A stretch of 64,000 bases of DNA from Octopus sinensis. Lineage: Eukaryota. Shown one piece after another: positions 1 through 64,000 of the stretch (positions are counted from its first letter, which is position 1; each line of letters starts with the position of its first letter). A program made the translations under genes and the position numbers. The DNA lies in NCBI RefSeq assembly GCF_006345805.1, contig NC_043004.1, positions 101,308,001-101,372,000 of the forward strand. Reading direction: 5' to 3'. Under the pieces are notes generated by a model. The model saw nothing but the letters and a program-made list of their open reading frames with translations. It had not been told where the DNA came from and did no database searches.

Positions 1-325
1 AGGTTGTGAGTTCGATTCCCGGACCAGGCTGCATGGTATATTCTTGAGTAAGACTATTTATTTCACGTTGCTCCAGTTCACTCATCTGTAGAAATGGGTT
101 GCGATATCAGTGGTGCCAAGCTATATCGGCCTTTGCCTTTCCCTTCAATAACATCAGTGGTGTGAAGAAGGGAGGCTGGTATGCATGGGCGACTGCTGGT
201 CTTCCATACAAAAAACAACCTTAGGTTGTACATTCGCCGGTGAGGCAACTTTCCACCCAGAATTTTGTCCTGGAAGGGAACCTCTTAGGTGCACCCATAG
301 TCATTCATGACCGACAGTCGAGAGC
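1..325 (+). mobile_element. tRNA-derived SINE, family E (5' end cut by window edge)
   Basis: B-box-like GAGTTCGATTCCC followed by cttgag..aagac..cacgttgctccagttcactca.ctgtagaaatg. Related copies at about 28955-29120 and 58685-58850. Confidence 0.7.
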
Positions 326-599
326 ATGTATATATATATATATATATATATTATTAACTACATATACTTAATGTATAAGCTTTGTGTATTTTCTGGTTAT
401 TGCAATGGCATGGTAGAGTATATACACCCTTGATAGTATGTAGTCAATATTTTTTTTATATTAAAACTGCTTTTATTTCACACACACACACACACACACA
501 CTGATAGATTAATATTAATTTGCAAAATATTTTTTTTTTTAATCCAACACTAGAATTCAAACTAGCCATATTTAATCTTGCTGGCAAGATATGTTTGGT

Positions 600-1235
600 A
601 CAAGGAGCAGGGTTAGCATTAAATCAAACAAGGTCATACGTGTTTTTAGTATCCCTCTACATGATCAGTGCACTCATACTGGAGTGGCCCAGTGCCTCAG
701 TCTCCACACGTATGAGCCACACAAATGCTGTTGTGGAGCAGCAGTCCATGAATCCACCCTGCATCCATTATTCTGTAGCCTTATTGTAGGTCGATTCCCC
801 CAACATATCACTCTGAATGACATAATTAGAAGGGCTCTCAGCACAGCTGGCTTCCTATCTCGACTGTAGATCTTTACTGTAGGATTGGTAAGTGCCCCAA
901 AGGAGTAACCCACTGCCCATTCAAGGGAGGCAGATCCCTGGTCTTAGATGCAACACTTTCAATGCAACCTTGCTGCATTGGCTGCAAATCTGGGTATCAC
1001 CACCCATAATGCAGAAGAGAGGAGAGTAAATAAAATGCAGGAGCCTGACCAGTCATTACCTGTTCGTGCTAATAATTGTCGAGGTCGCAGATATTCTCAG
1101 ACCCTGCACAACCAGTTTCCCCTGCAAAATCTTGACAACTGTAACCCATCTGGGATTTGAACCCTGCAAGTTGGAGTGACTGCTGCAGCGAGTATCATTT
1201 TCAGCAGCAATACAATTGCTGTCATGATGACAGGG
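600..1235 (+). mobile_element. Degenerate C-terminal fragment of a CRE-clade (RLE-type) non-LTR retrotransposon
   Basis: Across frameshifts it reads EPHKCCCGAAVHESTLHPLFC..GRFPQHITLNDIIRRALSTAGFLSRL, GKCPKGVTHCPFKGGRSLVLDAT, AEERRVNK.RSLTSHYLFV.IIVEV, LLQRVS. This matches the CCHC + PD-(D/E)xK endonuclease consensus as I recall it. Confidence 0.7.
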
Positions 1236-1469
1236 CATGGCTGAGTACACCATTTGTTCTGGAGTGTGTAACCCATTGCCCCCTCCTCCACCATCTTCTG
1301 CTGCTTAATCCACCCCCCCTTATTTCTATTCTTTTTCTGTTTTTTTTTTATTCTCGAAATGTTATGATCCAAAGTTGTAACAGTTTGCATAAAGTATAAA
1401 ATATATCTTGCACCATAAATAATACAGATATTAAAGGGTTTATATATGTGTATACACACATATATATGC

Positions 1470-1870
1470 ACAGACATGGGTGTGTGATTAGTAGTTTATT
1501 TCCCAACCACATGGTTCCAGGTTCAGTTTCACTGCATGACTCCCTAGGCAAGTGACTTCTTCTATAACCCCAGGCTGACTAAATCCTTGTGACTAGATGT
1601 GGTAGACAGAAACTGGAAGAAGCATATCATATATATATATATATATATGCATATATGTTTTTGTGTTTGTCCCTCACCACCCTTGAGAACTGATGTTGAT
1701 GTGTTTATGTCCCCTGTAACTTAGCAGTTTGGTAAAAGAAACCAAAAGAATAAATACCAAGCTTGGGAAAAAACTAAGTACTGGAATCGATTCATTCAAC
1801 TAAAAAACCTTTCGCGGAAGTGCTCCAGTATGGTCATAGTCTAATGACTAAAACGAGTAAAGTATAAAAG
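1470..1870 (+). mobile_element. tRNA-derived SINE, family A, diverged copy
   Basis: Collinear with the copy at 52864-53252 (ccaaccacatggttcc.ggttcag head; gtgctccag.atgg..gactaaaacgagtaaaag tail). Confidence 0.75.
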
Positions 1871-2105
1871 GTATATATATATACACACATACACACACAC
1901 ATAAGAAAAAGAAAACAGATAAATTGAGATACAGACATCAATATATTGGAACATATTTAATTCCAAATAAAAACACTCTTAACACCTACAATTGTTTCCA
2001 TGCCCAATTAATTTAATTTGAGAAATTGAATTAAAGGGAACTTGGATACTGACGTTCCTTTAACAGGATTTTATACCCTTGATTTAATTATATATATATA
2101 TATAT

Positions 2106-2136
<31 letters not shown>

Positions 2137-3106
2137 AGGACTGGTAGGAAGGTAGGTAGGTAGATAGCTAATATATAGATAGATTATATTTAGATAGATA
2201 TTATATATATTTGCATGCACACTTTTACATTATTCTAGGTTGTAAAATTGGAAAAGAGATATTTTCATATAATTGAATTGCTTTATTTATATTCAGTAGG
2301 ATAAAACAAACTTCTAGGTCTGAAGGTCACCTTTGAGTGTTTTCACCAACACTTTGAAGGTATAATTTACCTATTTAAAATTAAGGTCTGAAATAGTGAT
2401 TGTATCCAAATATTCCTCCAAAAACCTTATAGAATTTAGTATCAATGTCATAACAAATTAAATACTATATCATTATCCTTGCTTTTCAAGAAACCTGTGT
2501 GAAAATCTTTTTGCATGATTTTATTATTTGATAGAGTATTTGAATTCTCTCCTTTCTCCCACACCGAAAGACCTACAAAATGATTTGCTTAAAAACCTTC
2601 CCTTCCTATTTATTGCATGTCCTCTGATTTTGAAATAATCTATGAAGATGGATTATATTGAATGGATATTGAATTGTGAATTCCTTTATGCTATCTTGTT
2701 TTGTTGTGCTTTTTCTTTTCTTTATTGATTTTTCTTAAAAAATCGTTTCTTTTTTATCTTACACAATGTGTCTTTTGTTGTTAGAATTTTTAATTAAGAT
2801 AAGTAATTTTCTGATTGTAATCATTATTGTAATAATATTTTGTAGATCAAAACATTCTTTTGAAATGCTGACAACACTTAATAATATCATTACCGTTTAC
2901 TTTGTCATCAGTTTTATCCTCATCATCTTCACAACTCCACAGACTCATAGACAGCATCACCTGCAATAGGATAGCCAGGCTTCTTTGTACTTAATGTCTA
3001 TTCACCACCTAGTTACATTTAAAGGGTCATTAGTTGTTGCTGTATATGAAACTAGAAAGATCTCAGTTAAATTTGCTTTTGACTGATATGTGTCTTGCAA
3101 AGTATT

Positions 3107-3400
3107 ATCATCATCATCATCATCATCGTTTAGCGTCCGTTTTCCATGCTGGCATGGGTTGGACGGTGCAACTGGGGTCTGGGAAGCCAGAAGGCTGCAC
3201 CAGGCCCAGTCTGATCTGGCAATGTTTCTACGGCTGGATGCCCTTCCTAACGCCAACCACTCCATGAGTGTAGTGAGTGCTTTTTACATGCCACCTGCAC
3301 AGGTGCCAGACAAGTCTGGCAAACGGCCACGGTCGGATGGTGCTTTTTACGTGCTACCGACACGGAGGCCAGGCGTGGCTGGCAACGGCCACGATCGGAT
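3107..3400 (-). mobile_element. RTE-tailed SINE-like element, family B
   Basis: (CAT)n, then cgtttagcgtccgttttccatgct..ggatgcccttcctaacgccaaccactcc, then about 2 internal monomers. Confidence 0.85.
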
Positions 3401-6092
3401 TGTAATAATAATAATAATAATGAAATTATTGTATACAGTGCTCAGGTGCACCACAACTTGTCAAAAATGCATATAAAACATATGTAGTAATGTACAAACT
3501 TATTCCCTTCTGTCTTCAAGTCTTGGAGGCCTTGTAATGAATCAAGGGCATTTCTTTGACCCCTAAATAAAAGATGAAAAAGAAATGGCATTTGAACCTT
3601 CTTTTTCTTCATTGTTGTTCGATAATTATTAATACCACTTTCGCTATTAACTTCATCATCGTCTCTATTTATTTGATTAGGTAGTAGATTCTTAAGGGTT
3701 ACTAATGCCAGAGCTTTTCTTTCCAAACTTTTTCAACTGGTTTAATATCATCACCTGGCCCTTGGCTACCTTTAGTAGAACACTAGGCCAGGTTTCCACA
3801 TTTGTTCGTAACTTACTCCTTTCCTCTCACCAGTCTTAAAAGCCCTGAGAAAAAAATAAAGGGTTATGGTCACTGCCCTTTCTCCTCTAAATCATGTCAA
3901 AATTGATTCACCTGGAAAGCATGCATTAAACCTGATGATAACGATGATGATAACTAGGAAAACCAGGAAAAATATACCTATTTTCGTTTATTTATTATTT
4001 TTTTCAAATGTTTTAGTCTTTTCGTCATTGATTTGAAAGAGTGAAAAAAATCATAATCATAAAAGAAGGGATCATCATCATCACTCGTTATACCTTAATT
4101 TATATTGCTTGGGGATGAGAGAAGACGGGCTTCATCCAGTTTACAATGAATTTCAACTTTAGACATGGTTATCGAAAAGTTTGGATGATTATTTCCTCAG
4201 TTACTGTGACTTGTGTCAGAAAAATCTCCTACAACTTTTTTTTATTTTTATTCATTTCTTTATAATCAATCCACCAATTTTAGAAGGAGAAATTATTATT
4301 ATTGTAGTAGGAAACCAGTTCTATCTTTTCAGAATATTACAAGAATGCTTGCAAATGGTTGAATTAACAGGTATTTCCAACCCACGTCAATATAGAAAGA
4401 AAAGCATAATGTTAATATCAGTTGCTGCCTTTTCATCTCTATAGGGTCAAATTGTGCATCATACTGTGATATCTGTCCAAATCACTTTCAGTTGTCTTGC
4501 TAAACTTAACTGCTGCAGTTTAGTGAAGAGGAGAGAGAGAGAGAGTGAGTGCAGGACTTGTCACACAGAAAGTCTATCATTATAAATAGACAGATTGAAC
4601 CATTAGCAATGTTTGTCAGAGATGACATGACATCAATCTATCAATTCTTGAGACAGCTCACAAAATGTGAATCAATTTAGTTTGCTATAGACACTACATG
4701 CACTTCTTATCATTGTAATAACACTGATACTTCTTGTTATTGTGTGGCTGCAGTTGTATTTCAGTAGAGCCATGTTACAATAGCTCAATGAAAATTTCAC
4801 AATGGCCTAGAGGTCCTTTAAGTTATATTACATTAACCATATCTCTATCTAGTTTAGTCTGACACAAACACAGTAATAATAGCTTGTAATAGCTTACTAT
4901 CATTTTCACTTCTCTGTTAACTTTTTACACAAGATTCTCAGGAATTGTTACAAGATTCTCCAAAATGCTTTTATTTTTCATTTTGTTTATCTTGAATCTG
5001 ATTTTACTCTAACCTCCAATATTCTAAGCTATTAATTAATCATAGCAAATTACTGTCCATAACCAGTTCTTGTCCTGGAAAGCATTGAAATTAACTTTTT
5101 TTTCCCCCTCTTATCTATTTCTGGTTAATTGGCCAGTAAATTATAAACATATAATAGCTGATCAGTTGATGAACCAGAGAATGACTATTACTAGCACTAT
5201 TATGTATGGTTTATTTTTACCTTTATATGTTTGTATCTATGTTTGTATATGATTCGGACTGGTACAAAATTGCTACATTAATCAAATTAGATGGAGCAGA
5301 AAGTATTTATTGTATTTCTATTAATTGTAGTACAGCTCTTCAGTTCTAAACTCAGGTTGAATACATATGACTGGAGATGCTGTTTATCTGTTAGAATAAA
5401 ATATATTAGAGTCTGAAACATTTACTGAATAAAGTTCTCATTTCTCGTTCCTTCTCCAAATCATTAGAATTCTCTTCTTCTCATGACACATAAAATAATT
5501 CCATTTTACATAAAGTTTAATCAATTTTTTATTGATCTGTATAGTCTAACATTTCGTTTCACAAGTTGAGGTAAGAACGGAGGAGTTTTATCTAAACTTT
5601 TGCAAACAGTGGAGTTGAGTGACCCCATTCTAAGTCTACGGTCCCCAAAGGCACAGCCTATCATTTACAGACACATCGTGGAGTAAACAGAGATTTTGTA
5701 CTTGTATTATTGAAGACTTCTTCAAAACAGCCCCTTAAGAATTCTGCATAGTATTATGGTTACCGCTAATAATTTCTCAGAATTTAACTTTAAAATATCA
5801 TCTAAATTTCTGTATACTGTAACACATTAACTTTTATTTTTTTGGTTTCTGCTTATTAGATCTTAATTAAACAGCTTCTAAATATGAAAACATTACATCT
5901 TAAATTATTTCCAAATACTTTTATGTGTATTTTTAGTTATGTTAGGAAATTAATTTATTAATAATTAGTTTCAGTGTTTGTTTTGGTTTTTTTTTTTTTG
6001 GTAATCTATTAAATTTGTAAATTAATCATGTTTTATCATCTGATTTGCGTGTTTCATTTCCAATTATCACATCTCTCTTCTTTGTTTTCTAG

Positions 6093-6173
6093 ACTCTGCC
6101 CCAACTTTTCCAAAATTTCAGGTGGCTAAAGTCGGTGATACAGTAGAGCTAATGTGCTCAAAAGAAGAGTTTG
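6093..6173 (+). CDS. ADGRL-like: Exon A: N-terminal part of Ig domain ([26 protein letters not shown])
   Basis: tttgttttctag acceptor, g|gtatgt donor, 81 nt, phase 1-1. VGDTVELMC is an Ig B-strand motif and is in frame with the next exon. Confidence 0.85.
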
Positions 6174-9100
6174 GTATGTTACATAAGGAAATTTTTCCAA
6201 TACTTTCTAATAATGTACATTATTTCATGATACCCCTTTTTTCCCCCCGCTTTTAATACTTAGATCCAAAGCTACTGCTTACTGACTGGAGAATGAACAA
6301 TTAAGACCCTATCTGTCAGTCTCTCAGTTAATCTAACTGAATTGGTAGGCAATAAAACAACAAAATTTCATGAGTGGTTTACTAGATAGCATTGCTTTGC
6401 TCAAAGCTTTAGCATTCAGATTATTCTATCAAATGTATCATCGTTTAACATCCGCTTTCCATGCTAGCATGGGTTGGACGATTTGACTGAGGACTGGCAA
6501 ACCAGATGGCTGCACCAGGCTCCAATCTGATCTGGCAGAATTTCTACAGCTGAATGCCCTTCCTAACGCCAACCACTCTGAGAGTGTAGTGGGTGCTTTT
6601 ACGTGCTACCGGCATGAGGGCCAGTCAGGCGGTACTGGCAACGGCCTCGCTCAAATGGTGTTTTTTACATGCCACCTGCACAGGAACCAGTCCAGTGGCC
6701 CTGGCAATGACCTCGCTCGAATGCTTTTTTCATGTGTCACCAGCACAAGTTCCAGTAAGGTGACACAGGTAACGATCACACTCGAATGGTGCTTTTTACA
6801 TGCCACCAGCACGGAAGCCGGTTAGCCACTCTGATGTTTATTTATTCATATAGTTTTGAATTAATCAGGCATTGCCTCATACTTTTGAGATTTCCGTGAT
6901 GTAATTGTTTATTTTTTAAAATGACATTGTAGGGTAGGTGTGAGAGGCTGCATCTGGTCAGTTTGAATATAAAACAGTTACAAAATTGGGGCTGGATATC
7001 ATCATCATTTAGCGTCCGCTTTCCATGCTAGCATGGGTTGGACGGTTCAACTGGGGTCTGTGAAGCCAGAAGGCTGCATCAGGCCTAGTCTGATCTGGCA
7101 GTGTTTCTACAGCTGGATGCCCTTCCTAATGCCAACCACTCCGTGAGTGTAGTGGGTGCTTTTTACGTGCCACCGGCACGGGGGCCAGGCGAGGCTGGCA
7201 TCCTCTATGTTCTGAAGAATAGGCAAAGGTTCTCTCTCTCAAAGTCAAAAACGTTGATCACACGTTGATTGATTGATACTGTTGAAATAAAACCAGACAG
7301 TTATTTTTGTAAAATTGAGGGATTGGTAATTTTAATTTAGAATCTTGTTGCCGGTGGAAATATTCCAAAGATAAATTTCATAAACTGTCCCTGGTGACAA
7401 TTCATTAATTGTTATTGTTTGTTTTCTTCCTTAGGTGACTCTGCTATACAGCTCCTAGCAAGAATCAAATGGTCTAAAGTTGATGGAAAAATACCGAAAA
7501 GAGCCATAAATGAAAGAAATAAACTCATTATACATAAAGCATCTTTGAGAGATGCTGGCATTTACTGCTGTACTATCACACTTGGAACAAAGTCTTTCCA
7601 GTCCAAAATTACACTCAATATCACATGTAAGTTTATCATTCACTCATTTACAATGCTGGGGAATTCTATTCTAAATCAATGGTTATCCCACCATTTGTAT
7701 CCTTCATGTTACACACAGTCATTTCAGTTCTATTATTCCATAGAAGTTATATGTGTATTCTTGCCCAAGCTGCAATAACAACAACAACAACGATACCAGG
7801 AATAATATTATTAAAATTAGTCAAGGTGTATCACTTGATTTATGACGATTTCTACCATTTTGATGTATCCACACATTTGTCTACGAGAAGTATTTTTGAT
7901 CGGTTCAATTGTTGGTACTTATTTCATCAACCTTGGTGGAATGAAAAACAAAATCGTTCCAAGTAGAATTTTAATTAAATCCTGACAATGTACCAAAACA
8001 GATTTACAATTAGAACAACCTGCTTATTTTTGACACAGGTAGAAGAGAACTATGCTCAGCAACATAAGTTCCTCCAAATTTAATTTCTGGTTATCCATAC
8101 ATGGTAGGTTTGCTATACACCATATTACTTGCTCATGCCCAGTCTTTCGTCATCTCATCTATCAGTAACCCGAGATCTTAACTTCATTGTTTCTATACTG
8201 TAACTACACTACACAAACAAAACATCACATTTTCCCCTCAGTATTCACAATCTGTTTGGATCAAATGTCTATATTAATACAGTCTCCTCTCCTAGGATTG
8301 AATTAAATAGAATGCTCCGAGCTTTAAACTAGTTACAGTAATCTCAAAACGCTTCAAGTCTTTAAGGTGACAGTAATATAGATAATTTGTATTTGGGGTG
8401 GTATATGTACTGAATGTTCACCGATAATGTTAGATAATATTGATGCTCATGGTAGTTTCTGGGTATACATCTATGCAGCATTAAAATTAAAATAGAGCAT
8501 TAGTTTTAAATCACTAATGATGGTATTAAAGAAAGTGTAATGGAAGAGGTATCTAACATCAATGGTTGAGGAAATAAATGTCTAAACTATAGATTATGAT
8601 GATGCATTGGGAATTAAAGATTATGAAGTGAAATCCATCTACAGCCATTGTTAATTATTTCTGTTTAAATTTATGTGGTCATTGTGAGTAACAGATTGAG
8701 ATTAAACTCGTCACAGCGATCATGATACGTTATACAAAGGCTGTGTTTTTTTTTTTCAATCATCCCTGCTGAGGAAATGACAGACACTACTTTTATGTAA
8801 TGTTTGGGAGGCATTTTAAATGTTTTAGGCCATGCTGTCTATTTTTATTCTATTCCTGTTGGATAGTCACTGCTTCAGTGTTCATTAGAGATGCGAGTTG
8901 TCTCCCTTGCATAATCTAAGGGAAATAACTTATTCTTTTCCACCAATATCTTTTCTTTTCCAGCGTCATCACATAGACCCCCACATATACCCGAAACTAC
9001 CACCGTTCCATCAACCACAACAACTACCACCACTAGAAGACCAATTCCTGTACATACTACAAAAAAGCATCCAGAACCGTCCACTGTAAGTTCCACGACA

Positions 9101-9583
9101 ACAACAAGAAGAACAACCACTACAACTCGATCAACAACAACAACAACCCCAAGACCAAAGACCACCAGCCGCAAGTACGATATCAGAACGAAAAGCTTCA
9201 CGACCCAATCTACGACACCATACAGAGTAATTTCTACAACATATCGAGCCAAAAAGTGCCCAGAGAAAACTGTTGATGGAATATGGTGGCCTACTGTGCA
9301 TTCTGGGGTTGTGAGTGAACGACCTTGCCCAGGGGTTAAAGTCGGTGAGCTATTACTCTTACTATACTCTCTCTTTTACTTGTTTCAGTTCATTTGACTG
9401 CGGCCATGCTGGAGCACCGCCTTTAGTCGAGCAAATCGACCCCGGGACTTATTCTTTGTAAGCCCAATACTTATTCTATCGGTCGCTTTTGCCAAACCGC
9501 TAAGTGACGGGGACGTAAATACACCAGCATCGGTTGTCAAGCAATGCTAGGGAGACGAACACAGACACACAAACAAACATACA

Positions 9584-9632
<49 letters not shown>

Positions 9633-12600
9633 GTCAGGCTTCTTTCAGTTTCCTTCTACCAAATCCACTCACAAGGCATTGGTCAGCCTGAGGCTATAGC
9701 AGAAGGCACTTGCCCAAGATGCCACGCAGTGGGACTGAACCCGGAACCATGTTGTTGGTTAGCAAGGTACTTACCAACAGCCACTCCTGCATCTATCATG
9801 AAAAAACTTCCATCCATTTTCCCAATTCAGCAGTCAAGTCATAATTACTAAATATTCTACTGTATATTAAGTTTCCAAATATGTCCACTCTAAATTTTCA
9901 TATGTCAATACAGCATTTCATTTTAAGCAACCAGCAATATAAAAACTATTGCAGCGTGGAAGGTGTTTATAAGCCATTTAAGAAACACACAAAACCGTTA
10001 GATTCACTTCAACATTTAAATTTAATTTGTCAAAATATTTTCAGCGCTTTGAGATGCAGTACGAAGCTTTGTCAGTGAACAGGTCGTGGATTTTAGTGAC
10101 GAAAATATTTTGACAAATTAAACTTAAATGTTGAAGTGAATCTAACGGTTTTTGTGTGTTTCTTAAATGGCTTATAAACACCTTCCATGCTGCAATTGTT
10201 TTCGTTCCAGCACACGATCTCAGATCAAGTCACTCGCTATGCAAGTACATCTCCGTAAATATAAAAACTGTCTGGTTGATTTAATGTGTTTCTTAACACA
10301 TTTACAATTACACTTGTTAAGTCTTTTATAAAATGCTAAAGTAGCCCACAGGATCTGTACCTTTTAGGATAGAAATGGCTACATCTCTAGTGCTACTTAC
10401 TATCAATTTGATCTTCTACTCAAAAACTGACTGTAAATTACACAACAGCAACTGGTGTGTTTTAAAAAATCCTTTCGTTATTTGTATAGGCTCACTTCAA
10501 CTTACGTTGGTGTTTGGTTCCAAGATGTACAACTTAACTTGAAAAATGATTTCACAGGAGAAAGACATTTTAAAAATGTTATATTTTATGTTTTTAATGT
10601 TTTGTACATATTTTCACATGTTTTATTTGATTTTCTACTTCAGTATTAGTTTTTAGTTGTTTTTTTTTGGGGTTTTTTTTTACACTTTTAAATATGTTCA
10701 CTGAATCTGATGTAAAATCAGATAAATCAACTGAAATTTAGGTATACTTTTTCCATTACTTTCTGTAGAACAAAGTGACATAAGTTTTTTAAAAAATCAG
10801 AAAAAATACCCCAACTCGAAACAACGTAAGTTGAGATATACCTGTATATTCATTTAGTGCAATTCATCACTTAAGCAGCAACAATGGGCAGTTTTCCAAA
10901 ATCATACCTGCTGTTCAGATAGATGAAAATCTCTATGGGAGTTATCGTTATTATGCATCAATATATTTACAAGAGTAACTAGTTTGTGAACTTTCGTATA
11001 CTACTGTGGACATTATGGTGGTAAAGCATATATGAGAATATCAATAGAATTAAATCTATCCACTGATCCTGAACAATTTGATGGAAAATAAATCAAATCT
11101 GGTTCTTTTTGCATCACATTGAAAGAGCTTTAAGAAGTTTTACACAACAGGAAAGAACGGTAAATATTTTAATGATGCTTGTAAAATATATATATATATA
11201 TATATATATATGTTCATATTTTTTTTTTAATTGTTTCTCATAGGAATCGCTAGATGGCAATGTGGGGAAAGTCATTGGATTCGACCAGCTCCTAACTACA
11301 CTGATTGTGTGGCACCATGGCTGCAAGACATCGCAAATAATGTACGTGACACGTTAAAATCTGATGTACGTGAAACTTCAGGTTTTTATTTAACTCTATC
11401 TAACATGCATGCATGCTCTTGCGCACAGACCCACTCACAAGCACGTGCTTTTCTCTCCTCAACACTAATATGTGAACACAACTACTAATTTCACCTAACC
11501 CATCATCTTGTACTAACATGGCCCAGTGGTTAGGGCAGCGGACTCGTGGTCGTAGAATCGCGGTTTCGATTCCCAGACCGGGCGTTGTTAGTGTTTATTG
11601 AGCGAAAACACCTAAAGCTCCACGAGGCTCCGGCAGGGATGGTGGTGATCCCTGCTGTACTCTTTCACAACAACTTTCTCTCACTCTTACTTCCTGTTTC
11701 TGTTGTACCTGTATTTCAAAAGGGCCGGCCTTGTCACTCTCTGTGTCACGCTGAATATCCCCGAGAACTACGTTAAGGGTACACGTGTCTGTGGAGTGCT
11801 CAGTCACTTACACGTTAATTTTACGAGCAGGCTGTTCCGTTGATCGGATCAACCAGAACCCTCGTCGTTCGTAACCGACAGAGTGCTTCCTCACTAACAT
11901 AAAAGACCCACTTTCTAATCCTGTTCAAGATACTCACTTTGATCCACTTTCTGTGCAAATGTGTATTTTTGTGTATAGAAACACACCTGTACTTACTCAG
12001 AATAACAACTCCTCTCCCAAACTCTTCTTCTTCTTTAACCTACTTGTCCACGCTAACACCTGCTTATACCTGTGTAACATAGATGCTTCTTTGCTTCTAC
12101 TTTCAAACTGTGCTTGAAAATCAACATTAACCCTTGTCAACCTTGTCCTTTCTATGCCTATCTGACCTGAGTTATGGAAACAGTAGTAATACTGATGTAT
12201 ACATACATGCAATCAGGTGTGCACACATATACATACATGCAAGCACATGTACACACACATGCAGGAGAGACAGACACAGATAAGTCATATTGCACTCACA
12301 TTCATTTAGTCTTAATTATATTTTTACTCTGTTCTTTTACTTGTTTCAGTCATTTGACTGTGGCCATGCTTGAGCACCACCTTTAGTCGAGCAAATCGAC
12401 CCCAGGACTTATTCTTTGTAAGCTTAGTACTTATTCTATCGGTCTCTTTTGCCGAACCGCTAAGTGACAGGGACGTAAACACACCAGCATCGGTTGTCAA
12501 GCAATGTTGGGGGAACAAACACAGATACACAAACATATACATATGCATATATACGATGGGCTTCTTTCAGTTTCCGCCTACCAAATCCACTTACAAGGCT

Positions 12601-15600
12601 TTGGTCAACCCAAGGCTATAGTAGAAAACACTTGCCCAAGGTGCCATGCAGTGGGACTGAACCCGGAACCATGTGGTTGGTAAAAAAGCTACTTACCACA
12701 CAGCCACTCCTACTTTTAATTTTAAATCGTTTAATTTTTTAACATTTTTTTTGTTTTTTAGGTAAATGGTACTCAACCTCAAACATCCATGGGCAACCTT
12801 TCAAAACATATGAAAGCTTCTTATCTTGGTTCTGGTGATATTATAAAAACTACGAAAGAGATTATTCCAGGCCTTACCAGAATACTACAGAGAGAAGTTG
12901 AGCATACGAAGCATAAAATGAAACTGGTGACAAATTTTACTGAGGTAATTAATCTTTTAACATTCAGATTACCCTGTCAAATATAATGCTCATTTATTCA
13001 CATTGTTTTGTGTTAATCATGTATTTTCTCTTAGCTTTGAGATTTCAATGATGTTATTAATTTTTAGAGTGACATTTTGGGGTAGGTGTGAGAGGCTAGA
13101 TCTGGTCAATTTGAGTATATAACAGGTAGAATATTTGAGCAGGATCTGGCCAGTTTAAATGCTTAAGGGTTAAACAATATTACCTTCTTACTTTTATATT
13201 GACTGCCATACAGGTATGTATGTATGATTAAGGTGGTGGACTGCTGAGAGTCATGCTTACAAACGTTATATCAAATAGGGTATTTGCATCTCAGCAAAGC
13301 ACATTACTTTATTCAACCTTAATATGCTTGAATGACAGTAAGATATAAAATAAGCAGCAGGCATAGACTATTATTACACTGCCCTTGTCCTCTATACTAA
13401 ACTATTGTATATTAGCCTCGGCGAGCTGGCAGAAATGTTAGCGTGCCGGGCGAAATGCTTAGCGGTTGTTCATCTGTCGTTACGTTCTGAGTTCAAATTC
13501 CGCTGAGGTCGACTTTGTCTTTCATCCTTTCGGGGTCGATAAATAAATTACCAGTTTCGCACTGGGGTCGATGTAATCAACTTAATCCCTTTGTCTGTCC
13601 TTGTTTGTCCCTTCTATGTTTAGCCCCTTGTGGGCAGTAAAGAAATATATTAGCCTGTACAACATCATATGCCGGAACAGTGGATCTTTGGATCATGTCT
13701 AGTCATTCAGCTGACTGCATATGTACATAATCAAGGTCTATTCAATCAGAACTACTTTTTTTAACTGCTTAGTTGGGGAGGAATGAGATGAGCAGTATGT
13801 TCAGTCTTTTATTTTTTTACGATGCCTCTGAGAGAACCAAGCAGTCTGAACCGATATTTCTGAATCATACAAGCAACAGGACATATCCCAGTTTCTGAGT
13901 AATATTAAGAGCCCGGACAGTGTCCAAGTCTCACAACAACAGAGCAAGACAGGGAGGAGACCTGCAGGCTTGAACCTTTGTCTTCCTACTTAGATATCAG
14001 TTTGGTTATGTTGCTTGCATTTAGAAGTTTGAACCTGCATATCATGTTTTCTTCTCTTGAGGATCCGGTTGGAGTGATGGCTCATGCTGGTTGGCCACAT
14101 GCTATATGGTCACGGTGGACAAGGAAGTATCTTACAGAGATGGGGACTGACTGGGACAACCCAAATACCAACAAACAGTGGATGCAGCAGTGCACTGCAA
14201 CAGCACATGCCTCCATTTCTTACCTCATCTCTAAGATGCCTGAATACTTAAAACACTGAGTCTACTAAAGGCACCCAATTAGCAAGTGATGGTTAAGATG
14301 ACCAATTACATCTGCCATCCATTAATTCAGAATGCAAAGAGCAGGAACAAAATATTGCACCGTTCATTGATCCATTGCTCCCAACTGTTAAATTTATTTT
14401 ATAACCCTAAAATGATGAAAGCTAAGTTGACTTTGGCGTGATTTGACCTCAGAATGCAGGGAGCTACAACAAAACACTACCAGGTATTTTGTTTTATGCT
14501 CTTATGACACTTCGATTTGTCACCTTTCGGATTACACAACAGTGGAAACAGGGTCCACTCCTTTCTCACTTTAATGGTTAGTAGTAGTACATTTCTCTAG
14601 ATGTATACAAAATGATGGAAATATCCAAGCATTGGACCAAATACTTTACAATGTTTACTTTCTTCCTCCTGTATTCTGAATTCAAATGCCTCATGGATCA
14701 ATCAGCCTTGCCTTTCATCTTCCTAGGGATGATAATATAATTCAGCATGCTCAGCAGTCAGTTAAATTAATCATACCCTAAATGAGTGAGTTGAAAAAAT
14801 GGTAGAGGTCTGGATCAAAGATACTTCAGCTTTTAGTTTCAATTCATTGTGTCCTGAGTTCAATTCCCATTAAAGTTAATCTTTCTGTTCATTCTTTTGA
14901 AATGTTTCTTGATTTTTTTTGATTTTTTTTTAATACCTTATATGGCTTTTCTTACTCTTGATTGATAAAGATGTTTCATGCTAAAAATTTTGACAACTAT
15001 TTACTCTACAGGGATTCCTCAGTGTCGGCAGTACTATGCTACAGGATAACCAGAAAGGAGGATGGGAAGAAATGCCACCATTTGAACGTTCCGGTGTAGC
15101 AACAAATTTGGCTTACACTATGAAGACAACAGCTTTTAAAATGGCTTCACTGCTGACCATGCAATCTCAAATAGAGATAGCTACAGATAATATTGGTAAG
15201 CACATTTTAAAAAAAGAAAAAAAGGAATAATCCATACAGTTAAACTCAAACATGGCAAGTGCAATAATGTCTATACTCTTTTACTTGTTTCAGTCATTTG
15301 ACTGCGGCCAAGCTGGAGCACTGCCTTTAGTCAAGCAAATCGACCCCGGGACTTATTCTTTGTAAGCCCAGTACTTATTCTATCGGTCTCTTTTGCCGAA
15401 CCGCTAAGTGACGGGGACGTAAACACACCAGCATCGGTTGTCAAGCAATGCTAGGGGGACAAACACAGACACACAAACATATACACACACACATATGTAT
15501 ATATATACATATATACGACAGGCTTCTTTCAGTTTCCGTCTACCAAATCCACTCACAAGGCATTGGTTGGCCCGAGGCTATAGCAGAAGACACTTGCCCA

Positions 15601-16405
15601 AGATGCCACGCAGTGGGACTGAACCCGGAACCATGTGGTTGGTTAGCAAGCTACTTACCACACAACCACTCCTGCATGAATTTTTGTAATTTCAATACAT
15701 GATTCCTGACTTCTTTTTGTACTGTCATTTGTGAGATATTCACTGATAATATAATATATTGCCTATAATATTAACCAGCTTAGAAAAATGATCACACGTG
15801 ATGAATGAAAACGGTATGATAGGCATCCGCTGACATATTCATGGGAGATGAATGCCCCTTTATGAAGATTTGAAATGTGTGATAAGCGCTGCTGTCGGAA
15901 GATAGTACCCTTAGAAGAGGACATAATAAGTTGTAAGGTGGGATCTTAGGACACAGATTTCATCATCATCATCGTTTAACGTCCGCTTTCCATGCTAGCA
16001 TGGGTTGGACGGTTCAACTGGGGTCTGGGAAGCTCGAAGGCTGCACCAGGCCAGTCAGATCTGGCAGTGTTTCTACAGCTGGATGCCCTTCCTAATGCCA
16101 ACCACTCCGTGAGTGTAGTGGGTGCTTTTTATGTGCCACCGACACAGGTGGAAGACGAGGCTGGCGAACGGATACGCTCGGACGGTGTTTTTTATGTGCC
16201 ACCGACACAGGTGGCAGACGAGGCTGGCGAACGGCCACGCTCGGATGGTGTTTTTTATGTGCCACCGACACAGGTGCCAGACGAGGCTGGCGAACGGCAA
16301 TGCTCGGATGGGGCCGAAGAAACGATGGAAGATTGAAACTAGTGACAATAAACTGTATGGCAGACCAATCCGTGCCACTGGAAATGCTGATGTTAAAATA
16401 TTGTT

Positions 16406-16448
<43 letters not shown>

Positions 16449-17830
16449 TCTGTCAACCTGTTTGTGTGTATGTGTTGGTATTTATTATATTTTGTTGTAA
16501 ATTACACATGAATTCATAAAAATTTTGTACTGTGATTCTGGGAGTGCAATTTCACCTAAATGTTCTTGCAGACCTCGAAATAAAGGTTGCAGAAATTACA
16601 CAGCACCTACAAGATGTTAAAATGCCTTCCAGTCAGTATTTTCGTTCTGTTGAAGACTACATTATTATACCAAAGGAAAATTTAATAAAATATTCTCACG
16701 GAGGTAAGTTTTCTTTTCATGTGTTTGTTTATATTTGTTTCTTTTACCTCATCTCATCTCTCTCTCATATATATATATAAATTCATATAAATAAGGATAA
16801 GATCGTTAATTTAAATATTGATCTTATCAAGTATCGCATGAGGAGTTATGGGCGGGCAATTTAAACTGGTCACGTGCATATATATATATATATATGTATA
16901 TGTATACGTTCGTATATATGTAAGTATTCGTATGTTATATGTATATATATATATATATATATGTGAATTTATGTTACTATCTGTGTATATTCCACTGATG
17001 AGGCAAAGCTTTCTTATGCAAAGCCAGAAATCCGGGATCTGGAATTATCCAGTAATTTTTTTGCTAGTTTATTTTGTCCTTTTGTCTTCTCTCCTAGTGC
17101 TGTATGAACTTTTAATGTGGTTTTAGAGTTAAGTTTTGGCTGCTGTTTCCAGCATGGTGGTATCTCTTGAATACCCTAAATTATAATATATACACACACA
17201 CACACATATATATATATAATATATATATATATATATTATCATCCTCATCATCTTCCATGTACGCATGGGTAGGACACTTGACAGGAGACATCCAGGTAGA
17301 AAATCTACCCAAGGCTACTGTATCTGTTTTGGCTGGGATTTTAGGCTGGATGCCCTTCCTAACACCAAAGGATAAGCAAGTTAGGCAAGTCGATATACAA
17401 AATATGTTTAATACATTAAATACAAAAAATATATTTAATATATTAAATATTCTTTGTATACTGACCTGCCTAACTTGCTTATCCTTATATTTATTCCTCT
17501 GCCTGCTCAAGTTTAAACCTCTTGAGCACTTTTAGGTGTATTCTATACAGAGAATATCCAATTCTTATCTATATTCTACCAATTATATACATTTTTCTTA
17601 TATATTTTTTGCAATTTACTTAATCATTGATATTTTATTGTTATTTTAATTTTAATATTTCTATTATATGTAATTTTCTAGATGATGTAATTTAATTGTT
17701 CATTTTGAATTGATAAAAGGTGTTTTTTTTCTAATTTTTTATATATATATTATATTGTGTGAAATTTGATTTAGTATTTCTAAATTGAATTTTTTTCCTG
17801 TAAGTTTGGATTTATATTCCCTCAAATAAT

Positions 17831-17892
<62 letters not shown>

Positions 17893-20800
17893 GTGTGTGT
17901 GTATACACGTGTGTGAGTGTATTAGTAAGATCTTACCTATATTCACATTTTCATGCTACTAAGGGTTACAGAGTAAATTATTTCAAGTGGGAATTTTAAG
18001 GTTTATTATATATATATCCCTTGCATCTTATTTGATGTCTTTTTTCTTTTTTTTTGCAGGTTTGTATCGTGCTGTCTATATGGTGTACAAGAACCTTGAT
18101 GATTTGCTCAACAATGAGTTAGATGAAGATGTAATGGAAACTGACAAAAAACAAGGAGCTGGTGATGGTGATGATGGTGGTGATGATGATGATGTGGTGG
18201 ACAAGAAAGAATCTGTCCATGTTGAAACACGTGTACACAACAAGAAATTCAAAGAATCCCCTCAGCTTGATCTCCAACTTCAAGAGACAGATAACGACCA
18301 AGAAACAGTTGAAACAGAAATACAGGCCCCACAGAAAATCAACACCCGAATTTTGTCTGTCACCATTGACAACCGACAAAATACACAGTTAGAAAAGCCA
18401 GTGGTTTTTGTATTGAAGCATCTCGTGGTAAGCATCTTAAGAAAAGTAGTTCTAACATTGGTTACAGTTTCATTCATAATGTGAAAAATCATGTTTTGTT
18501 TTGGCCAAATTATATACATTCCACGGTATCAGTGTATGTTGTGAAAGAAATATTAAGCATTACATATCGTTTATAGGTGCAGGTATGGCTGTGTGGTTAA
18601 GAAGTTTGCTTCCCAACCACATGGTTTCAGGTTCAATCCCTCTACATGACACCTTGGTTTTGACAGGTATCAGTCTCTCATAATCCTTTATATAGCACAC
18701 ACAACAACAGAGAAAACTGGCCGTCCTTGTTGTTGTATATATACTGTTTTATTGTGTGAATATAGTCAATGTGTTTGGTTACTGTCTTTCTGTATGCATG
18801 TGTCTTAAAGTTATAAGTCTTAATAACTTTACTGGGCGTCGAAAGGATCTCTTAAAATATTTCCTATTTCTTCTTTTCTAGGATCAAGACCCACGGAATG
18901 CCAAATGTGTATTTTGGAATTATACAGTGTAAGTTGCTCTGTTATAATAATAATGATAATAATAATGATAATGAAATTATTGTAAACAGTGCTCAGGTGC
19001 ACCACAACTTGTCAGAAAGTGCGTATAGAGTACATGCAGTAATGTACAAATGTTTGGAAAGCGAACAATGTATGAGTCAGATACATGCTTGTGTGTGTAT
19101 GGAGGGGAGAAAATCAGGTGTAGTGTTGGCGAATCTCAGGAAGCATGGAAGTTTTGAAGGATGCAGTGCTCCGACAACTAACAACTGATACCGGCAGTTT
19201 GTTCCATGCTTCGTGTGTACTTAGCTATTTTATTGATATATTTGTAAGGGCCATTTTTATGAATATGTTGTTGTGTTATTGTAAATGTAAATATGTGTTT
19301 ACTGGTATTGTATCGATGATTCTCTACATATGTATCTCTCTAAAGAAAGTTGAACTGAAATTCGGGCAACTAAACCTTTGGAACATTTAAATTTCATTAT
19401 CTCAATATTGAATCAATTTCGGAATTAACCACATAAGGATTCGTTCGTCTTCAGTTGAGCTTACGAGAGAATATTAGTTGCCCGAATTTCAGTTCAACTT
19501 TCTGTAGCAAGTAGATTAAATGTGGAATATCAGTATATTGGCTTTAGAATAATCTTCTTTAGCCCTTGCTTATAAGATATTTATAATTTTTAACCATAAA
19601 GGTTCTTTTAATATACTGCCACAATTCCTGATGGAGTTTTTTTCTGTAGAGAAAAAGGCTTCATCCTTTTCAATATGTATCTCTCTATGTATGTGCTTTA
19701 ATGTCTTCTCTTTATTCTATAATTTTGCTGAGCTTTCTGCTTTTCTTCGACAGGCGAAACATGGATGGCCGTTGGTCCAGAAAAGGCTGTCAGCTTTTGT
19801 CCACCAATATGACCCACACAGCTTGTAAATGTAACCATCTAACTAGCTTTGCTGTACTTATGGACTTCATTGGCACCAAGGTGACATCATCAGTTATAAT
19901 ATTGTTGTTTTCTAAGTGGTTTTCATTCTGCCTCTTTATATTCTGACTTTAGTGGAGGCGCAATGGCCCAGTGGTTAGGTCAGCGGACTCGCGGTCATAG
20001 GATCGCGGTTTCGATTCCCAAACCGGGCGTTGTGAGTGTTTATTGAGCGAAAACACCTAAAAGCTCCACGAGGCTCCGGCAGGGGATGGTGGTGATCCCT
20101 GCTGTACTCTTTCACCACAACTTTCTCTCACTCTTACTTCCTGTTTCTGTTGTACCTGTATTTCAAAGGGCTGGCCTTGTCACTCTCTGTGTCACGCTGA
20201 ATATCCCCGAGAACTACATTAAGAGTACACGTGTCTGTGGAGTGCTCAGCCACTTACACGTTAATTTCACGAGCAGGCTCTTCCGTTGATTCGGATCAGC
20301 CGGAACCCTCGTCGTCGTATCCGACAGAGTGCTTCCATTCCATCCATTCTGACTTTAGAAAGCCATGGTCATCTTTAAAATAAAGTATTAATTGACTGTA
20401 ATCAATTTAATTGACTAACCTCCTTCTTCGAATTTCCCACCTCGTGCCCAGGTTAAAATTATTATAGAGCTTTGGAGTGTCGCACAAAATGACTTGCAAT
20501 ATCTCTTCCTGCTCGTTACATACTGTATTCAAATCCTGCTGAGATCAGCTTAGCCATTCATCCCATTATAATTATAATTATCGTTATTATTATTGAGGTG
20601 GGAAGCTGGCAGAATTGTTAGCATGCTGGATGAAATGTTTAGCAGTATTTCACCTGTCTCTACGTTTAAAGTTCAAATTCTGCCAAGGTCGACTTTGCCT
20701 TTCATCCTTGTGGGGTCAATAAGTTGAGTACCAGTGAAATACTAGGGTCAGTGTAATTGACTAGTCCTCTCCACACAAATCTGAGGCCTTGTGCCTCCAG

Positions 20801-22965
20801 CAGAAAGGATTATTATTAAGGTGGCCTGCTGGCAGAATTGTTAGCACACTGGACAAAATGCTTAATGGTATTTCACCTGTTGCTACATTCTGAGTTCAAA
20901 TTCCTCCAAGGTCAACTTTGCTTTTCATCCTTTCAGGGTTGATAAATCAAGTACCAGTGAAACACTGGAGTTGATGTAATCGACTTGTACCTTCCTGCCA
21001 AATTTCAGGCCTTGTGCCTTTAGTAGAAAGGATTATTACTATTAGGGTGGAATGCTGGTAAAATCTTTAGTACATTAAGAAAAATTCTTAGCATTTCTTG
21101 CAGCTGTTTACATACATTCTAACTTTAAATTGTCATGGTCAACTTTGTTTATTGGATTTTTAATATCTTTTTCTTAATTAAAATTCCTCCAATGTCAATA
21201 GTATTAGTACCAGTAATATAATATACCCTATTTTAACGTGTATAAGGAACCCTTTTTTGTCAAAAATTGGATTAAAAAAATATGGGGTTTTCTTATACAT
21301 GGTTAGTGTTATAATCCCTTACAAAACTGTTTTTCCAAATTTTAAGCCCCCAAAATTAAGGCTTCCTTATACATGTCAAAATATGGTACTGTGTTATTTC
21401 AGTCACCTTTATGAAGAGTTCGTGACTTGGGTTTAACTTTTAATAGTAACTAGCAGTATCGCCCGGCGTTGCTCGGGTTTGTAAGGGAAATAACTATATA
21501 AGCATTTTTAGAGAGTTATAGCCAAAAAATAGCAAAAAATGCATTAAAAATGGAAAAAAAATGATGGTAACTTTTTTTAAAAATCGTTGACTCATCGTAG
21601 ACATTTTTAGAGAGTTACTTCCCTTATATAATAGCGAAAAAAATGCATTAAAATGGAAAAAAAATGATGGTAAATTTTTTTTTAAATCGTAGACACATTG
21701 TAGACGCGTGCTAATACCCAGAAGGGCTCGATATGAATCACGACTATAAGATACCCGGTTTTGGTTAAACTGCACAGCAAAATGTGGGAGTAGTTAGGAA
21801 TCTAAATCATAGGAGACAGACACACAACTTCACTTTTATATATCAAGATTATAAAAATTTATTCTTGTCATTGAAAAAGAAAAAAAAAAAGAGAACAATA
21901 CCAAACACTGATATTGTTCTTTTCAATAAGTTAATTGTCTTGTTCTTAAGTTATACTGGGATAAATAGTAAAATTCATGCAGTATAACAGTTTAACTTCT
22001 GGATTGCACTTCGTCTTTCAGTCTGTACATGAAATATATAACACGACTATGTAAAAATTGAACTGAGTTTTGTTGTTTATCAAACCAAACTAATATTACT
22101 GTTGTTTTAGTTGTTATTGTTGCAGACATATCCGTTGTTGCTATGTATGTTTGTTATGATTGTTGTGGTTGTGACTCTTGTTGCTGTTGTTGTAATTGCA
22201 GTTGTTGTAGTTATAGCTGTAGTGGTGGTGGTAGTAGTAATTTTTGTTGTTGTTTCTCTCTTTAATGTTATCAAAGCTGGCAGAAACAGCACGCCGGGGG
22301 GCAAAATGCGTGGCCGTATTTCGTCTGCCGTTACGTTCTGAGTTCAAATTCCACCGAGGTCGACTTTGCCTTTCATCCTTTCGGGGTCGATTAAATAAAG
22401 TACCAGTTACGCACTGGGGTCGATGTAATCGACTTAATCCCTTTGTCTGTCCTTGTTTGTCCCCTCTATGTTTAGCCCTTTGTGGGCAGTAAAGAAATAT
22501 ACATTAGCAGTATCCACACCATCATCACCATCACTACCATCATCATCGTCATTGCAATTATCTTTGTAATTAATACGACCAGCACCATTCTCACTAATAT
22601 TTTTCTTTATATTTTTCTTTTTCCAGCCCCCTGGCCCACATGTTGATGCCCTGTACATTATCACTTTCGTTGGCTGTATTCTCTCCATTATCGGCCTTTT
22701 CTGCTGTTTTGTAACGTTCAGCTACTTTAGGTAAGTTGATCCCTCTCAATCCACTTCTTGTATGGCTTCTTTTCTCAGTAGTGTTAACCCACCGAATCAC
22801 CTGCTTTAACCACCTCACGATCTTCTCCCCCAACACTAATTAAAAAGTTGTATCTCTACTTCTAAAATGTTCACTTAAATCCTTCCCTCATCCTTCTCCT
22901 GTCCTATCCCTCATGACCATGCACAAAACAATAAAGAATATATATATATATATATGTATATATAT

Positions 22966-23005
<40 letters not shown>

Positions 23006-25142
23006 CTAATGTAGGATAAAATGTTTTTCGGGAAAAAAATTTTATCAATGGCCAGCATATCAAAAAATACCTTTAAAGGGTAAATTTATAAATAATTTAC
23101 AAAGTGAGGGCAGAAGAAAAATTCTAATGCCAAATATGCCGAAAAAAACCCCAAAAATTGTCAATAACCATTATAATTATAAACTATTATGGTTATTGAC
23201 AATTTTTGTCTTTTTTTCGGCATATTTGGCATTAGAATTTTTCTTCTGCCCTCATTTTGTAAATTATATATATATATATATATATACATATATTAGTAAA
23301 AATAAAATAATGTATAAAGAAGGGGCCCCATGAGCAACATGAGGGGTTTGTAGAAAGATTGCTTAAATTGCTACACAGTCAAAATTTGTTGAAGGTTGGT
23401 CTAAATTCTTGCAATATATTATTAAATTTAAATTAAGGGCATGTTAGAGGCAAATTAAAACAATGCATGCACACACATACATACACACCTTTACAGATAT
23501 ATGTATATAGATGTGTGTGAATATATATTAATATATGTACAATGTAATATATTATACTGATCCACATCAGATGATTTCACCAATTAGTTTTGCACTTAAG
23601 AGTTAGAAAACCCCAATCCCAATACTTGAAACCAATTAGTTAGATCAACTGAAATGATTCTATAATATTGTATTGTATAAATATCAATATACCCACTGCT
23701 GATTAAATATACGATTGTCTGTTTCTTTTTCTAACATATGGATTCTTAGATGATATATATATATATAGTGCCGGTGGCACGTAAGAGAACCATTCGAACG
23801 TGGCCATAGCCAGCGCCGCTCTGACTGACTGGCTTCCATGCCGGTGGCACGTAAAAAACACCATCCGAATATGGCCGTTTGCCAGCCTTGTCTGGCACGT
23901 AATGACTGAAACATATATATATATATACACACACTACAACAACTTTATGTTGGGAATGTTTTGGGCTAAAATATACTGAAACAAATATACAAAGTATAAT
24001 GTTAAGAGTATAAGAAAAGAGAAGCTTCCTTATTGGTAAAAATACTAGGTAATTTAGATTAAGTAGTTGTCAGTTGTACACACATACACACTCACATGCA
24101 TGTACAAAAGCTATCTTACGATGAGCTTGATAGTCTGAATAAATGATTTTTGCTTATTACATTTTCTAACTACAAATTGCAAGTCACTTGAACTTAGACT
24201 TCATATTTTGGGCAAATCAGACTCAGTCGATGTCTATGTATAATGGTAATAGGGAACCACACCAAATTTTTGTATATAAGTGTGTGTGTGTCAGTCTGGA
24301 TACGTATATTTTTATTAAATACTAGCAGTATCGACCGGCGTTGCTCGGGTTTGTAAGGGAAATAACTATATAAGCATTTTTAGAGATGTAAAGTATAAGA
24401 GCCATCTCAATATGGCTAACCACAAAGGGGGGTGTTACTGTAGCTTTTTACGTTTTGAGATTTAATAATACATTTTTAGAGAGTTACTTCCCTTATATAA
24501 TAGCTAAAAAATGCATTAAAAATGGGAAAAAATGATGGTAAATTTTTTTTTAAATCGTAGACTCATTGTAGATGCGCGCTAATACCCAGAAGGGCTCGAT
24601 ATGAATCACGACTATAAGATACCCGCTTTTGGTTACACTGCACCGCAAAATGTGGGAGTAGTTAGGAATCTAAATCGTAGGAGACAGACACTCACACAAC
24701 TTCACTTTTATATATAAAGATATACATTTATAAATGAATTTATAGTATTGGAAATCATTTCAGATTCTAGTTGATCAAAGGAATTCAGTGGTGGTGGGCG
24801 GTGATATATGTGCGTTTGTGTGTATATTGGGTAGTCTGTTATTTATGACAAGGATGACTCTCAGCCACAATAAAGAATTAAACACCTTAAAGTCAGGTGA
24901 TTGATATAAGCATTGTAAAATAATATCCTGTGGGCTTGTTGTTACAATATTTGCATAAACACACACACACACACACACCTTCTGTAATTCCCCAAAATTG
25001 AAGAAAAACTACAGCTCAGTAAAGAACTCAATAAATTTTGTATGTAGACCCTTTGTATGTTCTATAAATGAAATGATACCTTATGAGTGTATGCTTATTT
25101 CAAAGTATTTTTGTATATTGTCAAAGATCTTTAGACCAGAAA

Positions 25143-25173
<31 letters not shown>

Positions 25174-27179
25174 TTTTATAGGGAGAGAGATTGGTAGATA
25201 GATAGAAGGATGACTAGTGAGTAAGAAGGTAAGTGCTGTGTGCAATAGCTCTGGGCCTAACAAAACCATGTGAGTGGATTTGATGGACAATAACTTTAAA
25301 AAGGCTCGTTGTGTGTGTGTGCAATGTGTATGAGTTTTTTTTTTTATGTCTTGACATCATGTGTTACTTGTAGATGTATGCTGTCATCATACAAGTGGCG
25401 TCCTTTCTTTACAGTCTTCTGTGAAAAAATGTCCAACCATGGGGGAAATATAACATTACTTGGAAATAAGTAATGGTTGGCAACAGGAAGGGTGTCCGGC
25501 TATAGAGAATATATACCTCAACAAGTTTTGTCTGAACCATGCAAACATGGAAAAATTGATGTTAAAAACGATGACAGTGTGTACATATATGTATACAAAT
25601 GTGTATATATGTATGAATGCATTTGTATGTATGTATGTGTGTGTACAAGCCAGAAAGCAATGCAAATAAAAATTACATTACTTTCTGACTTGCCCTCCTC
25701 TGTATGTGTATACACAGACGCTTACATGTATATACATTTGCATGTGTGTATATATGTATTATGTATACATATGTGTATAATCATATATATATATGTATGT
25801 ACTTGCATGCATCTATATATATGCATTTGCATGTATATGTGTGTATATATATATGTGTGTGTGTGTATCTATATATGTGTATGTATATATGTGTGTATAT
25901 ATACATGTCTATGTACATGTGTGTATATATATACATGTGTGTGTATATATGTATATATACACGTGTGTATATGTGTGTACAGATATGCATGTATATGTAC
26001 ATATAGATATGTATGTATGTGTAGTAATGTGCATGCATATGTGTATATATGTGTATATGTATGTATATATATGTGTGTGTGTGTGTGCATATATATATAT
26101 GTATGTATATAAATGTATATACATACATGTATGTATGTGTATATATGTATATATACATGTGTGTGTATATGTGTGTGTGTGTGCATATATATATATATGT
26201 ATGTATATAAATGTATATACATACATGTATGTATGTGTATATATGTATATATACATGTGTGTGTATATATACATATGCATGTATATGTATATATACATAT
26301 GTATGTATGTGTATTAATGTGTATATATGTATATATACATGTGTGTGTATATATACATATGCATGTATATGTATATATACATATGTATGTATGTGTATTA
26401 ATGTGTATGCATGTGTATATATGTATGTATATATGTGTATGTATATATATGTATGTATGTATATGTATGTATATATATATATATATATATGTATGTATAT
26501 ATATATATATGTGTGTGTGTATGTATATATATATGTATATACATATGTATGTGTATGTATGTTGTACATATGTATGTATATGTGTATATATATAGATGTA
26601 TGTCTGTATAGATTTATATGCATCTCATTTGTGTATATATATATATATATATATATATAATGTGTACAATCATCATCAAAATTTAACCTTGACTTTTCCA
26701 TATTTGTATGCGTCAGACAGAATTTGTTGAGGCACATTTTCTACAGCTGAATTCCCTTCCTGTCTTTACCTGTTTCCATGCAATGTAATATTTTCACCAT
26801 CGCTAGGCATAGCTGTCTGAGCCTATTTTGCCACAGACATGAGAACGAGAATATTCTTCTATAACCTTCTACCCGTGTATGTATACAGGTGCAAGCATGG
26901 TTATGTGGTTAAGAATGTTGCCTTTGTAGCTCGACGATTTCCGTTTCAGTCCCAGTCTGCCACCCTGTGTGCAAGTGTCTTCTACTATATCCTGGGATCA
27001 ACTAATGCTTTGTGAGTGAATTTCTTAGTTGGAAACTATGAGAAGCCATCACACCTATCTGTGTGTGTGTTGTACAAGTTCAGGAATATTATTTCAGTAG
27101 TCACTGTGCATATGTGTGTATATGTATATGTATGTAGTCTCACTCATGTCAGCATGGAATAATGGATGTAAAAATGATG

Positions 27180-27215
<36 letters not shown>

Positions 27216-30200
27216 TCATGTGCATATTGTATGTATTTGTATGTATTGTGTATGTAATATGAATGTAGTGTGAAGGTATGTGTAATTCATCTCATTACTC
27301 AGTAACATTATTCATATTATTATTAATATTAACTAGGCCATTAGGGTATAGAATATGAGATTGCGGTTTGCATCCTTTCCTAATTTATTAGTACATTTTT
27401 CTTCACAATGTCTTTAAGTGTGCTCCAGTTTTGTAAAACTGCTCTTTATTCCTTCTCTCCTAACATAGCTAACTAATGTCAATATTAGTCAGTACATATT
27501 GTGTTAAGTTAAGTTTTTGGCTCAAAAAGCAAGGCCATGTAGGGGGACATGGAGACATGGAGTTACATACAGGGAGGGTGTTTATGCAAAGAGTTCAGGT
27601 CATTTCTGGTCAAGAGAGACTTTGAACCGAGCGGTCGTCAGCATCTTCACTATCTCGTCCGGCAGCTTATTCCACGGATCCGCAACCCAGACAGAGAAAG
27701 CCCCTCTCCTTCAATTGAGATGAAATCATCGCAGGTAGAGCTTTTTGGAGTGACCCCGCAGCCGACACTCTGGAGCAGGAGTGAAGAACAGCTCTTTCGA
27801 GAGGTTACACTTTCCGCTTATGATGTTGTGAGCGAGAATGAGATCACCACGGCATCGTCGTTTTTCTAGAGAATAAAGGTCAAGCATCTTCAGCCTTTCT
27901 TCATAAGACAAATGCTTGAGACCAGATTTTTAGCCTTGCCCTAAAATCATTTAGATTTCTAAAATCACTTGAGAGAATATGTATATCTAACAACTGGTTA
28001 ATCATGATTTCATTTTAATCGCATTCAACATTGATGTGGTTAGAACCATGATGTTCTCCCTGACAGACTCTCTATATATCTTTCTGATATCTAAAAGAAG
28101 TCATCATGCAGTCTGTGGATGTGTTTTGCTATAAAGTGTATGTGGAAAATAACACCATAGTATATATGAATTAACTCTGAATACAAATGGATTATAGCCA
28201 CTATATTCTGACATAACTAATTTTATAATCTCCAGAGAGAACATACAACTGGCCAATTTAATTATCAACATAAGCTACAGTCAGACAATGCAATTTATTT
28301 TATATCAAAGCTGGAAATATACTCCTATAGAATTAAATAATTCAATAGTTCTGTGATGTGTTACATAATTTTCCCACTAAATATATAGAAATATATTGAA
28401 GGATTTGGAAATGAGTGACATATTTTTATATAAGACAGTGATTGGAGTTAATATTGCAACACTTAAAGATAGTATTATTTGATTCAACCTAGAATTTCTC
28501 TTTTCTCTCCAATAAACTGGACGTCTGGCCCTGTTGACCAGAATATATCTGTCTCACCATGGAAACAAAATGATAATGAATATTTAGGTACAGCCAATAA
28601 CTTTTACTAACAATACAATTTTCCATCCTACAATTTTGTTATAATCACAAAATTTATATCCAAAAGTATTGTATGAAATTCATTATGTGCAACAGAAGAG
28701 GTATTAGATAAAAAAAAATAGCTATCAGTGGAAACTACTCCTTATTTGCTAATTCTTATCCTTTGAGTAAAACTGCCTTCAAGTTTTCCTTGCAATCTTC
28801 AAATCTAAAAATTAAAAAAAAAAATTTTTTGTACTTTGTTTTCTGTTTTGTTTTGGTAAAATTACTTTCCCTAGATTTGTATGCAAGACTAAGATCAAAG
28901 CTTTATTTTTAAATGGCTTTTTGTTGCACCAAATGTTATTATTAAAGAGCTGCCAAATGAGTTTGATTCCCAGACCAGGCTGTGTGTTGTGTTCTTGAGC
29001 AAGACAATAAATTTCACGTTGCTCCAATTCACTCAGCTGTAGAAATGAGTTGCGACATCACTAGTGCCAAGCTACCTTGGATAACATCGGTGCAATCTCA
29101 TGGTCATTCATGACCAAAGGGGCTCTTTATGCTTTGTTGAATCCAGCAGTAACTATGATAAAAAAAATTATTGCTGCCTTTTATGAAAAAAGATCTAAAT
29201 TATTGACCAGCAGAATATATTTCTGCTCCACAATTTGTTAAAAACAACTATAAAAGAACCAACTTGTTTGTCTTTCATGCTTGCAATTAATTTGTCTTTA
29301 AACAAAATAAGATTTTTCCCTATATTGACTAAGTACAATTTTTAAGACGTGTGCCTTTCAAATATTGTCAGTATTTATGGTTATGTAGTAAGAAGCTTGC
29401 TTCCCAATCACATGGTTTGGGATTTAGTTCCATGGCACCTTGGACAAGTGTCCTGGGCCAACCAAAGCCTTGTGAATAAATTTGGTAGTTGGAACCTGAA
29501 AGAAGCCCATCATATGTGTATATGTGTGTGTGTTTACTGACTCCTTGCCTTGACATTACATGATAGTTGTGAGTCTCCCCATCACACAAGCGATGTTCTT
29601 TGTATCCTATCTTCCATGATATTTCTGGTCATGGAGAAATATTACCTTACTTGGAAACAGTTGAGTTTGCAACAGGAAGGGCATCTGTCTGTAGAAAAAT
29701 CCACCTTAACAAAGTCTGCCCAACCCATGAACATTAAATTATGTGACAATTTAGGACTCATTAAACTCTAAATATTCAGATTATAATGCCAAACAAGGAA
29801 CCTCTATGTGGTTGCTACGTCTGTGAGAAGTTGCAGCTAATTCTCCCTCAAATCATACCTACCCTCTTTATATAAAAAAGACAGATACATTGAATAATAT
29901 ACTTATATAATAAGGTGGCTTGAACATCTTTGATCATGAGTATATTGGCTCAAGGTTGAGGCTAAACAATGAGAGCAAAACCTCAGTTGATTGTTATTTC
30001 TTCTGCAAGTGTTTACTGAATGGTCTCTTCTAGAACCCATTCAATCTTTCCAGCAAACATAAAACCACCAATCAAGACATTGGGGTCTTCAAATAAAGTA
30101 TTGATTATATTGATTTGTCACACAATTTGAAGAGTGATCATTACTTTTAATGACTGTAACACTTATAGTATGCATCTCCACTTTTCTAGCTTACCAGAAC

Positions 30201-31347
30201 TAGGGATTGCAATCTAATTAATGCTTGTAAATTTCTGATTAAAGTAATTAGCTATTTCTACCTATGGTATTGTCTAATTAGTAAACTGAGCCAATGAAAT
30301 CAAACATCTTTATTTAAGAACTCAACACAATTTTTATTGAGTCCTGATATTATAATACTTAGCCTTGTAAGCTAGCACCCTCACAATTCAGCCATTTCTT
30401 TAATCCACTTAATGCCAATCTATCTGAGACCACACCACTCCTCATTCTATGATACAAAATTCCTATTTCAAAATCATGAAAATTGCAACTTTCCATCAAA
30501 TTAGTTAATTTATATTTCTAAAACCAGTTTAACCATTTTGTTATCAACCCGGCTGAAACCGGTTCTGTACAAATGTCTTGTTTTCAGAAGTTTTGAATTA
30601 AAATCTTCCACTAAACCATAGTCACAATTTATGCTCCTGACACTAGCTGAATGATAACTAAGTTATTTTACTAAATTCTTTGCTATATTTAAAGTAATTG
30701 AAAGAAACACAGAGCATCTCAAAATAAATACAGTAACGAAAGGGTTAATAATAACAAAATTATTTCAATAAATTCTTCTTTATTTAATTGAAACAAAAGC
30801 AGTGTTTTTCAACAGAAATATGGTGACAAAAAGGTTAAATAAAATATTACTATCTTAAAATACATTTTCTGAAAGTTTTAACCAGTTTGTCTAAATGATC
30901 TCAACTTTGTGATGATAAGGCACAATGGCTGTGAGGTATAATACTAGACTATAAACTACAATGTCATAGGTTCAAGTCTTAGTTGTGCAGTTGAGTGAGG
31001 TTCACAATCTGCTTGTTCAGTTTACCTCTGCAAAAAAAACTTAAAATGATTCTTTCTACCTACTAGTTAAGTATTTGGCATCAGGAGTATTAGATTGTAC
31101 AAAGAAATTTTCTAACAAGTAAACCATGAAATGACTGTGTTCTGAAGAAGTCCACTTCATATCCACATAGTTCTGGGTTCAATTCTATTTGTGTGGCACC
31201 ATGGTCAAGTGTATTGTTCTGACTACTGGTATTTGAGTGGAATTAGGTAGATAGTAATTGTCCAATATATATATATATATATAATCATTATAGATATAGG
31301 GTAAAAAATTATTAATTTATAATTAATAAATTTCACCGAGTAGTTTC

Positions 31348-31384
<37 letters not shown>

Positions 31385-32208
31385 TAGCATGGAAAGCGGA
31401 CGTTAAACGATATAGTAGATAGAGGAATGAATGAATAAAGAAACGCACAGAGAAAAATCAATAATCCAGTGCTTTTGAATGAAAATTCCCTGAATGATAT
31501 TTGTTTTGCCCAACTTGCTAAAACAATCCCTTCTCACTCTCACCATCTAAAAATGTAGTGAATTAATGATTAATTAGCCCATTTGAAACCTGTAACCAAC
31601 AATTTTCTATCCCAAATTGTGATATGAAACGAGTCTCTTTTGTTTGATTATATTTTCTCTGTTAATGATTAATCTGAATTGAGTATAGTCATCATACTGT
31701 TTTTAAAGATAATCGTTTTTTTCTTATTAACCTAAAATTTCTGTCAGCTATATCATGAAAGAAGTATTTTAGCCATAATTGCTTTATTCACTGCTCATTT
31801 ACTTTTGGGGTGTTCAAATTTTTCTTGCACTTCTGCAGCCTGGTCACTGACACAGAAATTGTATAACTGACCTGGTCACAGAAGTGTATGTGACAAATGT
31901 TGACATTTCAAGAAATAACAGAAAGTGAATTCAATATTTTTTTTTTTTAATAATTTTTCTCTGATTAAAATGACTCTTTTGTGATGTGACTGTTACAGTT
32001 TCAATATACAATCTCAGATCGTACTACTTGCCAAGTGAATACAACTAAAGTTTGTGTATTTAGGGTCTGTAATGATTCCATTATTCAAAGTTCATTGAAA
32101 CGGACGTAAAGAAAGTTTAAAAGCCTATGACTGACAGCAGAATTCATTTCAGATTGAGAAATATTTGCTACATAAGAATATATACATATATATGTTTATA
32201 TGTGTATG

Positions 32209-32255
<47 letters not shown>

Positions 32256-35200
32256 TTATATAATAATACAAGTGAAACGAAATGACTGCAAACCACAAAC
32301 TAAAATCATGTGACTGATTTGCCCCTTTAAAAGCTTTCTTTTATTCTATAACATTGAGGAGCATAAATTTGATTTCTTTTTCAATAATTTTAGTATTTAA
32401 TAAATTTTGGTCATTTTTTTTTTTTCTCAAAACTGCATCAGAGATTTACACTTTACTCCTAACATATTATGTGTTGGTACGTTTGAAGAAAACTATATTG
32501 TTTTGTGTTTATAGTGTTTTTATAGTGGGCAAGTTTTATTTTGGCCTATACATGGTTGGCAAGTTGGTAGAGTGTTACATTTTAATATAGGCAGCAAACT
32601 GTAAAGTTGCTGAGAATTTGGTTTCTAAACTGGTACTTTTTCCTGCTCTTACCTACTGCATGGAATATTTGACAGTCAGCTTAATACATCTCTCTCTCTC
32701 TCTCTTTCTTTCATTCTAGACTATCTCCTGATATCTTCCACGCCCTCTGATATTGTTTTTCTCTCTCTCCTGCCTCTCTTCCCATGCCTCTCTCCTTAAA
32801 ACTTTTAAACAAAATACAATAGACTTTCAAGTTGTACATATGTGCATATTCAATTATTAACTCCCAACTTTTCTATATCTCAATTATCACTCATTGGATT
32901 GCATTTTACTTTTAAATTTTCTCAATACTCACTTCAATTTTTGCATATTCTTTTGCTTCATCTTTAATCCTCTCTAATCCTCTTTGCAAAACAAAAAGAA
33001 AAAAAATTAACAAAACTTACTAATCCATCAGCTATTTTACTAACCTTTAGCAGTTTCTTGTTTATTACTTTTCAATTGACATTTCTAATCAGGCAAGTTT
33101 TCAGGCACCTGTTTCCTGGTACCATTACCATTTAACTCTCTTCACAAACTGGTTTCTTCATTACCCTTCAATTTGACTAACTCTCAGATAAGACTCAAAT
33201 ATCTACATCTTAACCTGTTGCATATTTCACTTTTGCTTTTGTATATTAGGTCTAAATATTACATCATCATCATCATTGTTCGACCGTGTTAGAGACAATG
33301 GAATTTATCATGCTACGCCAGCCTTCACGGTCCATCATGGCATTATGGAGGTCCTGTTGCTGGATGCCTGTATCCCTGTAGATTACATCAGGGTAGGAGA
33401 GTGTGCGCCCTCTCCTAAATATTACACAGAGGCAGACATAATACACATGCTCATCCTTGCACTCACACAGACGTCTGCATCCGACTTCTGATCAGTGTTG
33501 GGTCATTTAAGAAGTAATTATTGACAAGGCTTGCCATTTATGAAAGTTAACAAAACCTGTTGTGAAATTATTAACCTCGGCAACAGCACGTTATGTTGGA
33601 GTGCTACAGGGTTGAGCAGATGCAACATCTCACAGAGATGGAGTCTGACTGATACTCTGCTCAATGGGTCACCTGGGAGGACACCAGAATATGCTAACAA
33701 ATGGTGAATGCAATAACACACTGCAATGGCATATACCTGCAACCCCTGACCTGAGTGCTACTATTTGTTGTCTTTCTATGGTCAAGCATTTAATTATAAA
33801 CAATCACTCCACTGCCAAAATATTTAACATCCAGCACCATTGTTAACTTCTTTCAGTCATTAGACTGCAGCCATGCTGGGTTCATCATCCTAAAGGGGTT
33901 TAGTCTAAGAAATCGACCTCAGTGCTCAAGTCTGGTACTTATTCTATTGGTCTCTTTGCCAAAATGTTAAGTTATGGGGGACATACATAAGCCAACACTG
34001 GTTGCTAAGTGGTGATGGGACAAACACCAAGACACACACACATATGCATAGATGGGCTTCACTACAGTCTCCAGTTACTAAATTCACTCATAAGGCATTG
34101 GTCAGCTTAGGGCTATAGTAGAAGGCACTCATCCAGGATGCCATTCTGTGGAAATGAACCTGAAACCATGTGGTTACAAAGCAAGCTACTTAACCTCACA
34201 TCCATGCCTGCACTTATATTTCAATTTGTAAAATGAGTTATTCATTAGAAGAATGACTAAAGTTTTCTGGATTTCTGGACCAGGCTTTTTGTGTGTGTGT
34301 TTCTGTGTTCTATCCTAGCCTTTGACTATTTCATTCTTAATTTGTGTTCAGTCTAATGGCATGTAAGTGATAATTCAATGAATGAGGATTATGCTGAATA
34401 GAACACTGAGACATAGAAGCAGGCATGGTTTGTAGTTAATAAGTTTGTTTCACGGCTGTTTGGTTCCAAGTTTGATCCTACTGTACCACACTTTAGCCAA
34501 GTGCCTTCTGTCATAGCCCTATATTGACCAATACCTCTTGAATGAAATTTGGTTGATGAAGACTATAGGGAAGCCCACTGTGTGTGTGTCATCATCATTG
34601 TTTAACATCCGCCTTTTGTGCTGACATGGATGGAACAGTCTGACAGCACCCATGACCCTGCTCGAGTGGAGAGGAATGCAGGGGACATGCCTGTATGCAA
34701 GGACAACCACAGTCTTACTTAGCCTGAGGTATCTTTTGAAGCACAGCAAACTGCCAGAAGCCTCTGTCCCCTGTCATCCCTTCTGTGAGTCTCAACATCT
34801 GAAGGTCCTTTCTCTACTCCTTCTACATGTTCCCTTTACAATTAGATATTGCACACACACACACACACACACATATATATGTCATCATCATCGTTTAACG
34901 TCCGTTTTCCGTGCTAGCACAGGTTGGACGGTTCGACCAGGGTCTGCACCAAGCTCCAGTCTGATCTGGCAGTGTTTCTACAGCTGGATGCCCTTCCTAA
35001 CGCCAACCACTCCATGAGTGTAGTGGGTGCTTTTTACATCCCACCAGCACAGAAGCCAGTCAAGGCTTTTTACGTGCCACCGGCACAGGTATTACAACTA
35101 CAATTTCCATTTGATATTTATTTTGATGATATATATCGGATGGTGCTTTTTATGTGCTGGTGGCACGTAAAAAGCACCATCCGATCGTGGCAATTGCCAG

Positions 35201-38200
35201 CCTCGCCTGGCCCCCGTGCTGGTGGCATGTAAAAAGCACCATCCGACCGTGGCCGTTTGCCACCCCCATCTGGCAGCTGTGCCGGTGGCAAGTAAAAAAC
35301 ACCCACTACACTCACTGAGTGGTTTGCGTTAGGAAGGGCATCCAGCCATAGAAACACTGCCAGATCAGACTGGGCCTGATGCAGCCTTCTGGCTTCCCAG
35401 ACCCCAGTCGAACCGTCCAACCCATGCTAGCATGGAAAGCGGACACTAAATGATGATGATGATGTATATATGCATGTGGGTTTGTGTTTCTTTAAGCAAT
35501 ATGAAGAAAGAAAAAGAAATAAACCAGTTCTTTCAATCAAAGTCCCTTGTAATAATTGTTCTACCCAGGTACACAGACAATCATTATAAATACAGCAAAC
35601 TAGTGTTGACCCATTGGAAACCTGTAACCAATGATGCTATTGTTCATAAATCATATAATCTTCCAGACTACTAAACTCATTTTTAGAGTTTATAAAACAT
35701 AATATATACCCTACACACACCTTATTCAGTCAGTTCTAATTACCGATTGTCATCAGGAATAAAATGCCTGATGTCAGTTGAGATTTAGTGTATATATAAA
35801 TATCATAAATATATATTCTGAATATACAGTAAACAGTCTGCAAAATTCTGATCTGGATGACCACAACTAATCTTGGATATTTAAGTTTATGTGCTCCTTT
35901 GGTTATAACCTAATAAATCCACCCATGAAGTTCACATTATGAAAATCCAAGACAGTCCATACTTTCTGCTTATTATAACAGAATTCAGACTCACTAAGAC
36001 TACTAGTTAATCTAGGATTTGGGGTAATTGTGATATTCTGATGATCTTTGCTCTTGCAAATTGTGTTAATTAATGGTCAACATTTTCAGACAAATGTCTC
36101 AGAAGGAAGACCTAGGGGTAGACCAAGAATGAGACGTTTGGAGAATATCTATTGTCTCTGTTGGTTTTCTTTGGAAATTCAGCAGGAAAGTCTAATGACG
36201 GTTGCTTCTGATAGGACCTTATTGATGAGGTGCCTGAAGACTATATCGTCCATGACCTTTTCAGGAATAGTGGACAGAGAAGATGGTTGGATGGCTGTCT
36301 CCACAGAGTGGGCCACTTCAGTGATATGTTAAGAAAATGATGTATCAAGTTCTTTAGAATCTGCAGATCTCTTCCTTTTGAACGGCAGACAATTTCTAGT
36401 TAACTAAACACTTTAAAATTTCGTATACTGGTAGAATGTGTCAAAATAAAACTTTTTTCTCTTGGCTTTCTTGAGAAAATTGTAATTTGTTTGTTTAACG
36501 TAGTTTAATTTTTCGAATTTTAACCAATCCTATGCTCTCTTTTGAGCTAAAATCATTTGCTGCATCTAAAACTGAGACAACATCCTGTAACTAACCCTAA
36601 CCCTAAATTTTTTTTTCTTAATTGTTAAATTAATTTAATTGTTACACATGTAAAAAAACTAAAGCAATAGAATTAAATTAATTTAACAATTAAGAAAAAA
36701 AAATTTATGGTTAGGGGGGAGGTTTAGGGTTAGTTACAGGATGTTGTCTCAGTTTTAGACACAGCAAATGATTTTAGTTGAATGGAGGTAATCGATTGGT
36801 TAAAATTACTGAAATGCTCAGATTTTCAGACGAAATATCTTACAAACCATAAAATTTTCTCAATAAAGCCAAGAAAAAAATGATGTTTCATAAACACATT
36901 CTACCAGTATACGAAGTTTAAAAGTGTTTAGTTACATGGAAATTGTGTTGACATCTGCCGTTCAAAAGGAAAAGATCCGAATCTGCTTTATAACTCATTA
37001 ATAACTTGAGTCTCCCTCCCTCTCTCCACTTGTTACGTGTCTCTCTGCCATATTCCATAACAGTTACCTTCTTTTGAGGACTGGGAGTAGATGGTGCTGC
37101 CTTACATCTATGGCAGCATTTAGAAAGGAGGAGCCTGTTCAGCCATTACTTAAGTAGATTTTTTTTTTTTTTTTTTTGCAGTATAAAGACATGGGACACT
37201 CAGAGACATCTTGTTGTTCTAAGCCTTGTCTATGGCTCATATTCTCTTATAGTTCTTGACTCCTAGTTGATATCACAGTTGTCAGAATATCACTTTGTAT
37301 CTCAAGTAACCTGCTGAGATTTTTTTTTGCATCCTATCTTAGCTCATTAAAGAAGCAACCATATTATTCTTGGCAGTTTTAATTGATACCTCTTTTGTTG
37401 ATTTAGTGTACACTCATTTCTACAGATCTTTGACTCCTTTTCATAAAAAACTGATTTTCTCTTGCTATAGTAAAAACAGGCAGGGACAGAAAAAATAAAA
37501 TTCCACTGTTCTTTTTCTGTATTTTTCCTTGGAAATTTTCTCAATGACTAATAAAGATAAACTGGTAATGAAAGACCATGGCTTCTGAAATATCTACTAG
37601 AATGGATTTATTTATAGGTGCTGAGATCTTGGTCACTTTTTTTATTTTATGTTTTTAACCTAACTCTTCCATTTGGTTCAATTTCTTACATGACTATTCC
37701 AAACTGTTCCTATCTTTTCACTTAACAAACCCAACCATCAAACCAAAACATAGTCTGAAAGTATGGATTCAGACGCAAATTAACCTAATACTACAACCTT
37801 ATGTAAATGGAACAAAACCAGCAGATAAATAAGAACATTAAAAAAAAAACAATTAATAAAGAAAAAAAGAAACAATCTTCATCTAATTTACATCTCCATA
37901 ATTTTTCTCTCTGTCTGCAGGAATTTGCAAAGTAGTCGAAACACTATCCATAAAAACCTGGTTCTCTGTTTGATGTTAGCTGAAATTACATTTCTAGCCG
38001 GTATACACCAGGTCAAAAATAAAGTAAGTATTTCTTAGGGTGCTTTATTTTTTTTTTTTACTTCCTTTTACCTTTAAGGATGTGGACAGTCTTATAAGCA
38101 AGGAGAATCTTGAAGTATGCTAATAGGGTTTTATATTAAAAATTTTTATCACTGGTTTTGAGATGATCTACTGGTGTATGGAGTAGGAAATACCTTTGGG

Positions 38201-40897
38201 TTAGTTTTAACCACTTGCTAGTTGGAGCTAGTTTAAGCTAATGTATTACATTTCTTTCACTTATCATTTTTAACCATCTGATTTCTAAAATATACCCTGG
38301 TTTATCATGAATATTTCCTCCCATCTCTTTCCGAAAACTTTGCTGTCCTATGTCAACAGTCTTTCATTTTATACTCCCATATATTTATATACATTCTTAT
38401 GTATGTGTGTACACACACACACAAACACACACACACACATCTTTCTTCCTTCACAGCCTATAACACTTTTAATTTGGTGTTATTAAGGTTAAATTTTCTA
38501 TTTGTTTCATTTTTTTTTCTTTGTTTTTCATGTTTTCCCCTCTTACAACTGGTTAGTTTTGTCCATTACCTCACAATACAAACTTAAAAAGAAAAACGAC
38601 CAATATTAAAAAAAAAAGTTTTATACAACAGTAATAATTACAAATAAAAAATAATTTTAAAATACTTGAGAAGAATCTTAAACTTTCTTATTTTGAAAAT
38701 TAAGTTTTATGTCATTGTACCATTTTTATAGTCGGTACCATAAAATTGGCTGTAAACCTTTGGATAACATAATCTGAGAATTCTATAAATTATTTTACTT
38801 CCACCCCTGTCCCTGAGTAATATTAATCACATATTTATAAGTATTTTAAACAGTTAAGCACATTTCTGTAATATAAATAAAATATTGATTAACTTTGTTT
38901 TCTTTCTGCGGTTCAGACTAAAGCAGTTATATGCACCTCTCTATTATTTTGTGATATTGTCTTAATCATATTAAAAAATTAAGTAATTATCACTATAGCT
39001 AAAGTATAGTTAAAGTACTTAATGTGAATTGTTACCACCATCACAATCTCTCTGAGGCTCTAAACTTGTTCTGTATTCACAGTTAGAGAAAAATATGATG
39101 GTTGTTTTTGACTTGCTGTATGCTTCAGCCACTTTAAGCTGAGTTATTTCAGATTTGAATGTTATTTATGATGTTAGTAAATAAAAAAAAAAAACATTTC
39201 TAATTTAGACACAGAATCTGTTTTTTTTTTTGTTTTTTTTTTTAAGTGGGAAGGTGTTGGTTAATTAAAGTGACCTCAGAATTCTGCTGGTACTTTATTT
39301 TATTTGATTTACCTTGAAAGAATGAAAGGCAACGTTGATCTGAATTTAAACTCTGAGAGAAATATTGGTTTCAAAATTTTGGCACTAGGCCAGTAATTTT
39401 GAGGCAGGTTGGCAAGTCGATTACATCAACCTCAGTTCTCAACCGGTACTTATTTTATTCTATCGGTCCCGAAAAGATGAAAGACAAAGTCAGTCTTAGC
39501 AGAATTCAGACTTGGAGCACCACCTTTTACTCACAGTAATATTACTAAGAACAATTGAAAATAGGAAAAACTCTTATTTACAATAAATGCAATGCTAGGT
39601 CAACTAGTAGTTGATTTGACCTGATAGTCATTGGTGATTATGATGATAATGGTGGTAGTGATTTTGGTAGTACTTCTGCTTTGTTGGTTGGAAAATTTTG
39701 TCCTGGTAGCACATTCAGTGGTGTAATTCTCACCTACTTTTACAACCATTGCTCCTATTAGTATGATTACTACTACTAGTACTACTGTAAGATAATAAAT
39801 ATATAATGGTTTAACCACTTTTAATCAGTTAGTGATAAAAGTAATGTGAATTTGTATCACTGCTATTTTCTAATGAGTCTTGGATTAGAAATTGTCAGGA
39901 CGATGCATCTGCAATGTGGGATGGTTTAACCACTTTTAATCAGTTAGTGATAAAAGTAATGTGAATTTGTATCACTGCTATTTTCTAATGGGTCTTGGAT
40001 TAGAAATTGTCACGACGATGCATCTGCAATGTGGGATGGAAAATTTTATTTCAGGAAGTTATCATAATGACAGCTGCTTTGCTCTCTTCTTGAAAGCAAA
40101 TTGGTTGTAGTTGTAGATATACGATAGTGAAGTGGTTATAGATTATTGCTAAGTAGTTTAGTTGGTTTATTTGAGCAGATTGTTGGCACAGAAGTCACTG
40201 ATGGATCATTGATCAGTGACAACCAATATCATTAGATATGTAATAGAAAAAAACAAAATGTTGCTGTATTCTAAACTTCATAACTGAACCAGTATTTATT
40301 GTAGCCATTGTATTTTTATGCTTGTGTTGTCCAAATATTTCAAACTTAAAACATAATCTATTTAAAAAAAACAAAACAAAAAAAAAAGACCCATATGGAG
40401 GATGTGGCAATTACATTGAACTGTTTCTGTGACTTTGTAGAGAGGCTCCTACACTGACTCTTCTTTTTTTATGTGTCTTCATGTGGATGAAACATTTTGT
40501 GGCATACATTGCATAAAATACCGATGTCAGTATATACTTGTATCCATCTACTTATGATTTGTTGCTAATATATGCTTGCTAGGTAATTATTTATTAACGT
40601 TAGTTAATCAATAGTACCTGTAAAATCAAATTCAATGGTTATTCCAGTATAATGTTGAATATCTACCAAAAAAAAAAAAAAAATAGTTGGCATTTTCTGC
40701 AAGCCACATTGCCTCAATAGATTGATACATAAAATTGCTTTCCACGGTTTAGAGTAATCAAATTATGAGTGGATATATGGTTAAAAAGGTTAAACACTGA
40801 CAACTTGGGTTTTGCAATAATCTGAATATAACTACCAATATATATTTTCTTATTCAGTTGAAGACCAGTGTGTTAGCCTATAATAACAAATTCACTG

Positions 40898-40932
<35 letters not shown>

Positions 40933-41163
40933 GACAGGAATTATCCAAAGTGTATCAGTTCAATAACAGATGATTATATATTTCTTTGACTTTCAGTTAA
41001 GTCACTTTATTTGACAAGATAGACAACTCACAATAAAAGCTGGAAAGAACATTCTGATGCAAAATAGTTTTTCAATCTTTCATACAAATATTGATCGTTC
41101 TAACACTTTATTGATTGATTTAACACTTATCAGCAATCATTGCTAAGTGATATATATATATAA

Positions 41164-41199
<36 letters not shown>

Positions 41200-44100
41200 G
41201 CTATTGCTGCTATGACCGTTCAGTACTCAAATCTTTCTCCAAAATGAAAGCAGTTATTTTTACTATTGTCTGCCTATCTTATGATCTTTCTCTCTCTCTC
41301 ACATACACAAATACACAAACTCACGAACAATCAAAGTTTATAAAAATCAATACAGAATGGGGTGAAAAATGTTACATTCCCTCTTGTTCTTTCTCTTCAT
41401 TTCCATTCTTGTGCACTTTAGTACATACTGCATTTTGATGTTTGTACAGCTTTGGGATACATGCAGAAGACATTGTTGCAAATCAGCAAAAGAAAAAGAA
41501 AATGAAATCTAGATTGTTGTTTTCAGGGATAAAATTCAAATTTTGGTGCAATTTGTTAACCACTGATTAGCATTGACTGCTAATTCCTATAAGTAAAATT
41601 TCAACTGGTTCTAATGATGATATGAGTGAAACAGATTGGTTGGTTGAAGGGGAGGTGATAAAGGAGAGACAAATTTGAACATTAACATATTGTTGAAACC
41701 GGTATGATTGGTATGCACAACTCACTTGCAATAGCTAATTTCTTAGTTGAGAAGTAACAGTTACTTACATCCACTCTCTTAAGTTTCAACACAGTGAGTT
41801 AGATCAAGATTCAAATCACACGTATGGTAAACAGTCAGAAGTCACAGCAAATTCTAAAATAGCTTGAGCCCCACTGAAAATACATGCTGTTGGATTGATA
41901 CTGGATTTTCGCTTGGCTGAACCACAGTTAGGAATATTCATTGATCCACTTTCCGAAATCTATAAAGAAACTAAAGAGTCTTTTGCTTTTGATCTACATT
42001 TGACATTCTCGATATTCTTTTTTAGTATATGATTTCCCATCAAATCAGAAATGAGATTATATAACTTAGAAAAGAGTTTGGAGGTGAAGAAATTAGAATT
42101 GGTAATGAGCATTGTGTTTTTATAGCGAGACTGACTGGATTTTGAAATGAGTGGATTGAGTTTCAGGATTTATTGGGATCTACACTGAGAACTATATACC
42201 TTCTGTTGTCCCTTTGAAAGATTGGGTAACAATTGAACAACCATATCATCCACATTCACACAAACACACACACACACACACGTATTAAAATGATATTAAA
42301 AGATGGGAAGAAATATTATAAGAAGACAGAAATGTACCTACTGCTTTCAACCCACCTTTATGTAAATACAAAAAGAACAATTACCAAAAAAAAATTCAGT
42401 TTTGAGGCCAATTCTAAATAGCTTTTATTTAAATGTCTAGATTTACTAATAACTATTATACTTTGTGTAAAAAAGAGGTCTGGTAGGATTCTTCACATGA
42501 TTCTTCTTGTGGAAACAGTTCAGTATCTTAGTTTTTCTTTCTTTATCTTTGTTGGAAATCTCAGTTGTAAAAGCTTCATCATAAAATTACAAAGTACATA
42601 TTCACCACAAATGGGAACCCCAAGAGTACCTGAGTTTGATTACAACATATAATATTACCTCATCATCATCATTGAGGTATTTTTTATTAATATCTATTCT
42701 CTGTAACTAAAGTGGACAGTTTAAAATCATTATTAGAATGATATGTATATTAGACATTGTTTAATCCTTATTGCTATTAATGATAATAACCTATAAATCC
42801 TGTTTCCTTTTGGAAAATTAACTTTTAAATATAATTTTGTCTGTCTTAGCTATGAAGAACTTTACCAGTAACATAGGTCTCAATTTTCTTTTGTTTAGGA
42901 CATGACATAGGTGCATTCAAACAAGATATTTTTGTGTATTGCTTGGATTTAATTCAAATTTTAACTAGTGTCTGATTTAAATTTTATAAAGACATTCCTT
43001 GATTCCATAATTATTTACAAAGCTATCAACAAAGCAAACTACTATAAAAATACATACAAAATTTGAAATCACTGTTTTATATTTCTAGAGCAACTTATCA
43101 GTCACACTGGTCTGTTAATGTTATTAGCATATTCTAATAATATTGGGTTGTCCAGAAAGTCTGTGCCGATTTGTAGCAGCTTGCCTTTCGACTTATTTTA
43201 GAACGTGATTGAGTCCATAAAATAGGATTTTACTTCACCTCCATTTAGAGCACAGTTTAAGCTATCTTTTCACAGAAGAAGGTTTATGTTCCTATGACCT
43301 GTGTTAATTCTGTAACCCTTTAAAATGGAAGATAAGAAAGTTCATTTTCGGCACCCGATGCTTTGGGAACCTGACAAAGATTGCTGCAGCTTGGCTGGGA
43401 TGTGTTACCCCACCCTCTATATTCACCAGATATTGCTCCTTCGGATTTCCACTTACTCAGATCTCTGCAGAATAGTCTTAATGGTAAAAATTTCAATTCC
43501 TTGGATGACGTAAAAAGATACCTTGATGAATTCTTTGCCATGAAACCACCTCAATTCTGGAAAGAGGGTATTTTCAAGTTAAAGGAAAGATGGAGACGCA
43601 TTGTGCAACAAAATGGTTCATATTTGGTTGATTGAAAATGTAATGGCAACTATTTACTGACCTTTTTCTTTCCTTTAAAAATTGGCACAAACTTTCCGGA
43701 CAACCCAATACATGGCCAGTGTGGTGATATCTTTTTCATGTAAATAAAGATGAGTTGGTACAAATTTTAGAACCAACCAAACCTAATATGTAATTAGAAT
43801 GTAAGGCCATTTTTTTTCAAATGCTATTCTTAGTTCTTTTATATAGAAAGCTATTTACTTTATTGTTGTTCCCAAACAGTATAATAAACTAAGATCTTTT
43901 CTATGTCTGCCTATCTGAGATCTTTGCTGCAAAGAGTTGTTTTATTATCTTCTAATATACTCGGCCCCCCGAAATCCCTTTGTTGTATTAGCAGAAATCA
44001 AACCCCCCTGTTGCATGTTTGCACTTCATTCACTGTGTCTAGTCTATAAATGTTTACCTTTGCACTTGTGACATTCAGTTTCAATTCGTCGTCCATGTCA

Positions 44101-47100
44101 CTTCACTCTCTCCTACCATTTATACATCTATTTTAATAAAATGCTTAATTTACTCAATTTTGGTTTAATGTCTACTTAAAAAAAAAATCAACTTGATACA
44201 GTGATTAGGAGAGAGGGAAAAATTAGGCATTATAAATTGCTATCATATTCCATATAGCTGTGTGTGTGTGTGTGTGTGTGTGGTAGTTGTCAAAATATTT
44301 CTGCCCAAAATATCATTAAACCAGTGATACTTTAAGACTGTCAGATAACCTGAGATGATAACTGAGTGAGCTACAAAGTAATAATGGTTTCAAATTTTGG
44401 CACAAGGCCTGCAAGTTCAGGGCAGTGGGTAAGCCAATTACGTCAAGTCCCAGTGCTCAACTGGCATATATTTTATTGACCCTGAAAAGATGAAAAACAA
44501 AGTCAACTTCATCAGAATTTAAACTGAACATAAAATGAGCGAAAATGTTACTAAGCATTTTACCCAACATGCTAAGGATTCTGTCAGCTTGTCACCCTGA
44601 AGCAATATTTATAATAATATTATGAGGCCACAAAATTTTTTACTTCATTAATGTAAGAATATTACTTGCATTACCGGTGTCTACACATCTTAAAATATTG
44701 TGCATATGGTTGTGTTTTCAATAATTTCTCATCCTCAACTATTTAATGTTCGTTGCTGATCTTTTACTAGTGGCAATCCCTTTCTAAAACGAGATTTGGT
44801 CTATTAGGATTATGTTGGCTTTAGATGGAAACTTTACAACTTCTTTGAGTTATCATTTGTCAAGTGATTATGTATGACCTGTTTTAAAACCTTTGAAAAT
44901 AAGTGATTGATTGAAATCAATCATTACTTAAGCTTCTGTTTAGTGAACCTATCTTAGCTTATTAATCTTAAATTATTATTAATATTTAATTAATCTTAAA
45001 TCATAGTTAATTATTCATTTCTAAGGTGAGCTGGATGCAAGAATAACCATAAAAATATCATTGCACTTCATAAAAATTCAGTTGTGAGATTTACACTAAA
45101 ATCTAGAAATTATTGAAGATAATCCTGTATATAATATATTCTCTTAATACATGTATATTATTCTTAATCTCTTAATATTTGTCTTTTTTTTCTTTTGTTT
45201 ACTTCCAGATTTTCTGCGCTGTGATTGCTGGTGTTCTTCATTTTCTCTTTTTAGCAGCATTTTGTTGGATGTGTCTTGAAGGCATCCTGCTCTATATAAT
45301 GCTTATTGAAGTCTTTGAGGCAGAATCTCGTCGAACTGCTTTTTACCTTTTTGGTTATGGTAGGTTACTTGTCCCTTTTAATCTACTTTAGGACAAAATG
45401 AACAAAGCTGTAAGAACAAAAACGGCAAATGTGTAAAAAGCCATTGGTAATGAAAGATGTAGAGAATGTCTTAGGTTAAAGCAGTAAAAGCCTTGTTTAT
45501 ATATTTATTATAAATATCACAATCTGTTTTCAGTCATGTTACATTAGTAATTCTTTCATTTTATTTAATATCTCTCCAGCCTTAAGAAGAGCATGAATAT
45601 TACAAAACTCAGTCTTTCTTCTGTAGCCAATAAATTTTTTCATCTGTAAGAACTATATTTGCTTAAAACTCCATCTGTCTAACACCCATGGACATGTTTA
45701 AAAAGTTAGAAAACAGCACAGCTCCCATGACTTTCAGAAACATTTTTTCACACCAAGAGTTGCTGAAGCTTGGAACAAACTGCCAGCATCAGTTGTTAGT
45801 TGTCGGAACACTGCATCCTTCAAAACTTCCATGCTTCCTGAGATTCGCCAACACTACACCTGATTTTTCTCCCCTCCATAGACACGCAAGCATGTATCTG
45901 ACTCATACACTGTTCACTTCCCAGACATTTGTACATTAAGGCACATGCTTTATACGCACTTTTGACAAGTTGTGGTGCCCCTTAGCACTGTATACAATAA
46001 TTTCATTATTATTATTATCATTATCATGGACAAACTAAGAAGCTTGAGATATTTTAAATGAAACTGGAAAATGTATTATTTTCCTGTTTCATCACTGCAC
46101 TAATTGGAGAATGAAGTGAAATGTTTTCAATCAAGAATTGAAACTTTGGTTGCCAAGATAACAACCACAGCAATAATAATAATTCTGAGTGAAATCATTT
46201 TGCTTCTCAGTGCTTTACCATTTGTTCTTACACAAGCATTTGCAGAAACAGCAGTAGCTTTTCAGACATGTATTAGTGCTATTATATAAAAGTTCTTTGC
46301 ATCATTGTAAATATGTGTATTTGACATGCTTTTGACAAGTTAAACCACAACAAACTGTGAAGGACATTGGTCTGCAGTAGGGTGAGTAATTACGCAGTAA
46401 AGTTTATCGTAGTTTGTTTAGGATAAAATTCTCATGAAAATGTCAAACAGAAATAAAATACATTAACAGTCAATCATCTTCAATATTTTTAAACTAGGCC
46501 AAGGCTTGAACCCAGAAACCTTTTATCATATTAAGTCTAAGTCTAAATACTGAGCCTTTGTCTCAAAGAACAACAATTGATAAAATGTTAAGGTACTTAG
46601 GCATTAGACTTAAAAATTTGTATGTATTTTACATTTGTATTATTGTTGATATCAATAAATGTTGGAATATGTTTCTCTGAGATGAATTTCATAATAGTGC
46701 CTGTTTTTCAGACTATTTCTTCATCTTAGATATGTTGTTCCCAGCCACATGGTTTCAGGTTCATTATTACTGTGTGGCACCCTGGGCAAAGTGTCTTCTG
46801 CTAAAACTTTAGGTCAACCAAAGCTTTGTGTGTGGATTTGGCAGGCAGAAACTGAAAGAAGCCTGTCATATATGTGTGTTTATATATGTGTGTCAGTGTT
46901 GCTTGATAATTGTCAGAAAAGTTGGGCCTCTTGTTTCCAAACTTCTATGGAAACATATCCAGCCATGAAAAAATATTACCTTGTTTGGCAATAAGTCAGG
47001 ATTGGTGGCAGGGAAGTCATCAAGCTGTAGAAAACCCACCTCAACAAATTATGTTTGACCCATGCAAGCATTAAAAAATGGTTGCTAAAATAATGATGGT

Positions 47101-50100
47101 GATAAATATTTTGAAGCTGGTGTCTCTTGAAATGACAGGCTAGTGGTTGGATCATCATCCCAATGTACTAGAATAAAGGTTTCAGGTTCAATCTTTAACC
47201 TATCTCAGACAAGTGGAGATTAAATTATACCAGATTAAAAGTCAGCAATGCATCCAAGATGAGAAAAACACATATTATGAAACCTTTTTCTTTCTGTCAT
47301 CAATCTCAAATTTTTCTGTTTGAATTTCTTAAATTTTATTTACTTCTGCAAATTTGTTTCAGCTGTACCTTTTAATGTTTCTCATCTACTTTATTTTATT
47401 TTATATCTCATGTGTCTTTTTGTTTTGTTGGAGATAATATCCAGCTGTTTAAGCATCTCAACCCTTTTCTATTTACACACAAGCATCTTACCCTTTTTCC
47501 ATTTGTTCTTCAGGAATCCCTGCTCTGATTGTTGGAATCGCACTTGGTGTAGATTACAGAGGATATGGCACAGATAGGCAGTTAGTTTCCTTTTTTTCTA
47601 ACCTTTATAACTGCAAGATTTGGAGTTAATGTTTTATCACTTTGTATGAAAATATTTTCTAAGTTCATTTTTTACTGTCACATTATGATGAAATGATTAT
47701 TGCCCTTGTATTAACTGTCTAATAGGGAATACCACATGATAAAAAAAATCTTAAAGCAGCCAAAAAAATGATTAAAATAAACTAAAACATTTTCTTTGCA
47801 AAAGATTATTTGTATATAACATATTGACAATTTATAACATTAATACAAAACCAAAAATGTTTGTGGTGGTAGAGGTACAATTTAATATTTGTTTACTTCT
47901 TATTCTACCAGTCTCAGAAGGATGAAGGTACTAAAAGATATAATTAACTAGTGTAAGGCTTTTTGTGAAGAATTTTTTGTTTTTTTCACTCATATGAATT
48001 AAAAAATATACAAAGATGAGTTTCAACAAATATTGGGTATGTTTAAATCGAATATATTTTGTTAATTTTCATTTTTCAAATCTAAACTTTTTCCTTGTTA
48101 AGAAGGCACTTATAATTTTATTTTTAATTTACTTTCTTTTCTATTGCAGTTGCTGGTTGAAGATTGATAATTACTTTATACTTAGCTTTGTGGTACCGGT
48201 TGGCATTATAATTCTTGTAAGTAATGAAGATGTATATATATATTTTTTTTTCCTTGTTTATGAATAATAATTCACACCTAAATTTGAATTTTGCAATTCA
48301 ATTCATTCAATGGAACTGAAAAGGCTATATAATTCCATTGGTCTTATTTCATATGCCTCTGGGAAATACATTCTAAATCTTCTTTCAGTGTTAATGTGTA
48401 ATAACTGGACACGGGAGTGGGAAGAATTAATCTTTTACTCTTTGGATGTTTACACAATCTAGATGCTTGCACTGGCTTTATAGAATGATCATGATAGTTT
48501 TTATGATAACTACAAATTATTATCTGGTTGGTGGTGCTCCAGCATAGCCAAAGCCTGCTTGCTGGAATCAGTAGGACAGTAAAGAAAAAAAAAATTATAA
48601 TTTATGATCTATACTCTCTCCAAATTTCATTTTCTTTTAATACAGGTGCTGTTGTGAAACGGTTTCCCCCAACCCCATCTCTGTTGCTCTTACTTTAATC
48701 TCAGCTGTTAATCACATTCTCTGTTGTCTTCCAGATTAACATGTTCATGTTGATCTTAGCAATATACATGATGCACACTCACGCCAACACTGCTAATTCT
48801 AAAGAACGGTCAACTAAAGAAAAGATAAAGTAAGTTCAACTCTTCAATAATGTTACACTTTATTTAATTTTGATTGATTTGTTGAGTGGTTAATTAATAT
48901 TACTTATTGATATGTTTATTGTGTGTGACTTTTATAGTTTTGTTGTTCTTTTATTTTACTTTTATTTTATGAAGAGATATATCTAAAAATAATAATAATA
49001 ATATTGGCTGTTATTATTAATATTATTATTCAGTGATGATGATAATATAATAATACTGATTTCTTAAATGGGCAATATTTGAGGAAGGGGAAAATAAACA
49101 TTGTGTGATTTTCATGCCTTTCCCAAGTGTATTTGTAATGTATAATAGGCTGAGAAAATCAACACCTCTTCCATGCAGTCTTCAAATTCAAGCAGGAAAA
49201 AAATTCTTAATTTTATCTTATAAGGTTAAATGTAAAGGGAAGCTTGGAGATTTGGGATGAAAAAATGTTGTAGCCAGGGTTGTGACACAAGAAAACCCAA
49301 ATGCTATCATCAATATTAATAATGATAATAATTATTCATGTAAATGAACAGCTGCTTCTCATCCTTCCTTCTCCCTTTTCGTTCTATAGTATTTGATTGC
49401 TATGGTTTTGCTCCTTGCAATGCGGGGCAGAATAATAATAATAATGTGTGTGTGTATAATATATCTATATATATATATACATACACATTTACTGTTGTCC
49501 ATATATTTTTGGTGCTATCAAGAGCAAGCTATTCTATTTGTGCTGACACAAATGTTTCATTAGGATGCTCTTTCTACCACTAAGTAGTGAGTCAACCATG
49601 TTTTTGTTGAGACAGGCAGGCTTGAAGAAGCATAATTATGAGCCTTGCTCAGAGACTGCAACACAGAATCTCTAGTATAATGGATGTAATAAACATCTGC
49701 CAATATCATCAACACCATAGCACTATAATTTTTACACTCATTGTTCTTCTCACTCTCTTTTTAACCTGATGAAATTGTTTAGGCTCCAGTCTCTTTTCTA
49801 ACCATATTACACTAAGGAAAAAATTGAAGTGTGAAAGACCAATGTTTCTAGATCAAAACATACTGTAGTACAATATTAGAAAAGTATAATTAATCTAAGA
49901 GAAAAACTGAATATTTCATATATCTATTTGAAGAACTTAATTTACTAAATCATTTGCAATTACTTACTGTATATTATTTAACTTGCTCCGTACAAAACCC
50001 TGAGACTGCCCCTGGCTCCATTGTTACTGACATGCCTGAATATTGAAAGCTTTCATTTCTAAATTAAATTTCCACTAAAATCTCATTAATAACTGAATGA

Positions 50101-51521
50101 AGAATTTGTAGGAAAAGTTCCAAATGTGCTTTTATGTAGGAACCTTTTGTCAAGTTGTACTACCAATAACAGTTTAATATATTCAATGAAAAAAACTATA
50201 CTGCTATTTTACTAAATCACTCTGATGTTAATTTTGAAAATCAATAACAATATCTAGCAGTATATACTTGGAAAGGGTTAAACATTTTAATTCACTTGTT
50301 GCTTAAAAATATTATAAAAATTCCTTATTCTTGTATAACGCTGAGTAAATGTTTTGCATTTGTTACTTAATTAGAGGTGGTGGTAGAGTATGTCTTTTGT
50401 TTTTATTTGTTTTTGTTTTCCTTTCTTGAAGATAGGAAAATTTTCTTTTCATTCGTCTTTATTTTATTTAGTAAAAGTTGAGTTCTTCAGTATCTTACAA
50501 ATTATTAAATAATTTTGTTATAAAAACTTAGATAAAAAAAAAACTCACAGGTACATTGGCTACAAAGTAGGACAACTGAAAGTGCAAATGTATTACAGAG
50601 ATTCCGTGTCTCTACATTAAAAATATGAAAGAAACTAGAAGTGTGGGCATGAATAACCCATACTTAACTATTTGCTTAAAAAATAATTGAATGTGTGTGT
50701 GTTTGTGTGCATGTGGGCACAGTGTGGCCAAATGGTTGTGAAATGTGCTTTGCAACCACAAGTTCATAAGTTCAAATCCATCATGTGGTAGTTGAGAAAA
50801 TGTCATTTTTTTATTGCCTCATTCAGACTGAGTGAGTAGATGCATATCATATGGATTATTTCTGTAATTCAAAGATACAGCTTTGTCACTGTGTCATGCT
50901 GGTTCTGTCTTAGAATTACACTAAGGATTCGCTTGTTTGTGAAATGCTACAAGCCATTTACACGTGAATTCAATGAGCAGGCATTTCAGTTGACTGATTG
51001 AACAACTGAATCCGCATCATTGAAACTCTTGGAGAATCATTCATATATATATATATATATCTCTAATGTAGGATAAAATTCTTTTTGAAAAAAATTTTAT
51101 CAATGGCCAGCATATTAAAAAATACCTTTAAAGGTTAAATTTATAAACAATTCATAAATAAAGGGCAAACGAAAAAATTTTCTAATGCCAAATATGCCGA
51201 AAAATTGGACATATTGTCCATTAACCATATAATTTTTTCACAAATGAATTATATATATATATATATTGGTAAAACGGTAAGATAACAAAAGAAAGAAAGA
51301 GACCTCAATATTATGTAAATAGAGGAAATTTATCTATACAATGATATGTTACATTACTCGATAGTCAAGATAAAACTCTGAGTTTCAGATGCCGAAGTGG
51401 GAATCCACGACATCTCTTCGGTTATCTGGAAATAGCCAGATAACCGAAGAGATATCGTGGATTCCCACTTCGGCATCTGAAACTCAGAGTTTTATCTTGA
51501 CTATCGAGTAATGTAACATAT

Positions 51522-51552
<31 letters not shown>

Positions 51553-54500
51553 AAGAGAGAGATCGAGAGCTATAGATGTGTGTGTATTTAATAAAGATGC
51601 CAATGTTTTAAATAGAAGCAATTCAATACATAAGGTTTTTATTTTATTTATGTATATTAATTTTATTGTTCTCTTTGCTGCTTTATTTTAAGTTCATATT
51701 TAGTATTACAAAAAGGATAAGACTATCTTATTTATTGCATCATACTCGTGAATATAAAATCTGCATAACTTTTACAGGTGTGCATTACAAGTATAAATTC
51801 ATATGTACAAAACATAAATGCTAATATGAGCACATTTATAAATATATGCACTTATATATGTAGGAAAACAGACACCTGCTCACACACACACACATGAATA
51901 TATATGTGCTTCCTCCCCCTCATTAGTTTGATAGATTTATATTAACATACCTGTATGCAACATTATCACCTGCTTTTCATGATGGAGTAGGTTGGACATA
52001 CTTTATATAGCATACTAGCAGTATCGCCCGGCATTGCTCGGGTTTGTAAGGGAAATAACTATATAAGCATTCTTAGAGATTTATAGCAAAAAAATAGCAA
52101 AAAAATGCATTAAAAATGGGAAAAAAATGATGGTAAATTTTTTTTTTAAATCGTCGACTCATCGTAGACATTTTTAGAGAGTTACTTCCCTTATATAATA
52201 GCGAAAAAATGCATTAAAATAGAAAAAAATGATGGTAAATTATTTTTAAAATCGTAGACTCATCGTAGATGCGCGCTAATACCCAGAAGGGCTCGATATG
52301 AATCACGACTATAAGATACCCAGTTTTGGTTAAACTGCACCGCAAAATGTGGGAGTAGTTAGGAATCTAAATCGTAGGAGACAGACACACAACTTGACTT
52401 TTATAAAGATATGGACCTTGACTGCAGAGTTTGTGAAGGTGAGAAAGAAATGAGGTGAGCATGCTTCACTGGATGTGTAATGTTAGTGCACGGATGACAC
52501 ACTGTGGCATATGATAGGAATCGAATGTGATTTGCAAGAGAGAAGACTGTGTTAGTGCAGCACCATGATAGATTCTCTGGAGGGACATGGTGGCTATTTT
52601 TGTGTTTCTAGTAATGAAGAGTTAAGGCTTCTGGAAGTTTGTGACAGAAAAGAATTAATCATCTGCCATTGAAGCTTCATCTTCCAGTCAAGCAAACTCG
52701 TAAACCAGTTAGGGTTCATTCTACCAGGATGTGGGATAGGTTGATCGTCCTAAGTACTTAAGTTTTCTCCCAGCGAAGAATGTACCAGCCATCATAGTTT
52801 ATTGATTAGCATCTTCAAATGAATGACAGACTGAGAGACAAAAAAGCATTATGGACAAGGAGTGGGAGTGGCTGTGTGGTAAGTAGCTTGCTTACCAACC
52901 ACATGGTTCCGGGTTCAGTCCCACTGCGTGGCATCTTGGGCAAGTGTTTTCTGCTATAGCCCCGGGCCGACCAATGCCTTGTGAGTGGATTTGGTAGACG
53001 GAAACTGAAAGAAGCCTGTCGTATATATGTGTATATAAATATATGTGTTTGTGTGTCTGTGTTTGTCCCTCTAGCATTGCTTGACAACCGATGCTGGTGT
53101 GTTTACGTCCCCGTCACTTAGCGGTTCGGCAAAAAGAGACCGATAGAATAAGTACTGGGCTTACAAAGAATAAGTCCCGGGGTTGATTTGCTCAACTAAA
53201 GGCAGTGCTCCAGCATGGCCACAGTCAAATGACTGAAACAAGTAAAAGAGTAAGGAAGGTGTGGAGACTGAGGCATCTCTCTGCTCAATACAAGTTCAGA
53301 GCAATTCTAGATAACAAAACAGAGGAGGAGATCGAAACCTATAAAATAGAGGACAAATATGGGTTTCTGTGAGATGACTTGCTAGAAACTACATTCTAGG
53401 TCTGTGGCTTGAACAATGTGTTGTTCTGATGTCAGGTAACATAGTTGTGGAATGGTACTATAGATAGAGCCATAAAAGACAGGAAGAAAGGAAGCAGCAA
53501 GGGAAAATTGGTCAGACAACAAGTTTATACAGCATGGAGAGAAGCAGAAAGTAGAAGCTTTGCCAAAGTTGTGATGAGATTATCAGAGATGTGAAGGGTT
53601 CAAGGTTATGAAGCTGTATTTCAGAGTAAATCAACACACTTGTAGGGAAAGATGTGTTAAAAATGGTATCAGTACACTTAACTTTATTAACAGAGAAGGA
53701 AAAGGCTTGGAAATGTTATTCAAGAGGTTGCTGATTGGGGGAAATGGGTAGATGAGGAAGAGGAACTAACCTAAGCATACCCAAAAGAGGGATCAGCTAT
53801 TGAAGTAGATGTATGTTCAGAATGGCATTAATGATAAGATGAAGAAAGCATCAGGTCTATCAGGCACCATTACTGAGATCTGGTGAGAAAGAACTCAGGC
53901 TAATCATTCATGTAGTAAACTAAGTAATACAGGGAGGTGTCAGAAGCAGTGACTTGTGAAAAAGTATTACCACCAGCTGCTACAAGAATAAAGGAAATAC
54001 TTTATTAGAGGAATTAAGCTCAAACTCTCTCACCACGCCAAGGTAGTACCAGGATGTCCTCCTCAACCTCGCCACCGATGAGCGACGAGTGTACTCACGC
54101 CATCCCGATTGGCGAGGCTTGTAGAGTTGGCCAAGCCTTAAGAGAGGGGTCATTCCGAAAAGCTCTATCTGCGACGATTTCATCTCAATCGAAGGAGAGG
54201 GGCTTTCTCCGTCCGGGTTGCGGATCCGTGGAACAAGCTGCCAGATGAGATGGTGAAGATGCCGACGACCGCTTTGTTCAAAGTCTCCCTTGACCTCAAG
54301 TGGCCTGAGCTCTTTACATGAACACCACCCTGTACATAACTCCATGTCCCCCTACATGGCCTTGCTTTTTGAGCCAAAAATTAACTAACTAACTAAACTG
54401 ATGAACCAAGTTATAAAATTGACTGTGTTAACACAATTGATTAGGAAGAGAATCAGCTGAGATGAGATGCACTTCAGATTTGTGCCAAGTCTGGCTGATG

Positions 54501-57500
54501 TTCAGAAGTAGTTAGCAGTTAAGAGCACTAGTAAAATAATTTCATTTTCTCTGTACTTAGGAAGCTCCTTAGAAGTAGTTGATAGTTTGGCCTAATTGGC
54601 TGTTAATTAGAAATGAACTGCATAGTAAAAATATCCCTGCTTATAACAGGGGATTAAAAAATTTTTTTTTTTCCTTTAAGCAAAAGGATGAATTGTATGA
54701 TATTTGGGGACAGAGTATAAATGCTGAATGTTAGTGAAATATGAGGATTGAATGTAAAGGTTGTGTAAAGACTGGAAAGAAACAAGGCAAGCGTGTTCCA
54801 CTAAGTGTGTCGTGCCTATGAGCATGGATGACATAGTACAGATGTAGGACACAATAGAGATGACACATAGGTATAGATCTGAGATGGACATAGATGATAG
54901 CAATTGGGTAAGGAAGTGCAGAAGAGGAAGACCAAGAAGACATAGGTAACGGTGGTGAAAGTTGATTGCAACAAGAAGAAAGTCACTGCCATGGAAAGGA
55001 CTTGAACAAACATATGCATGGGGAAAAGTAGATGTTAAAATAAAGATGATGCTGATTATGATAATACACACACACGTGTAGTGGGTTCTTTCATTGGCCT
55101 TAATGCATGAAGGTCCAATAGCCTAGCTGTTAGTCTATCTACATGGTTACAGATAAGTTCGCTGTGAAGAACATTCACCATGAATAAAGTTCACCGTGAG
55201 GTAAGTTTACCGAGAAAATGTATCCATAGTATCTTACCATTAATAGTTACAAACTATTTTATTGAAAAAAAAAAGACAGTGAGTTGATGATGGTGAACTT
55301 ACCGGACATGACATACACAGACAATTTGTTTTCAGTGGTGAAGGCTTGTGGAGGAACAGCCACACTTTCTGGAAATGCTGACTACAGAAAGTTAGAGTAA
55401 ATTTTCGAACAATATACCTCAGGCTTTTCTGTTAGAGTTCTCCATCTTCTGGCTTAGTTACCTCCACCACAGCTTAGAATCCAACCCACCCTGGTAGGTT
55501 AAATGTGCCCCTGGGTACTAAACGAGAAATTTATAAGTCCTGTGACATTTATGAAAAAGAATCATGTTCTTGGATGGCCATTGTCCCTTACCTTTGGCAA
55601 GCCTTGTTTTTCACCTCACACACACACGCACACATACACATACAGAAAGATAGATCAGATGTAGTGTGCTAGAAAGAAGACTGAACTTGTTGAACATGTG
55701 ATGCATATGGATGAGGACAAACTGTGTGAAGAAGTGCTTCTCATGTAGATGGACCTTGTGAAAAAAAAAAGAAAACCTGGGAAACCTTGGGACAAGGTGG
55801 TGACCTCAGAATCTTTAACCTCTCGGACTGGATAACAAAAGACTGGGATGACAGGCAATATGTGGTTCTGTAGACACACTCATTTCAGAGAAACTGAGAT
55901 TCTTGAAGCACAGTGTGTGCATATTACTCTTTTACTTGTTTCAGTCATTTGACTGCGGCCATGCTGGAGCACCACCTTTAGTCGAGCAACTTGACCCCAG
56001 GACTTATTCTTTGTAAGCCTAGTACTTATTCTATCGGTCTCTTTTGCCAAACTGCTAAGTGACGGGAACATAAACACACCAGCATCGGTTGTCAAGCAAT
56101 GCTAGGGGGACAAACACAGACACACAAACACATACATATATATATATATACATATATACGACGGGCTTCTTTCAGTTTCCATCTACCAAATCCACTCACA
56201 AGGCTTTGGTCGGCCCGAGGCTATAGTAGAAGACACTTGCCCATGGAGCCACGCAGTGGGACTGAACCCAGAACCATGTGGTTGGTAAGCAAGCTACTTA
56301 CCACACATCCACTCATGCACCTAATATATATATATTTAGAAGTTTGTTTGTTGTGGTTCAGCGAGTGACCATTGGTTTTGCACCTACAAAGTGCTTAGCT
56401 CCATAGGTGGCTTATTAGATTCAAATGGCCAGAGGCACATAACCTCTCCACAATTGGAGGGAGGAAACGTCATGGTCAGTTAATTTTGTAAGCAAAAAAT
56501 TCCTGGAATGAAACTTTATTGATAGTCCTGGACGATGTGGAGTTATCTCCCTTACATCGGTTACAGCTAAGTTGACAGTGTTTCTTTAGTTGGGGAACAG
56601 TTGTTCCCCCTTCTCACCTAATTTACTCTTCAAGACATTACCCAATATCCATCATTTACACTATTCTGCTGCTGTAATTAACTGTGAAGAGAACTGCCTA
56701 CTTCGGCTTTTTTCTGATACCATTTACCCTCACCCCCCACCGTCTTTGTACCCAGAACCATTTCATAATACCTATTTCTTTACTACCCACAAGGGGCTAA
56801 ACACAGAGGGGACAAACAAGGACAGACATAGGTATTAAGTCGATTACATCGACCCCAGTGCGTGACTGGTACTTAATTTATTGACCCCGAAAGGATGAAA
56901 GGCAAAGTCGACCTCGCCAGAATTTGAACTCACAACGTAACGGCAGACGAAATACTGTTAAGCATTTCGCTCGACGTGCTAACGTTTCTGCCAGCTCGCC
57001 GACATTTCATAATACTGTCCTCTCCTCCCACCCCACGTTCTACATTGACCGACTTCCCTAACCCCCAACTTTTCTATTCTCCACCACCACTATCTATCCT
57101 CCCCCCCCCATTCACTATGTCTGCTCCACACTTGTACAATCTACCCCCATCACATCATTTCCTTCCCTCTTTTTCATCCATCCTCTCTCTTTCTTCCCCT
57201 GTCTACTGCATATTCTGCTGCTCTTCACCCTACCTACCCTTTTTTTTTTTGCACTCTCATTCATCTCCTCTCCCCTACTGCCCACCAGCTTGTATATCAT
57301 TGTTGGCTCCTCAACCCTTCAGTTCTCACCTACTCTCCCCTACCTCTCCTGCTTATCATTTATTCACATCTATAATATTCACCCTCTCACCCATCCCCTA
57401 TCTCTAATCATCTCTCACTCTTCCATATATATACCCACCCACACACTTCCTGCTCTCCTATCCTCACTTCTGCTCATCTGGTATCTTGTAGGTCCACCCT

Positions 57501-58855
57501 GACACCTCATCACTTCTATTTTTATCCCTTTCCAGTTCCAAGCTGATCACACACATATACTCCCTTCTCTAATATAAGTAGCTGTGTAGCTCCCCTGCAG
57601 CAAGAGACCTGTTATATTGTGTGCCCTCTCTCTCTCTTTAGTCCCTCATCTCATAGTATGAAGCCACCACCTTCTCTACTGTAGCCTCCCTTAGTCAAAG
57701 TAGATCTTAATCTTGCAGGCTGCATAATGACCTTACTAGGGTCACTGCCATGGAAGAAAAAAAAGCACCCAGTGCATGCTGTAAAATGGTTGATGTTAGG
57801 AAGGACCTCTAGCCATAGAAACCATCCTAAAGTAAACATAGGGACAGAATGCAGTCCTAACTCATTAGACCCTGTTGAACTGTTCAACCCATTCTAGCAT
57901 GGAAGTCTGACATTAAATGATGACGATTATGTATGTATTTATGTGTGTGTGTGCGTGCCAGAGATAACTTTATAATTGTAGTTCTTGCTTTGTACGCTGA
58001 TGATTGCAACCTTGTGGCTCACTCAGACAATGTTGTTCATGAAATAATGCACCACTCCTTTCATGCTTGTTTTGTTTTTATTCTTACAATAAGTCTGAAG
58101 TAGATGTGAAAACTTGTCCTAGTTGAGCCATATGTTAAGCTGAATATATTTGTCCAAAGGATCAGATTTATGTGGTGCATTATTTTTGTGTGTGTGTACC
58201 TTGGCAGTCCTGCTTCTAGGGATGGATCCCTAGGTTCTGAGATCAGTAAAAGCATTGGGACAGCTTCTTTTGATTTTGGGACACTGCAGAAATAAGTGTT
58301 AGATGCAAAGCTTGGTAGAAAAACTTCAAGTCCATCTGACTAGATAGATCCCTTCTGCACTCATCTGAGAAATGGACTCTAGGATAAATTTGTTGGGCAA
58401 GGAGGTACTCTCTTTTGTAATGCAACCCTTGTTCAGTCTAGTGTTTCCTTTTGGTTGGCAACATTAGCAAAGGGTAAATTTAAGACATATTAAACATAAG
58501 CTGGCACTCTTCTACACTTGACACAGAAGTGCTGCACACTGTGCAGTGACTCAGTATGGAAGCTTGCCTCTGTCAAGTATCGTATATGATAGGTTGATCA
58601 TATTGTCTGTCTTGAGGATTTCTGACTTCCAAAGCAATTACTTCATGGTGAATTAGTTCTCAGTAAGCATCTGCAATGTAGAGGTGCTTGGCTTGGTGGT
58701 TAGGATGTTGGACTCATGATTGTAAGATGCTAGTTTTAATTCCTGAACTGGGTTGTGTGTTGTGCCCTTGGAAAAAAAACACTTCATGTTGCTCCAGTTC
58801 ACTCAGCTGAATAAAAGGAGTAATCCTGCAACAAACCAGCATTCCAACCAGGGAG

Positions 58856-58904
<49 letters not shown>

Positions 58905-60180
58905 TGCACACCAGACAAACTTGGAAACCAGCCCTCTACTCTTCACGGAGTAATGTGGACTAACTTAACCATCTACATTACAAACTAAGAAAGAGATCTT
59001 ATGATGTTACAAAGGACAGCATTATGTTCTTGATAGAATCACTGTTAATAGGGAACATCTCATACTGAAAGATGGTCTATAACTAACAGCAGTTTGAGGG
59101 AAAACCAAATAGCTTATCAAACACTGAAACAGTATCCATTAAGTTCCGGAGTCAGACTGTTGAAGTTCTCTATGGTAAAGGGTCCAGATATGATCTTGTA
59201 CAATTTGTGGAAGGGCTGTCTTAGCATCATTTTAGGTCCCTGGGAAAATGAATGCACTGGCCTCTATAGGTATTATTTATTGATGGCATCCCACAGCATA
59301 CATAGATAGAACTGGGTCCCTAGACTGGTGAAGCCTCCAGGCAACTGCCTGGTTTGCCAATGCCTTAAGGTGGTCCTAGTCTGTGGACTGACCATATCAC
59401 ACTTTGAAAAGCTGGTCTTGTCATCTATGAAATGTTAACCAGCTGAGAATTTTTTTTTTTGTTCATTATGTATAAAGGTGTGCACATCAATTTCTGGTTT
59501 AGAAATCCATTTTGGATGAAGGTACAAGGATGGATTAGCTGTTTGATGTGTTTCTTGACAAATTTCTTTTACAAAAATTGGAAAATAATAATAGTGTACA
59601 ACAAAATCCAGACCGCATAGTCATTTGAAAGTGCATGGCAGAAAAACTGTCAAACATGTTGCAACAATTATGTCTGCAATGAGAAAGTGGTTATGTCTCA
59701 TAAAGTTGTATTGACCACTTTTGTTTCATTTTTATTTCATAATACATACATACACTTACACATACATACAGACATACATACATACAAATATGCATTCGTG
59801 TAGAGATATGACTAACTAACACACAGCTGTTTTAGTAACATGTATTCGTGGTGCATATATTTATATACATAGACACATACACGCATACACCCATATATAA
59901 CCTTTGTACCTTAGTTTCATTTTAGATGATATGATGTAGCTTTTAGGTTTCTTTTATTTTATTTCACTTTTGTTTGGGTTATTTTCTTTTTTTTTTTCAC
60001 ACATTATCATGTTTTTGTTTCATTGTTGATGTGTATTGTCTCCCCTTGTTTGGCCTGCGTGAAATTCTAATGGCAACTTCCTTCTTTCCCTCCGTACGGC
60101 TGCAGTGGACACCTGAGCACAAGCAGTGACCTTGCTCTGTGCGGTTCTCAATCCAAACTCTCCTATCTGGCAGATATTCC
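6093..60180 (+). CDS. ADGRL-like: Latrophilin-type adhesion GPCR, partial multi-exon gene (Ig, Thr/Ser stalk, HormR, GAIN/GPS, TM1-5, ICL3); 5' and 3' ends not found in window
   Basis: Manual splice: join(6093-6173,7435-7626,8964-9344,11244-11341,12762-12944,15012-15195,16572-16703,18060-18427,18882-18928,19754-19880,22627-22730,37921-38023,45209-45359,47514-47580,48150-48216,48735-48829,60106-60180). All introns GT-AG with matching phases and no stop. Latrophilin-like motifs: [52 protein letters not shown]. Confidence 0.92.
6403..6998. mobile_element. piggyBac-like MITE interrupted by family B insertions
   Basis: 6403-6437 and 6833-6998 align collinearly with the MITE at 12957-13172. Confidence 0.65.
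6437..6832 (-). mobile_element. Family B element with about 4 internal monomers
   Basis: Same core as 3107-3400; gtgc/tttttac.tgccacc motif recurs about every 63-68 nt. Confidence 0.85.
6997..7202 (-). mobile_element. Family B element, short copy
   Basis: catcatcatttagcgtccgctttccatgctagcatggg core with one monomer. Confidence 0.85.
7435..7626 (+). CDS. ADGRL-like: Exon B: rest of Ig I-set domain ([21 protein letters not shown]...[21 protein letters not shown]...ITLNIT)
   Basis: ttcttccttag acceptor, t|gtaagt donor, 192 nt, phase 1-1. C-strand Trp (IKWSK) and DxGxYxC motif. Confidence 0.93.
8964..9344 (+). CDS. ADGRL-like: Exon C: Thr/Ser/Pro mucin-like stalk and first half of HormR domain ([26 protein letters not shown])
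   Basis: ttttcttttccag acceptor, g|gtgagc donor, 381 nt, stop-free, phase 1-1. Missing from the ORF track because it has no start codon. Confidence 0.92.
9365..9790 (-). mobile_element. tRNA-derived SINE, family A
   Basis: Near-identical to 12324-12711, 15272-15675 and 55924-56318, and reverse complement of 52864-53252. Internal (TA)n tract. Confidence 0.9.
9942..10253. mobile_element. Fold-back MITE-like element with about 95-bp inverted arms
   Basis: 9949-10042 is the reverse complement of 10101-10195 with few mismatches. Confidence 0.8.
11244..11341 (+). CDS. ADGRL-like: Exon D: second half of HormR ([33 protein letters not shown])
   Basis: tttctcatag acceptor, gtacgt donor, 98 nt, phase 1-0. 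Completes the four-Cys HormR pattern. Confidence 0.93.
11520..11892 (+). mobile_element. tRNA-derived SINE, family D, with 8-bp TSD
   Basis: A-box-like GGCCCAGTGG, B-box-like GGTTTCGATTCC. ACTAACAT repeated at 11512-11519 and 11893-11900. Highly similar to 19953-20345. Confidence 0.9.
12324..12711 (-). mobile_element. tRNA-derived SINE, family A
   Basis: Collinear with 9365-9790. Confidence 0.9.
12762..12944 (+). CDS. ADGRL-like: Exon E: GAIN subdomain A ([31 protein letters not shown]...VTNFTE)
   Basis: tttttag acceptor, gag|gtaatt donor, 183 nt, phase 0-0. LxSGDI motif typical of latrophilin GAIN. Confidence 0.9.
12957..13172. mobile_element. piggyBac-like MITE
   Basis: Ends aatgcttaaGGG|TTAA; left end ttaa-cattcag is a partly deleted mirror. 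Body matches 6403-6998. Confidence 0.6.
13419..13645 (+). mobile_element. tRNA-derived SINE, family C, with 11-bp TSD
   Basis: ggcgagctggcagaa head, GAGTTCAAATTCC B-box, gtcgacttt..ctttcatcctttcggggtcgat core. TATATTAGCCT at 13408-13418 and 13646-13656. Confidence 0.9.
13990..14260 (+). mobile_element. Degenerate RTE-like LINE 3' fragment
   Basis: [26 protein letters not shown] resembles the RTE ORF C-terminus (GRPxxxW..LxxMGxxW..R.xW). Confidence 0.4.
15012..15195 (+). CDS. ADGRL-like: Exon F: GAIN subdomain A ([33 protein letters not shown]...IATDNI)
   Basis: tctacag acceptor, g|gtaagc donor, 184 nt, phase 0-1. Conserved W and AT.L pattern, ending in DNI. Confidence 0.92.
15272..15675 (-). 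mobile_element. tRNA-derived SINE, family A
   Basis: Collinear with 9365-9790. Confidence 0.9.
15960..16312 (-). mobile_element. Family B element with three near-identical 63-bp monomers
   Basis: gccaccgacacaggtg starts at 16135, 16198 and 16261. Confidence 0.9.
16572..16703 (+). CDS. ADGRL-like: Exon G: GAIN subdomain B ([21 protein letters not shown]...[16 protein letters not shown])
   Basis: ttcttgcag acceptor, g|gtaagt donor, 132 nt, phase 1-1. Confidence 0.9.
18060..18427 (+). CDS. ADGRL-like: Exon H: GAIN subdomain B with long acidic insertion ([17 protein letters not shown]...[11 protein letters not shown]...[13 protein letters not shown])
   Basis: Poly-T + gcag acceptor, gtg|gtaagc donor, 368 nt, phase 1-0. 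YKNL, INxRILS and PVVFxLKH motifs. Confidence 0.93.
18882..18928 (+). CDS. ADGRL-like: Exon I: start of GPS motif ([15 protein letters not shown])
   Basis: ttcttttctag acceptor, gt|gtaagt donor, 47 nt, phase 0-2. CVFWN motif. Confidence 0.93.
18945..19213 (-). mobile_element. CR1-type LINE 3' fragment (family 2)
   Basis: Reverse complement of 45750-46020, including the (ATT)n-like tail. A shorter copy lies at 3402-3500. Confidence 0.8.
19343..19504. mobile_element. Tc1/mariner-like MITE
   Basis: 29-bp perfect inverted repeat gaaagttgaactgaaattcgggcaactaa (19345-19373 / 19474-19502), flanked by TA; right end is CTG|TA. Confidence 0.75.
19754..19880 (+). CDS. ADGRL-like: Exon J: GPS autoproteolysis site and tethered agonist ([29 protein letters not shown]|[13 protein letters not shown])
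   Basis: cttcgacag acceptor, aag|gtgaca donor, 127 nt, phase 2-0. H-L|T triad at 19836-19844. Confidence 0.96.
19953..20345 (+). mobile_element. tRNA-derived SINE, family D, full length with 13-bp TSD
   Basis: ATTCTGACTTTAG at 19940-19952 and 20346-20358; A/B boxes; ttccattccatcc tail. Confidence 0.92.
20595..21035 (+). mobile_element. Two tandem older family C SINEs
   Basis: The gctggcagaattgttagca..gttcaaatt..caactttgc.tttcatcc..aagtaccag core occurs twice. Confidence 0.75.
21449..21849 (+). mobile_element. Non-autonomous Helitron-like element (Lep1/HINE-type ends)
   Basis: 5' ACTAGCAGTATCGCCCGGCGTTGCTCGGG, 3' acagacacacaacttcacttttatata..agat, no TSD seen. Copies at 24321-24721 and 52014-52410. 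Confidence 0.65.
22275..22499 (+). mobile_element. Family C SINE
   Basis: Collinear with 13419-13645. Confidence 0.88.
22627..22730 (+). CDS. ADGRL-like: Exon K: TM1 ([34 protein letters not shown])
   Basis: Long pyrimidine tract + ccag acceptor, ag|gtaagt donor, 104 nt, phase 0-2. Confidence 0.95.
24321..24721 (+). mobile_element. Helitron-like element, variant copy
   Basis: Same termini as 21449-21849 with a different proximal internal segment. Confidence 0.65.
25700..26660. repeat. Compound (TA/TG)n microsatellite field with higher-order duplications
   Basis: About 1 kb of alternating purine-pyrimidine sequence; blocks such as gcatatatatatatgtatgtatataaatgtatatacatacatg recur. Confidence 0.9.
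27503..27930 (-). mobile_element. CR1-type LINE 3' fragment (family 1)
   Basis: [51 protein letters not shown], three in-frame stops, (AACTT)n-like tail. Confidence 0.92.
30533..30744. mobile_element. piggyBac-like MITE
   Basis: TTAA at 30529-30532 and 30745-30748; ends ccattttgttat / gtaacgaaaggg are imperfect inverted repeats. Confidence 0.65.
33262..33760 (-). mobile_element. RTE/RTEX-type LINE 3' fragment
   Basis: Minus strand ends [31 protein letters not shown] followed by a (TGA)n tail. Confidence 0.7.
33845..34212 (-). mobile_element. Family A SINE, diverged
   Basis: Collinear with 9365-9790 at lower identity. Confidence 0.75.
34592..34850 (-). mobile_element. RTE-type LINE 3' end
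   Basis: Minus strand reads ..[24 protein letters not shown].. plus a 3' UTR ending gcggatgttaaacaatgatgatg. Confidence 0.6.
34883..35464. mobile_element. Head-to-head pair of family B elements
   Basis: Left copy begins with (CAT)n and right copy ends with (ATG)n. Symmetry centre near 35160. Confidence 0.85.
36090..36290 (+). mobile_element. Degenerate RTE LINE 3' fragment
   Basis: [23 protein letters not shown] resembles the RTE C-terminal GxRxRGRP..W.D.I..A.DR pattern. Confidence 0.5.
36365..36978. mobile_element. 614-bp fold-back DNA transposon derivative with 8-bp TSD
   Basis: Ends agatctcttccttttgaacggcaga / tctgccgttcaaaaggaaaagatcc. GAATCTGC at 36357-36364 and 36979-36986. Arms are complementary along most of the length. 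Confidence 0.85.
37921..38023 (+). CDS. ADGRL-like: Exon L: ICL1 and TM2 ([34 protein letters not shown])
   Basis: ctctctgtctgcag acceptor, aaa|gtaagt donor, 103 nt, phase 2-0. Confidence 0.95.
39810..40039. repeat. 115-bp direct tandem duplication
   Basis: 39810-39924 vs 39925-40039, two mismatches. Confidence 0.95.
43143..43708 (+). mobile_element. Internally deleted mariner transposon (566 bp)
   Basis: TIRs ttgggttgtccagaaagtctgtgccgattt / aaattggcacaaactttccggacaacccaa, TA TSD. N-terminal [10 protein letters not shown] is joined to C-terminal [35 protein letters not shown]. Confidence 0.95.
45209..45359 (+). CDS. ADGRL-like: Exon M: TM3, ICL2 and start of TM4 ([50 protein letters not shown])
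   Basis: acttccag acceptor, g|gtaggt donor, 151 nt, phase 0-1. Confidence 0.96.
45670..46020 (+). mobile_element. CR1-type LINE 3' fragment (family 2)
   Basis: [34 protein letters not shown], then 3' UTR and (ATT)n tail. Confidence 0.85.
47514..47580 (+). CDS. ADGRL-like: Exon N: TM4 and ECL2 ([22 protein letters not shown])
   Basis: ttgttcttcag acceptor, ca|gttagt donor, 67 nt, phase 1-2. Confidence 0.93.
48150..48216 (+). CDS. ADGRL-like: Exon O: ECL2 and TM5 ([23 protein letters not shown])
   Basis: ctattgcag acceptor, ctt|gtaagt donor, 67 nt, phase 2-0. CWL motif. Confidence 0.95.
48735..48829 (+). CDS. ADGRL-like: Exon P: end of TM5 and ICL3 ([31 protein letters not shown])
   Basis: gtcttccag acceptor, aa|gtaagt donor, 95 nt, phase 0-2. 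Confidence 0.93.
51335..51530. repeat. Near-perfect palindrome, 95-bp arms with 6-nt loop
   Basis: 51335-51429 pairs with 51436-51530; one mismatch (C51411/A51454). Confidence 0.95.
52014..52410 (+). mobile_element. Helitron-like element
   Basis: Near-identical to 21449-21849. Confidence 0.65.
52864..53252 (+). mobile_element. tRNA-derived SINE, family A
   Basis: A-box-like TGGCTGTGTGG and B-box-like GGTTCAGTCCC; collinear with the other family A copies. Confidence 0.9.
53560..55875 (+). mobile_element. Cluster of degenerate RTE LINE fragments (53560-53950, 54740-55065, 55655-55875), with a CR1 copy in between
   Basis: Motif remnants [44 protein letters not shown] similar remnant ([15 protein letters not shown]) is at 52430-52560. 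Confidence 0.5.
54146..54400 (+). mobile_element. CR1-type LINE 3' fragment (family 1)
   Basis: [57 protein letters not shown], the same 3' UTR as 27503-27930, and an (AACT)n tail. Confidence 0.9.
55924..56318 (-). mobile_element. Family A SINE
   Basis: Collinear with 15272-15675. Confidence 0.9.
56772..57002 (-). mobile_element. Family C SINE with 13-bp TSD
   Basis: Reverse complement of 13419-13645. CATTTCATAATAC at 56759-56771 and 57003-57015. Confidence 0.9.
60106..60180 (+). CDS. ADGRL-like: Exon Q: candidate ICL3 cassette exon ([26 protein letters not shown])
   Basis: Branch-point-like TTCTAAT at 60065-60071, pyrimidine tract, ctgcag acceptor, cc|gtaaga donor. 75 nt, phase 2-2, stop-free in the required frame. 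No AG between 59947 and 60103. Confidence 0.7.
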
Positions 60181-60462
60181 GTAAGACATTCAGTTGCATG
60201 TTCTAAATGTAACCTGTCTACCTGTGCAAATCAAAAAAAAAAAAAAAGAAAAAATAAGAAAAGAAAAATAGTATATGTGTGTGCAAATGTGAATATGTAT
60301 ATATATATATATGTATGCTTGAATATACGTATGCGTTTATATACACACACAATTTTATGTATCTTGGTGTAGTATGTGTTGATGTTTGTGTGTGGATTAT
60401 ATGTATGTAATTTGAAGTGGTCTAAATGTATGCCTGCTGTTTATGTGTGTGTGTATGTATGC

Positions 60463-60509
<47 letters not shown>

Positions 60510-60599
60510 TATACACATTTAAGTATGTATGCTTATGTGTGTGTGTGTGCGTGTTTATATAAGTTGATGTGCGTATGTATTTATAAGTATATGTGTATG

Positions 60600-60995
60600 T
60601 ACAGATGTATATAAGTATGTGTGTATGTATGGATATATAAATATGTGTATGTATGGATATATAAATATGCGTATGTATGGATATATAAGTATGTGTGTGT
60701 ATGGATATATATGTATATGTATGGATATATAAGTATGTGTATATGTATGGATATATAAGTATGTGTATATGTATGGATAAATAAGTATGTGTATATGTAT
60801 GGATAAATAAGTATGTGTATATGTATGGATAAATAAGTATGTGTATATGTATGGATATATAAGTATGTCTGTATGTATGAATATATAAGTATGTCTGTAT
60901 GTATGAATATATAAGTATGTCTGTATGTATGAATATATAAGTATGTCTATATGTATGGATACACAAGTATATGTGTATGTATGGATACACAAGTA
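60600..60995. repeat. 26-bp minisatellite (ATGGATATATAAGTATGTGTATATGT)n, roughly 14-15 units
   Basis: Regular period with blocks of adjacent variant units. Confidence 0.9.
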
Positions 60996-63900
60996 TGGAT
61001 ATTTAAGTAAATGTGTGTTTATGTATATGTCTGTATCTGTATAGTGTGTGTGTATGTGCGTGTGTGTAATCTGCACCAGAATTAATGTTGTTCATGTATA
61101 TGTATGTCATTGTTTTGTTGTTTTTATACTATTTTCATTATTCTTTTGATATGTGTTATTTCTACATATTTCTAGCAATTCAATTTTCATTCAGTTTATA
61201 CATGCAGCTTCTAGTTTTTCAGCTATGCATGACTATTTGTTATTACTTACTAATTGCACTTGGAATATTTTTTGCCCATCTATATACTGTTAACTGTGTC
61301 TTTAATCATAATATAATTAATATAATTTTTACATAATTCAACCCAATAACTGGTACCCAGCAGGAATGATGCAAAATTGTGCACAACACTGCTAAGGTGC
61401 ATTCTGTTAGCATGCTTGCATGTAGATATACCTCTAACTATGTTCAACACTTAAATATGTTGTTTGTTTTTTATTATCATACACACCCGAGTAGTTTACA
61501 CGATTAGAAGCCCCTTATACTGGATGCCCTTTGGTTAATAAGCAGATACAGAACTACCATTAATCATCCTAATTGAAAGAAATAATTATTGTTGTTGCTG
61601 TTTGCTTCAGATCTCCATTTTTTGTTTGTTTGTTTTTTGGGGTCTTTTTTTTATCCACTTTAGCTCCTAAATTCAGAACATTTGAATGTCTACTCCATTA
61701 TTTTGGAGTAGAAAAATGGTTCTTCCTTCTATATTTTGTTTTATTGTATTTGCATTTTTTTTTTTTAATATCCATGTCACTTTGTTTATTTGTAGTGAGA
61801 GAAAGTACTAGCCAAAAAAAAAAAATAAAATAAAAAAACAATAGCTGTGAATGCATATCAAATTTTTGGAGAAGCTAAAACAAAATGATGAAACAAACAC
61901 ATACTGATAAGCATAAACACAAACTTACACAGCAACATTAACAACAACACCTTCAACAACAGCAGTAATTTACCCCTTTGCTAATGTTGCCAACCAAAAG
62001 GAAACCCTAGACTGAACAAGGGTTGCATTACAAAAGAGAGTACCTCCTTGCCCAACAAATTTATCCTAGAATGCATAAGGAAGACAATAATAATATTTCA
62101 CTTTCCAAAGTATGGAGATCTCTATATTCCCTCCAAAAAGGAGTTGGAGAAAGTCCTGACTGGTACGCGACAAGATGATTGCTCCATCAACTAGAGTAGC
62201 TGTTTGGCAGTGTGTGCCTGAAAATGAGGCAAGGAGAGGGAGCTGATGCCCCACACTTCTGTTCTCTGACTGATGCTGTTGTATATGGATAAAAGAAATA
62301 TGAAGATCAAAGCCCCCAAAAATATTTATAGTGACATCGACCCTTACTTTCTGATCTCTTTTGTGAGACACTATAATCTGTTTGTGCATACAGAGGTGAT
62401 GTATATGTTTGGGTGAGAACTTCTAAGAATATCTTCAGTCTGATGACTCCTAAGGACCCTTGAGAGTGTGAAGATGAGGTCAATGAGATTGGTGTTGCAA
62501 AGCAATGGCTCAGTTGCTACATATGTAGTAAAGGCCACTTGAGGGCCTACATCTCAGATAAAGGGAAGACAACATCAGAGGTGGCAGCTTTTGTTATTGA
62601 TGTTTCCAGAGCACCATTTATCAAAGGTCTGAGAATAGCCACAGTGGAATTAAACAAAATTACCTCATCCTCATTGCCACCAACACCAGGACCCAGTGAA
62701 GACTGAAAAATGAGGTCACATCCATTCGGCACAGGACTAGCCAGAGTTTATGAGATGTATATTATCCATCATCTTTTGTAAATGAGATAGAGACTTGAGA
62801 AAAGAGTGAAACTGTTGGGATAATAAAGGAGTAAACTGATGTTTGTTAAACTTTGTAACCTGATGAAAATACAGGATGAATTTTTTTTTTAATTTACAAG
62901 AGGAATATTATGCTGATTGAGATGTGGAAAGGCTATAAGATGTAGCTTTTAGTACAAAACAAAACAAAAAGCAACATCACAGTTTTATATATATATAGCT
63001 AACGAGCTACAAGATGTAGAAGGCTTTATGCTTCACGAAAAACTTGAAGATGCTCATGGGCAAATGTTGAGGACTCGCTTACCAGAAAGTAATCCAGGTC
63101 AAGGTGGCTCAGAATCATGAGATGCCCAGATCCTAGCCAAGGGATGCCTTCTTGTTCCTGTGTCAGTGGCTTGCTCTTCTATGTAGACTTTGTATACCAA
63201 ATTTTGAATCAGCCTTACTACTTTAAGTTTTACCCATAACCACACACACACACATCCCTACATGTTTAGTAACCTCTTTTGTATAGCAAGTTCTGTATTG
63301 AATGTATGGGTCTTTGTGTCTAATAAGTAAAGGATTATCATTATAGGCCCTGGACAACATTAGAAATAATTATTGGTGGGGATTTATGCTTATGTTAAAA
63401 AGTATTGCTATTAATGGGTACCATTGAGAAGTGTTGAATGTTTTAGCAAAACATAAGTCTCAGTTGGTTTCACTATTCAATTGGAATTGTTTTACTTTCC
63501 AAAAGTTAGCTAAACAATAACCTTGAGCAAGGTATGAATGTGGCAGCATCACATCTATTATCTCTATGACCCTTATTTGTAAAGAAAAGAAAAGAAATCC
63601 GTAGAAATAATTGCTAAGGTAGTAGAATACATGACAGAATACTAACAAGTTTGATAACTGTATCAGCTTTTGGTGGCTGTGATGGTTGACATGTCACCTA
63701 ACAATGTCTGTTTCATTTTGTGGCGTTAAAGACAAACTCTGTTTTCACACTAAGAGGCTATCTAAAGAAAAGATAAATATGTGATGAACATATTTAAGTG
63801 AGCACTTATAGCTATCTGACTCCCATATAGATTCCTCTTGGAAAGGCATGAACATCATATAACGTATCCCTCTATGTATGAATTATAGTCAGAAATCATT

Positions 63901-64000
63901 GATTTTTTTATACAATATTACAGAAACCAAACTGGATATGCCATGTTCTCTAGAATTTGGTATCACTAATTCTAATTTCTAGATTTCTCGTTGGCAGTCA

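What the first reader, a model, noticed from the sequence alone, without database searches (positions are those of the whole stretch)
6093..11341. Latrophilin-type 7TM/GAIN core with an Ig I-set domain and mucin stalk where RBL/olfactomedin usually sit
Seen: exons 6093-6173 and 7435-7626 splice into a complete Ig fold (VELMC, IKWSK, DAGIYCC). It is followed by about 95 aa of Thr/Ser/Pro stalk and a four-Cys HormR, all in frame with a GAIN-7TM carrying latrophilin signatures. Known: canonical latrophilins (ADGRL1-3, Cirl, LAT-1) use a rhamnose-binding lectin domain, plus olfactomedin in vertebrates, for teneurin/FLRT binding; Ig domains are typical of other aGPCR groups such as ADGRA and ADGRF5. 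Inference: this is a lineage-specific domain-shuffled latrophilin with a different ligand. Both Ig exons are phase 1-1, consistent with exon shuffling.
Basis: partly seen in the sequence, partly recalled or inferred. Interest (0 to 1): 0.72.

Follow-up and report, generated by a model that had tools for sequence, protein, structure and literature searches.

The report
Octopus latrophilin gene with extra Ig
This is the middle part of the already annotated octopus latrophilin gene (RefSeq "ADGRL2"): the Ig domain is real, but it is an extra module between a retained rhamnose-binding lectin domain (encoded upstream of the window) and the stalk, so the find is tidy but largely ordinary.

Summary
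Seventeen + strand exons, all bounded by AG/GT, splice into one open frame. My 792-aa model from 16 of them is 100% identical, without gaps, to residues 126-917 of RefSeq XP_029639842.1, [quoted passage not shown]. The seventeenth is an alternative cassette.

The two Ig exons (6093-6173 and 7435-7626) are both phase 1-1 and encode an I-set Ig. They are followed by a 96-aa stalk (61% Thr/Ser/Pro), a four-Cys HormR, GAIN/GPS (HL|TSFAVLM) and TM1-TM5.

The interpretation needs one main correction. The full protein starts with a signal peptide and an RBL (SUEL lectin) domain at residues 40-122, so the Ig does not replace the RBL. It sits between RBL and stalk, where chordate latrophilins carry olfactomedin. 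The RBL exons and the TM6-to-C-tail exons lie outside the window.

The 7TM scores best against ADGRL3 and ADGRL2. It groups with RBL-bearing lophotrochozoan latrophilins.

The Ig is shared by Octopus, Argonauta and cuttlefish-type orthologues. It was absent from 43 other close representatives. In a scallop, the RBL/stalk junction is flanked by phase-1 introns, which fits exon insertion.

A 2019 review already notes Ig domains in invertebrate latrophilins. Novelty is low.

The parts
6093..6173 (+). Ig exon a (81 nt, phase 1-1): N-terminal part of the I-set domain, with the B-strand Cys (VELMC)
   Evidence: AG/GT borders and frame. Identical to P0195 residues 126-152. tblastn hit.
7435..7626 (+). 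Ig exon b (192 nt, phase 1-1): IKWSK ... DAGIYCC ... KITLNIT, the C-terminal two thirds of the I-set domain
   Evidence: Pfam I-set and Ig_2. PDB contactin and Robo Ig matches. 58% identical to the cuttlefish-type Ig.
8964..9344 (+). Exon (381 nt, phase 1-1) encoding the 96-aa Thr/Ser/Pro stalk and the N-terminal half of HormR ([14 protein letters not shown]...RPCPGVKVG)
   Evidence: 61% T/S/P. HRM Pfam. The scallop gene uses the same arrangement of stalk plus HormR N-half in one exon.
11244..11341 (+). HormR C-terminal half ([11 protein letters not shown]...[14 protein letters not shown]), ending at the proximal donor
   Evidence: Alignment to the ADGRL3 and latrophilin-1 HormR.
11342..11365 (+). 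Alternative 24-nt exon extension (VRDTLKSD). It uses a second copy of the donor GTACGTGA and is present in isoform X1
   Evidence: Alignment of isoforms X1 and X2. Window sequence aat|GTACGTGAcacgttaaaatctgat|GTACGTGA.
12762..12944 (+). GAIN subdomain A exon
   Evidence: Pfam GAIN, 82 bits over model residues 257-438. 100% tblastn match.
15012..15195 (+). GAIN subdomain A exon
16572..16703 (+). GAIN exon
18060..18427 (+). GAIN subdomain B exon with an acidic low-complexity insert ([30 protein letters not shown])
   Evidence: The insert varies between cephalopods.
18882..18928 (+). GPS micro-exon carrying the first Cys and Trp ([15 protein letters not shown])
   Evidence: Pfam GPS, 63.8 bits.
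19754..19880 (+). GPS exon with the cleavage site and tethered agonist: ...CKCNHL|[13 protein letters not shown]
   Evidence: Alignment to ADGRL3 ...CSCNHLTNFAVLM.
22627..22730 (+). TM1 exon
   Evidence: 7tm_2, 186 bits.
37921..38023 (+). ICL1/TM2 exon
45209..45359 (+). TM3 exon, used as bait for the exhaustive search
47514..47580 (+). TM4 exon
48150..48216 (+). ECL2/TM5 exon ([23 protein letters not shown])
48735..48829 (+). TM5/ICL3 exon ([31 protein letters not shown]), with a phase-2 donor
60106..60180 (+). Alternative ICL3 cassette exon (75 nt, phase 2-2): (N)[25 protein letters not shown]. Present in isoforms X1 and X2, skipped in X3
   Evidence: AG/GT borders. Isoform comparison. tblastn. 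24 of 25 residues identical to the insert of a cuttlefish-type transcript isoform, P0175.

Best explanation
The window holds the middle 55 kb of the single canonical latrophilin orthologue of an octopus. It is Octopus sinensis or a near-identical genome, and RefSeq calls the gene 'adhesion G protein-coupled receptor L2'.

The full receptor reads: signal peptide, RBL (SUEL lectin), one I-set Ig, an O-glycosylation-type Thr/Ser/Pro stalk, HormR, GAIN/GPS, 7TM and a long C-tail. The window encodes everything from the Ig to ICL3. The RBL exons lie upstream of the window, and TM6, TM7 and the tail lie downstream.

The Ig is an extra module shared by coleoid cephalopods. It is encoded by two symmetric phase-1 exons in what is a phase-1 intron position between RBL and stalk in a scallop orthologue. 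The simplest history is therefore exon insertion into that intron before octopods and decapodiforms split.

Inferred mode of action, none of it tested here:
- The receptor works like other latrophilins.
- The RBL-Ig head, held away from the membrane by the mucin-like stalk, binds partners on other cells or in the matrix.
- The GAIN domain cleaves itself at HL|T.
- Force or ligand engagement exposes the tethered agonist [11 protein letters not shown] to the 7TM, which signals through G proteins.
- An alternatively spliced 25-aa ICL3 cassette probably tunes the coupling.
- The Ig most likely adds a second protein-binding surface next to the RBL, at the place where chordates use olfactomedin.
For: Shown here:
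- Sixteen AG/GT exons give one 792-aa frame. It is 792/792 identical to P0195 residues 126-917. P0195 is XP_029639842.1, O. sinensis ADGRL2 isoform X2.
- Pfam on P0195: SUEL_Lectin 40-122 (65 bits), Ig_2 and I-set 131-214, HRM 313-366, GAIN, GPS, 7tm_2.
- tblastn of isoform X1 covers only residues about 118-951 in the window, so both ends of the gene are outside it.
- PDB: ADGRL3 344 bits over HormR to TM5. For 7TM-only chains: L3 210, L2 205, L4 158, E5 138, D1 about 108-145 bits.
- TM1-5 ranking: cuttlefish-type 365 bits, RBL-bearing bivalve and nemertean latrophilins about 260, ADGRE2-like 136, ADGRG2 46.
- NJ tree: the window pairs with P0022 at 100% bootstrap, inside an 18-member lophotrochozoan group of which 10 have a detected RBL.
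- The Ig is present in O. sinensis, O. bimaculoides, Argonauta and two decapodiform clusters. Octopus-cuttlefish identity is 58% for the Ig, against 65% for RBL, 65% for HormR and 55% for GAIN.
- Decapodiform contigs of 4.4-6.7 kb from assembled public sequencing runs (P0022, P0172, P0175, P0193, P0316, P0320) encode the unbroken RBL-Ig-stalk-HormR-...-tail ORF of 1309-1334 aa. They must be spliced transcripts.
- Of 44 long representatives closest by TM3, 30 have RBL and only the cephalopod one has Ig. phmmer with the Ig finds only the cephalopod cluster.
- Scallop gene L001: RBL exon 2 ends TAT G|gtaagc (phase 1). A 39-nt 1-1 micro-exon follows, then the stalk exon with a phase-1 acceptor.

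From the literature:
- The lectin domain binds teneurins and OLF binds FLRTs in vertebrates, and OLF is absent outside chordates (PMC10084454; PMC6422961).
Against: - The RBL exons were not seen in this window. Their presence rests on a public protein that is 100% identical over 792 aa, not on genomic sequence I could read; the genomic look-up of P0195 failed.
- Deep nodes of the 7TM tree are weakly supported, with bootstraps of 2-50, because only 208 columns (TM1-5) were available.
- The I-set score is at or just below Pfam's cut-off in the octopus protein (21.4-24.9 bits). The Argonauta and cuttlefish-type Ig domains pass it (27.3 and 25.2).
- No binding, cleavage or signalling data exist for this protein. 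The functional role of the Ig is inference.
- Nautilus and most other mollusc classes were not sampled, so 'coleoid-specific' is only a bracket on the timing.
Confidence: 0.9

Rival explanations
1. This is a lineage-specific, domain-shuffled latrophilin paralogue in which Ig plus mucin stalk replace the RBL (and olfactomedin) head, so the receptor has swapped its canonical ligands for others.
For: No RBL motif or SUEL-like sequence is present anywhere in the window (regex; tblastn). Mollusc 'ADGRL2/3-like' paralogues with C-type lectin or VWA heads and no RBL do exist.
Against: The reading frame is open at 6093, a phase-1 acceptor, so upstream exons must exist. The RefSeq product identical to the window model has RBL at residues 40-122, immediately before the Ig. 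Argonauta and both decapodiform orthologues have the same RBL-Ig order. By TM1-5 score the gene groups with the RBL-bearing latrophilins (about 260 bits), not with the Lectin_C or VWA paralogues (185-215 bits).
Confidence: 0.04
2. The Ig exons are an optional cassette. Because both are symmetric (phase 1-1), the gene could make both RBL-Ig-stalk and RBL-stalk isoforms, the latter resembling the bivalve form. Splicing would then switch the ligand repertoire, much as the alternatively spliced site between RBL and OLF modulates teneurin binding in mammals.
For: Both Ig exons, and the stalk exon after them, are phase 1-1, so skipping keeps the frame. The gene demonstrably uses alternative splicing elsewhere: an alternative donor at 11341/11365 and the ICL3 cassette at 60106-60180. 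An alternatively spliced exon between RBL and OLF modulates TEN2 binding in mammals (PMC6422961).
Against: None of the six RefSeq isoforms of O. sinensis and O. bimaculoides (1333-1360 aa) lacks the 91-aa Ig. Their length differences are fully explained by the 8-aa and 25-aa events. All full-length decapodiform transcript contigs also contain the Ig.
Confidence: 0.1
3. The Ig is an annotation or assembly artefact: exons of a neighbouring or nested IgSF gene wrongly joined to the latrophilin model.
For: The review warns that most invertebrate latrophilin-like models come from genome predictions without mRNA support (PMC6422961). The Pfam I-set score is borderline in octopus.
Against: The frame is continuous, with matching phases across all junctions. 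The same RBL-Ig-stalk order is found in independent transcript assemblies from decapodiforms. The Ig is conserved at about the same level as the neighbouring domains across coleoids. No start or stop signals bracket the Ig exons.
Confidence: 0.02

Closest known systems
Octopus sinensis ADGRL2 (XP_029639839-43) and O. bimaculoides ADGRL2 / UniProt 'Latrophilin Cirl' A0A0L8FYA8
   Same: It is the same gene. The window model is 792/792 identical to O. sinensis isoform X2 residues 126-917. The O. bimaculoides Ig is 92% identical and its 7TM about 100%. The alternative donor and the ICL3 cassette seen in the window correspond to isoforms X1, X2 and X3.
   Different: Nothing differs in sequence. The window lacks the exons for residues 1-125 (signal peptide and RBL) and from 952 to the end (TM6, TM7 and tail). 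The Pfam list precomputed for P0195 does not show an Ig family because the score is borderline.
Vertebrate latrophilins ADGRL1-3 (for example PDB 8jmt, 7wy5, 7sf7, 4dlq)
   Same: RBL at the N-terminus, a Ser/Thr-rich linker, a four-Cys HormR, GAIN with an HLT|(N/S)FAVLM site, and a closely similar 7TM. ADGRL3 scores 344 bits, with most TM1-5 positions identical in the printed alignment.
   Different: Vertebrates have an olfactomedin domain between RBL and stalk, whereas the octopus has one Ig there. The Pfam 'Latrophilin' C-terminal domain (PF02354) is not detected in the octopus protein; it is found in only 5 of 44 representatives. FLRT, the OLF ligand, has been reported only in vertebrates (PMC10084454).
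Bivalve, nemertean and gastropod latrophilins (Ylistrum P0197, Mizuhopecten P0064, Mytilus P0035/P0187, Pinctada P0045, Tubulanus P0025, Physella P0199)
   Same: RBL-stalk-HormR-GAIN-7TM order. Similar exon plan in the scallop: RBL in two exons, stalk plus HormR N-half in one exon, then HormR C-half. Phase-1 introns at the RBL/stalk junction. TM1-5 scores of about 240-270 bits against the window.
   Different: No Ig between RBL and stalk. Mytilus instead has a laminin-EGF insert.
Ig-bearing aGPCRs of other groups (ADGRA2/3, ADGRF5) and mollusc 'ADGRL-like' paralogues with Lectin_C or VWA heads
   Same: An Ig, or another adhesion module, sits N-terminal to HormR/GAIN. This illustrates the general modularity of aGPCR ectodomains.
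   Different: The 7TM relationships differ. ADGRF1 scores only about 82 bits and the ADGRG chains 38-117 bits, against 210 for ADGRL3. The Lectin_C and VWA paralogues lack RBL and are only 30-36% identical over HormR to TM5. No ADGRA chain appeared among the 60 PDB matches listed.

Membership tests
Latrophilin (ADGRL1-3 / Cirl / LAT-1 type adhesion GPCR) | N-terminal rhamnose-binding (SUEL) lectin domain | tested here: met
   Not encoded in the window. It is present at residues 40-122 (SUEL_Lectin, 65.1 bits, cut-off 31.4) of P0195, whose residues 126-917 are identical to the window model. It is also present in the Argonauta and cuttlefish-type orthologues.
Latrophilin (ADGRL1-3 / Cirl / LAT-1 type adhesion GPCR) | Hormone-receptor motif (HormR/HRM) directly before GAIN | tested here: met
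   HRM scores 28.6 bits in the fragment (cut-off 26.2) and 23-24 bits in the whole protein. There are four Cys. It aligns with the ADGRL3 and latrophilin-1 HormR.
Latrophilin (ADGRL1-3 / Cirl / LAT-1 type adhesion GPCR) | GAIN domain with a GPS cleavage motif (HL|T) and a tethered agonist T-x-F-A-V-L-M | tested here: met
   GAIN 82 bits, GPS 63.8 bits. The sequence is CKCNHL|[11 protein letters not shown], against ADGRL3 CSCNHLTNFAVLM. The cleavage itself cannot be tested with these tools.
Latrophilin (ADGRL1-3 / Cirl / LAT-1 type adhesion GPCR) | 7TM domain groups with ADGRL rather than with other aGPCR groups | tested here: met
   PDB 7TM-only scores: L3 210, L2 205, L4 158, E5 138, D1 108-145, F1 about 82. 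The NJ tree places the window among RBL-bearing latrophilins, next to the chordate OLF-bearing group, with the ADGRE2-like sequence outside. Only TM1-5 could be used and deep bootstraps are low.
Latrophilin (ADGRL1-3 / Cirl / LAT-1 type adhesion GPCR) | Olfactomedin domain between RBL and HormR (chordate latrophilins only) | tested here: not met
   No OLF hit in the window model or in P0195. OLF is present in 4 of 44 representatives. It is absent from all non-chordate latrophilins according to PMC6422961, so it does not define the wider family.
Latrophilin (ADGRL1-3 / Cirl / LAT-1 type adhesion GPCR) | Pfam 'Latrophilin' cytoplasmic C-terminal region (PF02354) | tested here: not met
   No PF02354 hit in P0195 or P0194. 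It is found in 5 of 44 representatives. The region is encoded outside the window.
Latrophilin (ADGRL1-3 / Cirl / LAT-1 type adhesion GPCR) | Binding of teneurin through the lectin domain | not testable with these tools
   No interaction data exist. The review doubts that latrophilin-teneurin binding is conserved in invertebrates (PMC6422961).
Immunoglobulin I-set domain | About 90 residues with a B-strand Cys, a C-strand Trp and an F-strand D-x-G-x-Y-x-C, matching I-set profiles | tested here: met
   VELMC, IKWSK and DAGIYCC are present. I-set scores 24.9 bits in the fragment (cut-off 23.7) but 21.4-22.3 in the whole protein. The orthologous Argonauta Ig scores 27.3 and the cuttlefish-type Ig 25.2. 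PDB contactin-5 E = 6.6e-8. The fold was not modelled, because spliced sequences are not accepted by the structure tool.
Ig-bearing aGPCR groups ADGRA / ADGRF5 | 7TM of the ADGRA or ADGRF type | tested here: not met
   ADGRF1 chains score 76-82 bits, against 210 for ADGRL3. No ADGRA chain is among the 60 PDB matches listed.

The most novel reading that the evidence does not exclude
The Ig is a cephalopod (at least coleoid) innovation. It was inserted by exon shuffling into the phase-1 intron between the RBL and stalk exons of the single canonical latrophilin gene. This is the same junction at which chordates independently acquired olfactomedin. On this reading, two lineages with large, complex brains each converted a one-headed latrophilin (RBL only) into a two-headed one. 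The octopus Ig would provide a second, lineage-specific ligand site that allows coincidence binding, analogous to teneurin plus FLRT in mammals.
Probability: 0.3. Interest if true: 0.5.

Novelty: already known. Interest (0 to 1): 0.22.

Why it matters
As it stands, the result is a clean re-derivation of an annotated gene, and it corrects a tempting misreading. A window that cuts off the 5' exons made a canonical RBL-bearing latrophilin look like an RBL-less, domain-swapped one.

The residual interest is evolutionary. The one latrophilin orthologue of coleoid cephalopods carries an extra, conserved Ig at the position where chordates carry the FLRT-binding olfactomedin domain, and the intron phases suggest how it got there. 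If the Ig binds a partner of its own, it would be a simple entry point for studying synaptic adhesion codes in an independently evolved complex nervous system. The conserved ICL3 cassette offers a second, testable handle on the tuning of G-protein coupling.

Tried and rejected
- The word-index search with Ig + masked stalk + HormR returned nothing. With HormR to TM5 it returned only distant mollusc paralogues and vertebrate ADGRLs, and no cephalopods. This briefly suggested an unannotated lineage. That was wrong: the index simply missed the cephalopod clusters, which appeared when P0022 was used as query.
For the same reason I did not attempt structure prediction of the spliced Ig.
I replaced it with a motif scan and with tblastn of the true N-terminus. 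Neither found RBL coding sequence in the window.
- I searched for TM6 and TM7 in 48.8-64 kb by ORF listing, motif scan and tblastn. They are absent, so they lie downstream of the window.
- The genomic look-up of P0195 found no record, so I could not read the octopus RBL exons. The scallop orthologue was used for the intron-phase comparison instead.
- The supplementary FASTA of Scholz et al. 2019, wanted for reference 7TMs, is not held.
- The first tree attempt timed out. I redid it with a lighter NJ and bootstrap.
- Rfam and tRNA scans of the window found nothing.
- Pfam scans of five intronic ORFs found nothing.

Full report
**What is in the sequence**

The region is AT-rich eukaryotic DNA. 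Spliced, they read [44 protein letters not shown]…[27 protein letters not shown].

Pfam on the N-terminal fragment gives I-set 24.9 bits (cut-off 23.7), Ig_2 26.3 and HRM 28.6 (cut-off 26.2). The best solved-structure matches of the Ig are Ig domains of contactin-5, contactin-2, Robo1/2 and LRIG1.

The next exon, 8964-9344, is again phase 1-1. It encodes a 96-aa stalk with 36 Thr, 12 Ser and 11 Pro (61%) and the first half of a four-Cys HormR. Exon 11244-11341 completes HormR.

**The whole gene model**

Following the frame downstream, I placed twelve more exons by hand:
- GAIN: 12762-12944, 15012-15195, 16572-16703, 18060-18427.
- GPS: 18882-18928 and 19754-19880, with CKCNHL|[11 protein letters not shown].
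- 7TM: TM1 22627-22730, TM2 37921-38023, TM3 45209-45359, TM4 47514-47580, TM5 and ICL3 48150-48216 and 48735-48829.

All sixteen exons have AG/GT borders and give one 792-aa frame without a stop. Pfam on this model gives 7tm_2 186 bits (profile positions 3-198 of 250, that is TM1-TM5), GAIN 82 and GPS 64.

The frame is open at both ends. Position 6093 is a phase-1 acceptor, and 48829 is a phase-2 donor in ICL3. I found no TM6 or TM7 coding sequence in 48.8-64 kb.

**Which kind of receptor**

Against solved structures, the HormR-to-TM5 part matches ADGRL3 best, at 344 bits. For chains that contain only the 7TM the order is ADGRL3 210, ADGRL2 205, ADGRL4 158, ADGRE5 138, ADGRD1 108-145 and ADGRF1 about 82.

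**Finding the orthologues**

Two word-index searches missed all close relatives. The exhaustive search does not accept spliced sequences, so I used the TM3 exon alone as bait.

One hit, P0022 (1309 aa), is 88% identical in TM3 and 58% identical to the whole model. It shares a 90%-identity cluster with GenBank 'ADGRL1 [Acanthosepion (Sepia) pharaonis]' and with contigs of 4.8-6.7 kb assembled from public sequencing runs that encode the entire ORF. Contigs of that size carrying the full ORF can only be spliced transcripts. Its Pfam architecture is SUEL_Lectin 33-115, I-set 121-209, HRM, GAIN, GPS, 7tm_2. In the orthologue, an RBL domain therefore precedes the Ig.

Searching with P0022 then returned 'ADGRL2-like [Argonauta hians]' (P0194) and 'ADGRL2 isoform X2 [Octopus sinensis]' (P0195, XP_029639842.1). 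My model is 792/792 identical, without gaps, to P0195 residues 126-917.

This does two things. It validates every splice site I chose, and it identifies the window as part of an annotated RefSeq gene. P0195 has SUEL_Lectin at residues 40-122, followed at once by …HYICEKD|SAPTFPKF…, the Ig. tblastn of the longest isoform (1360 aa) onto the window covers only residues about 118-951. The signal peptide and RBL exons are thus upstream of the window, and TM6, TM7 and the C-tail are downstream.

**Correction of the interpretation**

The Ig does not stand where the RBL usually sits. It is an additional module between a retained RBL and the stalk, which is the position of olfactomedin in chordate latrophilins.

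The gene is the canonical latrophilin orthologue, not a head-swapped paralogue. Its TM1-5 region scores about 260 bits against RBL-bearing bivalve and nemertean latrophilins. It scores 185-215 against the RBL-less Lectin_C and VWA mollusc paralogues, 136 against an ADGRE2-like protein and 46 against ADGRG2.

In a neighbour-joining tree of TM1-5 (208 columns, 100 bootstraps) the window pairs with P0022 at 100%. It sits in an 18-member lophotrochozoan group, ten of whose members have a detected RBL (support 50), beside the chordate OLF-bearing group. Deeper nodes are weak.

**How restricted is the Ig**

- Of 44 long representatives closest by TM3, 30 have SUEL_Lectin, 33 HRM, 4 OLF, 3 Lectin_C, 2 fn3 and 2 EGF_CA. 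Only the cephalopod one has an Ig family.
- phmmer with the window Ig or the cuttlefish-type Ig finds only the cephalopod cluster among all fetched proteins.
- The precomputed Pfam lists for the bivalve and gastropod latrophilins show no Ig. Pfam run here on the scallop protein P0197 finds none either.
- Within coleoids the Ig is conserved about as well as its neighbours. Octopus versus cuttlefish-type identity is 58% for the Ig, against 65% for RBL, 65% for HormR and 55% for GAIN.

The Ig is therefore a constrained, functional part of the protein, and it predates the octopod-decapodiform split. Nautilus was not sampled.

**Exon shuffling**

In the scallop Ylistrum balloti, whose latrophilin has no Ig, I fetched the gene (L001) and mapped the exons.
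- The second RBL exon ends …TGT TAT G|gtaagc, which is phase 1.
- A 39-nt phase 1-1 micro-exon follows.
- The stalk/HormR exon then begins after a phase-1 acceptor.

The octopus RBL/Ig boundary (…E K G|AC…) falls one codon away from the scallop position and is also phase 1. Two symmetric phase-1 Ig exons dropped into a phase-1 intron keep the frame. This is what the exon-shuffling model requires, although it is compatibility rather than proof. From my own knowledge, and not tested here, a two-exon Ig domain is also typical of neural IgCAM genes.

**Mechanism**

The domain order, the GPS motif and the tethered-agonist sequence are shown. The rest is inferred from established aGPCR biology.

The receptor should work like other latrophilins. 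An adhesive head (RBL plus Ig) sits on a mucin-like stalk. The GAIN domain cleaves itself at HL|T. The TSFAVLM… peptide acts as tethered agonist on the 7TM. In vertebrates the lectin domain binds teneurins and OLF binds FLRTs, and FLRTs have been reported only in vertebrates (PMC10084454). OLF is absent outside chordates (PMC6422961). The most likely role of the Ig is a second protein-binding surface, but a spacer role cannot be excluded.

**Alternative splicing seen in the window**

- Exon 11244-11341 has a second donor 24 nt downstream, with the donor sequence GTACGTGA duplicated. It adds VRDTLKSD between HormR and GAIN in isoform X1.
- A 75-nt phase 2-2 cassette at 60106-60180 inserts (N)[25 protein letters not shown] into ICL3. 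It is present in isoforms X1 and X2 and skipped in X3. It is 24/25 identical to the insert of a cuttlefish-type transcript isoform, P0175.
- No annotated isoform skips the Ig exons.

**Novelty**

The gene is annotated in RefSeq for O. sinensis and O. bimaculoides (the latter is 'Latrophilin Cirl' in UniProt) and in GenBank for Argonauta and Sepia.

Schöneberg and Prömel (2019) surveyed latrophilin N-termini in a species set that includes O. bimaculoides. [quoted passage not shown]

I found no paper that singles out the cephalopod RBL-Ig arrangement or its intron phases. That is a detail within known territory. I rate the finding as already known and of low interest. A modest open possibility remains: that the Ig insertion is a cephalopod innovation convergent with the chordate gain of olfactomedin.

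Noticed in passing
window 60106-60180 (+): A 75-nt alternatively spliced cassette exon in the third intracellular loop, encoding (N)[25 protein letters not shown]. It lies 11 kb after the TM5 exon. It is included in octopus isoforms X1 and X2 and skipped in X3. It is 24/25 identical to the insert of a cuttlefish-type transcript isoform (P0175), so this ICL3 splice choice is conserved across coleoids and probably affects G-protein coupling.
   Followed up: partly
window 11339-11373 (+): Tandem alternative 5' splice sites with a duplicated donor, aat|GTACGTGA…gat|GTACGTGA, 24 nt apart. The distal one adds VRDTLKSD between HormR and GAIN (isoform X1 against X2, in both Octopus species).
   Followed up: yes
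L001 7089-7127 (scallop Ylistrum balloti latrophilin gene): A 39-nt phase 1-1 micro-exon (GPPTTTSTSTTTI) lies between the RBL exons and the stalk exon. This is the same junction where cephalopods carry the Ig exons and where mammals have an alternatively spliced exon between RBL and OLF.
   Followed up: partly
window 18130-18215 (+), inside the GAIN exon 18060-18427: An acidic low-complexity insert ([30 protein letters not shown]) in a GAIN loop. It differs in length and sequence between Octopus, Argonauta and the cuttlefish-type orthologue.
   Followed up: no
window 1477-1784, 3115-3400, 6437-6747, 6998-7200, 9371-9792, 12333-12711, 13424-13649, 15274-15676, 15961-16311, 20604-20992, 22299-22499, 34038-34212, 34882-35464, 46735-46900, 52865-53252, 55925-56323, 56773-57002: Several families of dispersed repeats 150-420 bp long, with 4-8 copies each within the window on both strands. 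All are in introns or in the upstream region, including the intron that splits the Ig domain. They look like SINE-type elements. No tRNA or Rfam match was found.
   Followed up: partly
window 9942-10202 and 19340-19507: Foldback elements in introns. The first has two adjoining inverted-repeat pairs of 53 and 52 nt (96-98% complementary) forming a hairpin of about 260 bp. The second has 34-nt arms (97%) separated by 100 nt. Both resemble MITEs.
   Followed up: partly
window 43375-43632 (+); 27543-27866 (+) and 53983-54351 (-): Intronic ORF fragments. The first reads …[25 protein letters not shown]…, which from memory resembles the C-terminus of mariner-type transposases. The other two are copies of one repeat in opposite orientations. 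Pfam found nothing for any of them.
   Followed up: partly
The search for homologous proteins: The word-index protein search missed the octopus, Argonauta and Sepia proteins when queried with the window's own spliced sequence, which is 100% identical to one of them over 792 aa. It found them only when queried with P0022. An empty result from that tool should not be read as absence of close relatives.
   Followed up: yes
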